Origin: Verrucomicrobia bacterium UBA3761
GTDB taxonomy: Bacteria; Verrucomicrobiota; Kiritimatiellia; RFP12; UBA1067
Direction of reading: 5' to 3'
Assembly (NCBI GenBank): GCA_002371135.1
Contig: DFGB01000045.1
Span: 5,478 to 69,477 of the forward strand
Length of the DNA stretch: 64,000 nt
In this document: positions 1 through 64,000 of the stretch, piece after piece
Position numbering within the stretch: the stretch's first letter is position 1
Layout: each line of letters starts with the position of its first letter
The notes under the pieces: model-generated
Told to the model about the DNA's origin: nothing
What the model saw: the letters and a program-made list of their open reading frames with translations, nothing else
The model's database searches: none
Translations under genes and position numbers: made by a program

Positions 1-3000
1 TGGGCGTCTTGGCCTTTACAACACGGCCGCCGGCGAGGGTCTCGCCGGTGTGGAAATCGCGCCAGTCGCCAGCAGGGAGCCAGACATCCATCTCTTCGAC
101 GTCGGCCGTCACAGGGCATACGAGAAGATCCGGTCCGAACATGTATTCAGTCTCGAAACCCTTCGGCGCGTCGTAGAGCGGACGCATCATCATCGCGTTG
201 TTCTCGACGACATCTTTCGCAACGCGGAGGATGTACGGCCTGAGCCTCTCGCGCAGGCGGATCTGATCGTTGAGCAGGCGTTCTGTTTCTTCGCCGTAGC
301 GCGAGGGCGTTGTATCGCTGACGAAGCCGTGGACGCGCTGGACGGGGCAGAACGTCGCGAACTGCATCCAACGCACGAGGCGCTTCTTGTAATCGCGGTT
401 CACATACTGGTCGGCAGGGCGGAAGAACCCACCGGCGTCGCTCGTCCAGTATGGGAAGCCGGCCGAAGCGAAGCCGAGCCCCGCGACGATCTGGTTGCGA
501 AGGTCGGACCACTTGTTGCCGACGTCGCCGCTCCACATGACGCACGACGTCCGCGTCTGGCCGGGGAAGGCGCAGCGCGTCAGGACGAGCGGAGTCTCGC
601 CGGGGCGAAGAGCGCGCATGCGGCGGTCCGCCTCCGTATTGACGAGCAGCGGGTAGATGTTGCGATACATGTCGCCCGAGCCCATCGCGAGCGTGCGACC
701 GTGGAGGGCATCGTTCTCCGGCTCGACCGCATCGAGCCACCACGCGTCGACGCCGGTCGAGACGAGGCGCTCCGCGAACCACTTCCAGTATAGATCCGCC
801 ACCGGCTTGTTCGAGAAATCGATCCACGGCGTGCCGGGGATGAAACCCTTTGCATCGTCAAGGGCGCGACGGAACGCGGAATCGCCCTCCGCCTTGGACC
901 AGACGCTGAGCATCACGCGCACGCCTCTCTCGTGGCATTCATCGACCATAGCCTTCGGGTCGGGGAAACGCCTCGGATCCCACTCCATCGAATTCCACGT
1001 GCCGTCGCGCCACCACTGCCAATCCTGCACGATGACGGAAAGAGGGAGGTCGCGGTCCTTGAAGTATCGCATCGCCTTGACGAGGTCGTTCTGCGTGACG
1101 AAGCGCTCCTGGCAATGCCAATAACCCCATGCCCAATCCGGCAACGCGGCGGTGCCGCCGCAGTCCGCGCGGAAATGGGCGACGGCCTCCTCGGGCCGTC
1201 CGGCATAGACGACGTAGTCGGTGCCGCCGGCGACGTCCGAGCGGAACGTCGTTTCGCAGCGGTCGGGGCGGAATGCAAGCGAAACGCGGTCGCCGGAGTC
1301 GGCGACGACGCGCACCTTGTGCGAACCGGCCTTGAGCGCGAGGCGGAAGCCGACCGCCGGCGGCAACCACACGTTCTCGTTGTTTACGACCGCGGCGCCG
1401 TCGATCTCGACATGCTGCATACGCGCCATGTCGCGGCCGCAGTCGAGCATGAACGCGTATTCGCCATCGCCTTCGACGGCGAACTCCCCTTCGAGCGCGA
1501 CACCCCTGCGCCTCTCCTTCGCGCCGCCGCTAGCCGTCGTCACCTCGACTTCACTCGCGGCGCCGTCGCCCGTCTTGCGAAGCTCGACAAAGTCGGTGCA
1601 TTCGTTGAACTCGATCTTGGAATAGTTGTGCCAGTAAAGCCCCCAGCCGCGCGTCGAAACGAGGAACGGCGCCGCAATCTGGGTATTCACCTGCACGAGG
1701 CGGCGCGGAAGATTCCTGACGTCAAGCTGGCCGTCCTGGAACTGGCCGAGCCCGAAAAGCCTCTCGCCCTGCGGCGAATCGAACGCGATCTCCTTGTCGC
1801 CGACGCGGCGCTCGGAGAGAATCGCCTTGCCGGAGACGTCTTCGAACCGCACGAGCCCGGACGCATGCGACACGACGGCGCAAAGTCCGCCGGACTTGAC
1901 GCGGGTAAAATCCCGCCCGCGCTCGACCTCGACCTGCGCCGCGCGGCCTGCGTCGAACACAAGCTCCGGCGAAACCGGCTCCCCGCGCGTCACGCGCAGT
2001 CCGCCCTCCGAGAACGACGACACCTTCACGTCGCCGCGCGCCGTCGCAATCGTCGCGGCCGCGCGGCCGCTGCAAATTGCAACCCTCCCGGGCGGCAAGT
2101 CGTATTCCGCAAGGACGCCGTTCAATTCGATTTTCAGTTTCCCGCCGCCCGTCGAACAGACCGTACAGTCTGTCACAATGCCGTCCTTCCACGCGAAATC
2201 GACCGTCCAGCCGCCGCGTGCGCGGAGGCCCTTCACAGCGCCGTCCGGCCAAGCCTTCGGGAGTGCGGGCAAGATGTCGACAAAGCCGCGGTGGCTCTGC
2301 AAAAGCATCTCGGCGATACCGGCCGTGCAGCCGAAGTTCCCGTCGATCTGGAATGGCGGATGCGCATCAAAAAGATTCGGATACGTCCCGCCGCCGCCGT
2401 GGTTGCGTCCGAGCGGAGAGAGCTGGTTCTGGATCAATTTGAACGCATGGTCGCCGTCGAGAAGCCGCGCCCACAGGCAGACGCGCCAACCCATCGCCCA
2501 GCCGGTCGAAATGTCACCACGCTTTTCAAGCGAAACGCGCGCGGCCTTGAAGAGCTCCGGCGTCTCGGGCGTGATCTGTGCGGAGGGATACAAGGCATAG
2601 AGGTGCGAGACGTGGCGGTGATGGTCGCCCTGTTCGTCAAGGTCGGCGCCCCACTCCTGCAACTGCCCCCACCTGCCGATGCGGTCGGGCTCTAGTTGCT
2701 CCAGGCGCTTCTCAAGCCGTGCGGCGAAATCTGCGTCGCGGCCGAGTTCCTGCGCGGCGGCGATCGCATTGCGCCACACGTCGCGAGCGAGCTGGTGGTC
2801 CATCATGCAGACAGGGTCGAAGCCGTTGGGGCGCCCCCGCACGATGTTCTCCGGCGAATTTGACGGGATGAACGCGAGGCGGCCCGTCTGCGGATTCTCT
2901 ATGGCGAAGGAGTCGTAGAACTCCGCCGCGCCCTTGAGAACGTCATAATGCTCCTCCAGGAATTTCCTGTCGCGCGTGTAGAGCCAATGCTCCCAGACGT

Positions 3001-4368
3001 GCGTCGAAAGCCAAGCGCCGCCGGACGGCCACCAGCCGCATGCAAGATACGTATCGACAGGCCCGGCGACGCGCCAGATGTCCGTGTTGTGGTGCGTCGT
3101 CCAGCCCTTCGCGCCATACATCTCTTTCGCGGCCTTGGCGCCGGTGACGGAAAGCTCGCGTATCATCTTGAAAAGCGGCGCGGCGAGTTCGCCGAGGTTC
3201 GTCGCCTCGGCCGGCCAGTAGTTCATCTCGGTGTTGATGTTCACAGTATACTTCGAGCCCCACGGCGGCTTGAGGCTGTTGTTCCAAAGCCCTTGAAGAT
3301 TCGCCGGCTGGCTTCCGGGCTGCGAGGACGAGATGAGTAGATAGCGTCCGTAGCGGAAGTACAGCGCGGCGAAATACGGGTCGTCCGACGCGGCGAAATC
3401 TGCGAGCCGCGCGTCGGTCGTCTTGTCGGGGAACTTGTCCGGACCGAGGTCGAGCGTGCAGCGATCGGCCTGGGCGCGATACGCCTTGCGGTGGGCGGCG
3501 AAAAGTTTATCGTGTCCGGCGGACGCGAGTTCGGCGAGCCGCGCATGCGCAACGGCGTCCGCGTCGCCGGAGATGTCATCGTAGCGTTTGAAATTCGTGC
3601 CGATCGCGACATAGACCGTCGCCGAGCTCGCATCCTTTACGCGCAGCGCCTCGCCTTCAGCCGAGACAACGCCGTCGCACTCCGCAATCTTGACGAGCAC
3701 CGTGTAGCGCACCTTGCCCGGCACGCCATCCTTGTCCGACGTGACGCCGCGCAAGACGAGCACGCCATCCTCGACCGATATCTCCGCATTGCCGTGCGCG
3801 CGCTCAAGCGATGCGCTGAACGCAAGCGCGCCGCCCTTCCCGTTCTCCGTGCCGAGCACATAGACGAAGCCCCCCTTGCCGAGCGGCGTGAAGGCGACGC
3901 GGGAATGCCGGACGCCATCCGCGCTGAATTCCACGCGGGCGAACGCGTCGTCGAGCGAAAGCGCGCGGCGGTAGTCCTCGACCTTGCCGTCGACACCTTC
4001 GAAATCCAGCTTGAGCGAACCGGGGTATTGATAGTTCATCCCGTGGTTGCGCGCGCCGGGGATGCGCCCGGGATTGGCGACATTCCAGTCGCCTGCGAGG
4101 ATCGCCTTTCTGATATCTGCAAGATGCGCCTTGAAATCTGGATTGACGTTCGAATTCGGCGAACCGCTCCAGACTGTGTCTTCATTGAGGTCCACCCTCT
4201 CGTGTTCCGCGCCGCCCCACACCATCGCGCCGACCGAACCCGAACCCAGCGCAAGCGCCTCCTCCCAGACCGACGCGCTCCTCGAATATTTCAATTCATA
4301 TCCCGCCGCGCCGGATGCCATCGCCGCCGCCCAGCACGCCGCGCACAAAATCGCACCTGCGTTTTTCA
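1..4368 (-). CDS. Multidomain glycoside hydrolase: N-terminal GH95 (alpha-L-fucosidase family) fused in-frame to C-terminal GH31 (alpha-xylosidase/alpha-glucosidase family). The 3' end lies beyond the window; at least 1455 aa are present.
   Basis: I translated the minus strand by hand from ATG 4368..4366 (RBS AAGGAG 7 nt upstream) with no stop to position 1; several stretches including the domain junction near 1981-2280 were re-read base by base. The N-terminus is a signal peptide followed by GH95 motifs (EALALGSGSVGAMVWGG..ERVDLNEDTVWSG; HRHVSHLYALYP; YPNLFDAHPPFQIDGNFGCTAGIAEMLLQS). After about 780 aa come GH31 motifs (VIVQDWQWW..WDPRRFPDP; WWLDAVEPE; WSGDVGNKWSDLRNQI). The ORF track omitted it because it runs off the window edge. 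Confidence 0.8.
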
Positions 4369-4439
4369 TCTTGCCAGTCTCCTTGATTGGATATTCCACG
4401 TATATTCTACCAAATTCCTTCCGCCTTGTCATATACCCG

Positions 4440-4680
4440 AAAGGGTGAAGAGGCCGCGCACGGGAGGACCGCGCTCATGCGCGGCCGAGGCAGGGAGCAA
4501 GAGATACGCTTGGCGCACAAGGAGGCGCGGCTTCAGCCGCGCAAAAACCAAAAGACGGTGCGCGGCTGAAGCCGCGCACCCCTGCTAGGGCATCCGCTTC
4601 GCGGACAGCCTTCGGCTGGGGGATATTCCTTGGCGTTAGTGGCCGCGGCTGACTGCCAACTGCCAACTGCTAACTTCCCA
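4440..4680. repeat. REP/BIME-like repeat cluster 1. It holds hairpins GCGCGGCT-TCA-AGCCGCGC at 4526..4543 and 4561..4578, one ~55-bp conserved unit B in reverse orientation at 4579..4636, and a CCAACTG tandem at 4655..4676.
   Basis: The sequence matches clusters at 11350, 20440 and 55790; the stem is a perfect 8-bp inverted repeat with a 3-nt loop, flanked by CAAGGAGG. Confidence 0.8.
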
Positions 4681-5239
4681 TAAACTCTTCCATCGTCTCG
4701 GAGGTGGAGGAATCGATGCCGGAGCGGCGGAAGACCTTGGCGACGGTGAGGAAGAGGATTTTCATGTCGAGGGCGAAAGAGCGGTGGTCGACATACCAGA
4801 CGTCGAGCGCGAATTTTTCGTTCCAGGAAATCGCATTGCGGCCGTTCACCTGCGCCCATCCGGTGATGCCGGGGCGGACTTCGTGGCGGCGCATCTGCTC
4901 CTTTGAATAGCGCGGCAGGTACCGGACCGGCAACGGACGCGGCCCGACGAGCGACATGGTGCCTGCGAGGACGTGGAAAAGCTGAGGGAGTTCGTCGAGC
5001 GACGTCGTGCGCAGGAAACGCCCGAAGCGCGTGAGACGTTCGGCGTCAGAGCCGCACCCCTCGCGCATCGTGCGCAGCTTCATTATCGAAAACGTCCGGC
5101 CGCCCTTTCCGGCGCGCTCCTGGCGGAACATGACGGGGCGGCCCATCGTCAGCCGCACCCCGAGCGCGCAGACGGCGAGCGCCGCCAGCCACAACGGCGA
5201 CGCGGCGATGACAAGCAGAATATCGACGAGGCGCTTCAT
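4670..5239 (-). CDS. Sugar phosphotransferase of the bacterial sugar transferase family (WbaP/PglC C-terminal-domain-like)
   Basis: 189 aa with an N-terminal TM segment; the motifs RPLPVRYLP..MRRHEVRPGITGWAQVNGR are typical of PF02397. Confidence 0.8.
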   Translation of the reverse strand: MKRLVDILLVIAASPLWLAALAVCALGVRLTMGRPVMFRQERAGKGGRTFSIMKLRTMREGCGSDAERLTRFGRFLRTTSLDELPQLFHVLAGTMSLVGPRPLPVRYLPRYSKEQMRRHEVRPGITGWAQVNGRNAISWNEKFALDVWYVDHRSFALDMKILFLTVAKVFRRSGIDSSTSETMEEFMGS

Positions 5240-5245
5240 CCGGGG

Positions 5246-6667
5246 CTAGCGGACTATCGCCTTGCGCGCTTCGGCCAAGTCTGCAAATTCCCCGCCGGCG
5301 ATCATCTGGACGATGAGGTTGCCGATCGCCGTGCCTTCGATAGGGCCTGTGAAGACTTCGAGCCCGGTCGCGGTGGCGGTGAGGGAGTTGAGATATTTAT
5401 CCTGGCAGCCGCCGCCGACGATATTGATCGAGGTGTACGTCTTGCCGGTTATCGCGGAAAGCGTGGCAATGGCGCGGGCGTAGCAGTCGGCAAGCGAAAT
5501 ATAGACGCACTGCATGAGTTCGCCGATCGTGGCGGGCGCCTTGGCGCCGGCGTCCTCCGCCGCCTGCATCACTTCGCCGATCATCGAAGACGGGTTGAGG
5601 AAGCGCTGGTCGTTGACGTCGACGACGACGTTGTACGGATTGCCGCGCGCGACCATGGAAAGGTCGGTGAACGAATATTGGCGGCCCTTTTCGTAGTCGG
5701 AGAGGCGCGCAAGCGCCTCGGCGGTCGCATCGCCAAGTTTGCCCTCCACGTAGCTGACCCCGTTCAACTCGCGGCGGATGGACTGGATCATCCAAAGCCC
5801 CATGATGTTCTTCAAATAGCGGTAGCGTCCCCACGCGCCGCCTTCGTTCGTGAAGTTCGCGGCGGCGGATTCCGCCGTGGTGATGGCCTCCATGTTCTCG
5901 ACGCCGAGGAGCGACCACGTGCCGCTCGAAAGGTAGACCGCCTTGTCGTCGCGGGCGGGGACGGCGAGATAGGCGCTGGCGGTATCGTGCATGGCGGCGA
6001 GCACCACCTTCGCGCCGCGATATTCGCCGGCCGGCGCGCCGGGCATCTCAAGCCGCCCGAATATCCTCTTCGGGAGGCCAAGCTTTTCGATGAGGTCGAA
6101 ATCCCAATCCTTCTTCGCCGCGTCGAGGAGCGACGTCGTCGAGGAATCGGTATACTCGTGGATGATGTTCCCGGTGAGGCGGTAGACGAGATACTCCGGC
6201 ACCATCAAGAGCGAGGCCGCCTTGGCGAGCTGCTCCGGATGCTCCTTCTTGAGCGCCCAGAGCTGGTAGATGGTGTTGAAACTCGTCTTCTGGATGCCTG
6301 CGCGGGAATAGAGCGCCTCGAACGACATCACATCCCGCTCGATCTCCTCGTCGGCGCCGGCCGTGCGCGTGTCGCGATACGCCACCGCATCGGAGCAGAG
6401 CTCGCCCTTCTCGTCGAGGAGCACGAAATCGACTCCCCACGTATCTATGCCGATGGAATCGATTTGCGCCTTCTCCATCGCAGCGTCTATGCCGGCCTTG
6501 ACGCTTGCGACGAGCTTCTCGATGTCCCAGCAGTCGTGGCCGTCCTTGCGAATCTGGGAATTTTCGAAGCGATAGACCTCTTCAAGGGTTATCTTGCCGT
6601 CTTTGACTGTGCCGAGGATGTGGCGGCCGGAACTCGCGCCGATGTCGATTGCAAGGTAGTTTTTCAT
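5246..6667 (-). CDS. rhaB: Rhamnulokinase (FGGY carbohydrate kinase)
   Basis: 473 aa with IDSIGIDTWGVDFVLLD, YLSSGTWSLLG, TNEGGAWGRYRYLKNIMGLWMIQ and IVGGGCQDKYLN, which match RhaB closely. Confidence 0.8.
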   Translation of the reverse strand: MKNYLAIDIGASSGRHILGTVKDGKITLEEVYRFENSQIRKDGHDCWDIEKLVASVKAGIDAAMEKAQIDSIGIDTWGVDFVLLDEKGELCSDAVAYRDTRTAGADEEIERDVMSFEALYSRAGIQKTSFNTIYQLWALKKEHPEQLAKAASLLMVPEYLVYRLTGNIIHEYTDSSTTSLLDAAKKDWDFDLIEKLGLPKRIFGRLEMPGAPAGEYRGAKVVLAAMHDTASAYLAVPARDDKAVYLSSGTWSLLGVENMEAITTAESAAANFTNEGGAWGRYRYLKNIMGLWMIQSIRRELNGVSYVEGKLGDATAEALARLSDYEKGRQYSFTDLSMVARGNPYNVVVDVNDQRFLNPSSMIGEVMQAAEDAGAKAPATIGELMQCVYISLADCYARAIATLSAITGKTYTSINIVGGGCQDKYLNSLTATATGLEVFTGPIEGTAIGNLIVQMIAGGEFADLAEARKAIVR

Positions 6668-6713
6668 AATTGCAGAGTTTTTAGTGTTTAGAGATCGTGG
6701 ATGGCGCTCGGCG

Positions 6714-7571
6714 TCACCAGGCCAGGGCGTCGAGGGCGTCGTTGAGCATGCGGCCGGCGTTTTCCTCGCGCTCTCTCGCGGTGGCCGAACCGGTGACGAC
6801 GACGATGGCGCGGCGGCCGTCGCGCTCGGCGGTGAGGACGATCGACGAACCCCCGGCGTCGATGTAGCCGGTCTTCATGCCGTCGACGCCGTTGATTTTG
6901 ACTTGGGGCTTCCAGAGAAAGTTGTTGTGGTTCTGGAGATTGAGCATCTCGCCGCCGCGGCCGGGGAGCTGGACATTGGCGATTTTCGTGTATTCAAGCA
7001 TCCGGGGCTGGTCGCGGAGTATGGCGAGCGCGAGCTTGGCGAGGTCCTCGGCGGTGGACTTGTCGAAGGCACGATCCGAGCCTCGCGGCGGGGGAAGTCC
7101 GTTGGGAGAAGCGAAACGCGTGTTGCGCATGCCAAGCTTCGCCGCCTCGTCGTTCATCAAGACGACGAAATTCTCCACGCTGCCGGCGACCGCCTCGGCG
7201 ATCATCACGGCGACGTCGTTCGCGCTCTTGACCATGAGCGCCTTGAGGGCGTTGTCGATAGTCATCGTCTCGCCGACTGCGAGGTCGATCTTCGAGGGCT
7301 GCTCCGCAGAGGAACGCTTCGACTGCACGATTGTATCATCGAGCGTGAAGCGTCCTGCCGCGACGGCCTTTAGCAGCAGCCTGGCCGTCATCAACTTCGT
7401 GCACGAGGCGGGGTAGCACTCGCGCGCGGCGTTGTCGGTGAATAGAACCCGCCCGGTGTCGCCGTCGAGCGCAATCGCGCCCACATACGGCGAACGCCTG
7501 TACGGCGACTGGTGCTGCGCGGGCGGCTCCTTCGCCACCCCCAGCATGAATGCAAGTATCAGAGCCAGCAT
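6714..7571 (-). CDS. D-alanyl-D-alanine carboxypeptidase (serine peptidase S11, PBP5/DacA-like)
   Basis: 285 aa with an N-terminal signal-like segment and the motifs SCTK (SxxK), SAN (SxN) and KTG. Confidence 0.8.
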   Translation of the reverse strand: MLALILAFMLGVAKEPPAQHQSPYRRSPYVGAIALDGDTGRVLFTDNAARECYPASCTKLMTARLLLKAVAAGRFTLDDTIVQSKRSSAEQPSKIDLAVGETMTIDNALKALMVKSANDVAVMIAEAVAGSVENFVVLMNDEAAKLGMRNTRFASPNGLPPPRGSDRAFDKSTAEDLAKLALAILRDQPRMLEYTKIANVQLPGRGGEMLNLQNHNNFLWKPQVKINGVDGMKTGYIDAGGSSIVLTAERDGRRAIVVVTGSATAREREENAGRMLNDALDALAW

Positions 7572-7577
7572 CGATTA

Positions 7578-7745
7578 GAGGGGAGAGAAATTTTCGATTT
7601 GCGATTTACGATTTGCGATTTTTATCTCCCTTGAGAGCGCAGAGTTCGCAGAGAATTTTTCGATTTCCGATTAAACCTCTGCGGCCTCTGCGTTCTCTGC
7701 GGGAGATAAAAATGGGAAATCGCAAATCGTAAATCGTAAATCGTA
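7578..7745. repeat. Nested tandem-heptamer palindrome. Outer arms (CGATTTG/CGATTTA)x4 and their complement (CAAATCG/TAAATCG)x4 enclose inner (CGCAGAG)x2 and (CTCTGCG)x3.
   Basis: Read directly from the sequence; the element lies between the stop of gene 7750..8580 and the start of the carboxypeptidase gene. Confidence 0.85.
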
Positions 7746-7749
7746 AATT

Positions 7750-8580
7750 TTATTTCACATAATGCTTTGTCAGTTTGACGAGCGTCTTCCAGAGTTCCTC
7801 CTGGCTCTTGCACGAGCAGATCGCGTCTTGCGCGTCCTTCTTCTGGAAAGCGTTGACGAGGTCTGCGAGAAGGCGCAGGTAAAATGCGGAGACGGCGACC
7901 GGGATCGCGGAGAGGAACACCATGTGCACCTTCTCGCCTTCCCAGTCGATGCCCTCCTTGCTGACGCCGAGCGCGAGGGTGAGCGCGCCGCCTTCGACGC
8001 CGCGGACGTGCGGGAACGCGAGGCCGTTGCCAAGCGCGGTCGAGAGGATGTTCTCGCGGCTGATGGCGCCGGAGACGAGCGTATCGGCGTTGTCGATGAA
8101 GTTGTGCGCCTCCATCGCCGTCGCGAGTTCCTCGATGGCCCCGTCGCGCGTCGACGAAGAGAGCTCGGGGATCATCAATTCCTGCGCGCTGAAGCGGCAG
8201 ATGCCGACGCGGACCTCGTCGCGGTCGGGCTTTTCGGCGATGTTCTTCGGCGTGTCGTCGCCGTCCGCGAACAGGATGCGCCCGCAGCTGGAGCACGTCA
8301 CGAGGTGCTGGCCGAGGCGGACTTGCTGGTCCTGCGCGGTCGGGATCTGCATGCCGCAGACGGAGCAGGCGCCTTTGGTGCGGGCGGCGAGGACTATGTG
8401 GCTCTTCTTGTAGAGCCGCTCGTAGATCGTGGCGACCTGCGGAGAAAGCCGGCTTTTCAGCTTGTCGATCGAGTCGTTCAAGGCGTCGAGATGGCTGCCG
8501 TCGCCTGTCTGGAAATGTTCGTCGCGGATGAGCACCATCTCCTGGAGCTGGCGCATTATGTTGATCTGGCTTTTCATCAT
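7750..8580 (-). CDS. Fusion protein: N-terminal C4 zinc-ribbon (COG1579-like) and C-terminal PTS EIIA type-2 (PtsN / EIIA-Ntr-like) domain
   Basis: 276 aa; CSVCGMQIPTAQDQQVRLGQHLVTCSSCGRILF is the zinc-ribbon signature and ...LGNGLAFPHVRG... is the EIIA-2 active-site His region. An RBS AAGGGA sits 8 nt upstream. Confidence 0.65.
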   Translation of the reverse strand: MMKSQINIMRQLQEMVLIRDEHFQTGDGSHLDALNDSIDKLKSRLSPQVATIYERLYKKSHIVLAARTKGACSVCGMQIPTAQDQQVRLGQHLVTCSSCGRILFADGDDTPKNIAEKPDRDEVRVGICRFSAQELMIPELSSSTRDGAIEELATAMEAHNFIDNADTLVSGAISRENILSTALGNGLAFPHVRGVEGGALTLALGVSKEGIDWEGEKVHMVFLSAIPVAVSAFYLRLLADLVNAFQKKDAQDAICSCKSQEELWKTLVKLTKHYVK

Positions 8581-8608
8581 AGTCGTAATCCCTTGGTTCG
8601 AAAATCAA

Positions 8609-9046
8609 TCATGCCTCCGCCGGAGCGGGGGCTTTTTTGGCTTTTTTCTTCTTCATCGCCTCGGCCGCCTTTTCGAGTTCTCCCTCCAGCGTGAAGGCGC
8701 GGATGCGGTCGATCGTCTCGGCGGAGAGGATGTGCTCCATCGCGCAGGCATCCTTGTCGGCGGCCTTGGGGCCGACTCCCAGCTTGACGAGGAAGGCGCT
8801 GAGGAGTTTGTGCAGGCTGAGGACGTGGCCGGCCACGCGGCGTCCCTTCTCGGTCAGCTGCACGGGCGAATACGGCTCCTGCTTGACGAGGTCGAGCTTC
8901 TTGAGTTCGTGGATCGCCTTGACGACGCTAGGCATCTTGACGTCCAGGCACTTGGCGATATCGCGGACGCACGCCGGGCGGCCGTCCTTGATGATCACGA
9001 AAATAGTTTCGAGGTAGTCCTCGAGGCTTTGCGTCATTCTATCCAT
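8609..9046 (-). CDS. DtxR/MntR-family metal-dependent transcriptional repressor
   Basis: 145 aa with an N-terminal HTH (LEDYLETIFVI..RDIAKCLDVKMPSVVKAIHELKKLDLV) and a dimerisation region. Confidence 0.8.
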   Translation of the reverse strand: MDRMTQSLEDYLETIFVIIKDGRPACVRDIAKCLDVKMPSVVKAIHELKKLDLVKQEPYSPVQLTEKGRRVAGHVLSLHKLLSAFLVKLGVGPKAADKDACAMEHILSAETIDRIRAFTLEGELEKAAEAMKKKKAKKAPAPAEA

Positions 9047-9079
9047 GTCGGTTGAATTTGAAGTCGTATGGGATGGTGT

Positions 9080-10156
9080 TCACTTGTTGGAACCGAAGGG
9101 GCTTGTCTTCTTCATCAGCTGCGCGAACTTGAGCGCGTCGGCGGCGGCGTCGAGCGTGAAAGGATACGGGGCCGCGGTGCGGACCGTCTCGTAGATATTC
9201 CGCCAGAACGCGCTCTGGCCGTATTCCGTGTGCTTCGAGAGTTCCACGTCGAGTTCGACCACCGGGACGTCCTCGTGCATGTCGTCCATCGAAGGGGTGC
9301 GGACGCTCGAGCGGCGGCGCGGGAATTTGAACTCCGGGTCGATGATGCAGAGCTTGCCTGTGCGCTGTCCGGGGTATACGCGGAATTCGCCGCCCTCGCC
9401 GACGAGGCGGTACGACGGCGAACGGTTGCCGGGCAGCACCGCGCCATTGAATTCTATTTCCGCGGAAATCTGCTCGCGCGTCTTCAGGTTGACGAGCGCG
9501 TAATCCTCCGCGTCGCCGAGGGACGCGACGCGCTTGAGCTCGCTCCACATCTGCACCGGCGGCAGGGGCAGGAGTTTCAAGGCGCGCATGATGAGGTCGG
9601 GCATCGCATAATACGCCGCGCCCCCGCCGAGACGCTTCACGGTGAGCCAATCGTCGCGGCGGATGAAATCTTCCTGCTTGATGCAGATGCGGTGGATTTC
9701 GCCGAGGCGCGGGTCTTCCATCTCCTGGCGTGCGAGAAGATAGTCCGGGTCGAACATCCCGCGGTGCATGACCATGAGACGGTTCTTCGCCTTCTGAGCC
9801 GCGCCGCGGATGAACTGCACTTCGTCCATCGTCAGCGCAAACGGCGTTTCGACGAGCGTCCAGAAGCCGCGGTCGAGGCTGGCCATCACGTGCGCGGCGT
9901 GGTCGGTGGAGCACGAGGCGATGTCGACGAGATCGATATCGCGCTCGTCGAGCATGTCCTGGAACTGCCTGAACATCTTGCAGTCGGGGAAATCGGCGGC
10001 GACGATGTCGCGCCGCTCTTTGAGAAGGTCGCACGCCGCCACGACCTTGAAGAGGCCCGGATGCTCGCGGAAGACGCTGTAGTGATCCGCGAACATGGCC
10101 CGGCCAAGACCCATGAGCGCGACGCGGACCGGCGGGCGGTGGTATTCAGTGCTCAT
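9080..10156 (-). CDS. Gfo/Idh/MocA-family NAD(P)-dependent oxidoreductase
   Basis: 358 aa with an N-terminal Rossmann segment VRVALMGLGRAMFADHY..; the stop overlaps the nrdR start. Confidence 0.75.
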   Translation of the reverse strand: MSTEYHRPPVRVALMGLGRAMFADHYSVFREHPGLFKVVAACDLLKERRDIVAADFPDCKMFRQFQDMLDERDIDLVDIASCSTDHAAHVMASLDRGFWTLVETPFALTMDEVQFIRGAAQKAKNRLMVMHRGMFDPDYLLARQEMEDPRLGEIHRICIKQEDFIRRDDWLTVKRLGGGAAYYAMPDLIMRALKLLPLPPVQMWSELKRVASLGDAEDYALVNLKTREQISAEIEFNGAVLPGNRSPSYRLVGEGGEFRVYPGQRTGKLCIIDPEFKFPRRRSSVRTPSMDDMHEDVPVVELDVELSKHTEYGQSAFWRNIYETVRTAAPYPFTLDAAADALKFAQLMKKTSPFGSNK

Positions 10157-10596
10157 CTTTTCACGATCTCCGTTATTGCGGAAAGAAACTGCGCTACATC
10201 AGTGAATTTCCTGTAGACGCTGGCGAAGCGTATGTAGGCGACATCATCGACGGCGTGGAGCTCGTCCATCACGAGCTCGGCGATCTTGTCGCTCGAAACC
10301 TCTCCGGCATCGAGCGCGAAGACCACGTTGTCGATCATCGTCCTGATCTGCTCGTCGCTGATCGGGCGTTTGCCGCAGGCGCGGCGAATGGCGCGGTCGA
10401 GCTTTTGGCGGTCGAACTCCTCGCGGGTGCCGTCGCGCTTGACTACGAGCACTTCCGCGCCGTCTATTTCTTCATATGTGGTGAAGCGATTGCCGCATAC
10501 CGAGCATTCCCGGCGGCGGCGAATTGCGGCGCCTTCGCGCAAAGTGCGCGAATCGACGACTTTGTCGTTGTCGGCTCCGCATTTAGGGCACTTCAC
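10153..10596 (-). CDS. nrdR: Transcriptional repressor NrdR
   Basis: It starts with GTG at 10596 and an RBS GGAAGGAG; it has the zinc ribbon KCPKCG..CSVCGNRF and an ATP-cone. The ORF-track N-terminal extension overlaps rnfE in another frame and is not real. Confidence 0.85.
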   Translation of the reverse strand: MKCPKCGADNDKVVDSRTLREGAAIRRRRECSVCGNRFTTYEEIDGAEVLVVKRDGTREEFDRQKLDRAIRRACGKRPISDEQIRTMIDNVVFALDAGEVSSDKIAELVMDELHAVDDVAYIRFASVYRKFTDVAQFLSAITEIVKR

Positions 10597-11282
10597 TCTT
10601 TTTTCTCCTTCCCGTTGGGGCACATCGTGCAATGGCGGCAATCGAGATTGACCGGGAGCGGCGCGGGGGCGCCGTGGCGCCGCGCGTTCCATTCAGAAAA
10701 CGCGTTGATGCCCGCGAGCAGAAGCCCGAGCGTGATGAAGCCGCCGGCGGGGAGTATCGCGAGCGTCACGGGTCCGGGGTTGATGCCCTTGACGGCGAGG
10801 TCGCCCCAGATCGTGAGCGTCCCCGCGCCGGCAATCTCCCTCACCGCCGCGATGAGCGCGAGCGCGAGCGTGAAGCCGATGCCCGAGCCTATCCCGTCCG
10901 CGATCGAATCGACCACCCCGTTGCGGCTCGCGAACGCCTCCGCGCGCCCGAGGATGATGCAGTTGACGACGATGAGCGGGATGAAGATGCCGAGCGACTC
11001 GGAGAGTTCCGGCAGATACGCCTTCATGAGAAGATCGATCGCCGTCACGAACGTCGCGATGATCACGATATAACAGGGAATATGCACTGCGGGCGGTATG
11101 ACTTTCCTCAGCGCGGAAACGAGCGCGTTCGAGCAGACGAGCACGAACGTGGCGGCCATTCCCATGCCGAGCGCATTCTCCAGACTCGTCGTCACCGCAA
11201 GCGTCGGGCACATGCCGAGGACCAGCCTGAAGATCGGATTGTTCTTGAAAATACCGTTCCAAAGTGTGAGCCAAGTTTTCAT
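10593..11282 (-). CDS. RnfE/NqrD-family ion-translocating oxidoreductase membrane subunit (orphan)
   Basis: 229 aa with NNPIFRLVLGMCPTLAVTTSLENALGMG and LIVVNCIILGRAEAF, characteristic of RnfE/NqrD. No other rnf or nqr genes are adjacent. Confidence 0.75.
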   Translation of the reverse strand: MKTWLTLWNGIFKNNPIFRLVLGMCPTLAVTTSLENALGMGMAATFVLVCSNALVSALRKVIPPAVHIPCYIVIIATFVTAIDLLMKAYLPELSESLGIFIPLIVVNCIILGRAEAFASRNGVVDSIADGIGSGIGFTLALALIAAVREIAGAGTLTIWGDLAVKGINPGPVTLAILPAGGFITLGLLLAGINAFSEWNARRHGAPAPLPVNLDCRHCTMCPNGKEKKE

Positions 11283-11349
11283 AACACTTGTATTATACAG
11301 TTTTCCGCCGAAAAAAGCAAGTGCGAAATGTTAGTTTGGAATAATGCGC

Positions 11350-11580
11350 GAGTGGGCGCTTGAACGTCAAGGAGGCGCGGCTTCAGCCGCGCCACGCTCG
11401 TTGTCGTCGCTAGGACGTGGCGCTCGGACGTGGCGCGGCTAAAGCCGCACCTCCTTGGCGCTAGGGCCGCGCACGAGGGGGCGCGAGGGGGGCGCTTGAA
11501 CGTCAAGGAGGCGCGGCTTTAGCCGCGCCACGCTCGTTGTCGTCGCTCGGGCGTGGCGCTAGGGCCGCGCGCGAGGGGGC
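11350..11580. repeat. REP/BIME-like repeat cluster 2: hairpins at 11375..11392, 11434..11451 (imperfect) and 11501..11518, with a ~57-bp direct repeat at 11355..11411 and 11482..11538.
   Basis: The motif GCGCTTGAACGTCAAGGAGGCGCGGCTT(C/T)AGCCGCGCCACGCTCGTTGTCGTCGCT occurs twice. Confidence 0.8.
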
Positions 11581-11663
11581 CGCGCTCAAACACAAAAAGC
11601 GCACTGGCGGGAAAGAGAGAGGAACCCGCCAGGCGCAAAAGGGTGTTCTTATGTGTTTTCGCG

Positions 11664-12692
11664 CTAGCGCGAAACGCTAAAGTAGAGCGTGCCGGTGCCG
11701 GAGCCAGAGAAGCTCAGCGGAACGGTCACTTTGTTCGTGTCGCCTTCCTTGGTGGCGGTGGATGCCTTCGCAACTGTGCTAATAGCGTTGGGGGCGCTGC
11801 CGTACTTGATCGTGTAGGTATTGGCGGGCCAGGAGCCGGGGAAGGAAAGCGTGACGGCTTTGTCGGTCACTTGCGCCTGGGTGACGCTGAATGTCGCGCC
11901 ACTGGTCGGCTCGACGCCGGCAAGATATGCCTTAAGGTATGTGAGAGTGGAGTTGGGAATAGTAGCGGTCGCGACATTCTCGGCGGATTTACCAGTCTTC
12001 GTCAAATATGCATTGGGCACTGCGACACCGTCAACCGTAGTCGCCACTGGATCGCCGTTCGCATCGACCTGCGCATACACGTCGAGAGCGTTATTGGCAT
12101 CGTTCTTGACAACGAAATCGTCGATGGACGAAGTGCCGATGGCCTTGACGCTTGTAATGGTGGTCGCGGAAGAATTAGCGAGGTAATACGTAGCCGGCTT
12201 GATGGTGCCGTTCACCGCGAGCTGGAACGACTTGGGCGTGGCCGTGTAGTCAATCGCGACCGTGATGCGCACCCATGCATCCGCATCATACACCGTATCA
12301 TCAATAGTAGTGAACGCGGCAGTGCCGTCAGCGGTCGGCTTGCAGTAGATTTGCAGCTTGCGATCAGGGGCGACGGCGATTGCGAAGAGAGCATCATTGT
12401 TGATCGAGTAGGTCGAAGGCTCATCCTCGAGCGCCGCGATCTTACACATCATGTCGATGATATTAGCGCCAGATTCGCCGCTAATCGTGCGCGTTGCCGA
12501 GCCTTCGAACGCGAGGAATTTGGTATGAGCGGCCGTCGTGGGAAGAATCGCCGACGAAGATGTATACGTCTCCGCCTTGATCTCGCCGCCGGTCCATGCG
12601 TTGCTCTCCTCGAACGTGTCGACGATTGTCGCGAACAACGGGAGGGTTGCGCCTGCTGCAACCGCTACTGCCATTATCGCTGTCTTTTTCAT
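11664..12692 (-). CDS. Hypothetical secreted Thr/Ala-rich protein
   Basis: 342 aa with a signal peptide MKKTAIMAVAVAAGATLPLFA; lower GC than its neighbours; no recognisable catalytic motif. Confidence 0.55.
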   Translation of the reverse strand: MKKTAIMAVAVAAGATLPLFATIVDTFEESNAWTGGEIKAETYTSSSAILPTTAAHTKFLAFEGSATRTISGESGANIIDMMCKIAALEDEPSTYSINNDALFAIAVAPDRKLQIYCKPTADGTAAFTTIDDTVYDADAWVRITVAIDYTATPKSFQLAVNGTIKPATYYLANSSATTITSVKAIGTSSIDDFVVKNDANNALDVYAQVDANGDPVATTVDGVAVPNAYLTKTGKSAENVATATIPNSTLTYLKAYLAGVEPTSGATFSVTQAQVTDKAVTLSFPGSWPANTYTIKYGSAPNAISTVAKASTATKEGDTNKVTVPLSFSGSGTGTLYFSVSR

Positions 12693-12716
12693 TTTTCTTC
12701 TCCTCTCTTGTTGGTT

Positions 12717-15035
12717 TTACAAATCGTTTATGCGGGTGACGTAAAAGCCTTTTTCACCGTCGATCGGCTCGAGGCTCGTCCATACGGTCGTGTAGTTCTC
12801 TTCATCGACCTCAACCTCGCCCGCGACAGGAATTTCCTCGCCGCCGAGTTCCTCCATGCGGCAGACGCGATATGTGGAGCCGGTCCTGTCGATGCCGTTG
12901 AAGACGAGTTCGAGGCGGCCATCGTCGAGAATCCTCATGCCGGTGAAGTTGAAGGGCTCGTCGACTTCCGGGTCGAGGCCGGCGAGGTAGACGTCGCCAA
13001 TCGTGTAGCCGAGGGCGCGGAGGCGCGAGAGCGTGGCAGGGGCGTTGGGGTCGAGGCCGAAGCCGCTGGAGCGCAGCCAGGCGACAGGGATGCCGTCGAT
13101 CGTGGCGGCCGCCGTCTCCGGCTCGTAGCCTTCGACCGTCTTGATGACATCATCAAGCTGGACCGTGCCGTGGACGGAGAGGGACGCGATCTGGTTCCTG
13201 CCAGCCCTGCAAGGATACCACGCACCCGGCGAGACGGGGTTCAAAGGCGAATGGACGCCGGAGGCGGTTTTGCAGGATTCGCCGTCGAGGCGCGGCTGGA
13301 CGAACACATCTCCCGCGGCGTTCGCCATGAGCTTGAACGAGACTCTAACCCAGTCGCCGTTTTCGTAGACCGTGTCGGAGAGCCGCACCCAGCCAGCCTT
13401 GCACAGGAAGAGCATGTGCCCGTCGTCGGCGCACATGAGAGCGCAGATGGAATCGTCGGCGTCGGAATCGTCCTCGTCGGGCTGACGCCTGCGCACCGTG
13501 AGCATCATCTCCACCATGTCGTTGCCGTTCGTGGTGCACGGGAAATCGCACGCGGCGAGGGTCTCGACGTCGAGGACCTGCGTGTGCGGATCGCGGAGCA
13601 TGGGCGTAGACAGCGCGGGGGTTTGGCGCGCGACGACCTCGCCGTCGCCGGTCCAGCGCCCGACTTCCCCATCCGCGACATCCGCGCCGGCGGGATACGA
13701 CTCGAAATTGTCGGCGAAATCGATTGGCGTCTCCACCGTCTCGCCTTCGGTCAGCACCCACTCGAACGTCGCATCTTCCGATACGGCGAACGAAGCGAGC
13801 GAACCGGAGCCCGTCGCCGCGCCGCATTCCCACGCGACATTCGTGCACACCGCCATGTTGTTCGTGTAGCAGGAGGCGTATTCGACGCCATCAAGCACGA
13901 CATCCACCGTCGCGCCGCCGGTGTACCTGTACGGTCCGCCGGAGATGCTCGCTACGCCGCATCCCGGCGCCTCGAAATCTAGCGTCCGCACGTCGATGCC
14001 GGTGAGCTTCATGGTCATCACCTTCTCAGTGCAATTCCCGCCGTCGGCTATGAGCACCAGCGTCACGGAGCCATCGTCAAGCCGAGGGCCGAGGCATATG
14101 CCTTCGTAGTTGGCCCAGCCAACATCCTCATCGAAAATCGCTCTCTTCTTGACTGGTGTATACTCGGCGTCCTTGAGCGAAGCAAACCCCGATATATCCG
14201 TCGCACCGACAGGCAAAACTTCGTATATACGCGTATAAAAAGTCGCGCCCCAGAAGTCGACGCCCCACAATGTCCTTTCAAGGACGAGAAGCGTTCCATC
14301 CGGCAAGGCCACCAACCCAGAAACGCCGCTCCGCCCTTGCGTTTTCCCGTTATAAACCCACGGATCGGTGCCTATCTTTTCCGTAAGATACGCCCACTGG
14401 CCCTTGGCAGTCCAATTATCCGCAGGGCTTTGGCGGGTGAAGCGAGTGAGCCGCACGACCGAACCTGCGGTTTTCGTCGAATTGGTGCCGTCGACTTTCA
14501 ACGCCTCTTCGTTCGCGGTCCACATCGTTTTGCCGTCGCCGGAAATCGTCAACGCCTCCAACGAGAAATTCCCGTAGTAGTTTTTCTGGATGGCGGGGAC
14601 TGGGGCGGAGCGCGTCATTTCGCCGGTGGTAGGATCGAACTCGCGAATCAAGGCGTTCTTCTCCTGGGAAATCCAGACGTTGCCGGATGCGGGGTCGTAT
14701 GCACAGCCCTCCATGTCATCTGATGACTCCATGACCACCCCTGCGCCGATTGTTATGTTGGTCTTCGCGAGCGAGCCGTCGGAAAGATTGATATCGAGCT
14801 TCAGAGGATACAATTTGTTATCGTTGTCGTCGACGGCGTAGAAAAGGTTGCCGCCGGCCCATGTGACGCCGCTGATCTGCTCCGCGCCGTATGTGCCGCT
14901 GGAAGGCCTCGTCGCCTCGCTGACCTTCACCGCCTTGAGCTCGGCGAAGGCGGAAAGGCATGCCGCACCGCAAATTGCGGCGGCAAACATGGTTGCAACG
15001 CCATTTCTGGCGTTAATATAGCAGGCAATGTTCAT
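12717..15035 (-). CDS. Hypothetical large secreted protein (about 772 aa, possible beta-propeller or lectin-like domains)
   Basis: The start was moved to MNIACYINARNGVATMFAAAICGAACLSAFA (signal peptide), because the ORF-track N-terminus is read through the TTGAAAAG repeat. No confident family assignment. Confidence 0.55.
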   Translation of the reverse strand: MNIACYINARNGVATMFAAAICGAACLSAFAELKAVKVSEATRPSSGTYGAEQISGVTWAGGNLFYAVDDNDNKLYPLKLDINLSDGSLAKTNITIGAGVVMESSDDMEGCAYDPASGNVWISQEKNALIREFDPTTGEMTRSAPVPAIQKNYYGNFSLEALTISGDGKTMWTANEEALKVDGTNSTKTAGSVVRLTRFTRQSPADNWTAKGQWAYLTEKIGTDPWVYNGKTQGRSGVSGLVALPDGTLLVLERTLWGVDFWGATFYTRIYEVLPVGATDISGFASLKDAEYTPVKKRAIFDEDVGWANYEGICLGPRLDDGSVTLVLIADGGNCTEKVMTMKLTGIDVRTLDFEAPGCGVASISGGPYRYTGGATVDVVLDGVEYASCYTNNMAVCTNVAWECGAATGSGSLASFAVSEDATFEWVLTEGETVETPIDFADNFESYPAGADVADGEVGRWTGDGEVVARQTPALSTPMLRDPHTQVLDVETLAACDFPCTTNGNDMVEMMLTVRRRQPDEDDSDADDSICALMCADDGHMLFLCKAGWVRLSDTVYENGDWVRVSFKLMANAAGDVFVQPRLDGESCKTASGVHSPLNPVSPGAWYPCRAGRNQIASLSVHGTVQLDDVIKTVEGYEPETAAATIDGIPVAWLRSSGFGLDPNAPATLSRLRALGYTIGDVYLAGLDPEVDEPFNFTGMRILDDGRLELVFNGIDRTGSTYRVCRMEELGGEEIPVAGEVEVDEENYTTVWTSLEPIDGEKGFYVTRINDL

Positions 15036-15148
15036 ATATTCCCCAAGTCGACGTCGAATATTATAGCACATCGCACAACGACTTTCAACTCCCCCAATAT
15101 TGCGTAGTTTCATTCCAAACTTGCATAATTCGCTCATACGGGAGGGGG

Positions 15149-15266
15149 AGTTGAAAAGTAAAAGGTTGAAAAGTTGAAAAGTAAAAAGCGCGGGAGGGCC
15201 ACGCCGCTTTGGAGACAGAGCCGTGCGTTTCAACTTTTCAACTTTTCAACTCTTCAACTTTTCAAC
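15149..15266. repeat. Tandem-heptamer palindrome: (GTTGAAAAG)n array, central spacer, (CTTTTCAAC)n array
   Basis: Read directly from the sequence. The element provides the last codons (VEKLKS) and TGA stop of the BASS transporter gene and creates false ORFs rich in FNFSTFQLF. Confidence 0.85.
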
Positions 15267-16235
15267 CATCTCTTCTCGGGCCCGCCGGGCGACGAGAAGG
15301 TTGAACACGCCTGCCATGAGCGCGCCGGAGATGGAGTGCCAGACGCAAGAGACGGCGGAGGCGACAGCGGCCTCGGGCATCGCGGGGAAGTGGCGCGCGG
15401 CGAGCACCGTCGCAAGGCCCGCGTTCTGCATGCCGACTTCGATCGAAATAGTACGCTTCTTCGCATCGGAGAACCGCGCCGCGACGCCGGTCAGGTAGCC
15501 CAGCGCGTAGCCGAGGCCGTTGTGCAAAAGGACGCCCGCGAACACGAGCGCGCCGCTCGACGCGAAGCGCTCGCCCTGCGCCGAGACTACACCGCCCACG
15601 ATCGCCGCGAGGGCCAGCACCGCCACGCCCGGCATCACTTTCATCGCTTCTCCGTATGCGCGCTTCTTGCCGTAGAGCGCGTTCAGCGCGAAACCGAGCG
15701 CCACGGGCGCGATAGTCACGTAGAGGATGCTCTTGAACATGCCCGCCGCGTCCACGTCCACGCTCTCGCCCGCGAGCCACATCATCAAAAGCGGCGTCAT
15801 CACAGGCGCGAGAAGAGTCGAGACCGTCGTCATCCCGACGGAAAACGCGACGTCCCCCTTGCAAAGGAAGCTCATGATGTTCGAAGAAACCCCGCCCGGA
15901 CAACACCCGACAAGGATGAGCCCCACTCCGACCGCCTTCGGCAGCCCCATCGCATGCACGAGAGTCCACGCGATGAGCGGCATGAGAGTATATTGCGCCG
16001 CCGCGCCGATTGCCATATCGAGCGGACGCGAGAGCAGGATGCGGAAGTCCTCGGCCTTGAGCGTCATGCCCATCGAGAGCATGATGACGCCGAGGATCGC
16101 GGTCTGCGTATCGCCGCGCACCCACGCGAACGTGCCCGGCGCGAAGAACGTCGCGACCGCGACCGCTGTTATGAACGCCGGCGTCCACTTCGCCAGCCAT
16201 GCCGATATCATTTGCAGTATTTTCATATCAGGGCA
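15246..16235 (-). CDS. Bile acid:sodium symporter (BASS/SBF) family transporter
   Basis: GLILVGCCPGGVSSNIMSFLCKGDVAFSVGMTTVSTLLAPVMTP is typical of PF01758; the start is set at MKILQMISAWLAKW. Confidence 0.8.
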   Translation of the reverse strand, partial: CPDMKILQMISAWLAKWTPAFITAVAVATFFAPGTFAWVRGDTQTAILGVIMLSMGMTLKAEDFRILLSRPLDMAIGAAAQYTLMPLIAWTLVHAMGLPKAVGVGLILVGCCPGGVSSNIMSFLCKGDVAFSVGMTTVSTLLAPVMTPLLMMWLAGESVDVDAAGMFKSILYVTIAPVALGFALNALYGKKRAYGEAMKVMPGVAVLALAAIVGGVVSAQGERFASSGALVFAGVLLHNGLGYALGYLTGVAARFSDAKKRTISIEVGMQNAGLATVLAARHFPAMPEAAVASAVSCVWHSISGALMAGVFNLLVARRAREEMVEKLKS

Positions 16236-16237
16236 TT

Positions 16238-17929
16238 TCAAACGAGCCAATTCTCCGCCTTGCGGGAGATAGCATCGTACCACGCTTGCTCGTCTTCAGC
16301 CTCGCTTGCGACAGTCATCGAATATTCACAAAAAGCCCGGACTTTGGCTGGGCTTGGCACGTAGCCGCAATTCTTCGCCTGTGTCAGCATTCCCGCGAAG
16401 CGATCCAGCGTCAACGGTATCACAACAGACTTGCCGCCGTAATGTTTGATGGGAATCCGGTGCAGCCCATAGAAATGCGAAATGGAACTTGGATTTATTG
16501 TCGGCGCGACAAAAAGGCAATATGCCGGCTTGCCGGTCTTTGCCTTAATATCGCCAAGATGTCTGGCCACGGGCTCGCCTTCGGCATCATACTGCCTGTT
16601 GCCCGACATAAGTGTCACTTCAACCGTGACGGTGAAATCGCCATAGTCGCAAATGATGTCTGCATTGTTGCCTGGCGCGGTGGAAAGTGGATTGCCGGCA
16701 TCGTCAAATGTGAAGTTGGCTTTTATATTGCCGCCATCCATCATGGTCATCGCACGCCAAGCGTTCCACTCAAGAGCAAGTGGCGGGTCGTAAACATATT
16801 TTGCTTTGATGTCTTTGAACACGCCAAGAATCTCATCGTATTTTGCAAACGACTTGAGCTCCGTGACCTGAGCGTCGATGACTGCGGCTCGCCGAGCCTC
16901 TTGTGCGTGTTTGATGCGTCGTTTGAGTTCATTCGCACTTTGCCTGCGCGCGTCAGACTCCGAATCGACAGCCCCGCTCCTTACAGCCTTCTTCAAAAGC
17001 GTTTTGCGGTCGTCTGTCAACAGTCTAGGCGCGTCTGCACAGTAAAGATGTTCACAATACGCCGCTTTGTCAACCACAAAAACCGGGTTTCGGTCGACAG
17101 TCCTCAGAATATACTCAACCTCGTCGCGCCGCGACTCGATGATTGAAATCGTCCGTCCCGGATTGCCAATCGTAACGAGACCTGTTGCGCGAAGATAGCG
17201 TACGCAAGCATCGGCATAATCGCGCATATTGCCCGCCTTGGTCTTGATGAATTTTTCAAGACTTGTTTCATGCGACTCGCGTGTCCGAATGCATCCAGAT
17301 GCAATTTCCTGCGCAAACATCGAAGAGACTATGCGCGAACGTTCGCTGCTCAAGAACTTTTTATATTGCCCCTTGCGCGCGACCTTCTCCACTCTGAACC
17401 GGCGAACGGCATCGACAATCGCATCGAAGTCGTGCCAGTCTGTCAGTTGCATGCCGAAGAGGCACAATTCATCAAATGCCAATCGCCCCAACGAATGAAC
17501 AAGCCGGAGAATCTCAAGGTATGGACGAACGCAAAACGTCCTTGCAATCTTCGGATTCGCGATGTGAAATGGCGATGGCAGCTGAAATTTAAGCAACTGC
17601 CGCAAGAGGGCTTCTTCCGCTAAATCTCCATCAAGAAAATTCGCCCCGGCGGATGTAATCGATATTGGGTCGAGATTGACGAATCCCAGAGCCTTGGGAC
17701 CGCGGGTTATGCGGTCTCTTGCGCTCAGAGCAGGGTCTTTCTGATTGTACTCGCCCTCAAATTCTGGAAGTTGGGCGAGACGTTTCATGAAAGAGGCTTG
17801 CAGCGTGGTGTTGGATACCCACCTCGCCCCTGCAAACTCGCGGACGAGCAATTCAATTTCCGGACGCATCTTGAATGGCGTCCTTGGCGATGTCACGAAG
17901 AACAGCGAAGGGCTCTTGATTTTCGCCAT
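16238..17929 (-). CDS. Putative type II restriction endonuclease (563 aa), partner of the Dam-type methyltransferase
   Basis: It follows the methyltransferase gene with 1 nt of spacing (TGAcATG), lies in a low-GC islet, and has no other recognisable family. The specificity is probably GATC-containing, inferred only from the Dam-like partner. Confidence 0.45.
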   Translation of the reverse strand: MAKIKSPSLFFVTSPRTPFKMRPEIELLVREFAGARWVSNTTLQASFMKRLAQLPEFEGEYNQKDPALSARDRITRGPKALGFVNLDPISITSAGANFLDGDLAEEALLRQLLKFQLPSPFHIANPKIARTFCVRPYLEILRLVHSLGRLAFDELCLFGMQLTDWHDFDAIVDAVRRFRVEKVARKGQYKKFLSSERSRIVSSMFAQEIASGCIRTRESHETSLEKFIKTKAGNMRDYADACVRYLRATGLVTIGNPGRTISIIESRRDEVEYILRTVDRNPVFVVDKAAYCEHLYCADAPRLLTDDRKTLLKKAVRSGAVDSESDARRQSANELKRRIKHAQEARRAAVIDAQVTELKSFAKYDEILGVFKDIKAKYVYDPPLALEWNAWRAMTMMDGGNIKANFTFDDAGNPLSTAPGNNADIICDYGDFTVTVEVTLMSGNRQYDAEGEPVARHLGDIKAKTGKPAYCLFVAPTINPSSISHFYGLHRIPIKHYGGKSVVIPLTLDRFAGMLTQAKNCGYVPSPAKVRAFCEYSMTVASEAEDEQAWYDAISRKAENWLV

Positions 17930-17930
17930 G

Positions 17931-18788
17931 TCACACCTCGTAGTTTGTGACGACGTAGTGCGTTGCTTTGGAATGGAATCGATTGCGGATATTTACCGCG
18001 TAATCCTTTGCGTATTCAAACTTCACGAGGTCGCCATAAAGTTCCTCCGTCAATGGTGTATGACCAATGATCATCAACGCACGACAACGCAATTCCCGAA
18101 AAAGTTTGGCAAGCCGGCGATGCTCGGCCTCGTCAAATCCATTTGCCAGTTCCTGATTGCCATAATCGTTGAAAACACAATCATACGGCGGATCAAGATA
18201 CATAAAATCATTCTCTCCCGCCCGCCTGAACGATTCTTCGTAATCTGCGCACAGAATCTCCGTGCGTTGCAGAAGTCGGGAATGTTCGCGTGTGACAAGT
18301 CTGGTGTTGAAATTCTCGTATCTGCCGAACGGGACATTGAAATGCCCCTGCGCATTGAACCGTATCATACCAGAGTATGACGTCTTGTTAATGAAAAAAT
18401 ATAGCGCAGCCCGGGAATATTGCGCCGGAGCAATTCCATTGTATTGGTCGCGAAGTCTATAATACAATTCTTCGTTTGCGTTGGGAATCCGATCTCCCGG
18501 ATGCATTTTCTTTCTCTCTTTGTAATCCGCCTGATTGCGCACATAAATGGCTTCGATTTCTGCCAACTCTCGCGAAAGTTCATCAAAACGATTTCGAACA
18601 TCCCTGTAGAAGTTTATCAAGGGTTCATTTATGTCCCCGATAACCGCATGTTGCGGTGCAAGAGCAAAAAAAGTCGCCCCGCCCCCTACGAAAGGCTCAT
18701 AGTACGTTTCATAATTCTGCGGAATAAACCGTTCATACCGAGGAATCTCCTTGGACTTTCCACCACGATATTTGACAAGTGGTTTCAA
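17931..18788 (-). CDS. DNA adenine methyltransferase (Dam / D12-class N6-adenine methyltransferase)
   Basis: It starts with TTG at 18788 and a strong RBS AAAGGAAAGGAGA; the N-terminus MKPLVKYRGGKSKE matches the Dam start, and EPFVGGGA and DPPY motifs follow. The longer ORF-track N-terminus is rejected. Confidence 0.85.
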   Translation of the reverse strand: MKPLVKYRGGKSKEIPRYERFIPQNYETYYEPFVGGGATFFALAPQHAVIGDINEPLINFYRDVRNRFDELSRELAEIEAIYVRNQADYKERKKMHPGDRIPNANEELYYRLRDQYNGIAPAQYSRAALYFFINKTSYSGMIRFNAQGHFNVPFGRYENFNTRLVTREHSRLLQRTEILCADYEESFRRAGENDFMYLDPPYDCVFNDYGNQELANGFDEAEHRRLAKLFRELRCRALMIIGHTPLTEELYGDLVKFEYAKDYAVNIRNRFHSKATHYVVTNYEV

Positions 18789-19006
18789 GCCGGATCTCCT
18801 TTCCTTTGCAAGGCCGATACAAGGTGCCGCGGCCATCGCAGCAAGCATCCACCCAACGCGCTGCAAAAACTCCCCGCGCGTGATGCCTTGGCTTCTTTGG
18901 CACGATTTTGCCGACGTTCCCATTTCTTCTGTTCTCAAGCCTTTCATAGCCACGACACGAATGCAATATACAATCACAACGCCTATTGCGATTCATGCAC
19001 AACATA

Positions 19007-19040
19007 TTATACCAAAACTCCCCGGTTTCCTCAACCGTGA
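19007..19040 (-). promoter_or_regulatory. Candidate promoter for the methyltransferase/endonuclease operon (TTGAGG-N17-TGGTATAAT on the minus strand)
   Basis: An extended -10 TGGTATAAT matches the family at 21915, 43353, 45524 and 59486; it implies a leader of about 220 nt. Confidence 0.4.
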
Positions 19041-19081
19041 AAGTTGCACATTGCAATTTTCCGTTTCCTCCAAATACCCCA

Positions 19082-19110
19082 TTGACCGGACGATGAGAAT
19101 TTGATACAAT
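19082..19110 (+). promoter_or_regulatory. tRNA promoter TTGACC-N17-TACAAT
   Basis: It sits 29 nt upstream of the mature tRNA 5' end. Confidence 0.55.
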
Positions 19111-19138
19111 ATGTGCCCGTTGCGGTAAACAAGCAATT

Positions 19139-19214
19139 GGCGAGATAGCTCAGTTGGTAGAGCGCAGGACTCATAAGCCTAAGGTCAAGGGTTCGATCCC
19201 CTTTCTCGCCACCA
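19139..19214 (+). tRNA. tRNA with anticodon CAT (Met, or possibly Ile2/lysidine), 76 nt including the encoded CCA
   Basis: GGCGAGATAGCTCAGTTGGTAGAGC.. anticodon loop CTCATAA ..GGTTCGATCC..TCTCGCCACCA has good acceptor, D and T stems. The anticodon stem has only 3 Watson-Crick pairs (CAGGA/GCCTA). Confidence 0.8.
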
Positions 19215-19230
19215 TTCGATTTACCTCCTA

Positions 19231-19259
19231 GTCCAGGAATTTCCTGGACTTTTTTTATT
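19231..19259 (+). terminator. Rho-independent terminator GTCCAGGAA-TT-TCCTGGAC followed by TTTTTTT
   Basis: A perfect hairpin with a U-tract directly after the tRNA. Confidence 0.8.
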
Positions 19260-20413
19260 TATTCTCCGATTGCGACGCGGATGAAGAGCGTGAAAGCGCC
19301 GGAGGGGAGTTCGCGCGCGACGTCGAACGAGAACGTGCCATCGGCGGAAACGGCGGCGTTGGCGATGCAGTCCTTCGAAAACTCGGCGTCGTCGAGTTCC
19401 GAGAGGGACGTCGCGGTCTTCACCTTGATGTCGGACGCTTTGAACGCGGCGAGCAGCGCATCCGACGCCTCCAGCTCGCACGTCAGATGCACAGTCGGGG
19501 TGGAATTGGCGACCGAAACGGAAACGCCCGTGATTTCCAAGTCCGCTTCTTCCGCCGCAGCGGTTATGACGCGCGTTTTGCCATCGTCTAAAAGCGTGTT
19601 AGCGAGCGATGGGGCGATTGAAACTTTCGTCGACGTCGTGCCTGAGCCGTTGCCTATGGGCGAAGAATCGGAGCCTGCGGTCGCCGTCACCGTCCCGCCG
19701 GTTATTGTCACCGAGTCGCATCTTGCATTAGAGCCGCTCGCGCCGCCTATGCCGGCGGAGTACTTTCCGCCCGTGGCAACAACCGTCCCGCCCGTTATCA
19801 ATATGGCGCCGCACTTTGCCAGATTGTAGCCGCCGCCAATGCCACAACCGATCGTCGTCGAAGGCGTTTTTGCCGTCACCGTCCCGCCGTTGATGGTTAT
19901 AGTGCCGCAGTCGGCCGGTTTGGCCGGTTTGCTGGAAAGACCACCCCCACCGCCAATTGCCGCGCCGTATGACGTGGATTCCGCTTCGATTATTCCCCCT
20001 TCAATGACGATATTCCCGGCGGAATTGCCTTGGAACGCGCCTATCGCGGCAGAATTGCTCCCGCCTTTGCAAATCAATTTCCCGTTCCCCTTCTCCCCGC
20101 CTTTTATTGTGAGAGTGCGATTCGCGGCGATGAATATCGCCGGTGTATTCTTAGCGGTAATCGTGTTGACGGTGTCGTCGGCGATTATGAGCTCGGCGTC
20201 GCTCTCAAAATGCAGACCGCCTGAAGTTGTGCTTGATGTCGTCAGCGTCACGTTATCAAGGGTGATGACGCTTTTATCTGTATATTTCGTTGCATAAATC
20301 GTGCCACTGAGCGTATCCTCCGTCGCAAACGCGGCCAGAGCGCCGAATGCGAATGCAAAAAACGCGCAGCCGTGACGCAGCGCGCGGATGAATGAATGCA
20401 ATTGGACTTTCAT
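19259..20413 (-). CDS. Secreted parallel beta-helix repeat protein (adhesin-like)
   Basis: It has a signal peptide MKVQLHSFIRALRHGCAFFAFAFGALAAFA and repeated GGTVTA/ITGGTVVATGG/IGGG motifs; the start is set at 20413, because the ORF-track extension runs into the REP cluster. Confidence 0.55.
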   Translation of the reverse strand: MKVQLHSFIRALRHGCAFFAFAFGALAAFATEDTLSGTIYATKYTDKSVITLDNVTLTTSSTTSGGLHFESDAELIIADDTVNTITAKNTPAIFIAANRTLTIKGGEKGNGKLICKGGSNSAAIGAFQGNSAGNIVIEGGIIEAESTSYGAAIGGGGGLSSKPAKPADCGTITINGGTVTAKTPSTTIGCGIGGGYNLAKCGAILITGGTVVATGGKYSAGIGGASGSNARCDSVTITGGTVTATAGSDSSPIGNGSGTTSTKVSIAPSLANTLLDDGKTRVITAAAEEADLEITGVSVSVANSTPTVHLTCELEASDALLAAFKASDIKVKTATSLSELDDAEFSKDCIANAAVSADGTFSFDVARELPSGAFTLFIRVAIGE

Positions 20414-20439
20414 GCGCGGTATTTTACCATATTTCATTC

Positions 20440-20890
20440 CGGCTGGCAAGCGAGAGGCCCAAAAATTTACGCCAGCGCCAAGGAATATCCCCCAGCCGAA
20501 GGCTGTCCCAAGAAGCGGATGCCCTAGCGCCAAGGAGGCGCGGCTTTAGCCGCGCTAGTCGAGCGAGGGGGGTGCGCGGGAGGGCCGCGCTTCAGCGCGG
20601 CCGAGTTATGGTGCGGCTTGAGCGCCAAGGAATATCCCCCAGCCGAAGGCTGTCCGCGAAGCGGATGCCCTAGCAGGGGTGCGCGGCTTCAGCCGCGCAT
20701 AGACGAACGAAGGGGGGTGCGCGGCTAAAGCCGCGCCTCCTTGGCGCAGACGAAGGTCGAGACTGGCGCAGACGAAGGTCGAGACTGGCGCAAGCGAAGG
20801 CCTCGCTTGGGCGAGAGTTTCAAGTTGCTTCGGGGGCACTCGCCAAACGGTCCGGGAGGGGTGTTTCGCCCCCTTTACGGGGATTGCGCG
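20440..20890. repeat. REP/BIME-like repeat cluster 3: unit B at 20463..20520 and 20616..20676; hairpins at 20538..20555, 20682..20699 and 20719..20736; a 22-bp direct repeat CAGACGAAGGTCGAGACTGGCG x2 at 20746..20789; and the palindrome GGCCGCGCTTCAGCGCGGCC at 20586..20605
   Basis: Read directly from the sequence; it shares peptides with false ORFs 20392..20673 and 55722..55913. Confidence 0.85.
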
Positions 20891-20919
20891 GCGGAGGGTG
20901 GATTTAGTAGCATATTGGC

Positions 20920-21492
20920 ATGAAAATGACATTTATCGCGGCAATATTCCTCGCAGCGGCATCCGGGCTCGCCCAAGGCGCCAAGAACGGCGAAATCTGG
21001 CCGGACGCGGTGACGTGGTGCCGCAAGAACGGAGTTCCGGACATCATCCTCTGCGACGTTCTGATGCCGAAGGAAGACGGCTTCACGGTCCTTGAAAACC
21101 TAAAGAAGGAATTCGACGGCGTGAAGCTCATCTTCCTCTCCGGCATGCCGCGCAAAGGCGACGAGGCGCGCGCCCGCCAGATGGGCGCCTGCGGCTACAT
21201 GCCGAAGAGCGCCGACACGAACACCCTCGCCGACATGATCGCCAAGGTCGCCGAGGGCCTCGTCGATTTCGCGACGGAATCCTACACGAACGAGAAATCG
21301 CCCTTCTCCCCCAAGGAGCGCGAAACCCTGAAGTATCTCGCGCTCGGCAAGACGCGCGAAGAGATTTCGATTATCATGGGATGCGGCATAGAAACGACGA
21401 AGACGCGCGTGACGGAAATCCGCCGCAAGCTCGACGCCGCCAACACCACCGCCGCCATCGCCCGCGCCTACGAACTCGGGTATCTGACGTAA
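20920..21492 (+). CDS. LuxR/NarL-family response regulator with an N-terminally truncated receiver domain (possibly degenerate or a pseudogene)
   Basis: The C-terminus carries a GerE HTH (ETLKYLALGKTREEISIIMGCGIETTKTRVTEIRRKL). The receiver aligns from about beta3 onwards (DIILCDVLMPKEDGF..), but the first ~35 residues with the acidic pocket are replaced by the hydrophobic MKMTFIAAIFLAAASG. An in-frame stop lies 9 nt upstream and the REP cluster abuts the gene. Confidence 0.6.
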   Translation: MKMTFIAAIFLAAASGLAQGAKNGEIWPDAVTWCRKNGVPDIILCDVLMPKEDGFTVLENLKKEFDGVKLIFLSGMPRKGDEARARQMGACGYMPKSADTNTLADMIAKVAEGLVDFATESYTNEKSPFSPKERETLKYLALGKTREEISIIMGCGIETTKTRVTEIRRKLDAANTTAAIARAYELGYLT

Positions 21493-21499
21493 GGAACCG

Positions 21500-21680
21500 T
21501 TGAAAAATAAAGTCTACTTTTCAAGCTTTCCATTTTTTATCGCAGAGACCCGAGAGGCGCAGAGTACGCAGAGAGAAAATTTTTTCGATTGTTTGATTGT
21601 TTTAAGCCTCTGCGTACTCGGCGTCTCGGCGTCTCTGCGATAAAAAATGAAAGGCTTGAAGCAATCGAAAATTCTCTTTG
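21500..21680. repeat. Tandem-heptamer palindrome: TTTTTTATCGCAGAGAC..(CGCAGAG)..centre TTTTTTCGATTGTTTGATTGTTTT..GTCTCTGCGATAAAAAA, plus a small TTGAAAA..TTTTCAA hairpin at 21500..21526
   Basis: It uses the same CGCAGAG/CGATTTG heptamers as the element at 7578..7745 and lies at the 3' end of the regulator gene. Confidence 0.85.
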
Positions 21681-21890
21681 TTCCTGCCGAGGAAACCATT
21701 TTATCTATCTACAGTGCCTAAGCCCCGCACAGCGCCCAGAGCAAAATCATTTGCGTTTCCTGACTTCGCGCGCCAGAGCGGACGAAAGCGCGAGAAAAAC
21801 TTGCACGCACTCTACGCTTTGCGAATGCAAAATGCCGGCTGTTTTGAATTTCCGCAAATGGCCGGCACCGGCGCGAAGCGCGAAGCGCTA

Positions 21891-21920
21891 TTGACCCGGC
21901 GCGAGGCAAAATGGTATAAT
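21891..21920 (+). promoter_or_regulatory. Sigma70-type promoter TTGACC-N18-TGGTATAAT for ilvC
   Basis: A perfect -35 and an extended -10 lie 39 nt upstream of the ATG. Confidence 0.6.
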
Positions 21921-21958
21921 ATGCGACAAACGGAACAAACCCCGTAGAAAGAAGCAAA

Positions 21959-23068
21959 ATGAAGATCAAGTTCGGAAAAACCGTCGAAAACATCGTCACC
22001 CGCCAGGAGTTCCCGCTCGAAAAGGCGCAGGAAGTCCTCAAGGGCAAAACAATCGCCGTACTCGGCTACGGCATCCAGGGTCCCGGGCAGGCGCTGAACA
22101 TGCGCGACAACGGGATCAATGTGATCGTCGGTCAGCGCAAGAACACGAAGGCGAATTCCAGCTGGAACCGCGCCATCAAGGATGGCTGGGTGGAAGGCGA
22201 GACTCTCTTCTCGCTCGAAGAGGCCGCCGAAAAAGGCGACATCATCATGATGCTCGTCTCGGACGGTTCGGTGGGGCAGGTCTGGAAGAAGATCGAAAAG
22301 TTCGTCACGCCCGGCAAGTATCTCTATTTCTCGCACGGCTTCGGCTACGTCTACAACAAGCTCACCGGCATCAAGCCGGCGAAGGGCGTCGGCGTCGTGA
22401 TGGTCGCGCCGAAGGGATCGGGCACGTCGGTACGCCGCAACTTCCTCTCGGGAGCCGGCATCAACTCCTCCTACGCTTTCGAGCCGAACGGCATGAAGAA
22501 GAAAACCGTCGAGGACGTGACAAAGGCGATCGGCATCGCGGTGGGCTCTGGCTACCTCTTCCCGACCACGTTCGAGAATGAAGTGACGAGCGACCTCGTG
22601 GGCGAGCGCGGCATTCTGATGGGAGCGCTCGCGGGCGTGATGGAGGCGCAGTTCTACACTCTGCGCGCAAACGGCCACAGCCCTTCAGAGGCGTTCAACG
22701 AAACCTGCGAAGAGCTCACGCAGTCGCTCATCCGCCTCGTCGACGAAAACGGCATGGACTGGATGTATTCGAACTGCTCGCAGACGGCGCAGCACGGCGC
22801 GCTCAAGTGGCGTCCGCTCTTCCGCAAGGCGACGGAGCCCGTCTTCAAGAAGCTCTACGCGAGCGTGAAGTCGATGAAGGAAGCCAAGGAAGTCATCAAG
22901 GACACCGGCTGCGCGGACTACAAGGAGCGCATGGCCGCGAAGCTCCAGGACATGCACGACTCGGAAATGTGGCTCACGGGCGCCGCGGTGCGTTCGCTCC
23001 GTCCGCACGAAGAGGCCAAGGGCGGCGTCGGTTCCGCCGGCTGGGGCGGCCGCAAGGTCACCAAGTAA
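21959..23068 (+). CDS. ilvC: Ketol-acid reductoisomerase
   Basis: 369 aa with GKTIAVLGYGIQGPGQALNMRDNGINVIVGQRKN (NADP-binding Rossmann fold) and FSHGFG..VVMVAPKGSGTSVRR..SDLVGERGILMG, which is KARI-like. Confidence 0.8.
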   Translation: MKIKFGKTVENIVTRQEFPLEKAQEVLKGKTIAVLGYGIQGPGQALNMRDNGINVIVGQRKNTKANSSWNRAIKDGWVEGETLFSLEEAAEKGDIIMMLVSDGSVGQVWKKIEKFVTPGKYLYFSHGFGYVYNKLTGIKPAKGVGVVMVAPKGSGTSVRRNFLSGAGINSSYAFEPNGMKKKTVEDVTKAIGIAVGSGYLFPTTFENEVTSDLVGERGILMGALAGVMEAQFYTLRANGHSPSEAFNETCEELTQSLIRLVDENGMDWMYSNCSQTAQHGALKWRPLFRKATEPVFKKLYASVKSMKEAKEVIKDTGCADYKERMAAKLQDMHDSEMWLTGAAVRSLRPHEEAKGGVGSAGWGGRKVTK

Positions 23069-23082
23069 AAGACATTTAGCAT

Positions 23083-23225
23083 TGCATTTTGCCATTTAGG
23101 GACCGATCCCGTCGCACCGGTACAAATGAAACAATGGACAAATGGCAAAATGCAATGCCAAATGCCAAATGCAAAATATAAAATGCAACGGGGAAATGGA
23201 GAACGGTGAAATGCCAAATGCCAGG
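23083..23225. repeat. Palindrome with GCAAAAT/GCCAAAT heptamer arrays: perfect 19-bp arms ATTTAGCATTGCATTTTGCCATTT / AAATGGCAAAATGCAATGCCAAAT, then (GCCAAAT/GCAAAAT) tandems
   Basis: It lies immediately downstream of ilvC, and related half-elements occur at 24395..24426 and 25650..25727. Confidence 0.8.
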
Positions 23226-24389
23226 TTTTCCATTCTTTTCATTTTCCTCTTTTCGCTTCTGACGCTTGAAGCGGCGCCAACGATCCGCCTCGTCTACGGC
23301 AAGAGCTGGAGCGAGGCGGGGCGCCGCGTCAAGAAGACGCTTGAATCGGCGGCGTTCAAATCGGCCGCCAAGGGCCGCTACCTCGTCGAATGCGTAGACG
23401 AGAGCGGCGACAAGCCGTCGCCGAAGAATCTCGGCTCGATAAAGCTCCCGGCGATTTTCGTGATATCGGAACAGGGGAATTGTTTTTTTGTAAAGGAAAA
23501 CATGCCGGCCGGCGTGGAAGCCGCGCAGATACTCGCGGCCGTGGAGCGCGTGAACAAAGTCCGGCTCGCGGCGGAAAAGGCCGGCTTCGACACGGCGGAC
23601 AAGTGCGGCGCGTTCCTCGAGCGCATGGAGAAATTCGTCGGCGGGCCGCAGCGCGTAATTTCGAAGGGCTACTACCCAGACATCTTCGACAAGCTCGTGC
23701 GGCTCGACCCGGGCGACTCCACAGGCTGGCAGCGCCACTTTACAATGGGCGACGGCATCGACATCGTAATCAAGGCCAACGAATACCGCGAGAAAGGCGA
23801 CTTCTCCGGCGGAGAAGCGTTCCTCGCCGAAGAATTCAAAAAGCCGCGCAGGCACCTCACAAAAGAGCAGACCCAGGCGCTGTTGATGGCGAAATTCGCC
23901 CTCTACCGCGAAAACGAATCCAAGCGCGACGAACTCGTCGGATTCCTCAGGCGAGTCGCGGAAGTGGGCGAGGACACGCTCTGGGGCACGAGCGCCGTCG
24001 GCTGGCTGAACATAATGAAAGAGCCTCCGCTCTCCACATACTGGGGCTGGCGCAAAGGCGACTTCAAAGGCCCGAAATTCTCGGTTCCCGTGAAGTTCGG
24101 CGCTTCGAGCAGTTTCCCGCGCCAGGGCAGATACACGATTTCGTTCACGAAAACCTCCGGCGTCAATTTCAAAATCGAATCGATTGCGATAATGGCCGGC
24201 AAGGAAGAGGCGGCCGTTCTCAAAAATCCAATCTGCCAAGGCGACACGACCTCGTTCGATTTCGACATGAAGAGGGCATGGCGAGGCAAGATCACCGCCA
24301 TCGTCGTCAATGGCGTCTCGGATCCCGACGGCAACTCCACAGGGCGTATCGACGTGAAGCGCCACATATTGAAAGCGCGCAAGAGCTAG
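23211..24389 (+). CDS. Hypothetical secreted protein (392 aa)
   Basis: The start is set at MPNARFSILFIFLFSLLTLEA (signal peptide) because the ORF-track N-terminus lies in the repeat; no recognisable domain; lower GC. Confidence 0.5.
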   Translation: MPNARFSILFIFLFSLLTLEAAPTIRLVYGKSWSEAGRRVKKTLESAAFKSAAKGRYLVECVDESGDKPSPKNLGSIKLPAIFVISEQGNCFFVKENMPAGVEAAQILAAVERVNKVRLAAEKAGFDTADKCGAFLERMEKFVGGPQRVISKGYYPDIFDKLVRLDPGDSTGWQRHFTMGDGIDIVIKANEYREKGDFSGGEAFLAEEFKKPRRHLTKEQTQALLMAKFALYRENESKRDELVGFLRRVAEVGEDTLWGTSAVGWLNIMKEPPLSTYWGWRKGDFKGPKFSVPVKFGASSSFPRQGRYTISFTKTSGVNFKIESIAIMAGKEEAAVLKNPICQGDTTSFDFDMKRAWRGKITAIVVNGVSDPDGNSTGRIDVKRHILKARKS

Positions 24390-24394
24390 CATGG

Positions 24395-24426
24395 AGATGG
24401 TTGGCATTTGGCATTGCATTGGGTGC
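24395..24426. repeat. ATTTGGC-type half-palindrome (GGTTGGCATTTGGCATTGCATTGGGTGCC)
   Basis: It is related to the repeats at 23083..23225 and 25650..25727. Confidence 0.6.
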
Positions 24427-24643
24427 CAGGTGGCATAAAAAAAATCGGCTCTTCGCACATTTTGGCGGATGCCATGAAGAACAAGCTTGAAGAGATGAAG
24501 CGGGCTATGAGGCGTGGGAATGAGGGATGAGAATGGAGTGTATGGCAGGCTCGGCAGTTTATGCCGACGGAAATCTACTTTATTTTACGGACGATAAACT
24601 TCCTTTTGCGGGAGGATAAATTTCCGCAGAACATGAAGGAGGG

Positions 24644-25645
24644 ATGTCGATGAACTTTATTACCATAGAAGAGATAGCCGCAAAATGGGGCATAACGCCC
24701 CGCCAAGCGCGTTCGTATTGCGCCGGCAATCGCATCCCTGGGGCTATCTTGGAACACGGAGAATGGCGGATACCGGCCGATGCCGGCAAACCGGAACGCA
24801 AGCGGCGCCGGACTTTCCCCACGACCATCCTCGGAGTTCTGGAGGCAGAACGAAGTTCGCGTATTTCCGGCGGACTCTATCATCGTCTCCAGATTGACCT
24901 CGCCTACAACTCAAACCATATCGAGGGAAGCCGTCTTACACACGAGCAGACACGGTGGATCTTCGAGACGAAGACAATAGGCGAAATGGCTTCGGACATC
25001 CCCGTGGATGACATAATCGAGACGGTCAACCATTTCCGCGCCGTCGACAAGGTTATCATGACTGCCACTTCCGCATTGACCGAAGGATACATCAAAAGGC
25101 TTCATGAAATACTCAAAAGCGGCACCTCCGACAGCCGGAAGGACTGGTTTGCCGTCGGAGAATACAAACGGCTGGACAATGTAGTCGGCGAAATGGAGAC
25201 ATGCCCCGCCAAGGACGTACACCATGAGATGGCGAAACTGCTTGCGTGGTGGAAACCGGTCGAAAAAACGTTCGAGAACCTGCTGGATCTTCACGTCCGG
25301 TTCGAGCAGATTCATCCGTTTCAAGATGGCAACGGACGCGTCGGGAGGCTTGTCCTTCTCAAGGAATGCCTGAAATACAACATCACGCCGTTTGTAATCG
25401 CGGAGAATTTCAAACAGTTCTACTATCTCGGGCTTCAGGACTGGCGGCAAGGGCGTCACACGCGGCTCATGGACACTTGCCGCACTGGACAGGACGTGTT
25501 CATCCTTGGATTGCGACAGTTTGGGCATGTGAAGCTTGCGGAAAAAGCCGAGGCCGGTCAAAAGGTCCCGGAAAGACGGAGTGACAGGAAGCAGGAAAGT
25601 GTTTTGATGGAAACAACATTGACAACAGACACTGCCATGCAATAG
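24644..25645 (+). CDS. Fic/DOC-family protein with an N-terminal helix-turn-helix (excisionase/MerR-like) domain
   Basis: It carries the Fic motif HPFQDGNGRVGR and the N-terminal segment ITIEEIAAKWGITPRQARSYC; GC is about 55%, lower than the flanks. Confidence 0.85.
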   Translation: MSMNFITIEEIAAKWGITPRQARSYCAGNRIPGAILEHGEWRIPADAGKPERKRRRTFPTTILGVLEAERSSRISGGLYHRLQIDLAYNSNHIEGSRLTHEQTRWIFETKTIGEMASDIPVDDIIETVNHFRAVDKVIMTATSALTEGYIKRLHEILKSGTSDSRKDWFAVGEYKRLDNVVGEMETCPAKDVHHEMAKLLAWWKPVEKTFENLLDLHVRFEQIHPFQDGNGRVGRLVLLKECLKYNITPFVIAENFKQFYYLGLQDWRQGRHTRLMDTCRTGQDVFILGLRQFGHVKLAEKAEAGQKVPERRSDRKQESVLMETTLTTDTAMQ

Positions 25646-25649
25646 TTTT

Positions 25650-25727
25650 TCAACACAGAGGCACAGAGTTTATCGATTTTATGCCATTGAAATGATGCAA
25701 TGCCAAATGCTAAATGCCAAATAACCG
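25650..25727. repeat. Short repeat block with CACAGAG/TCGATTT and GCCAAATG/GCTAAATG units
   Basis: It mixes heptamers seen at 7578, 21500 and 23083. Confidence 0.6.
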
Positions 25728-27776
25728 ATGTCTGAACTTGCATTCTTCCAGGATCTTGCGATTTTGATGGCGGTGGCGGGATTTGTCGCCGCCGCTTTCG
25801 ACCGTTTGAAATGGCCGAAAGTGCTCGGGTACATCTTCGCGGGGATACTGCTCAGCCGCAACACATGGGGCGGCGCGTTTCTCGTAGACGAAACTTCGGT
25901 GCAGACGATCGGGCAGCTGGGCATCGTGTTTCTCATGTTCTCTCTCGGCCTCGGGTTTTCGACGGGCGACTTGAAGAGCGTGAAAGGCGTGGCGATGCCG
26001 GTGGCGCTTCTCGACGTAGTGATAATGACGTGGACGGGCTACACCGTAGGCACGCGCGTCCTCGGGTGGTCGACGGTGCCGAGCCTGTTCCTGGGCGCAG
26101 CAATTTGCGACTCGGCTACGACCCTGCTCGCCAAAATCATCGGGGAAATGCGCTGGAACGACAGGCCATTCGTGAAATTCGTGATGGGGACCTCGGTCTG
26201 CGAAGACATCCTCTGCGTAGGCCTCATCGCTCTCATAACCGGCGTCGCGAACGGCAAGGGGATGGACGTCTCGTCGCTCGCGCTCTCGCTAGGGGGGCTC
26301 GGGATATTCTTCCTCGCGACGCTCGTCGCCGGGTTCGCGCTTGTGCCGCGGCTGTTGAAATCGGTCGCCAAGCGCGGCGACGACGAAGCGCTCCTCCTGA
26401 CGGTGCTCGGGTTCTGCTTTTTCGTCTCGTATATCGCGTTCAAGTTCGAGTTCTCGCTCGCGCTGGGGGCGTTTCTCGTGGGGGTGATCGGCTCGACGAG
26501 CGACGTGCGCTACAGGCTCAACCGCCTCGCAGAACCGCTGAAGTCGATGTTCGCGGCCGTGTTCTTCGTCTCCATCGGCCTCTTGGTAAACCCCGCGGAG
26601 TGCTTGCGCCACGCGCCGGAGATATTGATGCTCTCGGGAGTCGTGATTCTCGGCAAGTTCCTCAACTGCACGTTCGGCGCGCTTCTCTGCGGCCAGCGCA
26701 TAAAAACTGCGGTGCAGCTGGGGCTGGGGCTCGCGCAAATCGGCGAGTTCGCCTTCATGGTCGCCCTCCTCTACGCCGTCTCGACGGGCGACAGCGCGAC
26801 GCCCATCTACCAGATCGTCGTCGCCGTCTCCATCCTCACGACGCTCGTGAACCCGGTACTGCTGCGCTTCTCGGAACCGTTCGGAGATTTCCTCGAATCA
26901 CAATGCCCCGTGCGCGTGAAGCGCATCCTCGAAGGCTACCGCGAGGCGATAGAGCGCTACACGGAAAACTCCAAGGGCTCTGCCGCTTCGCGCGAAATCC
27001 GCTCCGCAGTGCTGTTCCTCGTCATCTTTTTCGTCCTCGACTTCGCCGTCGCAATCAGCTGCACGATGCTCTCGCAGCGCGGCTGGGGGAACGTCTCGGA
27101 GTTTTTCGAGCTTCACAAGCGCTTCGTCTTCGCGCTCGTATTCAATCTATTCATGGTGGCGGTGCTCGCGCCGATCGTGAAAATATCGCGCAGTCTGGGC
27201 GAGGCGCTCTCCGACGTAATCGTCGGCGCGGGCGACGCCAACTGGCAGTTCGCCCTGCGCCACGCCGTCAAGCTTTTCGCGCTCGTCGCGATCGTGCTCC
27301 TGTGGTTCGCGCAGATGACGATGGTCAACGTCTCGCTCGTGCCGCAGGACAGGACGATGCAAATCGCAATCGCGATCATCCTCGTCGTCGCGCTTGCGTT
27401 CGGATGGAGGTTTTTCAGCCGCGCGTTCGCGGCGGCCTCGCGCCGCATCAAGGAAGCGATCACCGCCGACGAGCACCTGCGCCACGAACGCCCAGACCTG
27501 CCGGAAAACCCGTTCGTCCTCACGGAACCGGCGGAACTCATCCACCGCGTCCACGTGCCGGAGACGTCGCCCGCGATAGGCTCTTCCATCGCGCAGCTGA
27601 ACATCCGCGCCAAGACGGGCGCGAGCGTCTTCCGCGTGATCCGCGCCGGGAAACTCCACCGCAACCCGGGGCCGGGCTGGGTCTTCGCGCCGAACGACCT
27701 CGTTCTCGCCTACGGCGACCACGTCCAGATCGCCGCGCTCAAAGACCTGCTCGGCGTCGTGAGCGAAACGAACTAG
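25728..27776 (+). CDS. Monovalent cation:proton antiporter (CPA2, KefB/NapA-like) with a C-terminal RCK_C (TrkA-C) domain
   Basis: 682 aa, about 13 TM segments, and a C-terminal soluble domain ..VFRVIRAGKLHRNPGPGWVFAPNDLVLAYGDHVQIAALKDLL. Confidence 0.8.
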   Translation: MSELAFFQDLAILMAVAGFVAAAFDRLKWPKVLGYIFAGILLSRNTWGGAFLVDETSVQTIGQLGIVFLMFSLGLGFSTGDLKSVKGVAMPVALLDVVIMTWTGYTVGTRVLGWSTVPSLFLGAAICDSATTLLAKIIGEMRWNDRPFVKFVMGTSVCEDILCVGLIALITGVANGKGMDVSSLALSLGGLGIFFLATLVAGFALVPRLLKSVAKRGDDEALLLTVLGFCFFVSYIAFKFEFSLALGAFLVGVIGSTSDVRYRLNRLAEPLKSMFAAVFFVSIGLLVNPAECLRHAPEILMLSGVVILGKFLNCTFGALLCGQRIKTAVQLGLGLAQIGEFAFMVALLYAVSTGDSATPIYQIVVAVSILTTLVNPVLLRFSEPFGDFLESQCPVRVKRILEGYREAIERYTENSKGSAASREIRSAVLFLVIFFVLDFAVAISCTMLSQRGWGNVSEFFELHKRFVFALVFNLFMVAVLAPIVKISRSLGEALSDVIVGAGDANWQFALRHAVKLFALVAIVLLWFAQMTMVNVSLVPQDRTMQIAIAIILVVALAFGWRFFSRAFAAASRRIKEAITADEHLRHERPDLPENPFVLTEPAELIHRVHVPETSPAIGSSIAQLNIRAKTGASVFRVIRAGKLHRNPGPGWVFAPNDLVLAYGDHVQIAALKDLLGVVSETN

Positions 27777-27809
27777 ACCACTCATTCCAGCCATTCAAGG
27801 AGACCGCCC

Positions 27810-28397
27810 ATGTCCCACCAACACGTCTACGACGAGCCAGAGCCCCAAGAACGCGCAGACTGCGAGGAAGGCGAATACGATGCCGCCATTCTCGCCGGGC
27901 CCGTACCGTCCCGCCTGAAATGCGAAACCGTCATCGACGGCTTGAACCCGGTGACGACCCTCTCGTTCCACCGCATCAACCCGGCCGTCGTGATGCTGAT
28001 CCCCTTCACTTGCTTCTGGAGCGGCGGCTCGATGTACATGATCTACGTCCGCCAGTTCATGGAGCATAAATTCGACCTGACGGGCTCGCTCTTCGGACTG
28101 CCGTTCCTGATCGGCACGATAGCGCTCCTGTGCATCATCGCGTTCATGCTGTTCGGCAAGGAAGTCGTGACCCTCTCGCGCGGCCAGGGCAAGGACTTCA
28201 CGGGCGTGGGGCCGTTCGGCCGCACAAAGCGTTTCACCTACGACCGTAACACGCGCCTCACGCTCTACGAAGGGCGCGCAGGGCTCATCGAACTCAAGAA
28301 CCCCGGCAAAGTGGGGACGACGCGAATATGCAGAAACTTCGACGAAGACGCGCGCGAATACGCCGCCGCCGTTCTCCGCCGGGAGTTCGCGAGATAA
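27810..28397 (+). CDS. Hypothetical membrane protein (2 TM segments)
   Basis: 195 aa with no recognisable motif; spacing to the next gene is 6 nt. Confidence 0.45.
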   Translation: MSHQHVYDEPEPQERADCEEGEYDAAILAGPVPSRLKCETVIDGLNPVTTLSFHRINPAVVMLIPFTCFWSGGSMYMIYVRQFMEHKFDLTGSLFGLPFLIGTIALLCIIAFMLFGKEVVTLSRGQGKDFTGVGPFGRTKRFTYDRNTRLTLYEGRAGLIELKNPGKVGTTRICRNFDEDAREYAAAVLRREFAR

Positions 28398-28403
28398 ACG
28401 CCC

Positions 28404-29267
28404 GTGACCTGGCTCTCCTACATATTCGCCTCTGCGGCGACGCTCGCGCTCTACGACATCTGCAAGAAGCACAGCGCCGCCGGCAACAGGACCTTCAACG
28501 TCCTTCTGCTGACGAGCGCGAGCGGCTTTCTGACCGTCCTCGCGACGCTGGCCGCGACTGGCGGCCTCGCGCCGATGTTCGCCCTCGCGCCGCGCGAATA
28601 CGCGCTCCTGGGCGTGAAATCCACAATCGTCTCGACAAGCTGGGCGCTTGCATACATGGCGCTCAAGACCCTGCCTATCACCGTAATGGCGCCGATCCGC
28701 GCCACGGGACCGGTCTGGACCACGCTCGCGGCGCTCGCCATATACGAAGAAATCCCGAGCGCCGTCCAGGCGCTCGGGTTCGCTCTCGCGTTCACAGGGT
28801 CTTTCGCATTTTCGCTCGCGACGCGCCGAGAGGGCTTTACGCTGCGCTCGAAGGCGATCGTCCTCGCTATCGCGGCAACCCTCGCGGGCTCGGCTTCGGC
28901 GCTCTACGACAAGTTCATTCTGAATTCGCTCAAAATCCCGCCCAAGGCCGTTCTATTCTGGTTCATGTTCGCGATGAGCGTCATCTACGCCATCGCCGTC
29001 GCCGCGACGCGCAAGAGCGACAAAACGCGCTTTGAATGGCGCTGGACCATTCCGTTCGTGGGAGTGCTGCTTGCGATGAGCGACTTCTGCTACTTCTCGG
29101 CGCTGTCGTCGCCGGAAGCGAAAATCAGCATAATCTCCACCATCCGCCGCGTTTCGACCGTGGCGACGTTCGTCATCGGCGGCGCGCTGTTCCGCGAGAA
29201 GAATCTCCTGCGCAAAGGCATCGCCCTCGCGGCGATAATAGCCGGCGTGGTGCTGCTGGCGCTGTGA
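28404..29267 (+). CDS. EamA/DMT-family transporter
   Basis: 287 aa, about 10 TM segments, and a duplicated EamA-like architecture. Confidence 0.7.
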   Translation: MTWLSYIFASAATLALYDICKKHSAAGNRTFNVLLLTSASGFLTVLATLAATGGLAPMFALAPREYALLGVKSTIVSTSWALAYMALKTLPITVMAPIRATGPVWTTLAALAIYEEIPSAVQALGFALAFTGSFAFSLATRREGFTLRSKAIVLAIAATLAGSASALYDKFILNSLKIPPKAVLFWFMFAMSVIYAIAVAATRKSDKTRFEWRWTIPFVGVLLAMSDFCYFSALSSPEAKISIISTIRRVSTVATFVIGGALFREKNLLRKGIALAAIIAGVVLLAL

Positions 29268-29268
29268 T

Positions 29269-29292
29269 GCCGCCATGTATGGCGGCACGCCT
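29269..29292. terminator. Bidirectional hairpin GCCGCCATGTATGGCGGC between convergent genes
   Basis: A perfect 8-bp stem. Confidence 0.5.
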
Positions 29293-29294
29293 GG

Positions 29295-30146
29295 CTATTC
29301 CGCTTCCACCGAAGCCTCGAGCGCGGCTTCGCCGCCGTAGAACTCGTCGTCGTCTTCGTCGTCCGGGTTCTCGGCAAGCCACTCGTCGAGCTTCTCCGGC
29401 GTCGTGATATCCTCTTCGCCGGTGTAGAACTCGATGTTGTCCTGCAAATTCTCGTGCACGGCGGCGTTTTCGGACGCCATAAGCGCCTTGATCGTCTCCA
29501 CCGCGACGGAGTGGCGCATGTTGTTGAGCTCGAACATCATCGAATCCATGACGTCCGGGTCGCGCACGATCTTGGCCGCCTCCAGGAGAATCGCGGCTTT
29601 CTCGCGGTCGCTGAGGTCGGTATCGCCAATCGCCTCTTCCCACTTCTCGATGGCGGAATCGACAACCTCGGAATCGCCGTCGGCGATAAAGCCGACGAGT
29701 TCCGGCAGCGTCGAAGGTCCAAACCAGCCGAGCGCCTCGATCGCGGCGATTTTGATCGCCTTCGGGATGCCGTCGGGCCATTCCTTGGAGGCCTGGAGCT
29801 GCTGGATGAGCTTCAAAAGCTCATGCTCGTTTTCATCATCGAGGGCCTTGCGAATTTCCTCGATCAACGCACGCTGGGCATCGGTGAGATTGGCCTCGTC
29901 GTCGTCGTCGAGGGCGAAAACCGGTTTTTCGCGCGCGGAATCCTCTTGCGTGGCGACTACGCGGAATGTCTTGTTGCCGGATTTAGTCTGGATGCGCACC
30001 TTCTCGGGCTTGGAATTTTTGGCGACCTTGACCGACACGACTTCGAAGTCCGGGTTCTCGGGCTTGGGAGAAAATGCAAGCACAATCGCAGTCGCGCCGA
30101 GTGCCGCGACCACCGCTCCAGCTATTATCCAAAACAGGTTCTTCAT
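29295..30146 (-). CDS. Hypothetical membrane-anchored acidic protein
   Basis: 283 aa with an N-terminal TM segment and an acidic C-terminus (DDEDDDEFYGGEAALEASVEAE); a TATAAT lies 2 nt upstream of the ATG, so it may be leaderless. Confidence 0.45.
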   Translation of the reverse strand: MKNLFWIIAGAVVAALGATAIVLAFSPKPENPDFEVVSVKVAKNSKPEKVRIQTKSGNKTFRVVATQEDSAREKPVFALDDDDEANLTDAQRALIEEIRKALDDENEHELLKLIQQLQASKEWPDGIPKAIKIAAIEALGWFGPSTLPELVGFIADGDSEVVDSAIEKWEEAIGDTDLSDREKAAILLEAAKIVRDPDVMDSMMFELNNMRHSVAVETIKALMASENAAVHENLQDNIEFYTGEEDITTPEKLDEWLAENPDDEDDDEFYGGEAALEASVEAE

Positions 30147-30181
30147 ATATTATAGTATATGCCCGTCTCCAGGAGCAATGA

Positions 30182-30221
30182 CAAAAAAAATTACGGACGG
30201 GGGCGAAGCGCCCCCGTCCGT
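30182..30221 (-). terminator. Rho-independent terminator of groEL (ACGGACGGGGGCG-CTT-CGCCCCCGTCCGT followed by a U-tract on the minus strand)
   Basis: A 13-bp GC-rich stem followed by T8. Confidence 0.85.
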
Positions 30222-30231
30222 CGGGTTGGGA

Positions 30232-31866
30232 TTACATCATTCCATCCATGCCGCCGGGGGCGCCATGTCCGCCACAGTTGCAGGCGTCCTTCTTTTCGGG
30301 AAGGTCGGTGACCATGCAATCCGTGGTGAGCAGGAGACCCGCGATGGATGCCGCGTTCTGGAGGGCGGAGCGCGTCACCTTGGCGGGATCGACAACGCCG
30401 GCCTTCAAGAGGTCGCAGTATTCGCCGGTGCGGACGTTGTAGCCGTTCGTGCCGGTCGCCTTCTTGACGTTGGCGATGACGAGAGCGGCTTCCTGTCCGG
30501 CGTTGTCGACGAGCTTCCTGAGAGGAGCTTCGATCGCGCGCTCGACGATGGACGCGCCGACCTTCTCGTCGCCCGCGAGTTCGAGAGCCGCGATGGCCTT
30601 CTGCGCACGGAGGTAGGCGACGCCGCCGCCGGCGACGATACCTTCCTCGACCGCAGCGCGGGTGGCGTGGAGCGCGTCGTCGACGCGATCCTTCTTCTCC
30701 TTCATGGCAGCCTCGGTCGCGGCGCCGACCTTGATGAGCGCGACGCCGCCGGCGAGCTTGGCGAGGCGCTCCTGGAGCTTCTCGCGATCGTAGTCGCTCG
30801 TCGTATCCTCGATCTGCTTCTTGATCTGGTCGACGCGGGCCTTGATGTCCGCAGACTTGCCGAGACCTTCGACGATCGTGGTGTTGTCCTTGTCGACGAC
30901 CACCTTCTTCGCACGGCCGAGCATGTCGAGCGTGACGGATTCGAGCTTGACGCCGATATCCTCGCTGATGAGCCTGCCGCCGGTGAGGATTGCGATATCC
31001 TCGAGAATCGCCTTGCGGCGATCGCCGAAGCCGGGAGCCTTGACGGCGCAGACCTGGAACGTGCCGCGGAGCTTGTTCACGACGAGCGTCGCAAGCGCTT
31101 CGCCCTCGACGTCCTCGGCGACAATCATGAGCGGACGGCCGGTCTTCGCGACAGCCTGCAGCAGAGGAAGCATGTCCTGGAGGTTGGAAATCTTCTTCTC
31201 GAAGAGGAGGATGAAGGGATTTTCAAGCTCGCACTCCATATCCTCGGGCGAGGTGACGAAGTAGGGCGAGAGGTAGCCCTTGTCGAACTGCATGCCCTCG
31301 ACGACGTCGAGAGTGGACTCGAGAGTCTTCGCTTCCTCGACGGTGATGGTGCCTTCCTTGCCGACCTTGTCCATCGCGTCGGAGATCATCTTGCCGATTT
31401 CCGTGTCGCCGTTGGCGGAGATGGTGGCGACCTGGGCGATTTCGTCGGCCGACTTCACCTTCTTCGACTGCTTGGCGATCGAGTCGACGACTGCGGCGGT
31501 GGCCTTGTCGATACCGGCCTTGAGGGCCATGGCGTTGGCGCCGGCGGTGAGGTTCTTGAGGCCTTCACGGTAGATGGCCTCGGCGAGGAGAGTGGCGGTC
31601 GTGGTGCCGTCGCCCGCGACGTCGTTCGTCTTGGAGGCGACTTCCTTCACCATCTGCGCGCCCATATTCTCGAAGGGATCGGGCAGCTCGATCTCCTTGG
31701 CGACTGTGACGCCGTCCTTGGTAATCTGGGGCGAACCGAACTTCTTGTCGAGAATCACGTTGCGGCCGGAGGGGCCGAGAGTGGAAGTGACGGCGGCGGA
31801 GAGCTTCTCCACGCCCGCGAGGATCTTCTGGCGGGCTTCCGCATCGAATTTAATCTGCTTTGCCAT
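30232..31866 (-). CDS. groL: Chaperonin GroEL
   Basis: 544 aa; [19 protein letters not shown]..; a C-terminal GGM-like tail. Confidence 0.95.
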
Positions 31867-31924
31867 TGTCTTTTTCCTTGAAATTTACTGGAAGGTCTAG
31901 AGAGCCTAGACGATCTGGATGATG

Positions 31925-32212
31925 TTACTTTTCCAATACGCCGAGGAGGTCTTCTTCGCGGACGAGCTGGAGCTTCTGGCCGTCGAGCTTGACTTCCGTG
32001 CCGCCGTACTTGGGCAGGAGGACGGTATCGCCCGGCTTGACGTCGAACTTGAGCTCCTTGCCTTCCTTGTCGGTCTTCTTGCCGACCGCGATCACCTTGC
32101 CCTGCATGGGCTTTTCCTTGGCCGAATCGGGGATGATGATACCGCCGACGGTCTGTTCCTTCTCTTCGATGGGTTCCACGAGCACGCGGTCCCCAAGAGG
32201 TCTGATCTTCAT
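31925..32212 (-). CDS. groS: Co-chaperonin GroES
   Basis: 95 aa; [35 protein letters not shown]. Confidence 0.95.
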
Positions 32213-32249
32213 TTGTTTGGTCCTTTCTGAGATTGAGGTTGAGGTGGGA

Positions 32250-34163
<1,914 letters not shown>

Positions 34164-34246
34164 TGTCTTGTTCCTTTCTGTCATCTAACTGGACTTCAGC
34201 TACGGACTAGACAACAGCAACAGCCGTGCCAATGGGCGAAAACCCC

Positions 34247-34330
34247 CGTTTGTCGCGTTTTGTCGCGCCGTTTTGTCGCAGTGCGACATCAATGCGCGAC
34301 ATTTGCAAGCCAATGTGCGACATACAGCGC
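34247..34330. repeat. Tandem-heptamer palindrome (TTTGTCGCG)x3 followed by (TGCGACAT/GCGCGACAT)x3
   Basis: Read directly from the sequence; it lies upstream of dnaK, overlaps the 3' end of gene 34289..34990, and is not a CIRCE element. Confidence 0.8.
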
Positions 34331-34990
34331 CGCGTCCCAGACGCCACAATAGGCGCTCGCGGTGCGGAGGCGAAGGAAATCCCAGAGCTCCGCAAATGCG
34401 AGATTGGTCGTCGCCGCAAGCCACACGAGCACGACGGCGACATTCGCGACGTAAATGAAGGTCCACGAGAAAATCCGCCCATAGAGCGTTATATCCGGCT
34501 GGCGCGTCGCGAGAGTATCGAGCGTGAACAAGATGTGGAACGCCCACGTGAAAGCGATTGCGAACATCCACGCCGGCAGGCACGGTAGCGGCCGCACGAA
34601 CCACCAAGTCGCCAGCGCCAGCAATATCACTATAAAGGAATAGAACGGGAAGAAATACGGCGCGAGGGTGATGAGGAGGTTCGACTTCGTAAGCCGCACG
34701 CTGCCGCCCGACGCCGCCACGCGCAATTTCGAGGGCTTCGCGAAGAACAAGAGCCCCCACAGCGCATGCGTCAATTCATGCGCGAGCACATACGTCTTCA
34801 TTGGATGCGGCAAGCACACCCAGACGACCAGAAACGCCGCCATCCCCGCGACAAACGCGATCGTCTCCGCGCCGAATACGCCGCCGCCGCGGCCCGCCGC
34901 CGCCCAGACTGCGTCGAACAACACTCTCGCCAGCGCCCAGCAAAACGGGAGCGCCGCCAAAGCAAACAGCATTCGCAGGAAGGCCCGCAT
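34289..34990 (-). CDS. Hypothetical polytopic membrane protein with an HExxH motif (putative zinc metalloprotease)
   Basis: 233 aa with YVLAHELTHALWG and about 6 TM segments. Confidence 0.5.
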   Translation of the reverse strand: MRAFLRMLFALAALPFCWALARVLFDAVWAAAGRGGGVFGAETIAFVAGMAAFLVVWVCLPHPMKTYVLAHELTHALWGLLFFAKPSKLRVAASGGSVRLTKSNLLITLAPYFFPFYSFIVILLALATWWFVRPLPCLPAWMFAIAFTWAFHILFTLDTLATRQPDITLYGRIFSWTFIYVANVAVVLVWLAATTNLAFAELWDFLRLRTASAYCGVWDAALYVAHWLANVAH

Positions 34991-35014
34991 GGCGCCGGCA
35001 GGAGTCCGGGATGG

Positions 35015-35305
35015 TCAATTCTCGAACACGAAAACGAGTTCGCCGGGGTAGACGCGGCGTTTCTGGCGCGCTATCGCCTCCACGAAATCCGCATCCGTCT
35101 TGAAACGCTGGCGGTATTCGGCCAGTTTCGCTATCTCAAGCCGCTTCAACTCAATCTGACGGTTCAGCGCCTCGTCTTCCCTCTTGAGCGACTGCATGCG
35201 GTTGTAAATCGGCCACAACGTCACCCACGCCGCGACGAATATCACGCCCACCATGACCAGCATGATGAACTTGCAGATTTTTTCTTTTAGGCTTTCTTTC
35301 CTCAC
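35015..35305 (-). CDS. FtsB/DivIC-like septum formation initiator protein
   Basis: 96 aa with an N-terminal TM segment and the coiled coil LKREDEALNRQIELKRLEIAKL. Confidence 0.55.
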   Translation of the reverse strand: MRKESLKEKICKFIMLVMVGVIFVAAWVTLWPIYNRMQSLKREDEALNRQIELKRLEIAKLAEYRQRFKTDADFVEAIARQKRRVYPGELVFVFEN

Positions 35306-35431
35306 ACCGCATTATTATAGCAAAATTTTCTTATTTTGGGTATTGACAAAATTCAAAAAAATATGAGACAATATTCCGCAGTTCTCCCCCCGAAAGGGAG
35401 GGCGTTCGTAAAACAAGGAAAACGAAAAGAC

Positions 35432-35788
35432 ATGAAGATCAAAAAGACTACTAAAAAGTCTGCGGAAACTGTGGTAGTCGCCACCAAAGCGGCTCCTTCG
35501 GTAGCCAAGAAGACGGCCAAGCCCGCCGCGAAGTCGGTCACGTTCACCGTGCATGCGGATGCCGGCAAGGCCGTGTTCGTCGCAGGTGAGTTCAACAACT
35601 GGGATGCCACCGCCAAGAAGATGGCCTACAAGGCCAAGGACGGCATCTACTCCGCCACGATCAAGCTCGCTCCCGGCGAGTATCAGTACAAGTTCGTGAT
35701 CGACGGCACGTGGTGCGCCGATCCGGAGAACGTGAACTCCGTCGCGAACGATCAGGGCACGTTCAACTCGGTGGTGACTGTCAAGTAA
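35432..35788 (+). CDS. Small protein with a CBM48 / AMPK-beta-like glycogen-binding domain
   Basis: It starts at MKIKKTTKK with an RBS AAGGAA; ..VTFTVHADAGKAVFVAGEFNNWDATAKKMAYKAKDGIYSATIKLAPGEYQYKFVIDGTWCADPEN.. Confidence 0.65.
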   Translation: MKIKKTTKKSAETVVVATKAAPSVAKKTAKPAAKSVTFTVHADAGKAVFVAGEFNNWDATAKKMAYKAKDGIYSATIKLAPGEYQYKFVIDGTWCADPENVNSVANDQGTFNSVVTVK

Positions 35789-35834
35789 AGCGTCGCATCC
35801 TCTCACGCGAGGCTCCAATTCGCGTGGAAAGCTA

Positions 35835-35870
35835 CGGCACGAGGCCATCAGGCCCCGTGCCGCTTTTTTA
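35835..35870 (+). terminator. Rho-independent terminator CGGCACGAGGCC-ATCA-GGCCCCGTGCCG followed by TTTTTT
   Basis: A hairpin with a U-tract after the CBM48 gene. Confidence 0.8.
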
Positions 35871-35968
35871 AAGGTTGAAAAGTTGAAAGGTTGAAAGGTT
35901 GAAAAGTACAGGGATGACGCGCTTTTCAACTTTTCAACTTTTGAACTTTTCAACTTTTGAACAACTGC
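35871..35968. repeat. Tandem-heptamer palindrome (GGTTGAAAAG/GGTTGAAAG)x4 and (CTTTTCAAC/CTTTTGAAC)x4, of the same heptamer family as 15149..15266
   Basis: It sits between convergent genes and supplies the last codons (LFKS) and TGA stop of valS. Confidence 0.85.
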
Positions 35969-38667
35969 GCGAGCTTTTCGAGCTGGGCGATTTTCTCTTT
36001 GTTGTCGGCGAGTTTGCGGCGGGCCTCGGCGACGACCGCCTCCGGGGCGTGCGCGACGAAATTTTCGTTCGCGAGTTTCGCTTCGGACGCCTTCACGAAA
36101 CCGGAAAGCTTCGCTAGTTCCGCCGCGATGCGCTTGGATTCGGCCGCCTTGTCGACGAGGCCTTCCAGCGAAAGATACACCGTGCCGAACGGCGTGATCT
36201 TGGAGGGCATCGCAAGATCGCTTCCCGCCGGCGCGAACGCGACTTCCTCGGCGCGCATCGCCTTCTTGAGCGAAGAAGCCTCCGCCGCGGCGCGAGCGTC
36301 GTCCGTGGCAATCGTCACCTTGACGAACGCCGCCGGCGAAACCTTGTATTCCGCCCGCAAAGCGCGCACCGCCGTTATCGCTTCCCTCTTCGCGTTCACG
36401 AAATCGTACACCTCTTCTTCAAGCCCCCACGCGGACTTCTCCGCGTCGCTGTAGCCCTTCGGGAATTCCGCGAGCATTATCGTCTCGTCTTCCTTCAGAT
36501 AGCCAAGCTGGTGCGCGACCTCCTCGGTCACGAACGGCATGTAGGGATGCAGGAGGCGAAGCGCCTTCCAGAAGACATCGCGCAAAATCGCGAGCGCCCT
36601 CGCCTTGTCGGGCGCGTCCTTGACGTATTCGACGTACCAGTCGCAAAGCTGCGTCCAGAAGAAGTCGTACACCGCGAGCGCGCCGTCCTGGATGCGATAC
36701 TGCTCCAGAAGCGCGTTCACCTTCCTGCACGCTTTGTCGGTCGCAAGGAGAATGTGCTTCTCGTCGGAAGTCAACTCTCCAGCCGCCATAGTCCCCAGAT
36801 CCGCGACCCTGCCGCACTCTCCTTCCTGCATCTGGAAGAAACGCGCGGCGTTCCAGATTTTCGTCGAGAAATTGCGGCCGATTTCGAACTTCTCCTTGTT
36901 CACCTTCGTATCGCATTCGAGCGACGTGATGAGGGCAATCGAGAAGCGAAGAGCATCGGCCGAATACATGTCGATCAACTCCAACGGGTCGAGCGAATTG
37001 CCGAGCGACTTCGACATCTTCCGGCCTTGCGCATCTCGCACGATGCCGTGGATGACGATATTCTTGAACGGCGGCTTGCCCATGAAGTGAATGCCGGCCA
37101 TCATCATGCGAGCGACCCAGAAAAAGATGATGTCCTGCGCCGTCACGAGATCGCTCGTCGGGTAGTAGTAGTCGAGATCCTTCGTCTTTTCCGGCCAGCC
37201 AAGCGTGGAGAACGGCCACAGCCACGAAGAAAACCACGTATCGAGCACGTCCTCGTCCTGCGAAAGGACGGGCGGCTCGGAGCATTCGAGCCCCTTCGCC
37301 TTCATCAGGGCGACGGCCTTCTTGCGCGCCTCTTCGAGCGTCTCGGCGACCACGGTCTCGCACTCGCCGTCGATGTCGAAATAATACGCCGGGATGCGGT
37401 GGCCCCACCAGAGCTGGCGCGAGATGCACCAGTCCTGGATGTTCTCCATCCAGTTGAAATAAATCTTCGACCAGCGCTCGGGGACGAACTTCACAGACCC
37501 GTTGCGCACAGCCTCGATGGCAGGCTCGGCGAGCGGTTTCATCTTGACGAACCACTGCTTGGAAAGACGCGACTCCACCACCTCGTGGCAGCGGTAGCAA
37601 TGGCCGACCTGGTTGTCGTAGTCCTCGATATGGTCGAGGAAGCCGCCCGCCTCGAGATCGGCGACGAGCGCCTCGCGGCATTTGAAGCGATCCATGCCAG
37701 AATATTTCGCGCCGGCGAGGTCGTTCATCGTCCCGTCACCGTTCATGATGTTGATCTCTTCGAGACCGTGGCGCTTGCCGACGAGGAAGTCGTTGGGGTC
37801 GTGCGCCGGCGTGATCTTCACGATGCCGGTGCCGAACTCCTTCTCCACGTAGTCATCGCTGATAACGGGAATCTCGCGGCCCGTGAGCGGCAGAATCACA
37901 TTCTTGCCCACAAGATGCGCATAGCGCTCGTCCTTCGGGTTCACGGCGACGGCGGTATCGCCCGGCAGAGTCTCCGGACGCGTCGTCGCCACCATCACAT
38001 AGTCGGCGTAAGGCTCGCCGGCGACGCCCTTCGCGCTGCCGACGACGGGATAGCGCACATACCAGAGGTGGCCGTGGTGGGCTTCGTGCTCGACTTCGTC
38101 GTTCGCGAGCGCCGTCCCGCAGCGCGGGCACCAGTTGACGATGTAGTTGCCCTTGTAGACGAGCCCTTCGTCGTAGAGTTGCGTGAACACCTTCGCCACG
38201 GCGCGCGAGCAACCTTCGTCGAACGTGAAACGCTCGCGCTGCCAGTCCGTCGAATTGCCCAGCATGCGCTGCTGGTGGACGATCGTCCCGCCATACTGCT
38301 TCTTCCATTCCCAGACGCGCTCCACAAACGCCTCGCGTCCGAGGTCCTGACGGCGCTTGCCTTCCTTGCGCAACGCCTTTTCGACCACGTTCTGCGTCGC
38401 AATGCCGGCGTGGTCCGTGCCGGGCAGCCACAGCGTGTTGAAGCCGCTCATGCGCTTCCACCTGACGAGGATATCCTGGATCGTCTGGTTCAACGCGTGC
38501 CCCATGTGCAAAATGCCCGTCACGTTCGGCGGCGGGATTACGACCGAATACGGCGTTCCTTCGCCCGGCTCGGAATGAAAATAGCCCTTCTTCTCCCAGA
38601 TAGGATACCACTTGGCCTCGGCGGCCTTCGCATCGTAATGCTTTTCCATGATTGTCTCGTTCTTCAA
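35950..38667 (-). CDS. valS: Valine--tRNA ligase
   Basis: 905 aa with HMGH and KMSKS motifs (PPPNVTGILHMGHAL; KMSKSLGN) and a C-terminal coiled coil; the start may be the MEK at 38649. Confidence 0.95.
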   Translation of the reverse strand: MKNETIMEKHYDAKAAEAKWYPIWEKKGYFHSEPGEGTPYSVVIPPPNVTGILHMGHALNQTIQDILVRWKRMSGFNTLWLPGTDHAGIATQNVVEKALRKEGKRRQDLGREAFVERVWEWKKQYGGTIVHQQRMLGNSTDWQRERFTFDEGCSRAVAKVFTQLYDEGLVYKGNYIVNWCPRCGTALANDEVEHEAHHGHLWYVRYPVVGSAKGVAGEPYADYVMVATTRPETLPGDTAVAVNPKDERYAHLVGKNVILPLTGREIPVISDDYVEKEFGTGIVKITPAHDPNDFLVGKRHGLEEINIMNGDGTMNDLAGAKYSGMDRFKCREALVADLEAGGFLDHIEDYDNQVGHCYRCHEVVESRLSKQWFVKMKPLAEPAIEAVRNGSVKFVPERWSKIYFNWMENIQDWCISRQLWWGHRIPAYYFDIDGECETVVAETLEEARKKAVALMKAKGLECSEPPVLSQDEDVLDTWFSSWLWPFSTLGWPEKTKDLDYYYPTSDLVTAQDIIFFWVARMMMAGIHFMGKPPFKNIVIHGIVRDAQGRKMSKSLGNSLDPLELIDMYSADALRFSIALITSLECDTKVNKEKFEIGRNFSTKIWNAARFFQMQEGECGRVADLGTMAAGELTSDEKHILLATDKACRKVNALLEQYRIQDGALAVYDFFWTQLCDWYVEYVKDAPDKARALAILRDVFWKALRLLHPYMPFVTEEVAHQLGYLKEDETIMLAEFPKGYSDAEKSAWGLEEEVYDFVNAKREAITAVRALRAEYKVSPAAFVKVTIATDDARAAAEASSLKKAMRAEEVAFAPAGSDLAMPSKITPFGTVYLSLEGLVDKAAESKRIAAELAKLSGFVKASEAKLANENFVAHAPEAVVAEARRKLADNKEKIAQLEKLAQLFKS

Positions 38668-38703
38668 TATTTGCTCTCGTGGCTGAATATTATATCATAT
38701 AAT

Positions 38704-38825
38704 GAGGGAAGAGGGAAGAGGGAAGAGGGAAGAGGGAAGAGGGAAGGGGGAAATGTGAAAATGTCTTTGCCGCAGTCGGGCGGATGCCGCCAACCGCCGC
38801 ATCATTTTCACATTTCCACATTTTC
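38704..38825. repeat. (GAGGGAA)x6 microsatellite followed by the palindrome GGGGGAAATGTGAAAATG..CATTTTCACATTTCC
   Basis: It lies in the divergent region between the valS start and the GH43 start; a REP-like hairpin GGGCCGCGCTTCAGCACGGCGCC follows at about 38843. Confidence 0.8.
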
Positions 38826-38917
38826 TGTCGCTCTGGGCTAAAGGGCCGCGCTTCAGCACGGCGCCTACCCGAACGGAGTATTGCCTTACAGGGCCTGGAT
38901 ATGATACAATTCCCGCC

Positions 38918-40273
38918 ATGAAAACCATTCTCATTTTCACGTTGGCGGCTTTGTCCGGCGCGGCCCAGGCGGCGGACGGTGCCCTCATGCCGATCATCCA
39001 GACGAAGTTCACGGCCGACCCCGCGCCGTATGTCCACGATGGCGTCGTATATCTCTACACCACCCACGACGAAGACGACGCCGACGGTTTCAAGATGAAG
39101 GATTGGCTTCTCTACACTTCCACCGACATGGTGAACTGGCGCGACTGCGGCGCCGTCGCCTCGCTCGCCGATTTCCCGTGGGCCCGGAACAAGGAGAACG
39201 GCGCGTGGGCGCTGCAGGTGATCGAACGCGGCGGCAAGTGGTTCATGTATTGCCCGCTGCACGGCAACGGCATCGGCGTGCTCGTCGCCGATTCGCCTTA
39301 CGGCCCCTTCAAGGATCCTCTCGGCCATCCGCTCGTCTGGCAGAAGGAGCATTGGAACGACATCGACCCGACCGTGTGGATCGACGACGACGGCCAGGCC
39401 TATCTCTATTGGGGCAACCCGCACCTCTACGGCGTCAAACTGAACGAAGACATGATTTCGTATTCCGGCCAAATCGTCCAGTTCCCCAAGATACGCGACT
39501 ACCAGGAAGGGCCGTGGTTCTACAAGCGCAACGGACGCTACTACCTCGCATTCGCCTCCACCTGCTGCCCCGAGGGGATTGGATATGCGATGTCCGACGC
39601 GCCGTTCGGCCCGTGGGAATACAAGGGCCACATAATGGACCACACGCCAAAGACGCGCGGCAACCATCCCGGCATAATCGACTACAAAGGCAAGAGCTAC
39701 TGCTTCGGTCTCAACTACGACATCCTCCGCCTCTCCACCGATACGCACCACGAACGGCGCAGCGTCTCCGTGCAGGAAATGGAATACCGCGACGACGGCA
39801 CGATTCCCGAACTTCCGTACTTCAAGTCCGGCAAGTTGACGCAAATAGAGCCGTTCGATCCATACCGCCGCGTCGAAGCAGAAACGATGGCGTGGGGATA
39901 CGGGCTCAAGACGCGTCCCGACGTCCCCCGCACACTGCCGCAAAACCAGATCGTATTTGACGCCGACGATGGCGAATACATCCTCGTAAAAGGCGTGGAC
40001 TTCGCCGGCGGCGCGAAAGAAATGACGCTATCCATCAAGCCGCTCGCGCCTGGCGCCTCGATTGAAATCAGGCTCGACGCGCCGGACGGCGCGCTCGCCG
40101 GCAAGGTTGCGTTCGCGGAAGCGGCGGACGGATTTGAAACATTCACGACGCCGCTCGAAAACGCCTCCGGCGTGCACGACCTCTATTTCGTCTTCCGCTC
40201 GGGCGTCCCCGGCGGCAAGAACCTCCTCGAATTCGACTGGTGGCGTATCGCGCAAATAGGAAGCAGGAAGTAG
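38918..40273 (+). CDS. Glycoside hydrolase family 43 (beta-xylosidase / alpha-L-arabinofuranosidase-like) with a C-terminal carbohydrate-binding module
   Basis: A signal peptide and the GH43 catalytic region ..FTADPAPYVHDGVVYLYTTHDE.. ; a C-terminal beta-sandwich (CBM6-like). Confidence 0.8.
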   Translation: MKTILIFTLAALSGAAQAADGALMPIIQTKFTADPAPYVHDGVVYLYTTHDEDDADGFKMKDWLLYTSTDMVNWRDCGAVASLADFPWARNKENGAWALQVIERGGKWFMYCPLHGNGIGVLVADSPYGPFKDPLGHPLVWQKEHWNDIDPTVWIDDDGQAYLYWGNPHLYGVKLNEDMISYSGQIVQFPKIRDYQEGPWFYKRNGRYYLAFASTCCPEGIGYAMSDAPFGPWEYKGHIMDHTPKTRGNHPGIIDYKGKSYCFGLNYDILRLSTDTHHERRSVSVQEMEYRDDGTIPELPYFKSGKLTQIEPFDPYRRVEAETMAWGYGLKTRPDVPRTLPQNQIVFDADDGEYILVKGVDFAGGAKEMTLSIKPLAPGASIEIRLDAPDGALAGKVAFAEAADGFETFTTPLENASGVHDLYFVFRSGVPGGKNLLEFDWWRIAQIGSRK

Positions 40274-40337
40274 GAAGTAGAAAATTTGCCGCCCGGGCGT
40301 GTCGTACGCATTATCTCCTACTTCCTACCTCCTACTT
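40258..40337. repeat. Tandem-heptamer palindrome (GGAAGCA/GGAAGTA)x3 .. (CTACTTCC/CTACCTCC)x3
   Basis: It sits between convergent GH43 and pectinesterase genes and contains the TAG stop of GH43 and the last codons of the pectinesterase. Confidence 0.8.
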
Positions 40338-41222
40338 GATTTTTATCCACGGAAGGCGGCGCGATGTTTCGGCGCCCGTTCCGGTGCAGTTGTATTCGGC
40401 GAAAAACGCCGTCTTGTCGGTGCCGTCGTTTGGACGCCACTGGCTCCAGCCCTCGGGCTTGATGCAGTCGTCCATTACGCAACCGTCAAACACCACTTGC
40501 GCGTGCGGCCGCCAGGGGCGCCCCAGGAGCGTCTTGACGCCGGGCGCGGCGGTGATGCGGCAACGGCGGAAGAGGAAACCCTCGCGCCCCTCAGGCGTCG
40601 CCGCCGCCGTGATATATCCGCGCAGGAGACTGCGTATCTCGCAGCGGTCGAACACCGCGCGCGACTGGCCGAATATAAAATCGACCGTCCCCTCTATCAA
40701 ACACTCCTCGAAATGCTGTCCGCAATAGCGCGTATACTCGGGCTCTTTCGCCCACTCCTTGACGCCCTGCGAGACATACAGGGTGTCCTGATGGCCGGAG
40801 ATGCGGCACTTGGCCACTTCCACGCCGTCGCCCTCGATGTGCAGCGCGACGGCCTGGCCGACGCCGCGTCCGCCGGCGGCGACATTCGCGTCCGACGCCG
40901 TGTTGCGTATCCAAAGGCCCGCAAGCCGCACATCGTCGGCCTCGACTTTCATCGTCCACGTGCGGAACGTGCCAAGCGCCTCGCCGGCGGAATTCGTGAG
41001 CGAGGCATAGTCGCCCCACTCCACCACCGCCTCGCCCGGCCCTTCGTGCACGATGGCGAGAGCGCGCTTCTCGCGCGGAATCGTCACCTTCTCGCGCCAG
41101 ACGCCATCGGGAAGCGTAATCATATCGCCGGGCTTGGCGGCGTCGATCATCTCCTGCAGCGTCGCCGCGGCGGCGGACGAAACCGCGGCGACCGCCGCCA
41201 GCATCGCGAGCGCCGCCTTCAC
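40332..41222 (-). CDS. Pectin methylesterase (carbohydrate esterase family 8)
   Basis: It has a signal peptide and the CE8 motifs GHQDTLY, DFIFG and LGRPW; a probable GTG start overlaps the paaK stop (GTGA). Confidence 0.85.
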   Translation of the reverse strand: MKAALAMLAAVAAVSSAAAATLQEMIDAAKPGDMITLPDGVWREKVTIPREKRALAIVHEGPGEAVVEWGDYASLTNSAGEALGTFRTWTMKVEADDVRLAGLWIRNTASDANVAAGGRGVGQAVALHIEGDGVEVAKCRISGHQDTLYVSQGVKEWAKEPEYTRYCGQHFEECLIEGTVDFIFGQSRAVFDRCEIRSLLRGYITAAATPEGREGFLFRRCRITAAPGVKTLLGRPWRPHAQVVFDGCVMDDCIKPEGWSQWRPNDGTDKTAFFAEYNCTGTGAETSRRLPWIKIK

Positions 41223-42487
41223 TTCCTTATCACCCTCTTCGCCTTGCCTTCGGAACGCGGGAGCGAACCGACGGGGAACACATCGCCCTTCGGCAGGAAC
41301 CCGAGGCGCTCGCGCAGATGCTTGGCGACGGTGTGGCCGGTGACGCCGGGCTCGGCTTCAACGTTGATCGTCACGTCCGTCATGCCGTCGTGCTCTTCGA
41401 GGATGATCTGGAATTCGTCCTTGACGCCCGGTATCTCCATGAGGGCCTGCTCCACCTGGCGGGGATAGAAGTTGACGCCCTTGACGATGAGCATGTCGTC
41501 GGTGCGGCCCGTGATGCGGTCGAGACGCAGGCTCGTGCGGCCGCATTCGCATTTCTCGCGGCTGACGATGCGCGAAATATCGCGCGTGCGGTAGCGGATG
41601 ATCGGCATCGCCTCGCGGGTGAGCGACGTGAACACGACCTCGCCGTATTCGCCGTCCTCGACGTTCTTGCCGGTGACGGGGTCGATGATTTCGGTGATAT
41701 ATTGGTCTTCCCAGACGTGGATGCCGGCGTGGGCGTGGCAGTCCTGGCCCGTGGTGCCGATGCCGCCCGTTTCGGTCATGCCGTAGATGTCGAAGCACTC
41801 GATGTGGAGGCGGCTCTCGATGCGCTTGCGCATTTCATCGGAGAACGTCTCGGAGCCGAAGATGCCGACCTTGAGCGAAGGAATGTCGTAGTTGCCGTTC
41901 GGGTCGGCGTCGAGCTTCTCGATGATGCGCGGGACGTAGGAGACGACGGAGCAGAAGCCCTTGACGTGGAAGTCTCGCATGAGCTTGATCTGTCGCTCGG
42001 TGTTGCCGCTTGAAGCGGGGACGCAGAAGAGGCCGGCCTTGCGGCAGCCCTGGTAGCAGCCAAACCCGCCGTTGAAGAGGCCGAACGTGGGCATGATCTG
42101 GAACGCGTCGCCGGCCTCGAGTCCCGCCATCGAGAAACAGCGCGCCATGCACTCCGCCCACTGCATGAGATCGCCCTTCGTATACGCCATCACGACGGGC
42201 GTGCCGGTGGAGCCGCTGGACATGTGGAACTCGCGCAGCTCCGAACGGTCCACGCACGACATCTTGAGCGGATACGCGTCGCGGAAGTCGTCCTTCGTGA
42301 GGAACGGCAGTTTCGGGAGGTCGTCGAGCGAAGTCACGTCCTCCGGCGAAGAGACGCCCGCGGCCATGAGGCGCGAGCGGTAGAATTCGTTCGTCCATGC
42401 GCGGCGGAGGGTCTTCACGAGGCCCTTAAGCTGCAACTCGGCAAGCCGCTCGCGCGGCAGGGTTTCAAGTTCGCGATTCCAGAACAT
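41219..42487 (-). CDS. paaK: Phenylacetate-CoA ligase family protein (PaaK / F390-synthetase-like adenylate-forming enzyme)
   Basis: It starts at MFWNRELETLPRERL with an RBS AAGGATAAAGCC; ..SSGSTGTPVV.. is the AMP-binding signature. Confidence 0.75.
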   Translation of the reverse strand: MFWNRELETLPRERLAELQLKGLVKTLRRAWTNEFYRSRLMAAGVSSPEDVTSLDDLPKLPFLTKDDFRDAYPLKMSCVDRSELREFHMSSGSTGTPVVMAYTKGDLMQWAECMARCFSMAGLEAGDAFQIMPTFGLFNGGFGCYQGCRKAGLFCVPASSGNTERQIKLMRDFHVKGFCSVVSYVPRIIEKLDADPNGNYDIPSLKVGIFGSETFSDEMRKRIESRLHIECFDIYGMTETGGIGTTGQDCHAHAGIHVWEDQYITEIIDPVTGKNVEDGEYGEVVFTSLTREAMPIIRYRTRDISRIVSREKCECGRTSLRLDRITGRTDDMLIVKGVNFYPRQVEQALMEIPGVKDEFQIILEEHDGMTDVTINVEAEPGVTGHTVAKHLRERLGFLPKGDVFPVGSLPRSEGKAKRVIRK

Positions 42488-42520
42488 GGCTTTATCCTTG
42501 TTTTTTTGTGGAAATGGCAA

Positions 42521-43114
42521 TCAGGCGCCGGCGGCGGCGCGGCCGAGGTCGAACGCCTTTATGTTGAGGTCGAGGAGTTTCGCCTTCGATCCTGTAAAAC
42601 TCTCTTTCATCGTCGCCTTCCAGGCGTCCGGCGAGAACGGAGTCAACGTGGAGAGCGCGCCCGCGAGAACCATGTTCATCGTGCGCTCGTTGCCGACCTC
42701 CTCCTTGGCGATGCGTGCGGCGTCGACGACGATCGCGCCCGGCAGCGCGGCGCGCATTTTCCCGTCGAGGTCCTCCACCGCCTTCTGCTGGCCGGACGAA
42801 ACCGTAACCGGCACGAGGAACGTATCGGCGACGACCGCGCGTCCTTCAGGCGCGAGGAGATGCGCCCAGCGCAGCGCCTCGAGCTTGTCGAACGAAACGA
42901 GTATGTCGCTCGTCCCTTCCTGAATTATCGGCGAGGCGACGGCGTCGCCAAACCTCACCTGGCTTATCACGGAACCGCCGCGCTGGGCCATGCCGTGAAT
43001 CTCGCTTTTCTTGACGTCCAGCCCTTCGCGGGCCGCGGTCTTCGCGAGCAAATCGCTCGTGAGCAGCGTTCCCTGGCCGCCTACGCCTACAAGGCTTACA
43101 TTTACAGTCTTCAT
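42521..43114 (-). CDS. iorB: Indolepyruvate:ferredoxin oxidoreductase subunit beta (IorB; 2-oxoacid:ferredoxin oxidoreductase gamma-type)
   Basis: 197 aa; MKTVNVSLVGVGGQGTLLTSDLLAKTAAREGLDVKKSEIHGMAQRGGSV. Confidence 0.75.
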   Translation of the reverse strand: MKTVNVSLVGVGGQGTLLTSDLLAKTAAREGLDVKKSEIHGMAQRGGSVISQVRFGDAVASPIIQEGTSDILVSFDKLEALRWAHLLAPEGRAVVADTFLVPVTVSSGQQKAVEDLDGKMRAALPGAIVVDAARIAKEEVGNERTMNMVLAGALSTLTPFSPDAWKATMKESFTGSKAKLLDLNIKAFDLGRAAAGA

Positions 43115-43115
43115 T

Positions 43116-43334
43116 TTACGCCACTCTCTCGACTGTGATTTCCGGGTCGATCTCCTGCAACGCGGTCTCGATGCCCTGCTTGAGCGTCATCATCGCGAAC
43201 GGACACGAACCGCAGTGGCCCGTGAGCTTGAGATACACGACCTTGCCGTCGATTTTCACGAGTTCGCAATCGCCGCCGTCCGCCTGCAGACCGCCGCGCA
43301 ATTCATCGAGCTTCGCCTTGATAGCTTCTTCCAT
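43116..43334 (-). CDS. NifU-like (Nfu-type) Fe-S cluster scaffold domain protein
   Basis: 72 aa; TGHCGSCPFAMMTLKQGIETAL (CxxC) is typical of the NifU C-terminal domain. Confidence 0.7.
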   Translation of the reverse strand: MEEAIKAKLDELRGGLQADGGDCELVKIDGKVVYLKLTGHCGSCPFAMMTLKQGIETALQEIDPEITVERVA

Positions 43335-43352
43335 ATCACTCCTTGTTCGGAT

Positions 43353-43382
43353 TTTTGCCGTATATTATACCATTTGCCCCGC
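43353..43382 (-). promoter_or_regulatory. Sigma70-type promoter TTGACC-N18-TGGTATAAT (minus strand) for nfu-iorB-paaK
   Basis: It is nearly identical to the promoters at 45524 and 59486; an RBS AAGGAGTGAT precedes the nfu ATG. Confidence 0.6.
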
Positions 43383-43461
43383 CATAGGGTCAAGGGGAGG
43401 TGTTGCCGGCAGTGGCAGTCGAGCGGCGCCTGGAGATTCTAGATGCGCCGGCAATAGAAGC

Positions 43462-43488
43462 GCCACGGGCCCGCACGGGCCCGTGGCG
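43462..43488 (-). terminator. 12-bp-stem hairpin GCCACGGGCCCG-CAC-GGGCCCGTGGC downstream of pckG
   Basis: A perfect inverted repeat between the pckG stop and the nfu promoter. Confidence 0.55.
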
Positions 43489-43515
43489 CTTTGCGTTGGG
43501 CTAAATCGCCCGCGC

Positions 43516-45468
43516 TTACTTTTCGAGCGCGGCGGTGACGTCCGCGAGGACCTGGCGCAGCGCGGCCGGGACGCGGCGCGCGTCCTTGTTCACCGCAGTC
43601 GAATCCTTCGACGCCTTCTGGTCGTACTCGTCGTAGGAAGCGCCGACGGTGGCGATTTCCTTTTTCCAGCCTTCCTTGTCGACCTTGAGAATCTCCTTGA
43701 GCATCTCGGGGCAGACGGTGAAGCCGGGCTCGCCCTCGTTGTTGGAGAGGTCGATATCCTCGAACTTCGGGAGGTTGCCGATCGCCGTCTCGTTGGCGCC
43801 GACCTTGCCGTCGATGCGCTCGCAGATCCACTTGAGGACGCGCGAGTTGTCGCCGAAGCCCGGCCACATGAACTCGCCCTTGTCGGACTTGCGGAACCAG
43901 TTGACGAAGTAGATCTTCGGCAGCTTGGTGGGATTGACGCTCGTGCGCTCCATCTCGAGCCAGTGCTGGAAGTAGTCGGCGACGTTGTAGCCGAAGAACG
44001 GGAGCATGGCCATCGGGTCGCGGCGGACCTTGCCGACATCGTTGGAGATGATGGCGGCGGTGACTTCGGAACCGGCGGCCGAACCCATGAACACGCCGTG
44101 GGTCCAGCTCTTCGCCTCGTTGACGAGCGGGATGGTGGAAGGACGGCGGCCGCCGAAGAGAATCGCGTCGATCGGCACTCCGGTGGGCTTCTTCTCGAAC
44201 TTGCCGTTGAAGCCTTCCTTGTCGAGGACGGGGCAGTTGACCGCAGGCGCGGTGAAGCGCGAATTCTTGTGCGCGGCGACGTAGCCCATCTCCTTGACTT
44301 CAGCCTTCGTCATGCCGGGCTTGGGGCCCATGCGGCGCGCGTCGTCGACGCAGCGGTAGCAGGGATTGCCCTTCCAGTCGATGCCTTCCTCAGGCGCGTC
44401 GACGCCCATATCCTCCCACCAGATGTCGCCGTCGGGCGTGAGAACGACGTTCGTGAAGATCGTGTTCTTCTTGCAGGAGAGAAGCGCGTTGGGGTTGGAG
44501 AACTTCGAAGTGCCGGGAGCGACACCGAAGAAGCCGTTTTCGGGGTTGATGGCGTAGAGACGGCCGTCCGCGCCGGGCTTGAGCCACGCGATATCGTCGC
44601 CGATCGTCTCGAGCTTCCAGCCTTCGAGCTTGGGCTGCATCATCGCGAGATTCGTCTTGCCGCAGGCGGAGGGGAACGCCGCCGTGACGTGATACTTCTT
44701 GCCCTCGGGCGAGGTGAGGGTCAAAATGAGCATGTGCTCGGCCATCCAGCCCTGGTCCTTGGCGAGCTTGGAAGCGATGCGCAGGGCGAAGCACTTCTTG
44801 CCGAGAAGCGCGTTGCCGCCGTAGCCCGAACCGAACGACCAGATTTCGCCGTCCTCGGGGAACTGCGTGATGTACTTGTCCTCGATCCTCTTCGCGCAAG
44901 GCCACGCGACGTCCTTCTGGCCCTTCTTGAGAGGAGCGCCGACGGAGTGGATGCAGGGGACGAAATCGCCGCCCTTGTCGAGGAACTTCATCACGGCGTC
45001 GCCGGTGCGCGTCATGATGTCCATGTTCACGACGACGTAGGGCGAGTCGGTGAGCTCGATGCCATACTGCGTGATCGGGTTGCCGATCGGACCCATCGCG
45101 AACGGGATGACGTACATCGTGCGGCCGGCCATGCAGCCCTTGTACGCCTTCTCCATCTTCTTCTTCATCTCGACGGGGTCCATCCAATGGTTCGTGGGAC
45201 CGGCGTCGATTTCATTCTTGGAGCAGATGAACGTGCGGCCTTCGACGCGCGCCACGTCGCTCTCGTGCGAACGCGCCAGATAGCACCCGGGGCGCTTCTT
45301 CTGGTTGAGCTTCACGAACTGGCCCTTCTTGACCATCATCTCGCAGATGGCGGTGTGCTCTTCCTTGGTTCCCTTCACGACCACGATCTTGTCGGGCGTG
45401 CAGATCTTGTTCCATTTTTCAACCCAGGCGGCTACCTTGGGATTCGCGAATTTCGGCATCTTTGCCAT
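43516..45468 (-). CDS. pckG: Phosphoenolpyruvate carboxykinase (GTP)
   Basis: About 650 aa with GTP-PEPCK motifs (FPSACGKTNLAMM; GDDIAWL..; YFVNWFRK); the start is set at MAKMPKF with an RBS AAGGAG. Confidence 0.9.
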   Translation of the reverse strand: MAKMPKFANPKVAAWVEKWNKICTPDKIVVVKGTKEEHTAICEMMVKKGQFVKLNQKKRPGCYLARSHESDVARVEGRTFICSKNEIDAGPTNHWMDPVEMKKKMEKAYKGCMAGRTMYVIPFAMGPIGNPITQYGIELTDSPYVVVNMDIMTRTGDAVMKFLDKGGDFVPCIHSVGAPLKKGQKDVAWPCAKRIEDKYITQFPEDGEIWSFGSGYGGNALLGKKCFALRIASKLAKDQGWMAEHMLILTLTSPEGKKYHVTAAFPSACGKTNLAMMQPKLEGWKLETIGDDIAWLKPGADGRLYAINPENGFFGVAPGTSKFSNPNALLSCKKNTIFTNVVLTPDGDIWWEDMGVDAPEEGIDWKGNPCYRCVDDARRMGPKPGMTKAEVKEMGYVAAHKNSRFTAPAVNCPVLDKEGFNGKFEKKPTGVPIDAILFGGRRPSTIPLVNEAKSWTHGVFMGSAAGSEVTAAIISNDVGKVRRDPMAMLPFFGYNVADYFQHWLEMERTSVNPTKLPKIYFVNWFRKSDKGEFMWPGFGDNSRVLKWICERIDGKVGANETAIGNLPKFEDIDLSNNEGEPGFTVCPEMLKEILKVDKEGWKKEIATVGASYDEYDQKASKDSTAVNKDARRVPAALRQVLADVTAALEK

Positions 45469-45523
45469 AATTGTTCTTGCTCCTTGAATACCCTCTTCGG
45501 GCATGGTTAAAGGTATTGGTGTG

Positions 45524-45552
45524 TATTATACCATTTGCGGCGCGAGGGGTCA
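45524..45552 (-). promoter_or_regulatory. Sigma70-type promoter TTGACC-N17-TGGTATAAT (minus strand) for pckG
   Basis: It shares the consensus with the promoters at 21891, 43353 and 59486. Confidence 0.6.
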
Positions 45553-45599
45553 AGAGGGGTGCGAAGAAATCAAGAGTCTCCGGCGGGGGCGGGCGCCTT

Positions 45600-47774
45600 T
45601 CACAGCAAGTGTTCGCCAGGGCCGAGATCGTGCACGGCGCCGCCTGGCATGACGACGCGCGCGCTCGCGCCTTCCGGGATGCGCGCCTTGAGCCGGAACT
45701 CCCCGTCCTCGAAGCGCCACTCCACCTCCACCTTGCCGCAGGCGGTCTCGACGCCCGCCTCGACGCGCCGGACGCCGCCGACCACGTTCGGTGCGATGAC
45801 GATGCGACTCCCTCCCGGCGCCGCCGGGTCGAGCGAAATGCCCGCGAGGCGCTTCACGAACCACGCCGAAATTCCCGTATAGCATGTGTGGATCTTGCTC
45901 GGCACGTCGCAGCTCCAATACTCCGGCCACGTCGTCTCGCCCTGCGCGAGGAAATAGCCATACGACGGCCGCTCGAGCGACATCAGATGGCGCGCCACGA
46001 TTTCATCGTGCGGCCGCACCTCCGTCAGATACTTGAGCAGAACCGGCAGCCCCGACGAACCCATGCCGAGGTATGGATGGGCCCGCGTGATTTCATCGTC
46101 GAAATGCGCTTCCTGCTCCGCGACGAGTTCCGCTGGCACGACGCCTGTCATCAACGCGAACGCGGTCGGCACCTGCAAACCCATCGGATAGATATGGCGC
46201 TCCTTGTCGTAGAACCGCGCGTGGACTCTCCGCCGCAACGCCGCAGCGTCCGCCGCATAGCGCCGCGCGTCTTCATCGCGGCCGAGCGCCGTCGCGATCT
46301 TCTCCATCGTCGCGAGATTCATTATCCACACGCAGTTGTTGAAAAACCGCGCCTCGGGCGTGTCGGCGAATTCCTTCTTCCCCTCGGCCGTCCCCCAGTC
46401 GCCCAGGAAATTGAGCTTCCCCTGGCGATACGGCGCGAGAATGCCGTCCTTCGCGTGACGTGCGAGGAACGCGAGCCACTTCTCCGCGGCGGGATACACG
46501 GTCTCGAGAACGCTCTTGTCGCCATAGTTGAGATAGTGCTCCCAGGCGACGCTGAGGCCCGCGCTCGACCACATCGGCCCTCCTGCGTGGCGGTTCTCCT
46601 GCGGCGTCGTATGGTGCACCCAGCCGTCGGGCTCCTGCATGTCGCACCACTTGCTTACGTAGTCGGCGAGATACTCCCGGGCGTCGAACGTCGGCAGGTC
46701 GATCCCCCACGCACATGCGAACATCTCCTCGCCGTATCCAAGCCGCTCGCGGTGGGGGCAATCGGATGTGTAGCCCTCCGTGGTGCACATCCGGTATGTC
46801 CAGATGTCGGTCTCGTAAATGCGGTTGAAAAGTTCGTTGTCGCATCGGAAGTATCCAGTGCGGCGCAAGTCGGTGCCGATCGCGAGCGCGGTCGCGTCCT
46901 GCGGCCGCGGTGGCGTCTTGAGCCCGGCGACGGTGAGGTAGCGCCCGGCGAGGTAGTTGAAGCGGTTGCGGAAGACGTCGTTAGTGCCGCGCGCGATGTA
47001 GACGTTCAACTGCGCGAAATCCTGCCGCGTCGCTTCATCGTCGGCGCTCATGAGTTCCACGCGGTCGCCGGGCGCGAGGCCGTTCATCCGGAGTTCCACC
47101 CAGCCCGTGAAATTCGTGGCGAAATCGAACCGCCACGCGCCGTCTTCCATCTTCTCGACTTTCGCCGCCGGCCACGCGGCGAGGATGCGCGTCGGCTCGC
47201 AGCGCTGCGGCGTCACGGCGATGGACGCAGGGACGGCGCACTCCGCCGCCTCGACCCATTCCCCGCGCGCCTCCTCGCGCGCGTCGACGAGTTCTCCGCC
47301 GTTGTCGCGATACTTGCTGTCGCCCAGATTCCGGCAACCCGTCGTACGGCACTGCCACAGCGCCGCCGCGGCCAGAATTTCGCCGCGCACGCTCAGCGCC
47401 GGACGCACTTTCTCTTTGAAATATTCGTATCGCGCCCAACCGGGACCGGTCGCGACCAATATCTCGTTTTCGCCTTCGCGCAGCAGACGCGCGACATCGT
47501 ACGCGACGTAGTTCACGCGGCGCGTAAGCCGCGTCAGCGCCGGCGCGAGGATCCTGTCGTCCGCCTTCACTCCGTTCACGAACAGCTCGTGGTAGCCGAA
47601 CGACGCCACATCGAGCCGCGCCTCCGCAGGCACGCTCCCAAGCCGCACGCTCGTGCGGTATTCTAGATGCTCCTCCGCCTTGGCGGCGGGATGGCGCATC
47701 CACGGCGCATCCCAGCCGGAGGCCTCCGCGACGCACACCAGCAACGCCGCGAAGGCGAAAACGGGCGGGCGCAT
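45600..47774 (-). CDS. Alpha-L-rhamnosidase (glycoside hydrolase family 78)
   Basis: It starts at MRPPVFAFAALLVCVAEASG (signal peptide); 724 aa with GH78 N-terminal, catalytic (alpha/alpha)6 and C-terminal domain similarity; the ATG overlaps the GH27 TGA (TGATG). Confidence 0.8.
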   Translation of the reverse strand: MRPPVFAFAALLVCVAEASGWDAPWMRHPAAKAEEHLEYRTSVRLGSVPAEARLDVASFGYHELFVNGVKADDRILAPALTRLTRRVNYVAYDVARLLREGENEILVATGPGWARYEYFKEKVRPALSVRGEILAAAALWQCRTTGCRNLGDSKYRDNGGELVDAREEARGEWVEAAECAVPASIAVTPQRCEPTRILAAWPAAKVEKMEDGAWRFDFATNFTGWVELRMNGLAPGDRVELMSADDEATRQDFAQLNVYIARGTNDVFRNRFNYLAGRYLTVAGLKTPPRPQDATALAIGTDLRRTGYFRCDNELFNRIYETDIWTYRMCTTEGYTSDCPHRERLGYGEEMFACAWGIDLPTFDAREYLADYVSKWCDMQEPDGWVHHTTPQENRHAGGPMWSSAGLSVAWEHYLNYGDKSVLETVYPAAEKWLAFLARHAKDGILAPYRQGKLNFLGDWGTAEGKKEFADTPEARFFNNCVWIMNLATMEKIATALGRDEDARRYAADAAALRRRVHARFYDKERHIYPMGLQVPTAFALMTGVVPAELVAEQEAHFDDEITRAHPYLGMGSSGLPVLLKYLTEVRPHDEIVARHLMSLERPSYGYFLAQGETTWPEYWSCDVPSKIHTCYTGISAWFVKRLAGISLDPAAPGGSRIVIAPNVVGGVRRVEAGVETACGKVEVEWRFEDGEFRLKARIPEGASARVVMPGGAVHDLGPGEHLL

Positions 47775-49048
47775 CACTCTTCTATCTCCATCAGCACGGA
47801 CGCGTGCGGCGCCAGGCGGCGCGTGTAGCCGAGCGCCGTCACGTCGCGCTCCTTGCCGGATAGATTGAATATCGCGAGGAACCGCCCGCCCTTTGAATTG
47901 GCGGAGACGATTGCGCATTCGTCCTTCGTGCAAATAACCGGTCTGGGCGAACGCCCGTCGCGCTGCGCGGCGAGAATCTTAGAGTCCGTGAGGAGCGCGA
48001 GCGTATCCTTGTCACCGGCGAGCTGCGGCAGGTCCGCGCCGATGAAAAGCGGCGAGCGGCATATCGCGAAAAAGTTCATCAGCGTGCGCTGCTCGTCTTT
48101 CGTCAGACGCGTCTTGCGTCCCGAGGCGGAGTCGAGGCTCCACCAGTGGCCCGTCACGCCAAGCTTGCCGAGCGGAATCATGTCGCAGTCCGGCCACGTG
48201 CCTTCGCGCACGCCCGCCTCCAGCCATTCGCACATTATCGGCACCAGATGCTCGATATGCCCCCACGAATCCCAGACGTCGTTCACGACTCTCCACATGT
48301 TCGCCTTCGTCTGCAAATCCGCGGCCGCCTCGAGAGGCGTTTCGCCCGGCGACGTGGAGAAGACGATCTCGCGGCCGCACTTGTCGATCGCGCGGCGGAT
48401 CATCGCGACTTCCTCCTCGCGATATACAGGCGCGGAAAGATCGTCGCACTTCACAAAATCGACTCCCCACGACGCGTAGAGCTCGAAAATGGAATCGTAA
48501 TATTCCTGCGCGCCGGGACGCTCCGCGAGGACCGTGCAGTTGTCGCGCAGCCAGACGCATTCAACCTTGCCGTCCGTTATCATGTCGCACGTCACGCCGT
48601 CGGCGCCCTTCACCGGAAGCTTCTTCGCGACCGCTTCCTTCGGCACGCCGCGCATTATGTGGATGCCGAACTTGAGCCCCTTGGAGTGCACATAGTCCGC
48701 GAGCGGCTTGAACCCCTTGCCGTCCCTCGCCGACGGGAAACGGTTCGGCGCGGGCAGGTAGCGCCCGAAGGCGTCGAGCGTGTATAGCGGATTCTCCTGG
48801 TTGTAGCCGAGCAGCCCCTCGTTCTGGACCGTCCAGCGGATGTCGCACACGGCATATTCGTATCCTGCGGCCGCGAGGTGCTTGGACTGGAAATCCACAT
48901 TCGCGCGAAACTGCGCTTCATTCACGGCCGCGCCGTAGCAGTCCCACGAATTCCAACCCATCGGCGGAGTCTTCGCCCACGAAGCGAAATCGCCCGCATA
49001 CGCGCCGGCCGCCAGGCCCGCGCACAATAACGTAGTAGTCAGTTTCAT
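47774..49048 (-). CDS. Alpha-galactosidase (glycoside hydrolase family 27)
   Basis: It starts at MKLTTTLLCAGLAAGAYA with an RBS AAGGAA; the motifs PPMGWNSWDCYG and DFVKCDD are GH27 signatures. Confidence 0.85.
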   Translation of the reverse strand: MKLTTTLLCAGLAAGAYAGDFASWAKTPPMGWNSWDCYGAAVNEAQFRANVDFQSKHLAAAGYEYAVCDIRWTVQNEGLLGYNQENPLYTLDAFGRYLPAPNRFPSARDGKGFKPLADYVHSKGLKFGIHIMRGVPKEAVAKKLPVKGADGVTCDMITDGKVECVWLRDNCTVLAERPGAQEYYDSIFELYASWGVDFVKCDDLSAPVYREEEVAMIRRAIDKCGREIVFSTSPGETPLEAAADLQTKANMWRVVNDVWDSWGHIEHLVPIMCEWLEAGVREGTWPDCDMIPLGKLGVTGHWWSLDSASGRKTRLTKDEQRTLMNFFAICRSPLFIGADLPQLAGDKDTLALLTDSKILAAQRDGRSPRPVICTKDECAIVSANSKGGRFLAIFNLSGKERDVTALGYTRRLAPHASVLMEIEE

Positions 49049-49120
49049 GTTTCTCAAGTTCCTTGCTGCGGCGAATATTCTACCATATTGCGCGGAAAAA
49101 CACAAATCGCGCTTTGCCTG

Positions 49121-49777
49121 CTATTCGCCGCCAAGAGCCGCGAGACGCCGCTGCAAGCGCTCGATTTCCCCGCGCAGCCGCGCATTCTCTTCCTTGAGAC
49201 TGGCGATTTCCCCGTTCTGCGCCGTGCGCCTCCCGAGCCGCACGGCCGTCATGCGCTCGCGAATGCCGCCGTTCTCCCGGAAATCATCCTGCTGCGCATC
49301 GATCAACTGCTGCAGCATCCACATCGTCTGGGAAATCACTGTTATCATCGCATTGCAGAATTCCTCCTTGCCGCATCCTTCCAGAAACACCGCCCACCCG
49401 TCCCACTTGGAATGTTCCGCCGCGAACTTCCGCAGCTTCGGCGTCCTCGAATGCCCTGCACCCCAGCGTTCGAGACGATCGAACTTCAGGCAGTCGATAT
49501 AATCTTCGAGAAGCTCGCCAAGCGATGCACGCGCCACATTCGTAAGCTTCAATTGCGTCTCGAGACTTGTGGCGGCCGCCTCGCTGCCCTCGACGATATT
49601 CTGCTTGCAGCTCCTCGCCGCCTGTACCATCTGGTCGACCGTGCGATCCCCGTACTTTGGCAGAAACCGCCGGCAAAATAGCTGCGTCGCCTGGCATATC
49701 ATATCGCTCTTATCGTAGACGATCAGCTTCCGGTATCCGCCGTGCGGATGGATAATCTGTGGATTTCCTGTGCTCAT
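49121..49777 (-). CDS. Four-helix-bundle protein (TIGR02436-like) with a C-terminal coiled-coil extension
   Basis: YRKLIVYDKSDMICQATQLFC..QNIVEGSEAAATS..ASLGELLED matches the four-helix-bundle family pattern. Confidence 0.5.
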   Translation of the reverse strand: MSTGNPQIIHPHGGYRKLIVYDKSDMICQATQLFCRRFLPKYGDRTVDQMVQAARSCKQNIVEGSEAAATSLETQLKLTNVARASLGELLEDYIDCLKFDRLERWGAGHSRTPKLRKFAAEHSKWDGWAVFLEGCGKEEFCNAMITVISQTMWMLQQLIDAQQDDFRENGGIRERMTAVRLGRRTAQNGEIASLKEENARLRGEIERLQRRLAALGGE

Positions 49778-49831
49778 ACTGCGATTTTACCACAATCCCC
49801 CAACTTTGCGCAAGGGGGAAATTTGAGATTT

Positions 49832-50030
49832 TTTGGGAGGGTTGGGAGGGTTGGGAGAATTGGGATAAATTGGGAGGATTGGGATTATTGGGAAAATTAG
49901 GCGCTATAGACTCTCCCAATCCCAACTCTCCCAATCTATCCCAATCCTCCCAACTATCCCAACCCTCCCACAAAAACAAGCGGGCGGGGTTGCCCCCGCC
50001 CGCGCTTCGGGAGGGACGCGCTTCAGCGCG
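49832..50030. repeat. Tandem-heptamer palindrome (TTGGGAG/TTGGGAT)x7 .. (CTCCCAA/ATCCCAA)x7, followed by the hairpins GCGGGCGGGGTTGCCCCCGCCCGC (49978..50001) and the REP-like GACGCGCTTCAGCGCGTC (50013..50030)
   Basis: Read directly from the sequence; it lies between the giant gene stop and the four-helix gene start. Confidence 0.85.
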
Positions 50031-50059
50031 TCCACACCCGTTGTCAAGGCATTCAAGCC

Positions 50060-53000
50060 TCAGCCCTGATCGTCGTCGCCAACCACGACCGCCGGCGCGG
50101 TGGAAATCGGCGCCGTGCCGATCTTGACGTCGATGAAGCCCTGTTCGGTGCCGGGCTTGGCGATTTCAAGCGCCGTGCCGTCGGACTGACCATGCTCCGT
50201 CGCCACGGCCTCGCCGCCGAGCGTGGCGTGGGTCGTGATCAGATAGTAGAGGCCGGCCGGAACCGTCACGCTGGCCTTGCCTTCGGCGTCGAACACAAGA
50301 GCGTCGGCGAGGACGTCCTCGACGAGACCCTCGGCGAAGCCGTCGATCGTCACCGTCCAGGCGCCCGCTTCGCCCACAGCCTTGTAGCTGAAGTAGCTGC
50401 CGTCGAAGCCTTCCACGACCGTGGCCGCGGCTTCCGCGATGGCATCTTCCTCGGTCTCGGCGGTCGACGCATAGGACGACGCAGGGTCGTTCGGATCGAG
50501 CCCGCCGGCGACGAGGTAGAGGCCGGCCGGATTGTCGCCGTCGGCCGCCCTGTATTCGAGCGTGCCATACGCCTCGCCAGCAACCGTGAGGGCGAAGTCG
50601 CCCTTGAGAGTCGCTCCATCAGGAACGGTCACCGGGACTACGCAAACATCAGCCTCAGGCGCTGCTGCCACGTTGACAGTCACAATCTCAAGGCGGTTGT
50701 TCTTGTTGAGAACAAGCGAACCGCTGAAGTTGTCGAGCAACGTAATCTTGTAGGCGACGCCTTTCGTATTGCTCGAATTGAAGAACGTGAGTTTCTTCGT
50801 GCCCGTAACCTTCGAGAACGTGACGAGATACTTGTCAGTAGTATCGGCATAGCCATTGTTAATCACGAGGTCGGATTCAAGGCGAAGGATACCATTTACA
50901 CCTGTCGAATTTCCTGAACTCTTGAAGAAACCACCCTTGCCAAAGCCATTGCTCATAACAAGTGTTTGGCCCGCTCTGTTCACATATGCATTGGCATTGA
51001 ATGCAGTTGTAGGCGCCCAGGCGGCATCATACGTGCCATTCCAGGAGTTCGCGAATTTCGTATAGCCAAGTGCAGTATCCGCATTCGTGAAACGAATTAC
51101 GCCAGTGCCCTTATTGCCCCAAATGCAGGAGTTCGGAACCGTGAGTGTTCCGTCGACGGTTAGTTCGCCGAGGAGGACGACGTTTGCAGCGGTCCATGTC
51201 GCCGAGGAGGCAACTGTGGCGGAAGCGCCAGTGTCGACGTAGATTACCTGCCCGTCGCCGGCATAGTTTGAACCGAACGCGACGCGGCCATTCATGGAAT
51301 TCGCATCAATGGTGACATTGCCGGTGAAGCCGGAGACATCGCCGGTGAAGCTCAAGGTGAGGCGGCTCGTCGTATTGGCGACCGTGAGAGCGCCAGAGCC
51401 GGTCAGCTCGCCGGAGAATGCGACAACCGTATCTGCGCTGTAGGAGCCGGCAAGAGTCAAGCCGTCGCCGACAAGTTCAATACCGCTCGTCACGGGGCCC
51501 GTCAACGTGCCGCTGACCGTGAAGCCGTTGAAGGCGAGCTTCGAGTTGGCGCTCACGTACTTCGAAGGATCGAAGGCGAATGCGTAGTCGCCGCAGACTT
51601 CAAACGTGCCGGCCCATGTTTCGGAGCGGAGTTTCGCGGGAAGCGTGTTCTTGCCCTCGGAATCGCCGTCGGCGTAGAAGAGCAGGTACTCCATCCTGTT
51701 GTCGGCAACGCCTGAACCTATCGCGATGCGACCTTCGCCGGAGATGGTCGAGATACCGTCGAATGCATTGTTCACGGCCGTGCCATCCAGCAGCGTGACA
51801 GTGATGCCCGCAGGAACGACCAGCGTGCCGCCCGTGGCGAGCCCCTGCGTCCAGGGCGTCCAGTTGTTGGCGAGTTCAAGCGTCGCGTCCTCGGGGAAGT
51901 AGTAGCGCGAGCTGCCAAACGTGTAGGTGCCGTCCGTGAGTTTGATTGTCACAGGGCCGACATCGTCGGATGCCTTGACGAAGGTGATGGTATGGAAATT
52001 CGCCTTGTTTCCGCCGAGGTTCTCGGGCGTGAAGTCGCCGGTGAGCTTGACGGTCATGGTCGGATTGCCGCTTGCCGCAAGGGCCGCTGCATACGCTTCG
52101 GCAAACGACGGATACCACGTGTCGTTGACTTTGGCGACGCCGGTTGCGACGGTGTAGAGGCCGGTTGCTTCATCGTAGGCGAAGTAGCATTCGTAGCCTT
52201 CCGGGATGAAGGAAGAGCCGAGAACATCGTCGCCCTTGGTGGGGTCGGCGCCGAACGCACCGCCGTAGACCTTGATCGCGGTGACGTCGTAACTGTTCCA
52301 GACGTTGAGCACTCTGGGAGCGAGTTCGCTGTTCCAGTGATACGTTCCCTCGGCGATGTTCTTGAACGTGCCGCCGTTGATCGTGATGATGGCGCTCGCT
52401 TCCTTCGCCGTGCCCGCGCCGACGTAGACCGTCGCCTCGTAGGTCGACTGGTTGACGAACGTGCCGCCGTTGACGACGATGGAGCCCGTGCGCGCCCAAA
52501 TGGCGATGCCCATATCCTCGGCATCCGCCGTGTTCACGATGGAGCCGTCGCCGGTGATCGTGAGCGTGCCAGTGCCGTTGTTGCAGAGCGTCGCGACGCC
52601 GTCCGAAGTGAGCGTGAAGCCGTTCAAGTCGAGCGTGATGTCGTTCTCGTTCGCGTAGCGGACCGTCTCCGTGACGTTGGCGGTGAGCTTGACCGTCTCG
52701 CCGGCCTTTGCGGCTTCAAGCGCGGCCTGGACCGAGTCATAACCCGTCTCGCCGATCATCGCCGCATAGTAGTGAATCGTGAAGGTATACGTAGTCGGGT
52801 TTTCCTCGTCGTCGGACGTGCAGACGAGCTCCGCCGTGGTGATGGAGGAATCCTTCGAGACGATATCCTTGTCCACCGCCGAAACGACGAGCGTTCCGCC
52901 TGCGAGCGTGTAGGAGTTGGCGTTGGTGACTCCCGAGACATCAAGTTTGCCTGTTCCAACCTTGACGACATCGGGATTGCGATCCGTATTGTCCTTCATC

Positions 53001-55483
53001 CAGCAACCGGTAATCGTATCGTCCTTGCCGAGAGCACCAATCTTTATCGTCTGATGCGCATCGGTGAGATTTGCCGGGACTGTATGGACATATCCGCTCA
53101 GCGAACCAAACTCGAAAACCTGATTCTTTGCATTCTTGTTCCAAGAAATAAATCGCCTATCGTTCTTTTCTCCCTGGTATTCATCGACGATGACTGTCGC
53201 CTTGGAGAAATCGCCCGGATAGAATGTAACTATGTTGCGGGAATTGTTGTCCTTGACGGTCTCGATTGTGCCCGAGAACTCCGATGCATCGCAATTGAAC
53301 GTAGCACCGCCAAAATAAGACTTGCCATTCTGGCGAGTCAGCTTCAGGTAGCCAGAACCGCTGAGTTTGCCGGTAACAGTGATTGTGCGCGAAGATTCAG
53401 GCTGATAGAACTCAGTCGGGTAATCCGCGCTACCAGTGATTTCGACAGGGCAGGAATACGTTGCGCCGCCATCGACTGTCGACATATGAATGGAATTGCC
53501 CAGCGAGAGCGTTCCCGTGCCGCTTATATCGGCAGTGTAGATGACATAATTGCGTCCATTCTGGGTTTCGATTCTAAGCCGCCCGTCAAGACGGATGTCG
53601 GCGGGAATCCATGAAGTCGATGTAACGCCGCGGAGTGTGACATCATTCGCGATAACAATGGTATCTCCGGCCTGAGGCACCACATCCGTAGACTCGCCAT
53701 TCAGAGTAAAGTGGCCGGATGAGGTCAGTTCGCTAATGTAGTGTGTGCCGGAGCCGGGGACATACACATACTCTGCGGCGTTGCGGACGAAGGCGAGGGT
53801 CTTCGTATCGGCGTTGTAGGAGCCGGAGAACGGAGCGACGTTGGTGAACGAAAGCTCGACGCCGTCGGCGAGGGCCACAGTGACATTGGGATAAGTCTTC
53901 GCGGAGTCGGCGGTAAGGGTGGTAGAAGCGAGGAGCGTCACTTCGACGGGATTCTCTTCCGTCGCGGCGGCGACAGCGGCTGCGAGGGCCGTGTCGACGT
54001 TGTAGTAATTGGTGCTGCCGATCGTGGCGACGGGCTCCTGGGAAATTACGATTTCACCTGCGCCTTCGGCCTGGACGAACGAACCCGTGAAGCCGGTGAT
54101 GTCGCCGGTGACATAAAGCTTGCCCGCGCCGGTCCATGTGAGCGTGCCGGAACCGGTGATTTTGGAGGCAACGGTGACGTCGACAGGCGTCGTGACGGGA
54201 TCTTCGCCTTCGACTTCAGTGGTGGTCGTCGCCTCGCATGCAATCGTGCCGCCTGCGGCGTCGACATAGAGATCGACAGGCGCATTGCCTTCCCATTCGG
54301 TCAGGAACCAGCCGCCGGTGGCTTTGAGAGTGCCGCCCTTGAGCGTGACCGTGGCGGAATTGACGTTGCCGGCGCGCTGGAAGTGGTCGGTCGCAAATAC
54401 TGCGTCGGGACCGACGGTGATCGTGGCGTCGCAGGCGCTGCCGTCGGACCAATTGCCGAGGAGCGTCCACTTGCCGGGCGCGCAGGTTACATTGCCCGCG
54501 ATATATGCGCTCGCCGAGACCGTGCTGCCTACGATGAAATCATCCGTGGTGGCATATGTGCCGTTGAACGTGGCCGAACCGGCAGGCACGCGGACATTGA
54601 CGCCGCTCCCGAGAACGCCGCTCTTGAACGTGAGTTCGCCCGCGCCGGTCTTGTAAAGGGTGCCATTGCCGGAGACCGCTGCATTTACGGTGACGGTGGT
54701 ATCGGCGGGAACCTCGATCGTGCCGCCGCCCGTGCCGATCACGACCTTCTGCTCGACAGGCTGCCAAGTGCTGCCGTCTTCGCCGTAGATTGTGCCTGCG
54801 CCCGTCTCCGTCTTGTTGCCGAGAATCGGCGAACCATTCGTATCCTGATGATAGGCAAGCGTACCATTGTCAAGCGTGACAGTGCTATTGCCGTTCAGGT
54901 AGGACTGGATCTGCCATACTGTCAGTTTGCCGCCGTTCTGAATGGCAAGCTCGGCAGTGCCGGCACGCTTGGCGTTCCATTCGCCAAACCTCGTCCATCC
55001 GTTGTCGGTGACGTTTGCGCCGTCTATTATGAGCGTACCGTTGTTGTCCGCATTGGCGACGTTGAGGCCGTTCGCGACGACATTCCCGTTCCGGAACGTA
55101 AGGTCGCCGGAGCCTCCCCAAGCGCCCACATGAAGCCAGCCGAGGGAGAGATTGGACGCCGCGACTTCTTCCGAGCCTTCGGTTTCTTCCGTCGCCTCGA
55201 CTGCCGCCTGGTAGTTGTTTCCGGCGACGACTACGTTCGCCGCTTCGACGTAGAGGCCGTTCGCTATGGAAACATTGCCGGAGACCGCAACCTCGGCATC
55301 GGCCGTGTTGATTACGTAATTTTCGCTATCGGCGCCATTTTGCGACCAGACGTTTTCACCGGTCCATGAGCCGGATGTTCCACCCGACCATATATAGTCA
55401 CCGCCGAAGGCGGTAAAGCCGAAGGCCGCCGCACCAAACAGCGCGACAGACTTCAGCCTGCCTTTCTTCATTCGTGTTCTCAT
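50060..55483 (-). CDS. Giant secreted parallel beta-helix repeat protein (1807 aa, adhesin-like or autotransporter-passenger-like)
   Basis: It has a signal peptide MRTRMKKGRLKSVALFGAAAFGFTAFG and hundreds of G/T/N-rich beta-helix-type repeats (GGTL.., NGG.., TGSG..). No C-terminal sorting motif was recognised. Confidence 0.65.
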   Translation of the reverse strand: MRTRMKKGRLKSVALFGAAAFGFTAFGGDYIWSGGTSGSWTGENVWSQNGADSENYVINTADAEVAVSGNVSIANGLYVEAANVVVAGNNYQAAVEATEETEGSEEVAASNLSLGWLHVGAWGGSGDLTFRNGNVVANGLNVANADNNGTLIIDGANVTDNGWTRFGEWNAKRAGTAELAIQNGGKLTVWQIQSYLNGNSTVTLDNGTLAYHQDTNGSPILGNKTETGAGTIYGEDGSTWQPVEQKVVIGTGGGTIEVPADTTVTVNAAVSGNGTLYKTGAGELTFKSGVLGSGVNVRVPAGSATFNGTYATTDDFIVGSTVSASAYIAGNVTCAPGKWTLLGNWSDGSACDATITVGPDAVFATDHFQRAGNVNSATVTLKGGTLKATGGWFLTEWEGNAPVDLYVDAAGGTIACEATTTTEVEGEDPVTTPVDVTVASKITGSGTLTWTGAGKLYVTGDITGFTGSFVQAEGAGEIVISQEPVATIGSTNYYNVDTALAAAVAAATEENPVEVTLLASTTLTADSAKTYPNVTVALADGVELSFTNVAPFSGSYNADTKTLAFVRNAAEYVYVPGSGTHYISELTSSGHFTLNGESTDVVPQAGDTIVIANDVTLRGVTSTSWIPADIRLDGRLRIETQNGRNYVIYTADISGTGTLSLGNSIHMSTVDGGATYSCPVEITGSADYPTEFYQPESSRTITVTGKLSGSGYLKLTRQNGKSYFGGATFNCDASEFSGTIETVKDNNSRNIVTFYPGDFSKATVIVDEYQGEKNDRRFISWNKNAKNQVFEFGSLSGYVHTVPANLTDAHQTIKIGALGKDDTITGCWMKDNTDRNPDVVKVGTGKLDVSGVTNANSYTLAGGTLVVSAVDKDIVSKDSSITTAELVCTSDDEENPTTYTFTIHYYAAMIGETGYDSVQAALEAAKAGETVKLTANVTETVRYANENDITLDLNGFTLTSDGVATLCNNGTGTLTITGDGSIVNTADAEDMGIAIWARTGSIVVNGGTFVNQSTYEATVYVGAGTAKEASAIITINGGTFKNIAEGTYHWNSELAPRVLNVWNSYDVTAIKVYGGAFGADPTKGDDVLGSSFIPEGYECYFAYDEATGLYTVATGVAKVNDTWYPSFAEAYAAALAASGNPTMTVKLTGDFTPENLGGNKANFHTITFVKASDDVGPVTIKLTDGTYTFGSSRYYFPEDATLELANNWTPWTQGLATGGTLVVPAGITVTLLDGTAVNNAFDGISTISGEGRIAIGSGVADNRMEYLLFYADGDSEGKNTLPAKLRSETWAGTFEVCGDYAFAFDPSKYVSANSKLAFNGFTVSGTLTGPVTSGIELVGDGLTLAGSYSADTVVAFSGELTGSGALTVANTTSRLTLSFTGDVSGFTGNVTIDANSMNGRVAFGSNYAGDGQVIYVDTGASATVASSATWTAANVVLLGELTVDGTLTVPNSCIWGNKGTGVIRFTNADTALGYTKFANSWNGTYDAAWAPTTAFNANAYVNRAGQTLVMSNGFGKGGFFKSSGNSTGVNGILRLESDLVINNGYADTTDKYLVTFSKVTGTKKLTFFNSSNTKGVAYKITLLDNFSGSLVLNKNNRLEIVTVNVAAAPEADVCVVPVTVPDGATLKGDFALTVAGEAYGTLEYRAADGDNPAGLYLVAGGLDPNDPASSYASTAETEEDAIAEAAATVVEGFDGSYFSYKAVGEAGAWTVTIDGFAEGLVEDVLADALVFDAEGKASVTVPAGLYYLITTHATLGGEAVATEHGQSDGTALEIAKPGTEQGFIDVKIGTAPISTAPAVVVGDDDQG

Positions 55484-55789
55484 CTTTTGTTATCCTTTTT
55501 TGGGGTTTTGCAAAAAACACATGCGCCGAGCGCCATGCATGTGCACGGCGATTGTGCATGTATGTTTTTGAAATCGCATCCGGCCTGCCGGAAATGGAGG
55601 AAACGAGCATGGCGCAACGCCCGGCATCCGCACATACGGCCGCCTGCCGGGAGAATCTCGTCTCGTTGCGCTTGTTATAGCACCGTATCAAAAACATTCC
55701 TCCTATCATCATTGTATTTCATTGTATCAAAAATCCTGCGCGGATGTCAATAGGGGATTTTTTGCCAGGGGTCTGCGGCCTTGGGCAAG

Positions 55790-56105
55790 CGCGGACCTTC
55801 CGTATACGGCCCTAGCGCCAAGGAATATCCCCCAGCGGTACGAGCTCGAAACGCGGCTTGAGCGCCAAGGAATATCCCCCAGCCGAAGGCTGTCCGCGAA
55901 GCGGATGCCCTAGCAGGTGTGCGCGGCTTTAGCCGCGCACACCCTCGTTCGACTATGCGCGGCTGAAGCCGCGCCTCCTTGGCGATAGGCCTGCCGCACC
56001 GCCTGCGCTTGACTGGCGCAGAAACGGTGCTCGGCTGGCGCAGAGAAGACGCTCGGCTGGCGCAGAGTCGGAAGTTCGCTAGGGGGCGGTCGGCAATCGG
56101 TCGGG
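55790..56105. repeat. REP/BIME-like repeat cluster 4: unit B at about 55858..55915 with a partial copy at 55816..55835, and hairpins at 55921..55938 and 55957..55974
   Basis: The sequence is nearly identical to cluster 3. Confidence 0.85.
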
Positions 56106-56117
56106 AACGGGATGCCA

Positions 56118-58058
56118 TCAGTATCCGGGGCCGAGGATTTTTTCGACGGTTTCGACGGCGTTGGAGTGGATTTCGCGCATGAGGGGGACGGGAGAGCGCA
56201 GGGTGATCTCCCTGTCGCCGCAGGGGGTGTCGTAGAAGGAAAGTTTCAAATCGGGGGAGTGCTCGAAAAGTTTTTTGTGGTTGGCGCGGATGGCGGCGAA
56301 ATCTGCCTCTATTTCGCGCATGACGTCAAGGTCCGCGTCGGCGGAGATGGAGAGGGCCTTGAGATAGTGCCAGCGCCAGAGGGCGCCGTCGAGCGCGCGG
56401 GTGCAGACGAGATGCGTCTTGAGCCAGGCGGTGCGCACGAGAGCTTCTTCGAGCCAGGGATGGTCTGGCTCGGCGGCGGCGGCCTTGGCGATGTGGCGCT
56501 CCATGGCGGCGACGTCCGCGAGCGCCTTGTCCTTCTCGGCGACGACGCGCGCGATATTCTCCTTCACGGGCGCGAGGGCGGCGCGTCCCTCCGGAAGGAA
56601 CGTACGGTTGGTGTAACGCAAAAGATCCTCGCGGCGGCCGATGGTGGTGGCGAAGCGCGATTCGGTGGGGGCGCCGAGGCCGAGCGGCGAGAACGAGACG
56701 GCGGCGGCGTTTTCGGAAAGCTTGAGCGCGGCGATCATATCCTGCGCGCCCTTGCCGAAACGCGGCGCCGCCCATTCGCGCCACAGCGCGTCGACATCCT
56801 CGCCGGGGTTCCACGTCAGCTGCCGCCAGACGTAGATATTGACGGAGTTGAGGATGTCGTCGAGCGCTTCGTAGTCGCGGTTGTTGTAGCCGCCGGCGTA
56901 GAGACACACTCCGCACTCGGTGCCGACGAGTTCGCGGGCCTTCTGCATGCGCCAGGCGGTATCGTCGACGACCGGCGCGGGCAGCCAGCCGAGACCGACG
57001 GTCTGGCCGGTGATCTGCCACTCTGCGTATTCGACGAATCCGGCCTTCTTCGCCTCGCCGAGGAGACGCGAAAACGGCGGCCGCGGCTGACAGTCGGCAT
57101 TGTAGACCTTCGTCTGGATTATCGTATCCTTCGACGCGGTCCTGTAGACCTCGCCCCAGAGATCGAGCGGTTCGCCGCCCGTGCCGCCGTAGCCGGGCGC
57201 GTGGACCCATTCCTTGCCGAGCCAGTGCGGGCAGCCCGACGACCACGTCCGCACGAGCAGCTTCTTGCCGAGCGGCGCGAGCGCCCCCTCGAAACATTTC
57301 ACGAGAGCGGCGATCTGCGAAGAAAATTTGTCCATGCCGTTTTCGCGGCAGCGTTTGCAATGGCAGTTGAGGCCGTAGTCGTCCCAGAACGTGACGGCGA
57401 CGCCTTCATACGGGACGGAAGAGGCGAGCTCGCGGATCACTCCCGCGCAGAACTCCCATGTCGCCGGCTGGCTCGGGCAAAGGACGCCCTTCTCCCACGA
57501 GCGCCCCGGGTCTTCGGCCCTGCATTCTGGATGCGCGGCGAGGAACGCCTCGCAGCGCGCTCTCCCCCACTTCATCGCGTCGCATCCGTAGAGGAACGCA
57601 TAGCACGGGACGTCGGCCTCGGCGCATTGCTCCGCCATCCCCTTCGGGACGCGGCGCGGCAGCTGGACGACATTCGCGCCCGTGGCGGCGATCCATTCGG
57701 CGACGGAGTGGCGGCGGCCGGTGAAGTTGAGCATGCGATGCGCGAACGCCGGTTCGCGTACCAGCTTCTCGCCCGGCGCGAGGTCGAGCCACCGCGCGGC
57801 CTCGCCAGCGGCATATAAAAGCGAACGCGGCCGCGCGCCTGTGACGACGATGCGGCCACCGCGGTTCTCCGCCGTGTATCCCTCGCCCCCCGCGTCGCGC
57901 GAGATCGTCATGAGGACGTCGCGCGAGCCCGCGGCCGCCTCGACAAGACGCACGGCCTCGCCCGCGGCGGGATGGGGGCAATCCGTCTCCACGGCGGCGA
58001 CTGAGGCGAGAGACGAGAATGCCGCGAACGCGGCTGCGAAGAATGTGCGTTTTGCCAT
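56118..58058 (-). CDS. Hypothetical secreted protein (646 aa; possibly carbohydrate-active, no confident family)
   Basis: The start is set at MAKRTFFAAAFAAFSSLASVAAVE (signal peptide); the ORF-track N-terminus of 118 Arg-rich residues is rejected. Confidence 0.5.
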   Translation of the reverse strand: MAKRTFFAAAFAAFSSLASVAAVETDCPHPAAGEAVRLVEAAAGSRDVLMTISRDAGGEGYTAENRGGRIVVTGARPRSLLYAAGEAARWLDLAPGEKLVREPAFAHRMLNFTGRRHSVAEWIAATGANVVQLPRRVPKGMAEQCAEADVPCYAFLYGCDAMKWGRARCEAFLAAHPECRAEDPGRSWEKGVLCPSQPATWEFCAGVIRELASSVPYEGVAVTFWDDYGLNCHCKRCRENGMDKFSSQIAALVKCFEGALAPLGKKLLVRTWSSGCPHWLGKEWVHAPGYGGTGGEPLDLWGEVYRTASKDTIIQTKVYNADCQPRPPFSRLLGEAKKAGFVEYAEWQITGQTVGLGWLPAPVVDDTAWRMQKARELVGTECGVCLYAGGYNNRDYEALDDILNSVNIYVWRQLTWNPGEDVDALWREWAAPRFGKGAQDMIAALKLSENAAAVSFSPLGLGAPTESRFATTIGRREDLLRYTNRTFLPEGRAALAPVKENIARVVAEKDKALADVAAMERHIAKAAAAEPDHPWLEEALVRTAWLKTHLVCTRALDGALWRWHYLKALSISADADLDVMREIEADFAAIRANHKKLFEHSPDLKLSFYDTPCGDREITLRSPVPLMREIHSNAVETVEKILGPGY

Positions 58059-58081
58059 GCCGGAATTGCCTTTGAGGTTTT

Positions 58082-59449
58082 TCAGGGGGCCATCATGTCG
58101 GAGGAGCTCTTGGGCGCGCCACCGAAATAATACGCCTGGCCGGTCGCGTCCATCACGCTGCGCCAGAGATCGGAGTTGAGCGAAATCTTCTGCCGCTCGA
58201 TCGTCGCGAGTTTGATCGGCACGAGGCAGTAGCTCTCGCCGAGATTGCCGACGACGCAATTCGTGCGCCCGGCCATCGCCGCATGGACCGCGTTGCGTGC
58301 GAGCATGTAGCAGCGGATCGCGTCTGTGCCCTTCGCCGGGACGGAGCGGATCGTGTACGACGGGTCGAAGTATTTCACCGACGACTTGATGTTGCGCGAC
58401 TTCATGTGGCACTCGATGGCCCTCTTCAGAAATTCGCCGATATCCTTCTTGAGGATGTTGCCGGAGGCGTCGCGCACGTCCGGCATGCCTTTGAAAAGCT
58501 CCTGGCCGGCGCCCTCGGCGACGACGATCACCGCGTGGTCCTTGCCGGCGGCCATGCGGTTCTCGAGCGCCGCGAAAAGTCCCTGCGGTCCATCGAGCGT
58601 GAACGGCTGTTCTGGGACGAGGCAGAAGTTGACGACCGGGTTCGCGATCGACGCGTATGCGGCGATGAAGCCAGAATCGCGGCCCATCAATTTCACGAGG
58701 CCGATTCCGCCCGCCGTGCCCTTGGCCTCGACGTGCGCGTTGCGGATCACGTTCGCGGCCTCCGCGACGGCCGTCTCGAAACCGAACGAGCGCCCGACGA
58801 ATTGCAAATCGTTGTCGATCGTCTTGGGGATGCCGACGACGGAAATTTTGAGATTGCGGCGCTTGACTTCCTCGGCGATGTCTCTCGCGCAGCGGAGCGA
58901 CCCGTCGCCGCCGATGCAGAAGAGGATGTTTATATTCATGCGCTCAAGGGTGTCGACCATCTCGTCGGTCGGCTGCTGGCCGCGCGAGGAACCGAGAATC
59001 GTACCGCCGAGTTCGTGGATCGTATCGACGACGTCGGGGTTGAGCATTATCGGCTCGTAGTTGTATTTGGGCGAGAGGCCGGCATAGCCGTAGCGGATGC
59101 CGAAAATCGTCTTGACGCCATAGTCGAACGTGAGGATCTCGACGAGTCCCTTGATGACGTTGTTGAGGCCTGGGCAGAGGCCGCCGGCGGTGACGATGCC
59201 CACGCGCGTCCATGCCGGGGCGTGGAAGATTTTAGGCAGCGGGCCCGCGCGCTCGAACGTCGGCGTGTGGCCGAGGCGTCCTTCGAGATACTTCATGAAC
59301 ATCTCGTTTTCCGTCACGAGAATGCGCTCACCGTCGCGGATGAACTCGTGATGCCGGACGGGCGAATCTATCTTGCACTCCCCAAGCGTTTCTACCTTGC
59401 ACGAATATTCGGCCTGGTTGGCCGCAATCTTGTCGAGCGTCGTGGACAT
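58082..59449 (-). CDS. pfk: 6-phosphofructokinase (long PfkA/Pfp type; possibly PPi-dependent)
   Basis: It contains GGDGS and MGR and starts at MSTTLDKIA with a strong RBS AAAGGAAAGGAG; 455 aa. Confidence 0.85.
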   Translation of the reverse strand: MSTTLDKIAANQAEYSCKVETLGECKIDSPVRHHEFIRDGERILVTENEMFMKYLEGRLGHTPTFERAGPLPKIFHAPAWTRVGIVTAGGLCPGLNNVIKGLVEILTFDYGVKTIFGIRYGYAGLSPKYNYEPIMLNPDVVDTIHELGGTILGSSRGQQPTDEMVDTLERMNINILFCIGGDGSLRCARDIAEEVKRRNLKISVVGIPKTIDNDLQFVGRSFGFETAVAEAANVIRNAHVEAKGTAGGIGLVKLMGRDSGFIAAYASIANPVVNFCLVPEQPFTLDGPQGLFAALENRMAAGKDHAVIVVAEGAGQELFKGMPDVRDASGNILKKDIGEFLKRAIECHMKSRNIKSSVKYFDPSYTIRSVPAKGTDAIRCYMLARNAVHAAMAGRTNCVVGNLGESYCLVPIKLATIERQKISLNSDLWRSVMDATGQAYYFGGAPKSSSDMMAP

Positions 59450-59485
59450 GACCTGCAACTCCTTTCCTTTGGCGAATAGATCTTT

Positions 59486-59514
59486 ATTATATCATTTACC
59501 CGCAAGCGGGTCAA
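59486..59514 (-). promoter_or_regulatory. Sigma70-type promoter TTGACC-N17-TGATATAAT (minus strand) for pfk
   Basis: It shares the consensus with the promoters at 21891, 43353 and 45524. Confidence 0.6.
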
Positions 59515-59571
59515 GGGAGGGCCGCGCTGGAAGCTCTAGATATTCTAGAATTTCCAGGACTTCCAGAGCCT

Positions 59572-60513
59572 CTAGAGAAAAAGCCCTTTAAAATCGGCGA
59601 GGGATTTTACGGAATTGATGCGGGCGCGGATTGCGGCGGCGCCGGGACGGCCGGCGAAATAGCGGAAGATGTGGGTGCGGAGTTTGAGCGCGGCGTAGGC
59701 GTCGGCCGACGGCATGCGCCACGGCGGATTTTTCGCGGCGACGAACGCGTGGAATTCAAGAAGGTATTTGAGATGCGCACGCGGCAAATCTGGCGGCGGG
59801 AGAGAAGCCGCCTGCGACTTGAGGCGGGAGAATATCCAGGGGTCGGCCAAGGCGGCGCGGCCGATCATGACGCCTGCGACGCCGGTCGCCGCCATTGCGG
59901 CGAGGGATGCCGGGTCGCGGACGCTGCCGTTGCCGACGACGGGGATGCGCGAGCGCGAGACTAGTTCCGCGAGACGTTCGAGGTGCACGGGGCCGCCGTG
60001 GAGCTGCGAAGTGTAGCGGGCGTGGAAGACGACGAGCGCCGCGCCGGCGCCTTCGGCTGCGCCGAGGAGTTCCGCCGCCGTGTCGCAGGCGGGATTCGGG
60101 CCGAGCCGCGTTTTGAGCGTGACGGGCAGCGACGTATTCTCCTTCATCGCGACGAGCAGGCGATGGACCTTCGCGGGGTCGGCGGCAAGCGCGGCGCCGG
60201 CGCCCGAGCGCGCAACCTTCTGCATCGGGCAGCCGGCGTTGAGGTTCAGCGCGGAGAAGCGCCCGGGGTATGCGCGGTCGATTTCCCGCGCGGCGAACGC
60301 GACCTCCTCTTCCTTCGCGCCAAATATCTGGCAGACGGGACGCCCTTCGCCGGGAAGCGTCTCGAGGAGGAAACGCGTCGCGGCGTGGCCGTGATAGAGC
60401 GCCGCCGCGCTCACCATCTCGGTATACGTCTCGTCGGCGCCGCCGTCCTTGCAGAGACGCCGGAACGGTGCGTCGGTGAAACCGGCAAGCGGAGCGAGGG
60501 AAAGCGTCGTCAT
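59572..60513 (-). CDS. tRNA-dihydrouridine synthase (Dus family)
   Basis: It starts at MTTLSLAPLAGFTDAPFRRL; 313 aa with a TIM-barrel FMN-binding region and a ..GCP.. segment; the start lies 5 nt after the upstream gene's stop. Confidence 0.8.
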   Translation of the reverse strand: MTTLSLAPLAGFTDAPFRRLCKDGGADETYTEMVSAAALYHGHAATRFLLETLPGEGRPVCQIFGAKEEEVAFAAREIDRAYPGRFSALNLNAGCPMQKVARSGAGAALAADPAKVHRLLVAMKENTSLPVTLKTRLGPNPACDTAAELLGAAEGAGAALVVFHARYTSQLHGGPVHLERLAELVSRSRIPVVGNGSVRDPASLAAMAATGVAGVMIGRAALADPWIFSRLKSQAASLPPPDLPRAHLKYLLEFHAFVAAKNPPWRMPSADAYAALKLRTHIFRYFAGRPGAAAIRARINSVKSLADFKGLFL

Positions 60514-60518
60514 GCGCG

Positions 60519-62093
60519 TCACTCGGAAGCGGGCGCTTCGGCGGCCGGCGGCGGCAGCGGCGTGAGGAACGGGTCGGAATACGGCGCGGCGGGATCGACC
60601 CGCGAGAACGAGACGAACGCCGGCGCGCCGTATGCGGAGTTCACCGTCTTGCCGAAAATGGCGAGGTCGACGCGGTGGCCGGGGGAGATTCTGGCGCAGT
60701 CGAGTTCGATCTTGGCGACGTCCGGCGCGAGGCGCGAGAGCGTCGCGGCGCCGAGGTCGTCGTGGACTACGGCGAACTCGTATTCGTCGGCGCCGGCGGC
60801 TTTGACGATGAAACCTCGCTTCGGCGCCTCCGCGCGCAGGACGAACGCCCATGCGCAGGGCGTAGCGTAGGTGAGTTCAGGGAACGTGCCCGCGTAGTCG
60901 ACCTTCTCCGGCGCGATGCCGGCGATCGTCGCGACGGGCGGGATGTTCGAAGTCTTCAGCGCCGCCGCCATTTTCTTGAGTTTCTTCAAATCGAGGCCGT
61001 TCGGCGGGAAGACGGTCGGATGGGCGCGCTCCGTAAAATAGTCGCTCTCCTTCTTCACCGCCTGGAGCGACGAACGGATGAGCCACTGAATGGTCGGCGC
61101 GAGGAGGCCGCGCTCGACGAGTTCGCGCTTGACGAGCGGCTGGAACGAGCGACTCGCTTCGAGCGCGGCGCGCAGGTAATACTGGTCGCTCCAGCTCGCG
61201 CCCTGCGTCGCGATCCAATACGGCGCGACGGAGTTGAACACGTCGCCGAAGCTGTTGGTGGAAGCGAAGTCGTAATCCTTGACGGCCGGGAAGACCCAGA
61301 ACTGGTTGGAGCGGTAGAAGCGGTGCATGCGGTCGATGTCGCGGCACTGGGTCGTCATGAGAGCGCGCGGCAGCGAACGCCAATACGGCCCCTGCGTGAG
61401 AGCGCGGGAGCAGTTGCCGAAAACGGGATAGGGGAAGAGCATGTTCGGCGTATCGAGGTCGAGCCCGCGCTCGCGGCCGGTGCTGTCGAGGACGACGGGC
61501 GTGAGGCCGGGCCAGTTGGTGCAGACGAGTTTGGAGTGGCCGCCGTCGCGGTTGAAATAGAGGTCGAACGTGTTGCCGCCGGCGGTCGACGGCGCGAGGC
61601 GCATCTTGACGTCGAAGCAGCCCGCGTCGAAATCCCACACTACATTCTGTTCGCCGATCGCGACGCTCCGGCCGGTGATGCCCGTCGCGGGCGTGACGGC
61701 GTTCGGCCCGAGGAGGATGGGCTTGTCGGCCATGTCCTCGGCGTATTCGACAAGTTCGGCGAGACGGCTCTTGTCCGCGACGCGCTTCAAATCCCTGTCG
61801 CGGGCGATGGCCTTTGCATCGCGAAAGCCGAGGTCGATGGCCTCTTCGAGTTCGTCGAGGGCGCGGTCGGAATCCGCATAGTAGGCCAGAGAGCACGCGA
61901 GGTTGTAATGCCAGACCGGGTCGTCGGGCAGGAGCGCTACACCCGCCTTGCACGTCTCCGTCATCGTCTCGGTGTCGCCCTCGCGCACGGCTTCGATGAA
62001 TTGCGCCTTGAGCCGCTCGTGCTCCGGCGCGCGGGCGGGATAGTCCCAGACGGACAAGACGGCGAGGAAGGCGATGGCGAGAAAGTGAAGCAT
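60519..62093 (-). CDS. Hypothetical secreted protein with an N-terminal TPR-like region
   Basis: 524 aa with a signal peptide MLHFLAIAFLAVLSVWDYPARA. Confidence 0.45.
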   Translation of the reverse strand: MLHFLAIAFLAVLSVWDYPARAPEHERLKAQFIEAVREGDTETMTETCKAGVALLPDDPVWHYNLACSLAYYADSDRALDELEEAIDLGFRDAKAIARDRDLKRVADKSRLAELVEYAEDMADKPILLGPNAVTPATGITGRSVAIGEQNVVWDFDAGCFDVKMRLAPSTAGGNTFDLYFNRDGGHSKLVCTNWPGLTPVVLDSTGRERGLDLDTPNMLFPYPVFGNCSRALTQGPYWRSLPRALMTTQCRDIDRMHRFYRSNQFWVFPAVKDYDFASTNSFGDVFNSVAPYWIATQGASWSDQYYLRAALEASRSFQPLVKRELVERGLLAPTIQWLIRSSLQAVKKESDYFTERAHPTVFPPNGLDLKKLKKMAAALKTSNIPPVATIAGIAPEKVDYAGTFPELTYATPCAWAFVLRAEAPKRGFIVKAAGADEYEFAVVHDDLGAATLSRLAPDVAKIELDCARISPGHRVDLAIFGKTVNSAYGAPAFVSFSRVDPAAPYSDPFLTPLPPPAAEAPASE

Positions 62094-62094
62094 G

Positions 62095-62130
62095 AGAGCA
62101 GTTGGCGGTTGGTAGTTGGCAGTTGGTCCT
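62095..62130. repeat. (AGTTGGC/GGTTGGT)x4 tandem heptamer array, which is the inverse complement of the CCAACTG array at 4655..4676
   Basis: Read directly from the sequence. Confidence 0.6.
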
Positions 62131-62209
62131 AAGTTCTAGGTCTCCCGGTGCGACAAGATGAATCTCTCAAATCGCTCTTCCACATTCGCGGTCGCCGGCG
62201 CCTGGACTA

Positions 62210-63679
62210 TCAGCCCAGCTTCATCCAGCGCGGGAGTTTGACCATGCGCGCTTCGCGGCTCTGGTTGGTGGAGAGAGACTGGGAGGTGCCGATGGAGGGC
62301 GACTCGAGATTGGCGAGGCGCGCCATCATCACCTGCTGGCTCGTCGCCTGCTGGCGCTGCATGTCTTCGTTGCGCTGGCGCTCGGCCATGAGATCCTTCT
62401 CGCGCTTGGCGAGGAGTTCCTTCATGTCCTGGAGTTCGCGAGAAAGCTCGGTGACGTCCTTGAGCTTTTCGTTTGCGCGCAGAACTTCCGCCTCGCGGAG
62501 GCGCAGCGTCTCGGAGAGCTCCGCTATTTTGCGCTCGGCGTCGCGCGTCGTGCGTTCGTGGAGGCTCTGGAGGTCTTCGTATTCGCGGCGGATCTGCGCG
62601 GTGCGGGGATCCTCGGGGCGGTTGATGAGCGCCTTGCGGGTCATTTCCTCGATATTGGCGCCGGCGCGTTTGAGGAGATCGTGGCGGCGTTCGAGGAGGC
62701 GGTTCGCGCGTTCGTCGGCCCGGCGGCGATACTCCTCGGTCTCCTTCTTCGCGATTTCGAGCTCGGTGGCGAGTTCCTCGGCCTCTTTGGTCATGATGGT
62801 GTATACGGCGGCCTGGATGCTCGCGACTTCGCTCGCGGTCTGGGGCAGGCGGCGGATTTCGTCTTCGAGCGCCTTGACCTGTTCGCGCAGCATCTCTTCG
62901 CGGCGCGCGGCCTCTTTGGCGGCGGCGTCGGCGACGCTGCGCAAATGCGCCTCGCGCTCTTCGCTCTCCTTCGCGGCGGCGTCGAGCCGCGCCTTCAAAT
63001 CGCCCACGTGCCGCGTCTCTTCCTCGGACAGCGTGTCGAGCCGCTTGCGCAGATCCTCTGAATAGCGCCGCTCTTCATCGAGAAGTCCCTCGAGCTCCTT
63101 TATCCTGCGCTCGTCCACGACAACCTTCTCGACTTCCTTCTCGACGATTTTCTCGACCGGCACTTCCTTGACGACCAGCTTCTCGACGACGCGCTCGATC
63201 GGCACCTCGACGAGTTTCTCGACTATCTTCTCGACCGGCACTTCGACGACCTTCTCGACCTCTACCGGCACTTCGACCTTGATGATGCGCTCGACTACTT
63301 TCGGGGCGGGCTCTTCCGCCGCGCTCTCCGGCTCTTCCGGCGCGGGAGCCGGCGGTGTTTCCACCGCGACCGGCGATTCGGCTTCGAACGGCGGACGCGA
63401 CTCCACCATGCGAGCGGTCTTGGGAAGACGCCCCGACGCGAGAAGCGCCTCGGCCGCGGCCTTGTTGAAAGGTCCGCGCTCCTTGCCGTCGCCGATGTCT
63501 ATCGAAAAGCGCATGTCGAGGAACGGGACGTCCTCGACCTTCCTCCACGTTTCATTGTCCTGCGAAACTTCCTGCCCGGGCTGGATGCGTCCGACTCTGG
63601 CCCATTCGAGAAGCTTGTCGGCCTCGACCGGTCCGAACGTCTCGTCCATCGTCTTGAGATACCACTCTTTTGCACTCAT
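62210..63679 (-). CDS. DUF4339 (GYF-like) domain protein with (V/I)EK(V/I)VEVPV tandem repeats and a long coiled coil
   Basis: The N-terminal segment EWYLKTMDETFGPVEADKLLEWARVGRIQPGQEVSQDNETWRKVEDVPFLD resembles the DUF4339 domain; then come KVVEVPVEKIVEKLVEVPIERVVEKLVVKEVPVEKIVEKEVEKVV and about 250 aa of heptad-rich sequence. Confidence 0.55.
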   Translation of the reverse strand: MSAKEWYLKTMDETFGPVEADKLLEWARVGRIQPGQEVSQDNETWRKVEDVPFLDMRFSIDIGDGKERGPFNKAAAEALLASGRLPKTARMVESRPPFEAESPVAVETPPAPAPEEPESAAEEPAPKVVERIIKVEVPVEVEKVVEVPVEKIVEKLVEVPIERVVEKLVVKEVPVEKIVEKEVEKVVVDERRIKELEGLLDEERRYSEDLRKRLDTLSEEETRHVGDLKARLDAAAKESEEREAHLRSVADAAAKEAARREEMLREQVKALEDEIRRLPQTASEVASIQAAVYTIMTKEAEELATELEIAKKETEEYRRRADERANRLLERRHDLLKRAGANIEEMTRKALINRPEDPRTAQIRREYEDLQSLHERTTRDAERKIAELSETLRLREAEVLRANEKLKDVTELSRELQDMKELLAKREKDLMAERQRNEDMQRQQATSQQVMMARLANLESPSIGTSQSLSTNQSREARMVKLPRWMKLG

Positions 63680-64000
63680 GGCTGCTTCCTCCCGAAAAAG
63701 TTCAAATCAAGACCCGCTCGCTTGGCGGCGAGGATTTCCTTGCGCAATGCATCTTCGAGAAACGCCATCTTCTGGCGCTTCGTGGCGGCGAAAAGCCCCG
63801 GACGCGCGACGCCGGCCGGCTGGACGCGGACGGGCAGATTCTGCCTCGGCGCGGGCGCCGGCGCCGGATTCGCCGCCGCCACGAACACCTGCTTCTCGAC
63901 GACTTTCTCGACAACTTTCTCCACCACCTTCTCGACGACGCGCACGACTTCCACCGGCACCGGCACTTCGACGCGCTTCTCCACCGTCACCACCTTCTCG
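63676..64000 (-). CDS. VEK-repeat protein, partial (5' end beyond the window)
   Basis: It contains (VEKVVEK)n and then a Pro/Ala-rich tail; the frame stays open to the window edge; its stop overlaps the start of the downstream gene (ATGA). Confidence 0.45.
   Translation of the reverse strand, partial: EKVVTVEKRVEVPVPVEVVRVVEKVVEKVVEKVVEKQVFVAAANPAPAPAPRQNLPVRVQPAGVARPGLFAATKRQKMAFLEDALRKEILAAKRAGLDLNFFGRKQP

Follow-up and report, generated by a model that had tools for sequence, protein, structure and literature searches.

A predicted GH95-GH31 bifunctional exo-glycosidase from an uncultured gut-type Kiritimatiellae bacterium, with arabinoxylan side chains as a candidate substrate

The fusion gene and its junction

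At the left end of the window (the whole 64,000-nucleotide stretch of DNA analysed here) lies a minus-strand coding sequence, 2..4369, that encodes residues 1-1456 of a 1,470-residue GH95-GH31 protein, as judged from its open frame, Pfam, the database protein P0121 and GC3. The frame is open from 4474 to 2 (1,491 codons, zero stops), which agrees with the unbroken frame of the original prediction. The start that it placed at 4368 is one base off: the ATG occupies 4369-4367 and the frame translated from 4368 is stop-ridden. P0121 is 1,470 aa long and 100% identical across the 1,456 residues encoded in the window, and therefore just 14 C-terminal residues fall outside it, with the stop codon 42 nt past window base 1 as calculated from the length of P0121. 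As had been supposed, the gene is missing from the ORF list because the ORF tool omits ORFs that leave the source sequence. The ORFs listed on the plus strand over the gene have no Pfam match, and their GC1/GC3 pattern is a mirror image of that in the true frame; they are shadows of that frame.

Upstream, again on the minus strand, we read a ribosome-binding site (AAGGAG, 4379..4384) 9 nt 5' of the ATG and a candidate sigma-70-like promoter at 4404..4432 (ATGACA, a 17-nt spacer and TG-TAGAAT), which by consensus match only has 10/12 matches plus an extended -10, against 0.1 expected in shuffles. Further upstream, at the 3' end of a sugar-transferase gene, there is a terminator-like hairpin on the same strand (4557..4580) with a 10-bp stem, 9 GC pairs and a T-rich tail; termination at this hairpin would leave the fusion gene as a separate transcription unit. 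A second hairpin lies directly downstream of the first.

The junction between the modules, predicted at about 2000-2100, is found at residues 766-777 (nt 2074-2039), and it contains neither a stop nor a frameshift. Measured over 150 codons at a time, in-frame GC3 stays within 0.75-0.89 along the whole ORF, and it is 0.84 across the junction. The same junction is present in two variants at 97% identity (P0001 and P0122) and one at 81% (P0003), which come from different assemblies (including ENA assemblies), and it is shared by a relative at 44% identity (P0005). Single-ORF fusions were also found in L083, L084 and L002. A missed stop or frameshift is very unlikely because of the uniform GC3, the database protein P0121 and the same architecture at 97%, 81% and 44% identity. 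The Logan assembly L001 has identical DNA across the 4,368 nt, and it may have been built from the same reads as the window.

That possible shared origin is one of two points in favour of an artefact, in which a missed stop, a frameshift or a chimeric assembly would have made two neighbouring genes look like one. The other is a yak-rumen Bacteroidales locus (L028) where GH31 and GH95 lie in one frame a single TAG apart, a layout that one base error could turn into an apparent fusion. Against this, the downstream GH31 module of the fusion has no internal start codon and no signal peptide, the modules are separated by an 11-residue linker rather than by the full lipoprotein signal peptide of L028, GC3 is even across the junction, and the junction recurs in the variants described above. 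We therefore regard an artefact as highly improbable.

Domains and active sites of the two modules

The original prediction of a single chain with a complete GH95 module followed by an alpha-xylosidase-like GH31 module is borne out by Pfam profile search, in which two distinct families match distinct halves of the protein. All features that follow are on the minus strand. A Sec signal peptide (MKNAGAILCAACWAAAMASGAAG, 4301..4369, residues 1 to ~23) is predicted by eye, and the alignment of the mature GH95 module to the structure 4UFC begins at residue 23, which suggests that the protein would be exported. The GH95 module then consists of an N-terminal beta-supersandwich (Glyco_hyd_65N_2 or GH65N_2, 3584..4294, residues 26-262, PF14498, E 1.1e-45), an (alpha/alpha)6 catalytic domain (2303..3511, residues 287-689, PF22124, E 2.7e-168) and, at the C-terminus, a beta-sandwich (2075..2299, residues 691-765, with PF21307, GH95_C, at 691-751). 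All three domains match above the Pfam cut-offs, and alignments to 4UFC and 7KMQ span the whole module, the latter extending to residue 763. The linker SGRAAATIATA (2039..2071, residues 767-777) lies past the GH95 alignment and ahead of the point where stand-alone GH31 relatives start.

The GH31 module has the core architecture of its family, as seen by Pfam and in the structural model: an N-terminal beta-sandwich (Gal_mutarotas_2, PF13802, 1598..2038, residues 778 to ~924, Pfam match 781-921), a (beta/alpha)8 barrel (PF01055, 230..1150, residues 1074-1380, E 2.8e-70) and a proximal C-terminal beta-sandwich (PF21365, 2..190, residues 1394-1456, Pfam match 1394-1454) that continues to residue 1470 off the window. 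Following the N-terminal beta-sandwich is a PA14-like all-beta insert carrying W1001 (1295..1597, residues ~925-1025), identified by alignment and model; the Pfam PA14 model itself has no match to the fusion protein, this region included. The distal C-terminal domain DUF5110 is absent, with no Pfam match and a protein that stops at residue 1470.

GH95 enzymes are inverting alpha-L-galactosidases or alpha-L-fucosidases. The catalytic domain of the GH95 module (287-689) contains T375, N377 and N379, which correspond to T370, N372 and N374 of BoGH95 (4UFC), along with E507, which corresponds to BoGH95 Glu501, and D676, the Asp of QIDGNFG, which corresponds to Xac D690 (7KMQ). Thus the set required for the inverting mechanism (the Asn pair, the Glu and the QIDGNFG Asp) is conserved. 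The module is 44.4% identical to the L-galactosidase 4UFC and 44.7% identical to the xyloglucan fucosidase 7KMQ. The Thr at position 375 has no diagnostic value for L-Gal versus L-Fuc, as XacAfc95 shows.

All of the motifs quoted in the original prediction for the GH31 module (VQDWQWW...WDPRRFPDP, WWLDAVEPE and MWSGDVGNKWSDLRNQI) are present in the fusion translation. The barrel contains W1117, W1182, D1213 and D1282. D1213, in WWLDAVEPE (the W-x-D-x-x-E motif), is the nucleophile and aligns to XacXyl31 D564; D1282, in MWSGDVG (the W-S/T-G-D motif), is the acid/base and aligns to D640; and W1117 aligns to W453, the C6 steric barrier at the -1 subsite. By alignment, W1001, the equivalent of XacXyl31 W328, and W1182 form aromatic platforms. 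Their XacXyl31 equivalents contact the xyloglucan-oligosaccharide backbone, and the GH31 of the Bacteroides locus L078 keeps both as well, so these two residues do not discriminate substrate.

The best-scoring solved relatives of the GH31 module are all alpha-xylosidases. An AlphaFold model of the module (pLDDT 85, pTM 0.88) has as its top structure matches the alpha-xylosidases 7KMP, 2XVG and 5JOU, which bear PA14 (TMq 0.85-0.88), as opposed to 0.72 for the PA14-less MeXyl31. To our knowledge no structure of a xylan-type GH31 has been solved, so the fold match does not discriminate between xylan and xyloglucan types. In sequence, the module shares 38-42% identity with the L078 GH31 (496 bits) and 31-35% with xyloglucan alpha-xylosidases (229-245 bits), and in a neighbour-joining tree it and the L078 enzyme share a clade that excludes XacXyl31, CjXyl31A and BoGH31A. 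The GH31 module is very probably a retaining alpha-D-xylosidase. By sequence, one polypeptide here holds two complete catalytic modules with conserved catalytic residues, as a multicatalytic CAZyme (two or more such modules) does, and we are all but certain that it is a real two-module enzyme, which we propose to be a bifunctional exo-glycosidase.

Relatives, genomic context and known systems

The fusion gene is solitary, among unrelated genes, in the window and likewise in L083 and L085. A valyl-tRNA synthetase is also encoded in the window; it shares 83-88% identity with proteins named as Kiritimatiellae MAGs, which agrees with the host stated here. The gene set of a xyloglucan utilization locus or XyGUL (a GH5_4/GH9/GH74 endo-xyloglucanase, GH2/GH35, GH3 and a transporter) was not found within 60 kb in the window, nor was it found in L083, L084 or L085. 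No PUL was found in the window either, and the only companion of the type found in the Bacteroides ovatus PUL-XylL is one GH43-CBM6, 34 kb from the fusion gene and 42.6% identical to the GH43-CBM6 of L078. The window also encodes the pectin-type CAZymes CE8 and GH78.

Among relatives whose modules are 70-85% identical, fusions take the forms GH95-GH31-GH43, GH43-GH31-GH95, GH43-GH95 and GH95-GH97, and GH31-GH95 is seen in relatives at about 80% identity, the module orders observed being 95-31, 31-95, 95-31-43, 43-31-95, 43-95 and 95-97. The neighbours of the GH31-GH95 gene in L084 are GH43-CBM6, GH97, an MFS transporter and GH43. The Bacteroidota-type fusion P0005, with a GH43-CBM6 gene upstream, shares 59% identity with the characterised L-galactosidase and 60% with the L078 GH31. 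The full set of PUL-XylL-type partners is found in L078 and L074, whose GH95s are 62-66% identical to BACOVA_03438 (4UFC) and which also contain GH43-CBM6, GH97, GH8, BD-FAE and CE1-like esterases. This agrees with the published gene content of PUL-XylL, and we class both loci as PUL-XylL-type (complex-xylan) loci. Overall, GH31, GH97, GH43 and GH95 recur together in two phyla, whether fused or encoded near one another. The same GH31 clade is also fused to GH127, GH2-like and MGH1-like modules, and GH95 to CE6, GH2 or a second GH95. In one relative (P0020), GH95 is joined to a GH2-like module, a pairing that would fit a Fuc-Gal sequence as well.

Among solved relatives, the GH95 module scores highest (670 bits) against BACOVA_03438 (BoGH95, PDB 4UFC), which is the alpha-L-galactosidase of B. 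ovatus PUL-XylL, has the same three domains and aligns over residues 23-748. The identity is just 44%, however, equal to that with the fucosidase XacAfc95, and BoGH95 is a stand-alone, periplasmic, PUL-encoded enzyme whereas a solitary gene encodes the GH95 module here, as the N-terminal part of a fusion. The xylan-specific GH31 alpha-xylosidase of PUL-XylL, BACOVA_03422, is highly active on corn glucuronoarabinoxylan and inactive on XXXG, XXFG or XLFG, its preference for the xylan being about 3,000-fold. The L078 GH31 is probably its counterpart, as suggested by synteny and GH95 identity, and this L078 enzyme shares with the GH31 module a neighbour-joining clade, the PA14-like insert, the Asp pair and the C6-barrier Trp, with GH97, GH43-CBM6 and GH95 as genomic partners both there and in the relatives of the GH31 module. 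They differ in that DUF5110 is present in L078 and absent here. The GH31 modules of the window and of L078 are just ~40% identical, which weighs against arabinoxylan.

XacXyl31 (7KMP), CjXyl31A (2XVG) and BoGH31A (5JOU) are similar to the GH31 module in that the equivalents of W328, W453, W524, D564 and D640 are all conserved. Their arrangement is matched, by alignment and fold, as far as the PA14-like insert with W1001, but they belong to another clade; their genes lie in XyGULs, and each encodes a free-standing enzyme of four domains, the distal C-terminal one included. Characterised multicatalytic CAZymes, several of which act on complex xylan, share with the fusion the pattern of two complete catalytic modules and a short linker (BeCE15A-Rex8A, BeGH43/FAE, BoCE6-CE1 and the GH9-GH48 enzyme CelA). 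These have other module pairs, and the clade of the fusion goes beyond them in having the same modules in both orders as well as triple fusions. Our literature search found no published GH95-GH31 enzyme.

The probable substrate and its implications

What might such an enzyme act on? The original prediction was a two-step xyloglucan-debranching enzyme. Here GH95 would be an alpha-1,2-L-fucosidase on F side chains and GH31 a non-reducing-end alpha-1,6-xylosidase acting on xyloglucan oligosaccharides. Consistent with this, each half has a Xanthomonas XyGUL enzyme among its high-scoring solved relatives (7KMQ and 7KMP), the GH31 fold is closest among solved structures to xyloglucan alpha-xylosidases, the PA14, W1182 and C6-barrier tryptophans are conserved, the GH95 module is equidistant from xyloglucan fucosidase and xylan L-galactosidase, GH31 and GH95 are syntenic in proteobacterial XyGULs, and GH43 arabinofuranosidases are found in xyloglucan systems too. 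However, in the Fuc-Gal-Xyl side chain of xyloglucan a GH2 or GH35 beta-galactosidase has to act after GH95 and before GH31, so the two steps do not follow one another. GH31 alpha-xylosidases act solely at the non-reducing end, and a GH3 beta-glucosidase must alternate with GH31 in xyloglucan breakdown. No endo-xyloglucanase, GH35 or GH3 is near the fusion gene in the window or in relatives. The GH31 module also falls outside the Xac/Cj/Bo clade, and a GH97 fusion partner and GH43-CBM6 neighbours fit glucuronoarabinoxylan rather than xyloglucan. The GH43 and GH97 modules fused in close relatives, and the genes around unfused Bacteroidota orthologues, likewise indicate glucuronoarabinoxylan. 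Hence the predicted fusion stands and its assignment to xyloglucan appears unlikely. Less likely still is that the modules act on unrelated glycans (GH95 on pectin RG-II, arabinogalactan or host fucosylated glycans, and GH31 on any alpha-xyloside), with the fusion being neutral or an accident of co-expression. Such an origin would suit the frequent module shuffling in the clade, the pectin-type CE8 and GH78 genes in the window and the several multicatalytic CAZymes reported to lack intramolecular synergy. It sits poorly with the non-random partners, as GH31, GH97, GH43 and GH95 co-recur over two phyla and match adjacent linkages of one known side chain.

That side chain belongs to cereal arabinoxylan, which we favour, by somewhat better than an even chance, as the main source of substrate for the fusion. 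The published side chains are FAXG, FAXGX and FAXGG, where FAXGX is alpha-D-Xyl-(1,3)-alpha-L-Gal-(1,2)-beta-D-Xyl-(1,2)-feruloyl-Araf, a minor side chain in maize. From these structures, GH31 or GH97, then GH95, then GH43 would be consecutive steps, and these activities are synergistic on corn-fibre oligosaccharides. We suggest that the enzyme works in the periplasm, stripping the outer sugars from complex, feruloylated side chains of glucuronoarabinoxylan, those of the FAXGX type. The GH31 module would take off the terminal alpha-xylose, the GH95 module would remove the alpha-L-galactose thereby exposed, and the beta-xylose would be left to a GH43, which in some relatives is fused on the same chain. 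As the gene is solitary, with unrelated neighbours, an organism that does not group these genes into PUL operons would, through the fusion, be assured that consecutive steps are co-expressed and co-exported in equal molar amounts. The frame, the domain layout, the catalytic residues, the recurrent fusion and the relationships of clade and neighbourhood are observed, whereas export, substrate, the order in which the modules act and any kinetic gain from fusing them are our inference.

More tentatively, gut Kiritimatiellae may build "pathway-on-a-polypeptide" enzymes, in which modules for successive feruloylated side-chain linkages are concatenated and re-ordered, with fusion replacing the PUL or operon and with product perhaps passing directly between active sites. 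The set of fusions would then be a Rosetta stone by which this GH31 clade and this GH95 clade are assigned to removal of the alpha-1,3-xylosyl and alpha-1,2-L-galactosyl units of FAXGX.

Oligomeric feruloylated side chains are thought to slow the enzymatic digestion and the fermentation of cereal arabinoxylan, and corn-fibre GAX oligosaccharides hold linkages that resist breakdown. Few enzymes are known for these side chains, with only two corn-xylan-active alpha-xylosidases and, in total, only two alpha-L-galactosidases reported. If the arabinoxylan reading is correct, one chain would carry out the first two trimming steps, with a relative adding the third, which would make it a compact candidate for enzyme cocktails in feed and biorefining and a clean test system for kinetic synergy from fusing consecutive exo-glycosidases. 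It would in turn allow fusion-based functional annotation of the poorly characterised GH31 and GH95 clades. Were the substrate xyloglucan, this would nonetheless be the first described fucosidase/alpha-xylosidase fusion. The fusion also illustrates how the trimming of glycans in several steps may be co-ordinated in a gut bacterium of the PVC group that has no PULs.

The GH95-GH31 reading frame

Here, we find that the left end of the window encodes GH95 and GH31 modules in a single polypeptide, as the original prediction held. This is based on an open frame, even codon composition at the junction, and the same architecture in other assemblies. The minus-strand frame runs without a stop from 4474 to base 2 (1,491 codons) and has an ATG at 4369-4367, preceded by AAGGAG at 4384-4379 and by a promoter-like site at 4432-4404. 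The start had been placed one base too low, at 4368, where the frame is full of stops. All motifs quoted from the frame are found in the 1,456 aa product that the window encodes, and the C-terminus is supplied by P0121, a database protein of 1,470 aa that is 100% identical across all 1,456 of these residues and extends 14 residues past the window (IDRIPVYIRANAAL). The gene was rightly said to be missing from the ORF list, which omits ORFs that run off the source, as this one does. The plus-strand (antisense) ORFs in 1-4588 were considered as genes and rejected as shadows, since they have no Pfam matches and their codon GC is a mirror image of that of the true frame.

That the fusion is an artefact we regard as extremely improbable, given the full-length identity of P0121 and the recurrence of the architecture elsewhere at 97% identity (P0001 and P0122, variants from other ENA assemblies), at 81% (P0003/P0137, with an additional GH43 module, a single ORF in contig L083), and at 44% (P0005, likewise a single ORF, in contig L002). 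Also against an artefact, in-frame GC3 is 0.75-0.89 in every 150-codon window, junction included, and the GH31 module, which follows the linker SGRAAATIATA, carries neither a start codon nor a signal peptide of its own. In addition, a Logan contig (L001) carries identical DNA across the fusion gene and its 5' flank.

The two catalytic modules

The two motif sets do not belong to one family: Pfam puts GH95 and GH31 in separate halves of the protein, with GH65N_2 (residues 26-262), the GH95 catalytic domain (287-689, E 2.7e-168), and GH95_C (691-751) in the former, and Gal_mutarotas_2 (781-921), the TIM barrel (1074-1380, E 2.8e-70), and the proximal C domain (1394-1454) in the latter. Solved relatives agree, GH95 structures spanning residues 18-773 and GH31 alpha-xylosidases approximately 947-1456.

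The GH95 module aligns end to end with both the Bacteroides ovatus alpha-L-galactosidase BACOVA_03438 (BoGH95, 4UFC; 44.4% identity) and the Xanthomonas xyloglucan fucosidase XacAfc95 (7KMQ; 44.7%). Its catalytic positions are conserved, with T375, N377, N379, and E507 corresponding to BoGH95 T370, N372, N374, and Glu501, and D676 to XacAfc95 D690. The polymorphic Thr/His site was rejected as an indicator of L-Gal versus L-Fuc specificity, as XacAfc95 carries Thr yet is a fucosidase. Being equally far from the fucosidase and the galactosidase, and with Thr not diagnostic, the module is assigned to neither L-Gal nor L-Fuc.

In the GH31 module, the nucleophile D1213, the acid/base D1282, W1117, W1182, and W1001 (in a PA14-like insert) are conserved and align to D564, D640, W453, W524, and W328 of XacXyl31 (7KMP). 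W1117 is the C6 steric barrier, the defining trait of alpha-xylosidases. An AlphaFold model of the module (pLDDT 85, pTM 0.88) matches the PA14-bearing alpha-xylosidases 7KMP, 2XVG (CjXyl31A), and 5JOU (BoGH31A) at TMq 0.85-0.88, compared with 0.72 for MeXyl31, which lacks PA14. Unlike these three PA14-bearing enzymes, the fusion protein has no distal DUF5110 domain, since it stops at residue 1470. The PA14 Trp, W1182, and the C6-barrier Trp were rejected as discriminators between xyloglucan and xylan, as a xylan-locus GH31 carries all three too.

Arabinoxylan side chains or xyloglucan

In light of these modules, what might the substrate be? The original prediction, a two-step xyloglucan-debranching enzyme, was right about both modules, but the GH31 phylogeny, the neighbourhoods of unfused orthologues, and the fusion partners all point away from xyloglucan. 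The window GH31 shares 38-42% identity (496 bits) with the GH31 of the Bacteroides locus L078, which is of the type of PUL-XylL, the complex-xylan locus of B. ovatus, and only 31-35% (229-245 bits) with XacXyl31, CjXyl31A, BoGH31A, and MeXyl31. In a neighbour-joining tree it groups with the GH31s of L078, of a yak-rumen Bacteroidales MAG (L028), and of P0005, separately from the xyloglucan clade.

The closest unfused GH95 orthologues in Bacteroidota (44-50% identity) have GH43+C2, GH97, and sometimes GH31 orthologues no more than 10 kb away. The gene order in L078 is GH97, GH43, esterase, GH95, GH43+C2, GH97, GH43-CBM6, GH31, esterase, and a second Bacteroides locus of this type, L074, contains GH97, GH97, GH43-CBM6-GH8, CE6-GH95, GH43+C2, and BD-FAE. 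The GH95s of both are 62-66% identical to BACOVA_03438, and the GH31/GH97/GH43-CBM6 block of L078 corresponds to PUL-XylL genes 03422-03424. Judged by this synteny and by how closely the neighbouring GH95 matches 4UFC, the L078 GH31 is probably the counterpart of BACOVA_03422; B. ovatus is not named among the best 120 matches to it. Of the PUL-XylL enzymes, the GH97 acts on pNP-alpha-D-galactopyranoside, and alpha-L-galactosidase is the activity of the GH95. Two of these L074 genes (L074:6600-12379) encode other multicatalytic enzymes, GH43-CBM6-GH8 and CE6(SASA)-GH95 (GH95 part 66% identical to 4UFC), with the BD-FAE esterase near.

The cereal arabinoxylan side chain FAXG is alpha-L-Gal-(1,2)-beta-D-Xyl-(1,2)-5-O-feruloyl-Araf, which in FAXGX bears an alpha-D-Xyl-(1,3) cap and in FAXGG an alpha-D-Gal-(1,3) cap. 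From these published structures, exo-trimming would have to proceed by GH31 or GH97, then GH95, then a beta-xylosidase. A GH31 alpha-xylosidase, a GH95 alpha-L-galactosidase, and GH43 enzymes show synergy on corn-fibre oligosaccharides because terminal residues need removal first.

The modules fused in relatives are exactly those that the trimming order demands. Among relatives with modules at 70-85% identity, the arrangements are GH95-GH31-GH43+C2 (P0003), GH31-GH95 (P0002 and P0134), GH43+C2-GH31-GH95 (P0129), GH43+C2-GH95 (P0006), and GH95-GH97 (P0004). In another contig, L084, a GH31-GH95 gene has genes for GH43-CBM6, GH97, an MFS transporter, and GH43 on its flanks. P0005, a more distant fusion with a CBM6-GH43 gene upstream, shares 59% identity with the L-galactosidase and 60% with the L078 GH31. 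In one relative (P0020), GH95 is joined to a GH2-like module. The same GH31 clade is also found fused to an MGH1-like GH, a GH2-like barrel, and a GH127 beta-L-arabinofuranosidase (P0148, P0161, and P0172).

We thus lean slightly towards the fusion trimming arabinoxylan side chains, a reading weakened by FAXGX being a minor side chain in maize, by the joining of GH95 to a GH2-like module in P0020, and by the equal distance of the window GH95 from a fucosidase and a galactosidase. Action on xyloglucan we consider unlikely: besides the evidence of clade, neighbourhood, and partners, the removal of fucose from xyloglucan and that of xylose are separated by a beta-galactosidase step, and GH31 works from the non-reducing end only, in alternation with a beta-glucosidase. 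That the two modules have uncoupled activities seems quite improbable.

Genomic setting and origin of the fusion

By its valyl-tRNA synthetase, which shares 83-88% identity with proteins named 'MAG: Kiritimatiellae bacterium', the window is placed in the Kiritimatiellae. A terminator-like hairpin (4580-4557) closes the upstream sugar-transferase gene before the fusion gene; the 240-nt spacer between the two genes has a pair of adjoining G+C-rich hairpins at 4520-4590, one of which scores as a terminator. The genes further upstream encode an FGGY kinase, a D-Ala-D-Ala carboxypeptidase, and other proteins with no link to glycan breakdown. Downstream of the fusion gene, directly left of window base 1, L001:4728-9996 carries the Type I-E CRISPR-Cas genes cas3 and cse1 and a RhuM-family gene.

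Within the 64-kb window there is no PUL and no xyloglucan locus. Its other CAZymes (38918-47933) are dispersed, without PUL arrangement: a GH43-CBM6 (38918-40273; 42.6% identity to the L078 gene of BACOVA_03424 type), a CE8 pectinesterase (40332-41222), and a GH78 rhamnosidase (45600-47933), among which lie an acyl-AMP ligase-like gene and a GTP-dependent PEPCK. Elsewhere, an AlwI-type restriction endonuclease (16238-17929, minus) and a D12-class N6-adenine methyltransferase (17931-18977, minus) adjoin a tRNA-Met (19139-19214, plus), a minus-strand ORF at 7750-8580 unusually pairs C4 zinc-ribbon and PTS EIIA-2 domains, and a minus-strand ORF of 1,807 aa (50060-55483) has coding-like GC3 (0.73) and no Pfam matches.

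How might such a fusion arise? In the yak-rumen MAG (L028:2700-2900), a GH31 and a GH95 gene lie side by side in one frame with TAG TAT ATG between them, the GH95 retaining its own lipoprotein-like signal peptide; a single point mutation separates the pair from a fusion. In Formosa (L082), the adjacent genes have the opposite order. Both loci gave one match spanning both halves and were rejected as fusions, being two adjacent genes. The Kiritimatiellae fusions have a short linker in place of the downstream module's signal peptide, SGRAAATIATA in the case of the window and ASVGPA in that of P0002; in P0003, GH31 joins GH43 with no linker. P0003 (95-31-43) and P0002/P0129 (31-95 order) share about 85% identity in both modules and are slightly closer to each other than either is to the window, so the change of module order is recent; it could have come about by duplication then deletion, or by repeated independent fusion.

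Multicatalytic CAZymes are a known class and both modules are members of known families; literature searches found no paper on a GH95-GH31 enzyme. The fused proteins are database entries without names, in small clusters of 3, 26, 6, and 1 members. No representative in a 50%-identity library, searched with residues 287-1456, spans both halves, so that fusions lie hidden beneath single-module representatives and the search is no census of them.

In the window and in the contigs L083 and L085, the fusion genes are solitary among housekeeping genes, which suggests that fusion may stand in for operon or PUL co-regulation. More notable than the single fusion in the window is the pathway-coherent family of shuffled fusions to which it belongs.

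Follow-up and report, generated by a model that had tools for sequence, protein, structure and literature searches.

Several intergenic gaps in a 64,000-nt stretch of DNA from a Kiritimatiellae-like metagenome-assembled genome (hereafter the window) are occupied by short tandem units that are followed, after a spacer, by a tandem array of the reverse-complement unit. This raises the question of whether such palindromes are a genuine class of elements, how they come into being, and what they might do for the genes around them. The explanation that we favour, with evenly balanced confidence, is that they are lineage-specific hypermutable intergenic arrays, which were made palindromic by inverted duplication, have spread in some cases as composite copies, and are probably transcribed as hairpins.

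Tandem-unit palindromes in the window

Eight long inverted repeats were found in the window (arms of at least 24 nt, complementarity of about 85% or more, loops up to 150 nt), compared with none in each of 20 dinucleotide shuffles, and the arms of six of the eight are built of tandem units of 7-9 nt. A census based on TRF recovered 18 short-period arrays; 12 of them have a reverse-complement partner within 200 nt, and with shuffled flanks none does. The density of arrays is 28 per 100 kb (67% paired), versus 4.4 per 100 kb (5% paired) in 1.29 Mb of DNA from unrelated bacteria. The elements were designated A to M and are listed below.

Element A, 7572..7749: nested palindrome that fills the entire gap from the stop of a PTS-EIIA-like gene (7750) to the start of a dacC-like gene (7571).
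Outer arms of A, 7590-7621 and 7717-7748: (CGATTTG)4 and (CAAATCG)4, from TRF and the inverted-repeat search.
Inner arms of A, 7638-7655 and 7676-7702: CGCAGAG and CTCTGCG units.
Unique linker of A, between outer and inner arms: TATCTCCC / GGGAGATA.
Element B, 15149..15266: 8-mer unit, (GTTGAAAA) in about 4 copies at 15149-15182, a 45-nt GC-rich spacer, and (TTTTCAAC) in about 5 copies at 15228-15266.
Element C, 21520..21660: 30-nt palindrome arms at 21520-21549 and 21631-21660, 93% complementary, with inner CGCAGAG / CTCKGCG arrays.
Element D, 23073..23223: hairpin arms at 23073-23097 and 23140-23164, 96% complementary, of GCATT/GCCAAAT-type units.
Element E, 24401..24440: left inverted arm GCATTTGGCATTGCAT...TGGCATAAAA beside an inserted Fic/HTH gene (24650-25645).
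Element F, 25654..25722: two CACAGAG units and ATCGATTTT, then the right inverted arm AATGCCAAATGCTAAATGCCAAAT of the Fic cassette.
Element G, 34249..34325: (TTGTCGCG)3 then (GCGACAT)3, a weak hairpin (z = -2.9).
Element H, 35864..35964: (GTTGAAAR)4 at 35864-35906, a 15-nt loop, and (CTTTTSAA)5 at 35922-35964.
Element I, 38704..38818: one-sided (GAGGGAA)7 at 38704-38752 and a separate 15-bp hairpin GGAAATGTGAAAATG / CATTTTCACATTTCC at 38749-38818 with a GC-rich loop.
Element J, 40254..40344: (AGGAAGY)3 at 40254-40285, a 27-nt spacer, and (ACTTCCT)3 at 40313-40344, 78% complementary.
Element K, 49829..49975: 7 + 7 nine-nt units TTGGGAGRR / YYCTCCCAA in 58-nt arms at 49829-49886 and 49918-49975, 88% complementary.
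Element L, 62098..62126: one-sided (GCAGTTG)4 directly upstream of the start of a 524-aa gene.
Element M, 4652..4675: one-sided (ACTGCCA)3.4, the reverse complement of the 62098 unit.

The initial annotation had counted at least nine loci with one architecture. Forward array, spacer and reverse-complement array are present at eight of them (A, B, C, D, G, H, J and K, located by TRF and the inverted-repeat search), and the nesting of CGCAGAG arms inside CGATTTG arms at A is as described. The locus at 38704 differs: no TTCCCTC partner was found for the (GAGGGAA)7 array at 38704-38752, and element I is thus a one-sided array beside an unrelated small hairpin. The hairpins are less than perfect, with arm complementarity of 78-96%, and the central spacers span 15 to 95 nt instead of 30-70 bp. 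Two of the three supposed half-elements, at 24395 and 25650, are in fact each other's inverted partners (about 50 bp) around a 1.3-kb Fic cassette. The third, at 62095, is indeed one-sided, and its unit recurs in the opposite orientation 57 kb away, in element M.

Two-strand RNA folding, which had been proposed as a check, predicts stems of 25-58 bp on both strands. The z-scores run from -6.8 to -14.6 for the five strongest loci, with K, the largest palindrome, at -14.6, A at -13.0 (- strand) and -11.2 (+ strand), C at -9.2 and -10.8, B at -6.8 and -9.3, and H at -9.3 and -7.1. They run from -2.9 to -6.3 for the loci at 23069, 34240 and 40250, the two strands of J giving -3.3 and -6.3. Four DNA folds gave z = -6.3, -11.3, -7.0 and -2.6. 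The symmetry extends beyond the arrays to unique linkers (7622-7630 / 7701-7709 in A; 21520-21549 / 21631-21660 in C), and the unit variants of K are mirrored in register (register test 0.88 versus at most 0.70). Element D is followed by additional direct AAATGCC units up to the start codon of the next gene (23211). A separate REP-like family, GCGCGGCTTYAGCCGCGC, distinct from the elements studied here, occurs in the window at 4518-4584, 11365-11532 and 20527-20747.

Short-read contigs often break within the elements (L002 starts at 21660, L003 ends at 23120, L233 breaks at 7719, and L229 and L230 break inside H), as assembly or synthetic artefacts might. The probability of such an artefact is virtually nil. 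Contigs of the same strain from different assemblers and several samples (L001, L002, L233, L237 and L240) match the window at 100% across several elements, and the same elements recur in diverged strains, where they differ by complete units. The tandem-unit palindromes are thus confirmed as real, and the independent assemblies and the strain series dispose of the artefact that the initial annotation had named as its refutation.

Strain variation and the origin of the palindromes

Between conspecific strains (95-99.7% identity), complete units have been gained or lost at H, A, K and I. The two arms of H hold 4/5, 4/4, 3/4 or 5/4 units in strains that are 95.4-99.7% identical, and the 5' arm of A has 4 or 3 units among strains. 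K has 7+7 units in the window versus 11+6 in strain L238, and I has 7 versus about 4.5 in strain L224. Where both arms were compared (H, A and K), each arm changes independently. Orthologous one-sided arrays also differ, with 5 versus 7 units at 85% identity and about 17 versus 5 at 94%. The part of G that was compared, from the dnaK start to 34294 (all three TTGTCGC units and the first of the three GCGACA units), shows no variation among 10 conspecific contigs. Gain and loss of whole units by intergenic arrays of 7-9-nt units, as replication slippage would produce, is the first step of the explanation that we propose, and the strain series bears out the slippage origin suggested earlier.

Comparison with related genomes, the other check that had been called for, shows short and element-free gaps beside ilvC. 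In relatives at 90-94% IlvC identity, gaps of 12-80 bp without an element stand where the window has D, E and F, the junction at E is given as 7-19 bp, and the Fic gene is absent. ValRS relatives at 80-83% identity are without H and I. A strain at 97% has the left arm of D, with one difference in the arm, and part of the loop, where its contig ends. Absent from the 90-94% IlvC relatives and present in conspecifics, the elements appear to be young and lineage-specific. Note that a metagenome scan with the 392-aa hypothetical protein found no relatives, and an exact look-up of the iron-repressor protein returned no record.

The second step would turn an array into a palindrome. The array and its adjoining unique sequence would be copied in inverted orientation next to themselves by fold-back or template-switch synthesis, and the sequence between the switch points would become the loop of the resulting long palindrome. 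One pair of alleles, at element A, and the anatomy of the elements support this step, which is otherwise inferred. Form 1 of A equals form 2 plus a 57-nt segment, the shorter form being 123 nt long. The segment repeats, in reverse complement, the inner array, linker and outer array that lie upstream of it, with 12-nt direct repeats at its boundaries. The alleles thus differ by an inverted copy of adjacent upstream sequence, in keeping with the template-switch mechanism that had been suspected. A deletion across the 12-nt direct repeats would account for the two forms equally well. In general, the many direct repeats may allow an arm to be lost again by deletion.

Shared units, spread and bracketed genes

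The sharing of units between loci, noted at the outset, was confirmed and goes beyond single units. Elements A and C have a composite core in common, which has CATTTTT(T)ATC as its inverted termini and is enclosed by other outer arms in each; the composite alignment shows the core of C to be paralogous to the interior of A. Elements D, E and F have composite motifs in common, E being similar to D and F in the all-vs-all comparison. Outside the window, the contigs L158 and L173 have the same arms, and about 10 nt of boundary, at sites that are not orthologous; their flanks differ, and their loops are 75 and 14 nt long. The third step of our explanation is that composite pieces spread to further intergenic sites, as seen for these three families, two of them in the window; such spread would account for loci that share units and even whole cores. 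Individual units travel more widely. GTTGAAAR in three copies occurs in at least 120 metagenome contigs, and GTTGAAAR, CACAGAG and CGACA-type units are found again in numerous contigs whose G+C spans 30% to 71%. Local slippage at random would not by itself lead one to expect this recurrence, which hints at a sequence-specific function or horizontal spread.

These observations raise the possibility that the elements are non-autonomous foldback-type mobile elements, that is, MITE-like elements with terminal inverted repeats of tandem sub-repeats, which insert in intergenic DNA or hairpin loops and occasionally trap a gene. The composite core of A and C and the arms common to L158 and L173 are what such elements would leave behind, as are the presence or absence of elements among close relatives and the recurrence of units across contigs. 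Trapped genes would also fit: arms E and F, about 50 bp, inverted and of the D family, bracket the 1.3-kb cassette of the Fic gene that relatives lack, and in L173 a pair of inverted arrays exactly encloses a PF05635 IVS-protein gene. Against mobility of this kind, no target-site duplication was recognised at D, E/F or A by comparison with empty orthologous sites, where the flanks have strongly diverged, and no transposase was found near any element within the window. Most loci have a unit of their own, and slippage explains the change of unit number without transposition. Genes bracketed by arrays of the same unit are flanked by direct arrays in 14 cases versus inverted arrays in 4, so that bracketing can arise by chance; gene cassettes inside palindromes were accordingly rejected as a general rule. 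We regard mobile elements of this kind as a serious but unlikely explanation, and retain hypermutable arrays with inverted duplication and some composite spread as the preferred one.

Genomic context, transcription and termination

The arrays lie more often next to 3' ends (46) than 5' ends (29) of genes, with 4 convergent and no divergent contexts, and show no strand bias relative to transcription (13 versus 9). Elements A, D and G stand between co-directional genes in the order stop codon, element, next start codon. At A, 17 nt are left before the ATG, and neither an extended -10 box nor a consensus promoter was seen there. G, with its TTGTCGC / GCGACA units, is upstream of dnaK and overlaps the 3' end of the preceding gene. 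B is downstream of an SBF transporter gene and upstream of a promoter at 15088-15060 (-), its right arm overlapping the final codons of the upstream gene. C is downstream of a response-regulator gene and upstream of the ilvC promoter (21891-21920). H lies between convergent genes with the valS stop codon (35950) within its right arm, and J separates a GH43 and a pectinesterase gene that converge on it, with the two stop codons inside its arms. The array of I abuts the extended -10 box of valS (38697, -) in a divergent promoter region. K has on one side the terminator of a 1807-aa gene (50003-49980, -) and on the other the following gene's promoter (-10 at 49792, -). GTTGAAAR arrays in other contigs take up the space from a stop codon to the next start, ending 5-27 nt short of the ATG.

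Several elements occupy in full the space from a stop codon to the next start, or overlap a stop codon. They are therefore probably transcribed, as hairpins between cistrons or in 3'-UTRs; within the window, transcription is deduced from the stop-to-start position of just A and D. K, between a strong terminator and the next promoter, may hardly be transcribed. In the fourth step of our explanation, the transcribed elements would fold into RNA stems of 25-60 bp, intercistronic or in 3'-UTRs, and could block exonucleases or serve as sites of RNase III-type processing, their strength drifting with the number of units. A putative RNA 3'-end or processing structure is plausible at about half of the loci. 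The position of I in a promoter region is a counterpoint to a role in RNA. Selection on pairing at the RNA level was considered and rejected: arm mismatches show no G-U wobble bias on the transcribed strand (9 versus 10), and the independent change of unit number in the two arms gives no sign of selection for matched pairing. The existence of the elements may be largely neutral or selfish rather than adaptive.

The initial annotation had read the palindromes as giant bidirectional terminators. Intrinsic terminators or terminator extensions, with a GC-rich centre between A-rich and U-rich arms, would agree with the preference of arrays for 3' ends and with B, H and J, which stand at gene 3' ends (H and J convergent) with stop codons in the arms. 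The interior of B has a terminator-like GC hairpin (15205-15187) followed by the U-rich arm, UUUUU follows J on the + strand, and in every strict GTTGAAAR pair the A-rich arm comes first (5') and the U-rich one second (3'). Yet a GC-rich stem-loop with a U-tract was found only in J (+ strand) and the inner hairpin of B, and most hairpins have no 3' U-tract. A, D and 23073-type arms have the wrong polarity, U-rich 5' and A-rich 3'. H and K are not needed for termination, since canonical GC-rich terminators with U-tracts adjoin both, that of H being immediately 5' of the element (35831-35870, +). Termination at A and D, inside apparent operons, would silence the downstream gene, and I is in a promoter region. 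As a general role, bidirectional termination is not supported, and we consider this explanation improbable. A broader polarity rule, that the TTG-bearing, G+T-rich arm is always 5', agrees with 7 of the 8 window hairpins and all strict GTTGAAAR pairs; it was rejected on the CGACA-type hairpins of L142 and L173, which are opposite to G.

Phase-variable (contingency) switches, in which unit number would set promoter spacing or UTR structure and toggle flanking genes, are suggested by the unit-number polymorphism at H, A, K and I. The (GAGGGAA)n array that abuts the valS -10 box, with 7 versus about 4.5 units, and the precedent of hmw point the same way. The flanking genes, however, are mostly housekeeping genes (valS, dnaK, ilvC, dacC) rather than surface or host-interaction genes, and many elements are at 3' ends. 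We consider this reading quite improbable.

Heptad or octad operators such as those of omega, ParG and MetJ have a 7-9-bp periodicity in direct and inverted orientation. The same arrangement in the window would fit DNA-level protein-binding arrays, either operators for cooperative heptad/octad binders (e.g. ribbon-helix-helix) or sites of nucleoid proteins. The limited vocabulary of units that recurs across contigs, the lack of strand bias relative to transcription and of an RNA-strand signal in the arm mismatches, and the TTGnnn in several units, which resembles a -35 box, are in line with this. On the other side, many different binders would be needed for the many units, no candidate binder is encoded beside the elements, and free gain and loss of units, together with the presence or absence of elements between strains, argue against tight regulation. 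We judge binding arrays very improbable. A CsrA (GGA) sponge, KOPS/Chi-like motifs and likeness to the CRISPR 8-nt tag were also considered, but fit only a few units and were dropped.

Significance

Long perfect or near-perfect palindromes in bacteria are usually regarded as unstable. Those in the window are numerous and young, and their turnover from strain to strain is visible; they offer a natural system for the gain and loss of hairpins by slippage and inverted duplication. If transcribed, they would place dozens to hundreds of tunable double-stranded RNA stems among housekeeping genes, an unrecognised level of control in an abundant uncultured gut or rumen lineage of Kiritimatiellae. If mobile, they would give prokaryotes their first described foldback-type elements. 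The elements are also of practical concern, as they break short-read assemblies, where many contigs end inside them, and they are usable as highly discriminating strain markers.

Comparison with known systems

REP, BIME and REPIN sequences are intergenic hairpins, often at 3' ends or between cistrons, that are thought to stabilise upstream mRNA. The window elements are likewise intergenic, hairpin-forming and often at 3' ends or between cistrons. REPs, unlike them, have one consensus of 20-40 bp per genome and no internal tandem units; the all-vs-all comparison of the window elements gave several unrelated unit families instead of a single consensus. CRISPR arrays differ as well, since the units here are contiguous, 7-9 nt long, and there is a single central spacer per locus. 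Rfam at gathering thresholds matched only a tRNA-Met in the window, and at E <= 0.1 the only element matches (K and D) were to sub-threshold miRNA-precursor models, which are generic long-hairpin matches. The view that the elements fall outside REP, BIME, ERIC and CRISPR was upheld. As in MITE or foldback elements, there are inverted arms (25-58 nt) and, in A and C, the CATTTTT(T)ATC termini. Related copies number two or three per family within the 64 kb, to which the L158/L173 pair may be added. Literature searches with the tandem unit strings gave no match, and those on Kiritimatiellae and repeats gave nothing relevant; the tandem-unit hairpin architecture has no bacterial description in the literature searched.

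The closest arrays are the STRR of cyanobacteria and the TAACTGA heptamer arrays of Beggiatoaceae, cyanobacteria and Bacteroidetes (PMC4679880). They have in common with the window elements tandem units on the 7-nt scale, in 2 to many copies, a nearly always intergenic position near start or stop codons, recurrence of one unit across many loci and contigs of wide G+C, and differing units side by side. STRR/TAACTGA arrays are direct repeats of one unit in one orientation, and the Maribeggiatoa genome has 169 direct sets versus one inverted set (PMC4679880). In the window, by contrast, two thirds of the arrays are paired with an inverted partner into 25-60-bp hairpins, many different units are used, and 8- and 9-nt periods are common. 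The pervasive, fast-evolving and recent tandem repeats of Borgs, which are archaeal extrachromosomal elements (PMC9879509), resemble the window arrays in having originated independently at many sites of one lineage while being rare in relatives. They are direct only, without inverted pairing, and many are in coding regions.

The best functional model, by analogy and if the window elements are transcribed, would be hmw1A of H. influenzae, where a heptamer repeat in the 5'-UTR forms one arm of a long hairpin that is cleaved by RNase III (PMC12721329). Both systems place a (7-nt)n repeat of variable unit number in the arm of a long RNA hairpin, which for the window elements is a predicted one. 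The hmw1A stem was shown experimentally to be an RNase III substrate that tunes expression. Furthermore, hmw1A is a single locus before an adhesin gene, and its right arm is a G-rich non-repeat and not an inverted array, while most of the window elements stand at 3' ends or are flanked by housekeeping genes.

Eukaryotic Foldback elements (Drosophila FB, Galileo and Tetris) have long inverted arms of short tandem sub-repeats (PMC4079207, PMC3573991). As in the window, their arm length varies with sub-repeat number, the centre is variable and sometimes holds genes, and families share sub-repeat motifs. The resemblance is only structural, for Foldback elements are kilobase-scale, make target-site duplications, and have a known transposase in some cases, and no such feature was found in the window. 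More speculatively, the window elements might be a prokaryotic counterpart, which we hold to be possible but doubtful: small families of tandem-subrepeat hairpins would colonise intergenic DNA and hairpin loops by fold-back synthesis or an unknown mobilisation, sometimes bracket accessory genes (Fic; the 23S-rRNA-IVS-family gene in L173), and then serve as tunable double-stranded RNA processing sites. Intergenic heptamer arrays as such were already known; what is new here is their inverted pairing into hairpins, in which they resemble the Foldback elements of eukaryotes.

Tandem-unit palindromes in the window

The initial annotation had described arrays of a 7-9-nt unit, each followed by a spacer and the reverse-complement array. 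Short-period arrays were detected with Tandem Repeats Finder at every locus named there. Forward and reverse-complement array pairs were found by an inverted-repeat search at 7590/7717, 15154/15228, 21520/21631, 23073/23140, 35864/35922, 40254/40313 and 49829/49918, and reading of the sequence added the pair at 34249-34325. With a minimum arm length of 24 nt, the whole window has eight inverted repeats, compared with none in any of 20 dinucleotide-preserving shuffles; two of the eight are members of a distinct REP-like family, and the other six are tandem-unit palindromes. Among the 18 window arrays with a period of 6-10, 12 have a reverse-complement partner (at least 79% match over 24 nt, within 200 nt), and none does with shuffled flanks. 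The architecture was thereby confirmed. RNA folding of both strands, a check proposed earlier, gave z = -6.8 to -14.6 at the five strongest loci and -2.9 to -6.3 at the weaker loci 23069, 34240 and 40250, and DNA-parameter folds were concordant (z = -6.3, -11.3, -7.0, -2.6). The palindromes are real, statistically overwhelming and fast-evolving.

Some details of the initial annotation require revision. The stems are not perfect, complementarity being 78-96%, and the locus at 38704 is not a unit palindrome but a one-sided (GAGGGAA)7 array (38704-38752) adjoined by an unrelated 15-bp hairpin. Two half-elements, those at 24395 and 25650, are mutually inverted copies of about 50 bp on either side of a Fic gene; the one at 62095 is an array whose unit (at 62098) is present again in reverse orientation at 4652. 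An assembly artefact, named initially as a possible refutation, is ruled out by contigs from other assemblers and samples (L001, L002, L233, L237, L240) with 100% identity across elements C-F, A, K and I-J, and by diverged strains carrying the same elements with differences of whole units; short-read contigs frequently break off within the elements, which is to be expected of repeats.

Tandem-unit elements and their gene setting
A (7572-7749), D (23073-23223) and G (34249-34325): between co-directional genes, in the order stop codon, element, next start codon
B (15149-15266) and C (21520-21660): 3' of one gene and upstream of the promoter of the following gene
H (35864-35964) and J (40254-40344): between convergent genes, arms containing stop codons
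K (49829-49975): between a strong terminator (50003-49980) and the following promoter (-10 at 49792)
I (38704-38818): divergent promoter region, adjoining the valS -10 box
E (24401-24440), F (25654-25722), L (62098-62126) and M (4652-4675): further arrays

Strain variation and origin

In contigs encoding an identical CBM48 protein, with 95.4-99.7% nucleotide identity to the window, the left/right arms of element H have 4/5, 4/4, 3/4 or 5/4 units. The 5' arm of element A has 4 or 3 units in the strain comparison, and its 3' arm is constant. Element K possesses 7+7 units in the window versus 11+6 in a 97.4% strain, and element I 7 versus about 4.5 in a 95.4% strain; element G is constant in 10 contigs over the compared portion (left arm and first unit of the right arm). 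Elsewhere, the unit numbers of orthologous one-sided arrays are 5 versus 7 where identity is 85% and about 17 versus 5 where it is 94%. Changes involve whole units, and the arms vary independently where both are comparable, which is the signature of replication slippage and not the pattern to be expected from concerted or compensatory evolution. Of 35 arm mismatches, 23 are transitions, and there is no G-U wobble bias on the transcribed strand (9 versus 10).

A 123-nt allele of element A was found in contig L235, whose flanks are 95.9% identical; the outer arms are kept and the inner array, (CACAGAGG)4, is direct only. The window allele corresponds to this form plus a 57-nt segment, in which the inner array, linker and outer array lying upstream are repeated as their reverse complement; 12-nt direct repeats AAATCGAAAA(A)TT flank the segment. 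The difference is either an inverted duplication or an arm loss via deletion between the direct repeats, and the strains examined fit both directions. Unique linkers are likewise palindromic, and the unit variants of K are mirrored in register (0.88 versus at most 0.70 at shifted registers). Whole composite segments were thus copied inverted, and the arms do not come from two arrays of separate origin. Together with the strain unit counts and the element A alleles, the linkers and the K register largely bear out the origin proposed initially, slippage with template switching.

Distribution in relatives and metagenomes

Comparison with related genomes, also proposed earlier, revealed no D, E or F at the corresponding sites in relatives with 90-94% IlvC identity. 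The gap from ilvC to the next gene is 12-80 bp in these relatives versus 142 bp with element D in the window, and the following junction is 7-19 bp versus 1.34 kb (Fic gene with E and F). ValRS relatives at 80-83% identity lack H and I and keep the valS promoter. A contig of a strain with 97% nucleotide identity already includes the left arm of D and ends within the loop; this arm has G for the window's A, which makes a perfect match to the right arm of the window.

Density and pairing of arrays
Window: 28 arrays per 100 kb, 67% paired
Close relatives (84 kb): 16.6 arrays per 100 kb, 0 of 14 paired
Unrelated bacteria (1.29 Mb): 4.4 arrays per 100 kb, 5% paired

One-sided arrays and low-complexity intergenic stretches do occur in relatives. 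Contig L091 has a terminator, then (CGGGGAA)8, then a promoter. A 1.2-kb gap in L089 (14449-15645; 93% IlvC identity) is packed with varied short arrays, including GGAGTTTT, CCGGATATT, a 22-nt period of the palindromic unit GGGGCAAATTGCCCC and an (AAC)5...(GTT)4 hairpin, so the low-complexity intergenic tendency is common to a close relative. A metagenome scan found three GTTGAAAR units in at least 120 contigs, most of 55-69% G+C; in the 80 GTTGAAAR contigs analysed, 14% of 240 arrays are paired, and clear palindromes of the same design are seen in L104, L115, L124, L155, L175, L158, L173 and L202. Arrays therefore occur in many contigs beyond the window's species, and the high palindrome share is the speciality of that species.

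Three metagenome contigs of 41-46% GC, L161 (1.3 kb), L162 (2.0 kb) and L169 (2.2 kb), consist nearly entirely of successive 8-nt arrays, with units differing from array to array and some forming higher-order repeats. In L104 (700-910), the loop of a GTTGAAAR palindrome encloses the start codon of a minus-strand ORF, since one arm falls in the 5' leader and the other in the signal-peptide codons; the L173 orthologue shows no more than two proto-units, within the coding sequence.

Spread between loci

Units are shared between elements: GTTGAAAA by B, H and partly C, GCCAAAT by D, E and F, CGCAGAG by A and C, and GCAGTTG by L and M. Elements A and C have the entire composite core in common, with inverted termini CATTTTT(T)ATC and different outer arms around it, and L158 and L173 have the same arms and boundaries, different flanks, and loops of 75 and 14 nt. 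The same pieces in different surroundings would favour mobility of the elements, as would two small accessory genes held between inverted arms. One is the Fic/DOC and HTH insert (24390-25727), located between a 392-aa hypothetical gene and a Na+/H+ exchanger gene and missing there in relatives; its third-codon-position G+C is lower (0.63), and the bracketing arms (about 50 bp) are of the GCCAAAT family. The other, in L173 (3340-3843), encodes a 127-aa PF05635 protein (23S rRNA intervening-sequence protein; E = 8.5e-35) exactly between inverted GTTGAAAR arrays. The PF05635 family is known inside hairpin-bounded intervening sequences excised by RNase III. The gene adjoining palindrome K (49121-49777) has a weak PF05635 match, below the cutoff. 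However, genes bracketed by same-unit arrays show direct orientation in 14 cases and inverted in 4, and neither a target-site duplication at A, D or E/F nor a transposase near any element in the window was found; mobility therefore stays a rival to slippage with inverted copying rather than the conclusion.

Palindromes of the CGACA/TGTCG type are located in L142 (1290-1400), L173 (1520-1640) and the window (34249-34325, element G), the first two with polarity opposite to G. Orthologues L127 and L165 carry a GTTGAAAR array at the site of the L142 hairpin, so one element type replaced another there.

Gene setting and putative function

The flanking genes are ordinary (dacC-like, PTS-EIIA-like, ilvC, groES/EL, dnaK, valS, GH43, pectinesterase), and the closest ValRS and IlvC relatives come from MAGs labelled Kiritimatiellae or Lentisphaerae, some named as rumen-derived. 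The elements almost wholly take up their intergenic gaps. Of 16 occurrences of a strong extended -10 box, TGnTAnAAT, 14 are intergenic, and the motif thus marks transcription starts in the window's lineage; window-wide, TTGACC often precedes it by 17 nt, and the leaders are short.

Extended -10 promoter examples: 15088-15060, 21891-21920, 38697, 43393-43364, 45553-45525, 55750-55721, 59514-59486

An overlapping palindrome, GCGCTGGAAGCTCTAGATATTCTAGAATTTCCAGGACTTCCAGAGC (59524-59569), directly upstream of the last of these may be an operator. The right arm of H includes the end of valS, its last codons and stop (35950-35964), and ValRS ends in ...LFKS* in the window versus ...LFA* or ...LFAN* in relatives; the array has thus reshaped the 3' terminus of this essential gene.

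The separate GC-rich REP-like hairpins, (CAAGGAGG)CGCGGCTTYAGCCGCGC at 4518-4584, 11365-11532 and 20527-20747, form BIME-like clusters of alternating orientation and are unrelated to the tandem-unit elements. A related motif, CCTTCGGCTGGGGG, is found at 20489-20502, 20636-20649 and 55876-55889, and two tandem repeats with a 22-nt unit in 2.7-2.8 copies (TGGCGCAGACGAAGGTCGAGAC and CGCTCGGCTGGCGCAGAGAAGA) adjoin REP-like motifs in long intergenic regions at 20742-20800 and 56006-56067. A low-GC island (16238-18977, minus strand; about 52-53% versus 61%) beside tRNA-Met (19139-19214) encodes an AlwI-family restriction endonuclease and a D12-class N6-adenine methyltransferase, and is probably a horizontally acquired restriction-modification system.

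The elements were initially interpreted as giant bidirectional terminators. Canonical terminators, however, already adjoin H and K, and most hairpins have no 3' U-tract, so the elements are not canonical terminators, and this interpretation is not borne out. No strand preference of the arrays relative to flanking genes was observed (13 read GUUGAAAR, 9 YUUUCAAC). Arrays lie beside 3' ends in 46 cases and 5' ends in 29, and in four convergent and no divergent gaps. Many occupy stop-to-start gaps, ending 5-27 nt ahead of ATG, and element A leaves 17 nt before the start codon with no recognisable promoter; from this arrangement, the elements are probably part of mRNAs. The palindromic form, if transcribed, would give double-stranded stems of 25-60 bp. 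Tentatively, these might serve as barriers or sites of processing between cistrons or in 3' UTRs, the closest tested precedent being the heptamer-repeat hairpin of H. influenzae hmw1A, an RNase III target tuning expression (PMC12721329). Three observations suggest a mutational or selfish basis, not an adaptive one, for much of the phenomenon: the arms change independently, an RNA-strand signal is lacking, and K lies between a terminator and a promoter.

Comparison with known repeat classes

We classify the elements, which belong to a Kiritimatiellae-like lineage, as intergenic short-unit arrays that are arranged into foldback palindromes. Three classes, REP/BIME, CRISPR and intrinsic terminators, were rejected, as the elements fail a defining feature of each, and the unit strings had no match in the literature searched. 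The nearest kind are the STRR/TAACTGA intergenic heptamer arrays, which repeat one unit directly (169 direct sets versus 1 inverted in the TAACTGA case; PMC4679880), whereas the window arrays are mostly paired with an inverted copy. In structure, eukaryotic Foldback elements come closest, with inverted arms likewise made up of tandem sub-repeats and with variation in both arm length and centre; their transposition hallmarks were not found in the window elements.

Follow-up and report, generated by a model that had tools for sequence, protein, structure and literature searches.

Intrinsic terminators are the closest described counterparts of the repeat elements analysed here, which lie in a 64,000-nt stretch of bacterial DNA (hereafter the window). 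Terminator stems that overlap the ends of open reading frames (ORFs) have reportedly been found in B. subtilis, and bidirectional terminators are also said to occur. The window elements resemble bidirectional intrinsic terminators in placing a stable hairpin directly 3' of coding sequence, between convergent genes in the case of elements E9 and E11, and, at E3, E9, E11 and E12 but not at E2, E4 and E5, in being A-rich on the 5' side and U-rich on the 3' side, which makes both strands alike; the core of element E3 adds a G+C stem and a T-tract. In contrast to the classical G+C stem of 5–14 bp with its discrete U-tract, however, the stems in the window are 25–58 bp long, A+T-rich and composed of tandem 7–9 nt units. 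Their loops of 15–95 nt are also unlike those of classical terminators, and some elements, unlike intrinsic terminators, have the reverse polarity or sit between divergent genes.

Other intergenic repeats share part of this picture. REP/BIME of enterobacteria and Correia elements (CREE) of Neisseria are intergenic palindromes at gene ends, overlapping stop codons or lying near them. They act as terminators or mRNA stabilisers and can alter C-termini, and REPs are said to lie within 15 nt of stops. These families are copies of a consensus spread genome-wide, whereas the window elements share a short unit alone, are mostly locus-specific and internally repetitive, and have arms of variable copy number. 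The full-length consensus of REP, BIME, Correia or MITE families was absent among them, with the exception of a core common to E2 and E4, and neither target duplications nor filled and empty sites were found at E3, E9 and E11 or in two strain comparisons.

Repeats that vary between strains offer a second set of parallels. MIRU are strain-variable intergenic tandem repeats whose stop and start codons reportedly overlap those of the flanking genes, but they form one family of 40–100 bp units that are not inverted and lie in frame with short ORFs at operon junctions, whereas the units in the window measure 7–9 nt. Eukaryotic foldback (FB) transposons, which are mobile and kilobases long, have inverted arms built from tandem subrepeats; the window elements share the long inverted arms of short subrepeats but give no sign of mobility. 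The heptanucleotide repeats upstream of hmw in Haemophilus influenzae, in which unit number slips between strains, match the window in having intergenic, slippage-variable units of 7–8 nt. Contingency-locus arrays of this type are single and found at few phase-variable loci, whereas the window arrays are pervasive, often palindromic and mostly placed at 3' ends. A literature search on the unit sequence returned nothing, and searches on repeats of Kiritimatiellae and on palindromic tandem repeats at stop codons returned general inverted-repeat work alone, so that the hairpin repeat arrays appear to be undescribed, a negative search being weak evidence of novelty.

Repeat arrays of the window

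The window has a G+C content of 60.8%, and the nearest relatives of its valS gene belong to rumen and gut Kiritimatiellae/Lentisphaerae metagenome-assembled genomes (MAGs; 79–83% identity); the host is a gut or rumen bacterium with a Kiritimatiellae-like genome. It carries about 14 A+T-rich array elements, 10 of them palindromic, and tandem-repeat calls gave units of 7–9 nt that are often inverted and whose length is mostly no multiple of three. Units are specific to their loci: GTTGAAAA occurs at two, and TAGGAAG, TTGGGAGGA, GAGGGAA, ATTTGCG, AAATGCC, ACTGCCA and others are found elsewhere. Elements make up 1136 of the 3742 nt of mapped intergenic DNA (30%) and include the following.

4652..4675, unstranded: E1, single array (ACTGCCA)3.4, which holds the TAG stop (4670–4672) of a sugar-transferase gene
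7588..7750, unstranded: E2, (ATTTGCG)n ... (AAATCGT)n palindrome nested around a CGCAGAG repeat, from repeat calls
21520..21660, unstranded: E4, palindrome with a GCGCAGAGTWCGCAGAG core in common with E2, from an inverted-repeat call and folding
23073..23223, unstranded: E5, palindrome and arrays (AAATGCC/AAATGCA)n, from repeat calls and folding
38704..38752, unstranded: E10, single array (GAGGGAA)7 between the divergent valS and GH43 genes
38748..38815, unstranded: E10 hairpin GGAAATGTGAAAATG ... CATTTTCACATTTCC around a G+C core (−35.4 kcal/mol, z = −4.0)
49829..49975, unstranded: E12, palindromic array (TTGGGAGGA)n ... (TCCTCCCAA)n (−102.3 kcal/mol, z = −12.3)

E2 and E4 are alike in a 17-nt core and a similar loop, and no copy of this core was found beyond the window among 209 fetched loci. 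The stop of a PtsN-like gene (TAA, 7750–7752) lies at the edge of E2, and E5 begins 4 nt past the stop of the ketol-acid reductoisomerase gene. In E12, a 10-nt variant unit occupies the matching position in both arms, which points to copying between arms.

AT-rich arrays of 6–10 nt units numbered 15.6 per 100 kb in the window compared to 2.6 per 100 kb in controls, which comprised 1.29 Mb from other phyla at 77 unrelated loci. AT-rich palindromic array pairs numbered four in the 64-kb window compared to two weak pairs, with other units, in the 1.29 Mb of controls. A fifth palindromic pair in the window, at 63847–63966, is G+C-rich and probably due to chance, and a separate REP-like family of G+C hairpins is present as well. 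No arrays were detected in 76 kb of the nearest genomes among species representatives (valS 80–83% and BASS transporter 82% identical). Rfam covariance models matched the window solely at a tRNA (19139–19211) and matched no element, and CRISPR was ruled out by the 7–9 nt units and the absence of spacers.

Nine of the 10 palindromes were folded, and all nine were very stable (MFE −32 to −102 kcal/mol, z = −3.5 to −12.7). Nine of 10 also follow the 3' end of a gene, and both convergent pairs with a sizeable spacer are among these sites. Fifteen genes end no further than 150 nt from an element; in seven of them the stop codon is inside the element, and in three more it is no more than 11 nt away.

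The arms of the commonest family have a fixed order. In pairs of GTTGAAAA with its opposite strand TTTTCAAC, the A-rich arm is 5' and the T-rich arm 3' in 21/21 pairs from about 15 loci, which matches the arm order of bidirectional intrinsic terminators and was counted for a terminator role. Among the window elements, E3, E9, E11 and E12 have A-rich 5' and T-rich 3' arms, while E2, E4 and E5 are reversed, with the T-rich arm 5', which speaks against that role; across all A+T-rich inverted repeats the polarity rule is weak outside the GTTGAAAA family. A simple scan of the elements for a canonical stem with a T-tract matched the E3 core alone, and the position of E10 in a divergent promoter spacer, where no terminator role is obvious, counts against this function. 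Bacterial inverted repeats are strongly enriched directly downstream of stop codons (PMC13155455). Judging from their position and sequence, the most likely role of the palindromes is that of intrinsic-terminator-type hairpins, in many cases bidirectional ones. A sign of RNA-level selection through G·U asymmetry was looked for and not found, the folding energies of both strands having no consistent relation to transcription direction, and this too counts against the terminator reading.

Gene ends within array arms

E3 lies between a phytase-like gene, with a probable ATG at 15037, and a BASS transporter gene, and has the following parts and neighbors.

15060..15088, minus strand: TTGAAA-17-TATAAT, a strong promoter-like site that includes TG and lies between the phytase-like gene and E3
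15149..15187, unstranded: E3 5' arm (GTTGAAAA/GTAAAAG)n, including (AGTTGAAA)4.4 at 15149–15182, from TRF and inverted-repeat calls
15188..15227, minus strand: E3 loop, G+C-rich, 40–45 nt, with a short G+C stem and then a T-rich run
15228..about 15267, unstranded: E3 3' arm (TTTCAACT)4.9, pairing with the 5' arm; its minus strand encodes VEKLKS and TGA
15246..16220, minus strand: BASS/SBF transporter gene (Pfam SBF, 9e-40) in an ORF that spans 15246..16283

As RNA, E3 folds at −56.9 kcal/mol (z = −7.8), and 0 of 200 shuffles were equally stable. Its loop contains, on the minus strand, a terminator-like site running from 15205 to 15187 in which GGCGTGGCCCTCCCGCGCT is followed by TTTTACTTTT, as in a canonical intrinsic terminator, and the promoter-like site indicates that E3 sits between two transcription units. 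The start of the BASS gene was taken from that implied by the 324-aa gene call of P0001, which is 96% identical; the frame 15262..16200 was ruled out as the transporter, having no Pfam match. The gene ends in ...MVEKLKS-TGA (stop at 15246–15248), with six codons and the stop inside the right arm of E3. Across 120 BASS homologues, conservation extends to ...SGAL(M/L)AG(V/I)FN and is followed by an unconserved basic tail of ~8–45 residues. By this alignment, the residues encoded by the E3 array belong to the end of a tail that is unconstrained and too variable for replacement of the C-terminus to be judged.

The other gene ends that overlap elements are at E8, E9 and E11.

34249..34330, unstranded: E8 cluster of inverted TTGTCGCG / GCGACA motifs, 65–145 nt upstream of dnaK
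35836..35869, plus strand: G+C hairpin and T6, the canonical terminator of the CBM48 gene, from sequence and folding
35864..35964, unstranded: E9, palindromic array (GTTGAAAG/GTTGAAAA)n ... (CTTTTCAA)n, arms 35864–35906 and 35922–35964
35950..38667, minus strand: valS (Pfam matches); the right arm of E9 contains its TGA and last four codons (L F K S)
38918..40273, plus strand: GH43+CBM6 gene, with its last five codons IGSRK and TAG (40271–40273) in the E11 left arm
40254..40344, unstranded: E11, palindromic array (TAGGAAG)n ... (TCCTACT)n, arms 40254–40285 and 40313–40344
40332..41222, minus strand: pectinesterase gene; the right arm of E11 contains its TAG and the I K I K codons

E9 has an MFE of −53.2 kcal/mol on the plus strand and −35.5 on the minus strand, and its left arm begins, at the outer end, with the T-run of the CBM48 terminator. 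The valS product ends in ...QLEKLAQLFKS* in the window, compared to ...QLEKLAKLFAN* in L002 and ...QLEKMAKLFA* in L001. The L-F pair is thus conserved, the stop codon falls at the same position as in L002 (L001 being one residue shorter), and the last two residues alone differ. As aligned, the C-terminus of valS is native and not replaced.

The E11 hairpin (−32.5 kcal/mol on the plus strand, −42.5 on the minus strand) receives two convergent genes. After the DWW motif of the GH43 protein, orthologues continue for 2–6 residues, compared to nine in the window (RIAQ followed by the arm-encoded IGSRK), so that the window protein is ~5 aa longer. The pectinesterase stops three residues past the invariant W292, whereas 8/9 homologues go on further. 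Its closest homologues (48–56% identical) are 25–35 aa longer, all of those 54–56% identical continue, and one homologue at 44% identity is just as short. The alignments suggest that the pectinesterase is probably truncated at the arm boundary.

Gene 34289..34990, on the minus strand, overlaps E8 by about 42 nt, corresponding to its last 13 codons. The encoded protein belongs to an HExxH membrane-protein family (1272 matches), its length of 233 aa falls within the typical 227–244, and its C-terminal Trp aligns with the family. The TGTCGC motifs upstream of dnaK look like regulatory sites that overlap the native end of this gene.

A sequence-only reading of the window had placed the ends of the BASS, valS, GH43 and pectinesterase genes inside palindromic array arms and had noted an overlap of gene 34289..34990 with an array. 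ORF frames and Pfam matches confirmed the four gene ends, and the fifth overlap was recovered as well. The further proposal that native C-termini had been replaced is plausible solely for the pectinesterase; orthologue alignment, the check suggested for it, gave native lengths for valS and gene 34289, a variable tail for BASS, a longer GH43 end and a shorter pectinesterase.

Stop codons, reading frames and unit number

To see where translation would end on entering an array, 12 elements were read in three frames from each side. E3, E9 and E11 alone stop at least 5/6 entry frames within nine codons or fewer. Eight of the remaining nine have entry frames that lack any stop, and in E2 the first stops come after 14–47 codons; in E1 and E8, the stop of one entry frame falls inside the element. 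For six of these nine, a gene 3' end is no more than 150 nt away, and at four of the six the gene stops at the edge of the element or 2–84 nt ahead of it. TTGA- or TAG-containing units had been proposed to act as built-in stop codons, which holds in practice at E3, E9 and E11 but does not extend to the other 9/12.

The unit GTTGAAAA contains TGA and repeats with a period of 8; depending on the entry phase, a frame is closed after 0, 3 or 6 codons, in agreement with KS* in valS and VEKLKS* in BASS. More generally, a unit that contains TGA or TAG and whose period is not divisible by three stops all frames within about three units, and selection is therefore not needed to explain such stops. The opposite strands TTTTCAAC and TTCCCTC are without a stop in any frame, which results in long spurious ORFs, among them the following.

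15223..15498: spurious ORF, peptide MRFNFSTFQLFNFST
35899..36117: spurious ORF
38690..39943: spurious ORF, peptide ...FPLPSSLFPLPSSLF

ORFs of the LPSSLF type stem from the (GAGGGAA)n array of E10. The ORFs with FNFSTFQLF and LPSSLFPLPSS peptides that the first inspection had called spurious do exist and represent read-through of the stop-free repeat strands.

An exact search of metagenome contigs for (GTTGAAAA)2.9 returned at least 120 stretches, and the analysis was performed on high-GC contigs. There, 24 genes read into an array in the GTTGAAAA orientation; eight of them use the TGA of the array (five in unit 1, three in unit 2) and six more stop 1–4 nt ahead of it, whereas none of the 13 genes facing the stop-free orientation overlaps the array (8/24 vs 0/13; Fisher one-sided, estimated ~0.02). 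Arrays on these contigs occupy all intergenic contexts, are often fused to arrays of other units and reach within 0–4 nt of stops and starts. Many arrays on related contigs are single, non-palindromic and located directly ahead of start codons, demonstrating that terminator function cannot account for the entire array phenomenon.

Comparison with two close strains (L082 and L207) revealed differences in the number of units, not in presence or absence of arrays. E3 has five units in the window compared to three in L082, in which the BASS protein is 96% identical. Although the upstream part of the tail is frameshifted in L082, its BASS still ends in VEKLKS*, which is explained by the copy-number change lying beyond the first stop, inside the arm. 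In L207 (95.3% DNA identity), the GAGGGAA array has five units compared to seven in the window, the E11 right arm has four compared to three, one CACATTTC unit is absent, and the GH43 and pectinesterase protein ends are identical to those of the window. As in VNTRs and microsatellites that change by slippage, short units lie head to tail and their number differs between close strains. In L208, a species whose BASS is 83% identical, the TAG stop of the gene lies in a palindrome of different units, (GGCAATA)2 ... (TCTTGNC)2. Units may be born from local sequence, a possible example being the TTCAAC codons of the FN motif in BASS, which pair with GTTGAA.

How the overlap may have arisen

The overlap of gene ends with arrays is not a selected stop-codon device but an expected mechanical consequence of what the arrays are made of. 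The full account that we consider likely is that the overlap is a by-product of unit composition and periodicity and that the palindromes are, most probably, terminator-type hairpins. Intergenic DNA is packed with slippage-prone A+T-rich arrays, many of them paired as long inverted repeats, that extend right up to coding sequences. Where the last residues of a protein are unconstrained, an array boundary may move into the ORF, or the ORF may lose its own stop, and translation would then terminate at the first in-frame stop of the array. With arms of GTTGAAAA (8 nt) or TAGGAAG (7 nt), all three phases are sampled within about three units, later copy-number changes would occur deeper in the arm and leave the protein shielded, and purifying selection against long junk tails may limit the overlap. 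The hairpins themselves may have begun as terminators whose A-rich 5' and U-rich 3' flanks grew into arrays by slippage, a process that would be tolerated if arms of unequal copy number still pair in a shifted register.

The earlier suggestion was that native C-termini gave way to elements that had inserted at gene ends or expanded there, and that selection retains the in-unit stop as a translation terminator. Expansion is supported by the change in unit number between strains; mobile insertion is not, since loops and flanks are unrelated even among copies with a common unit. In favor of the suggestion as a whole, 7/15 nearby gene ends do stop within elements, the pectinesterase is cut at an arm boundary and the GH43 protein is lengthened by arm-coded residues, VEKLKS* is identical in two strains with three and five units, and the polarity of 21/21 pairs turns the stop-bearing arm to incoming genes on both sides. 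Terminator function predicts that polarity just as well, however, and the identical peptide is automatic, the change lying inward of the first stop. Both valS and gene 34289 have a C-terminus of native length and partly native sequence, 9/12 elements lack early stops in several frames, and single arrays are stop-free toward upstream genes in 13 cases vs 24, indicating that orientation is not enforced. Unit stop content and a non-triplet period suffice without selection for stops, and we regard the proposal as unlikely. Mobility of another kind, with the palindromes being non-autonomous elements (MITE, REP or Correia-like) that prefer gene 3' ends, would fit the recurrence of GTTGAAAA at two window loci and in the metagenome stretches, the shared core and similar loop of E2 and E4 and the presence of the REP-like G+C hairpins. 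Yet E3 and E9 have the unit alone in common, with unrelated loops, lengths and flanks, and no target-site duplication or direct repeats flank E3, E9 or E11. Most loci carry their own unit, strains differ from one another by entire units, which is the pattern of slippage, a large number of arrays have no inverted partner, and the elements are without an associated transposase, so that a mobile origin is very improbable.

Whether the arrays do anything at all bears on two further accounts. They may be functionless by-products of lineage-specific slippage and template switching that fill unconstrained intergenic space, their hairpin potential being incidental. Their share of about 30% of mapped intergenic DNA, their variation in copy number among strains, their absence from 76 kb of the nearest relatives, their presence in all intergenic contexts at 0–4 nt from stops and starts, and folding without strand asymmetry all agree with this. 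The strict polarity of the GTTGAAAA family, the arms of E12 kept matched down to a variant unit in register, the palindromic 3' end of BASS in two species despite different units and the location of 9/10 palindromes behind a gene end do not, and we see this account as a minority possibility. Alternatively, the arrays could be multi-site platforms for a DNA- or RNA-binding protein, such as a nucleoid protein, a regulator or a CsrA-like protein on GGA-rich units, with gene-end overlap incidental. GTTGAAAA, GAGGGAA, TTGGGA and TCTAGAA recur over many contigs, several units contain GGA or AGG, and E8 (TGTCGC/GCGACA) is operator-like in its position upstream of dnaK. Units vary widely among loci, though, GTTGAAAA has no GGA and the account is without a candidate protein, making a binding platform quite unlikely.

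Returning to terminator-type hairpins, we tentatively raise the chance, which we put well below even, that the palindromes are an undescribed class of gene-boundary element in a Kiritimatiellae-like clade. Members would be polar palindromic microsatellite hairpins with locus-specific units, born locally by slippage and inter-arm copying, that serve as copy-number-tunable terminators or insulators and whose stop-rich, non-triplet 5' arms allow near-costless growth into gene ends. If so, the stop-codon overlap, modest in itself, would be the visible sign of a distinct way in which terminators are built and evolve. The copy-variable polar hairpin arrays are the more notable feature: about one third of mapped intergenic DNA consists of them, the commonest family is polar and orthologous ends carry palindromes of different units. 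This combination of intergenic share, fixed polarity and unit turnover suggests a distinct route by which terminators or boundary elements originate and turn over.

The arrays also matter for the handling of genomes of this clade. Long ORFs through stop-free arms are systematic annotation artefacts, and C-terminal residues of annotated proteins may be repeat-encoded junk. Assemblies are affected as well, with contigs breaking within arrays, as in L081, which ends in (GAGGGAA)n.

Polarity and placement of the GTTGAAAA/TTTTCAAC arrays

The paired GTTGAAAA/TTTTCAAC arrays have a fixed polarity. In all 21 pairs, comprising E3 (15149-15267) and E9 (35864-35964) of the window and those at loci L099-L162, the purine-rich arm lies 5' and the T-rich arm 3', with no reversed pair among the 21. 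Outside this unit family the arm-polarity bias is weak. Among the metagenome loci with (GTTGAAAA)n arrays (L087-L166), such arrays occupy entire operon junctions, from the stop codon to the next ATG, and are also found in both orientations immediately 5' of start codons, where a Shine-Dalgarno sequence is often not visible; these placements are exemplified by L101, L119, L152, L146, L145 and L159. At L096, L117, L127 and L136, arrays with differing units are fused head to tail.

The BASS locus across strains and species

The tail of the BASS transporter coding sequence contains a G+C-rich hairpin, both in the window (15268-15300) and in the strain contig L082 (about 965-1005). In L082 the hairpin stem runs for 18 bp with no mismatch, and within it the conserved F-N codons (TTCAAC) base-pair to the array's first GTTGAA unit. 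Relative to L082, this stretch is frameshifted in the window (LLVARRAREEM versus LLGPGGPEK). Palindromic arrays also lie upstream of the BASS orthologue in each of two further species:

L208, 1-110
L209, 340-480

Their units are (GGTTGAGAG)n/(TTCTCAAACCC) and (ATTATGG)n/(CATAATT)n. The presence of further units near these orthologues argues that the array phenomenon is clade-wide, with units turning over.

Other repeat families

Several other repeats were located in the window:

4518-4584, 11365-11532 and 20527-20747, REP-like G+C-rich hairpins
near 38836-38866 and 50006-50040, hairpins resembling this family
59524-59569, TCTAGAA-type palindrome beginning 2 nt past the stop codon of the gene for dihydrouridine synthase (Dus)
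4652-4675, (ACTGCCA)n at the 3' end of a gene
62098-62126, (GCAGTTG)n just upstream of the gene start at 62093 (minus strand)

The REP-like hairpins (CAAGGAGGCGCGGCTTCAGCCGCGCC...) form a second repeat family apart from the arrays, and are intergenic, occurring both singly and in clusters. Resemblances to two of these repeats were seen at metagenome loci, where an array of L126 is followed by a repeated 'TTTGGCGC...GCGCCTTGGAGG' motif similar to the REP-like hairpins and L149 carries a TTCTAGAA repeat cluster similar to the TCTAGAA-type palindrome. (ACTGCCA)n and (GCAGTTG)n are one unit in opposite orientation, 57 kb apart. E2 (7588-7750) and E4 (21520-21660) represent the same nested palindromic element, no copy of which was found among the 209 fetched loci; both have GCGCAGAGTWCGCAGAG as the core and TTTTTCGATT in the loop, and their outer arms are TTTTTATC/GATAAAAA.

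Sites near dnaK and GH43 and a low-G+C stretch

Two putative regulatory sites were noted:

34249-34330, cluster of inverted TTGTCGC(G/A) / (T/G)GCGACA motifs, 65-145 nt upstream of dnaK (32250..34184, minus strand)
38881-38918, promoter-like site TTGCCT-18-TACAAT with TG, ending 8 nt before the GH43 ATG

The motif cluster, possibly the operator of a heat-shock regulator, runs into the 3' end of an HExxH membrane-protein gene. The proximity of the promoter-like site to the ATG suggests that the GH43 mRNA would be leaderless or near-leaderless. A Logan contig 100% identical to window 38718-41500 terminates within the (GAGGGAA)n array, indicating that short-read assemblies are broken by such arrays.

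Between 16300 and 20900, G+C is reduced, at about 51-55% where profiled (16300-17000) compared to about 61% overall, and the codon-position signal is weak. The sole Rfam match, a tRNA at 19139-19211, lies inside this stretch, which may be acquired DNA adjoining the tRNA.
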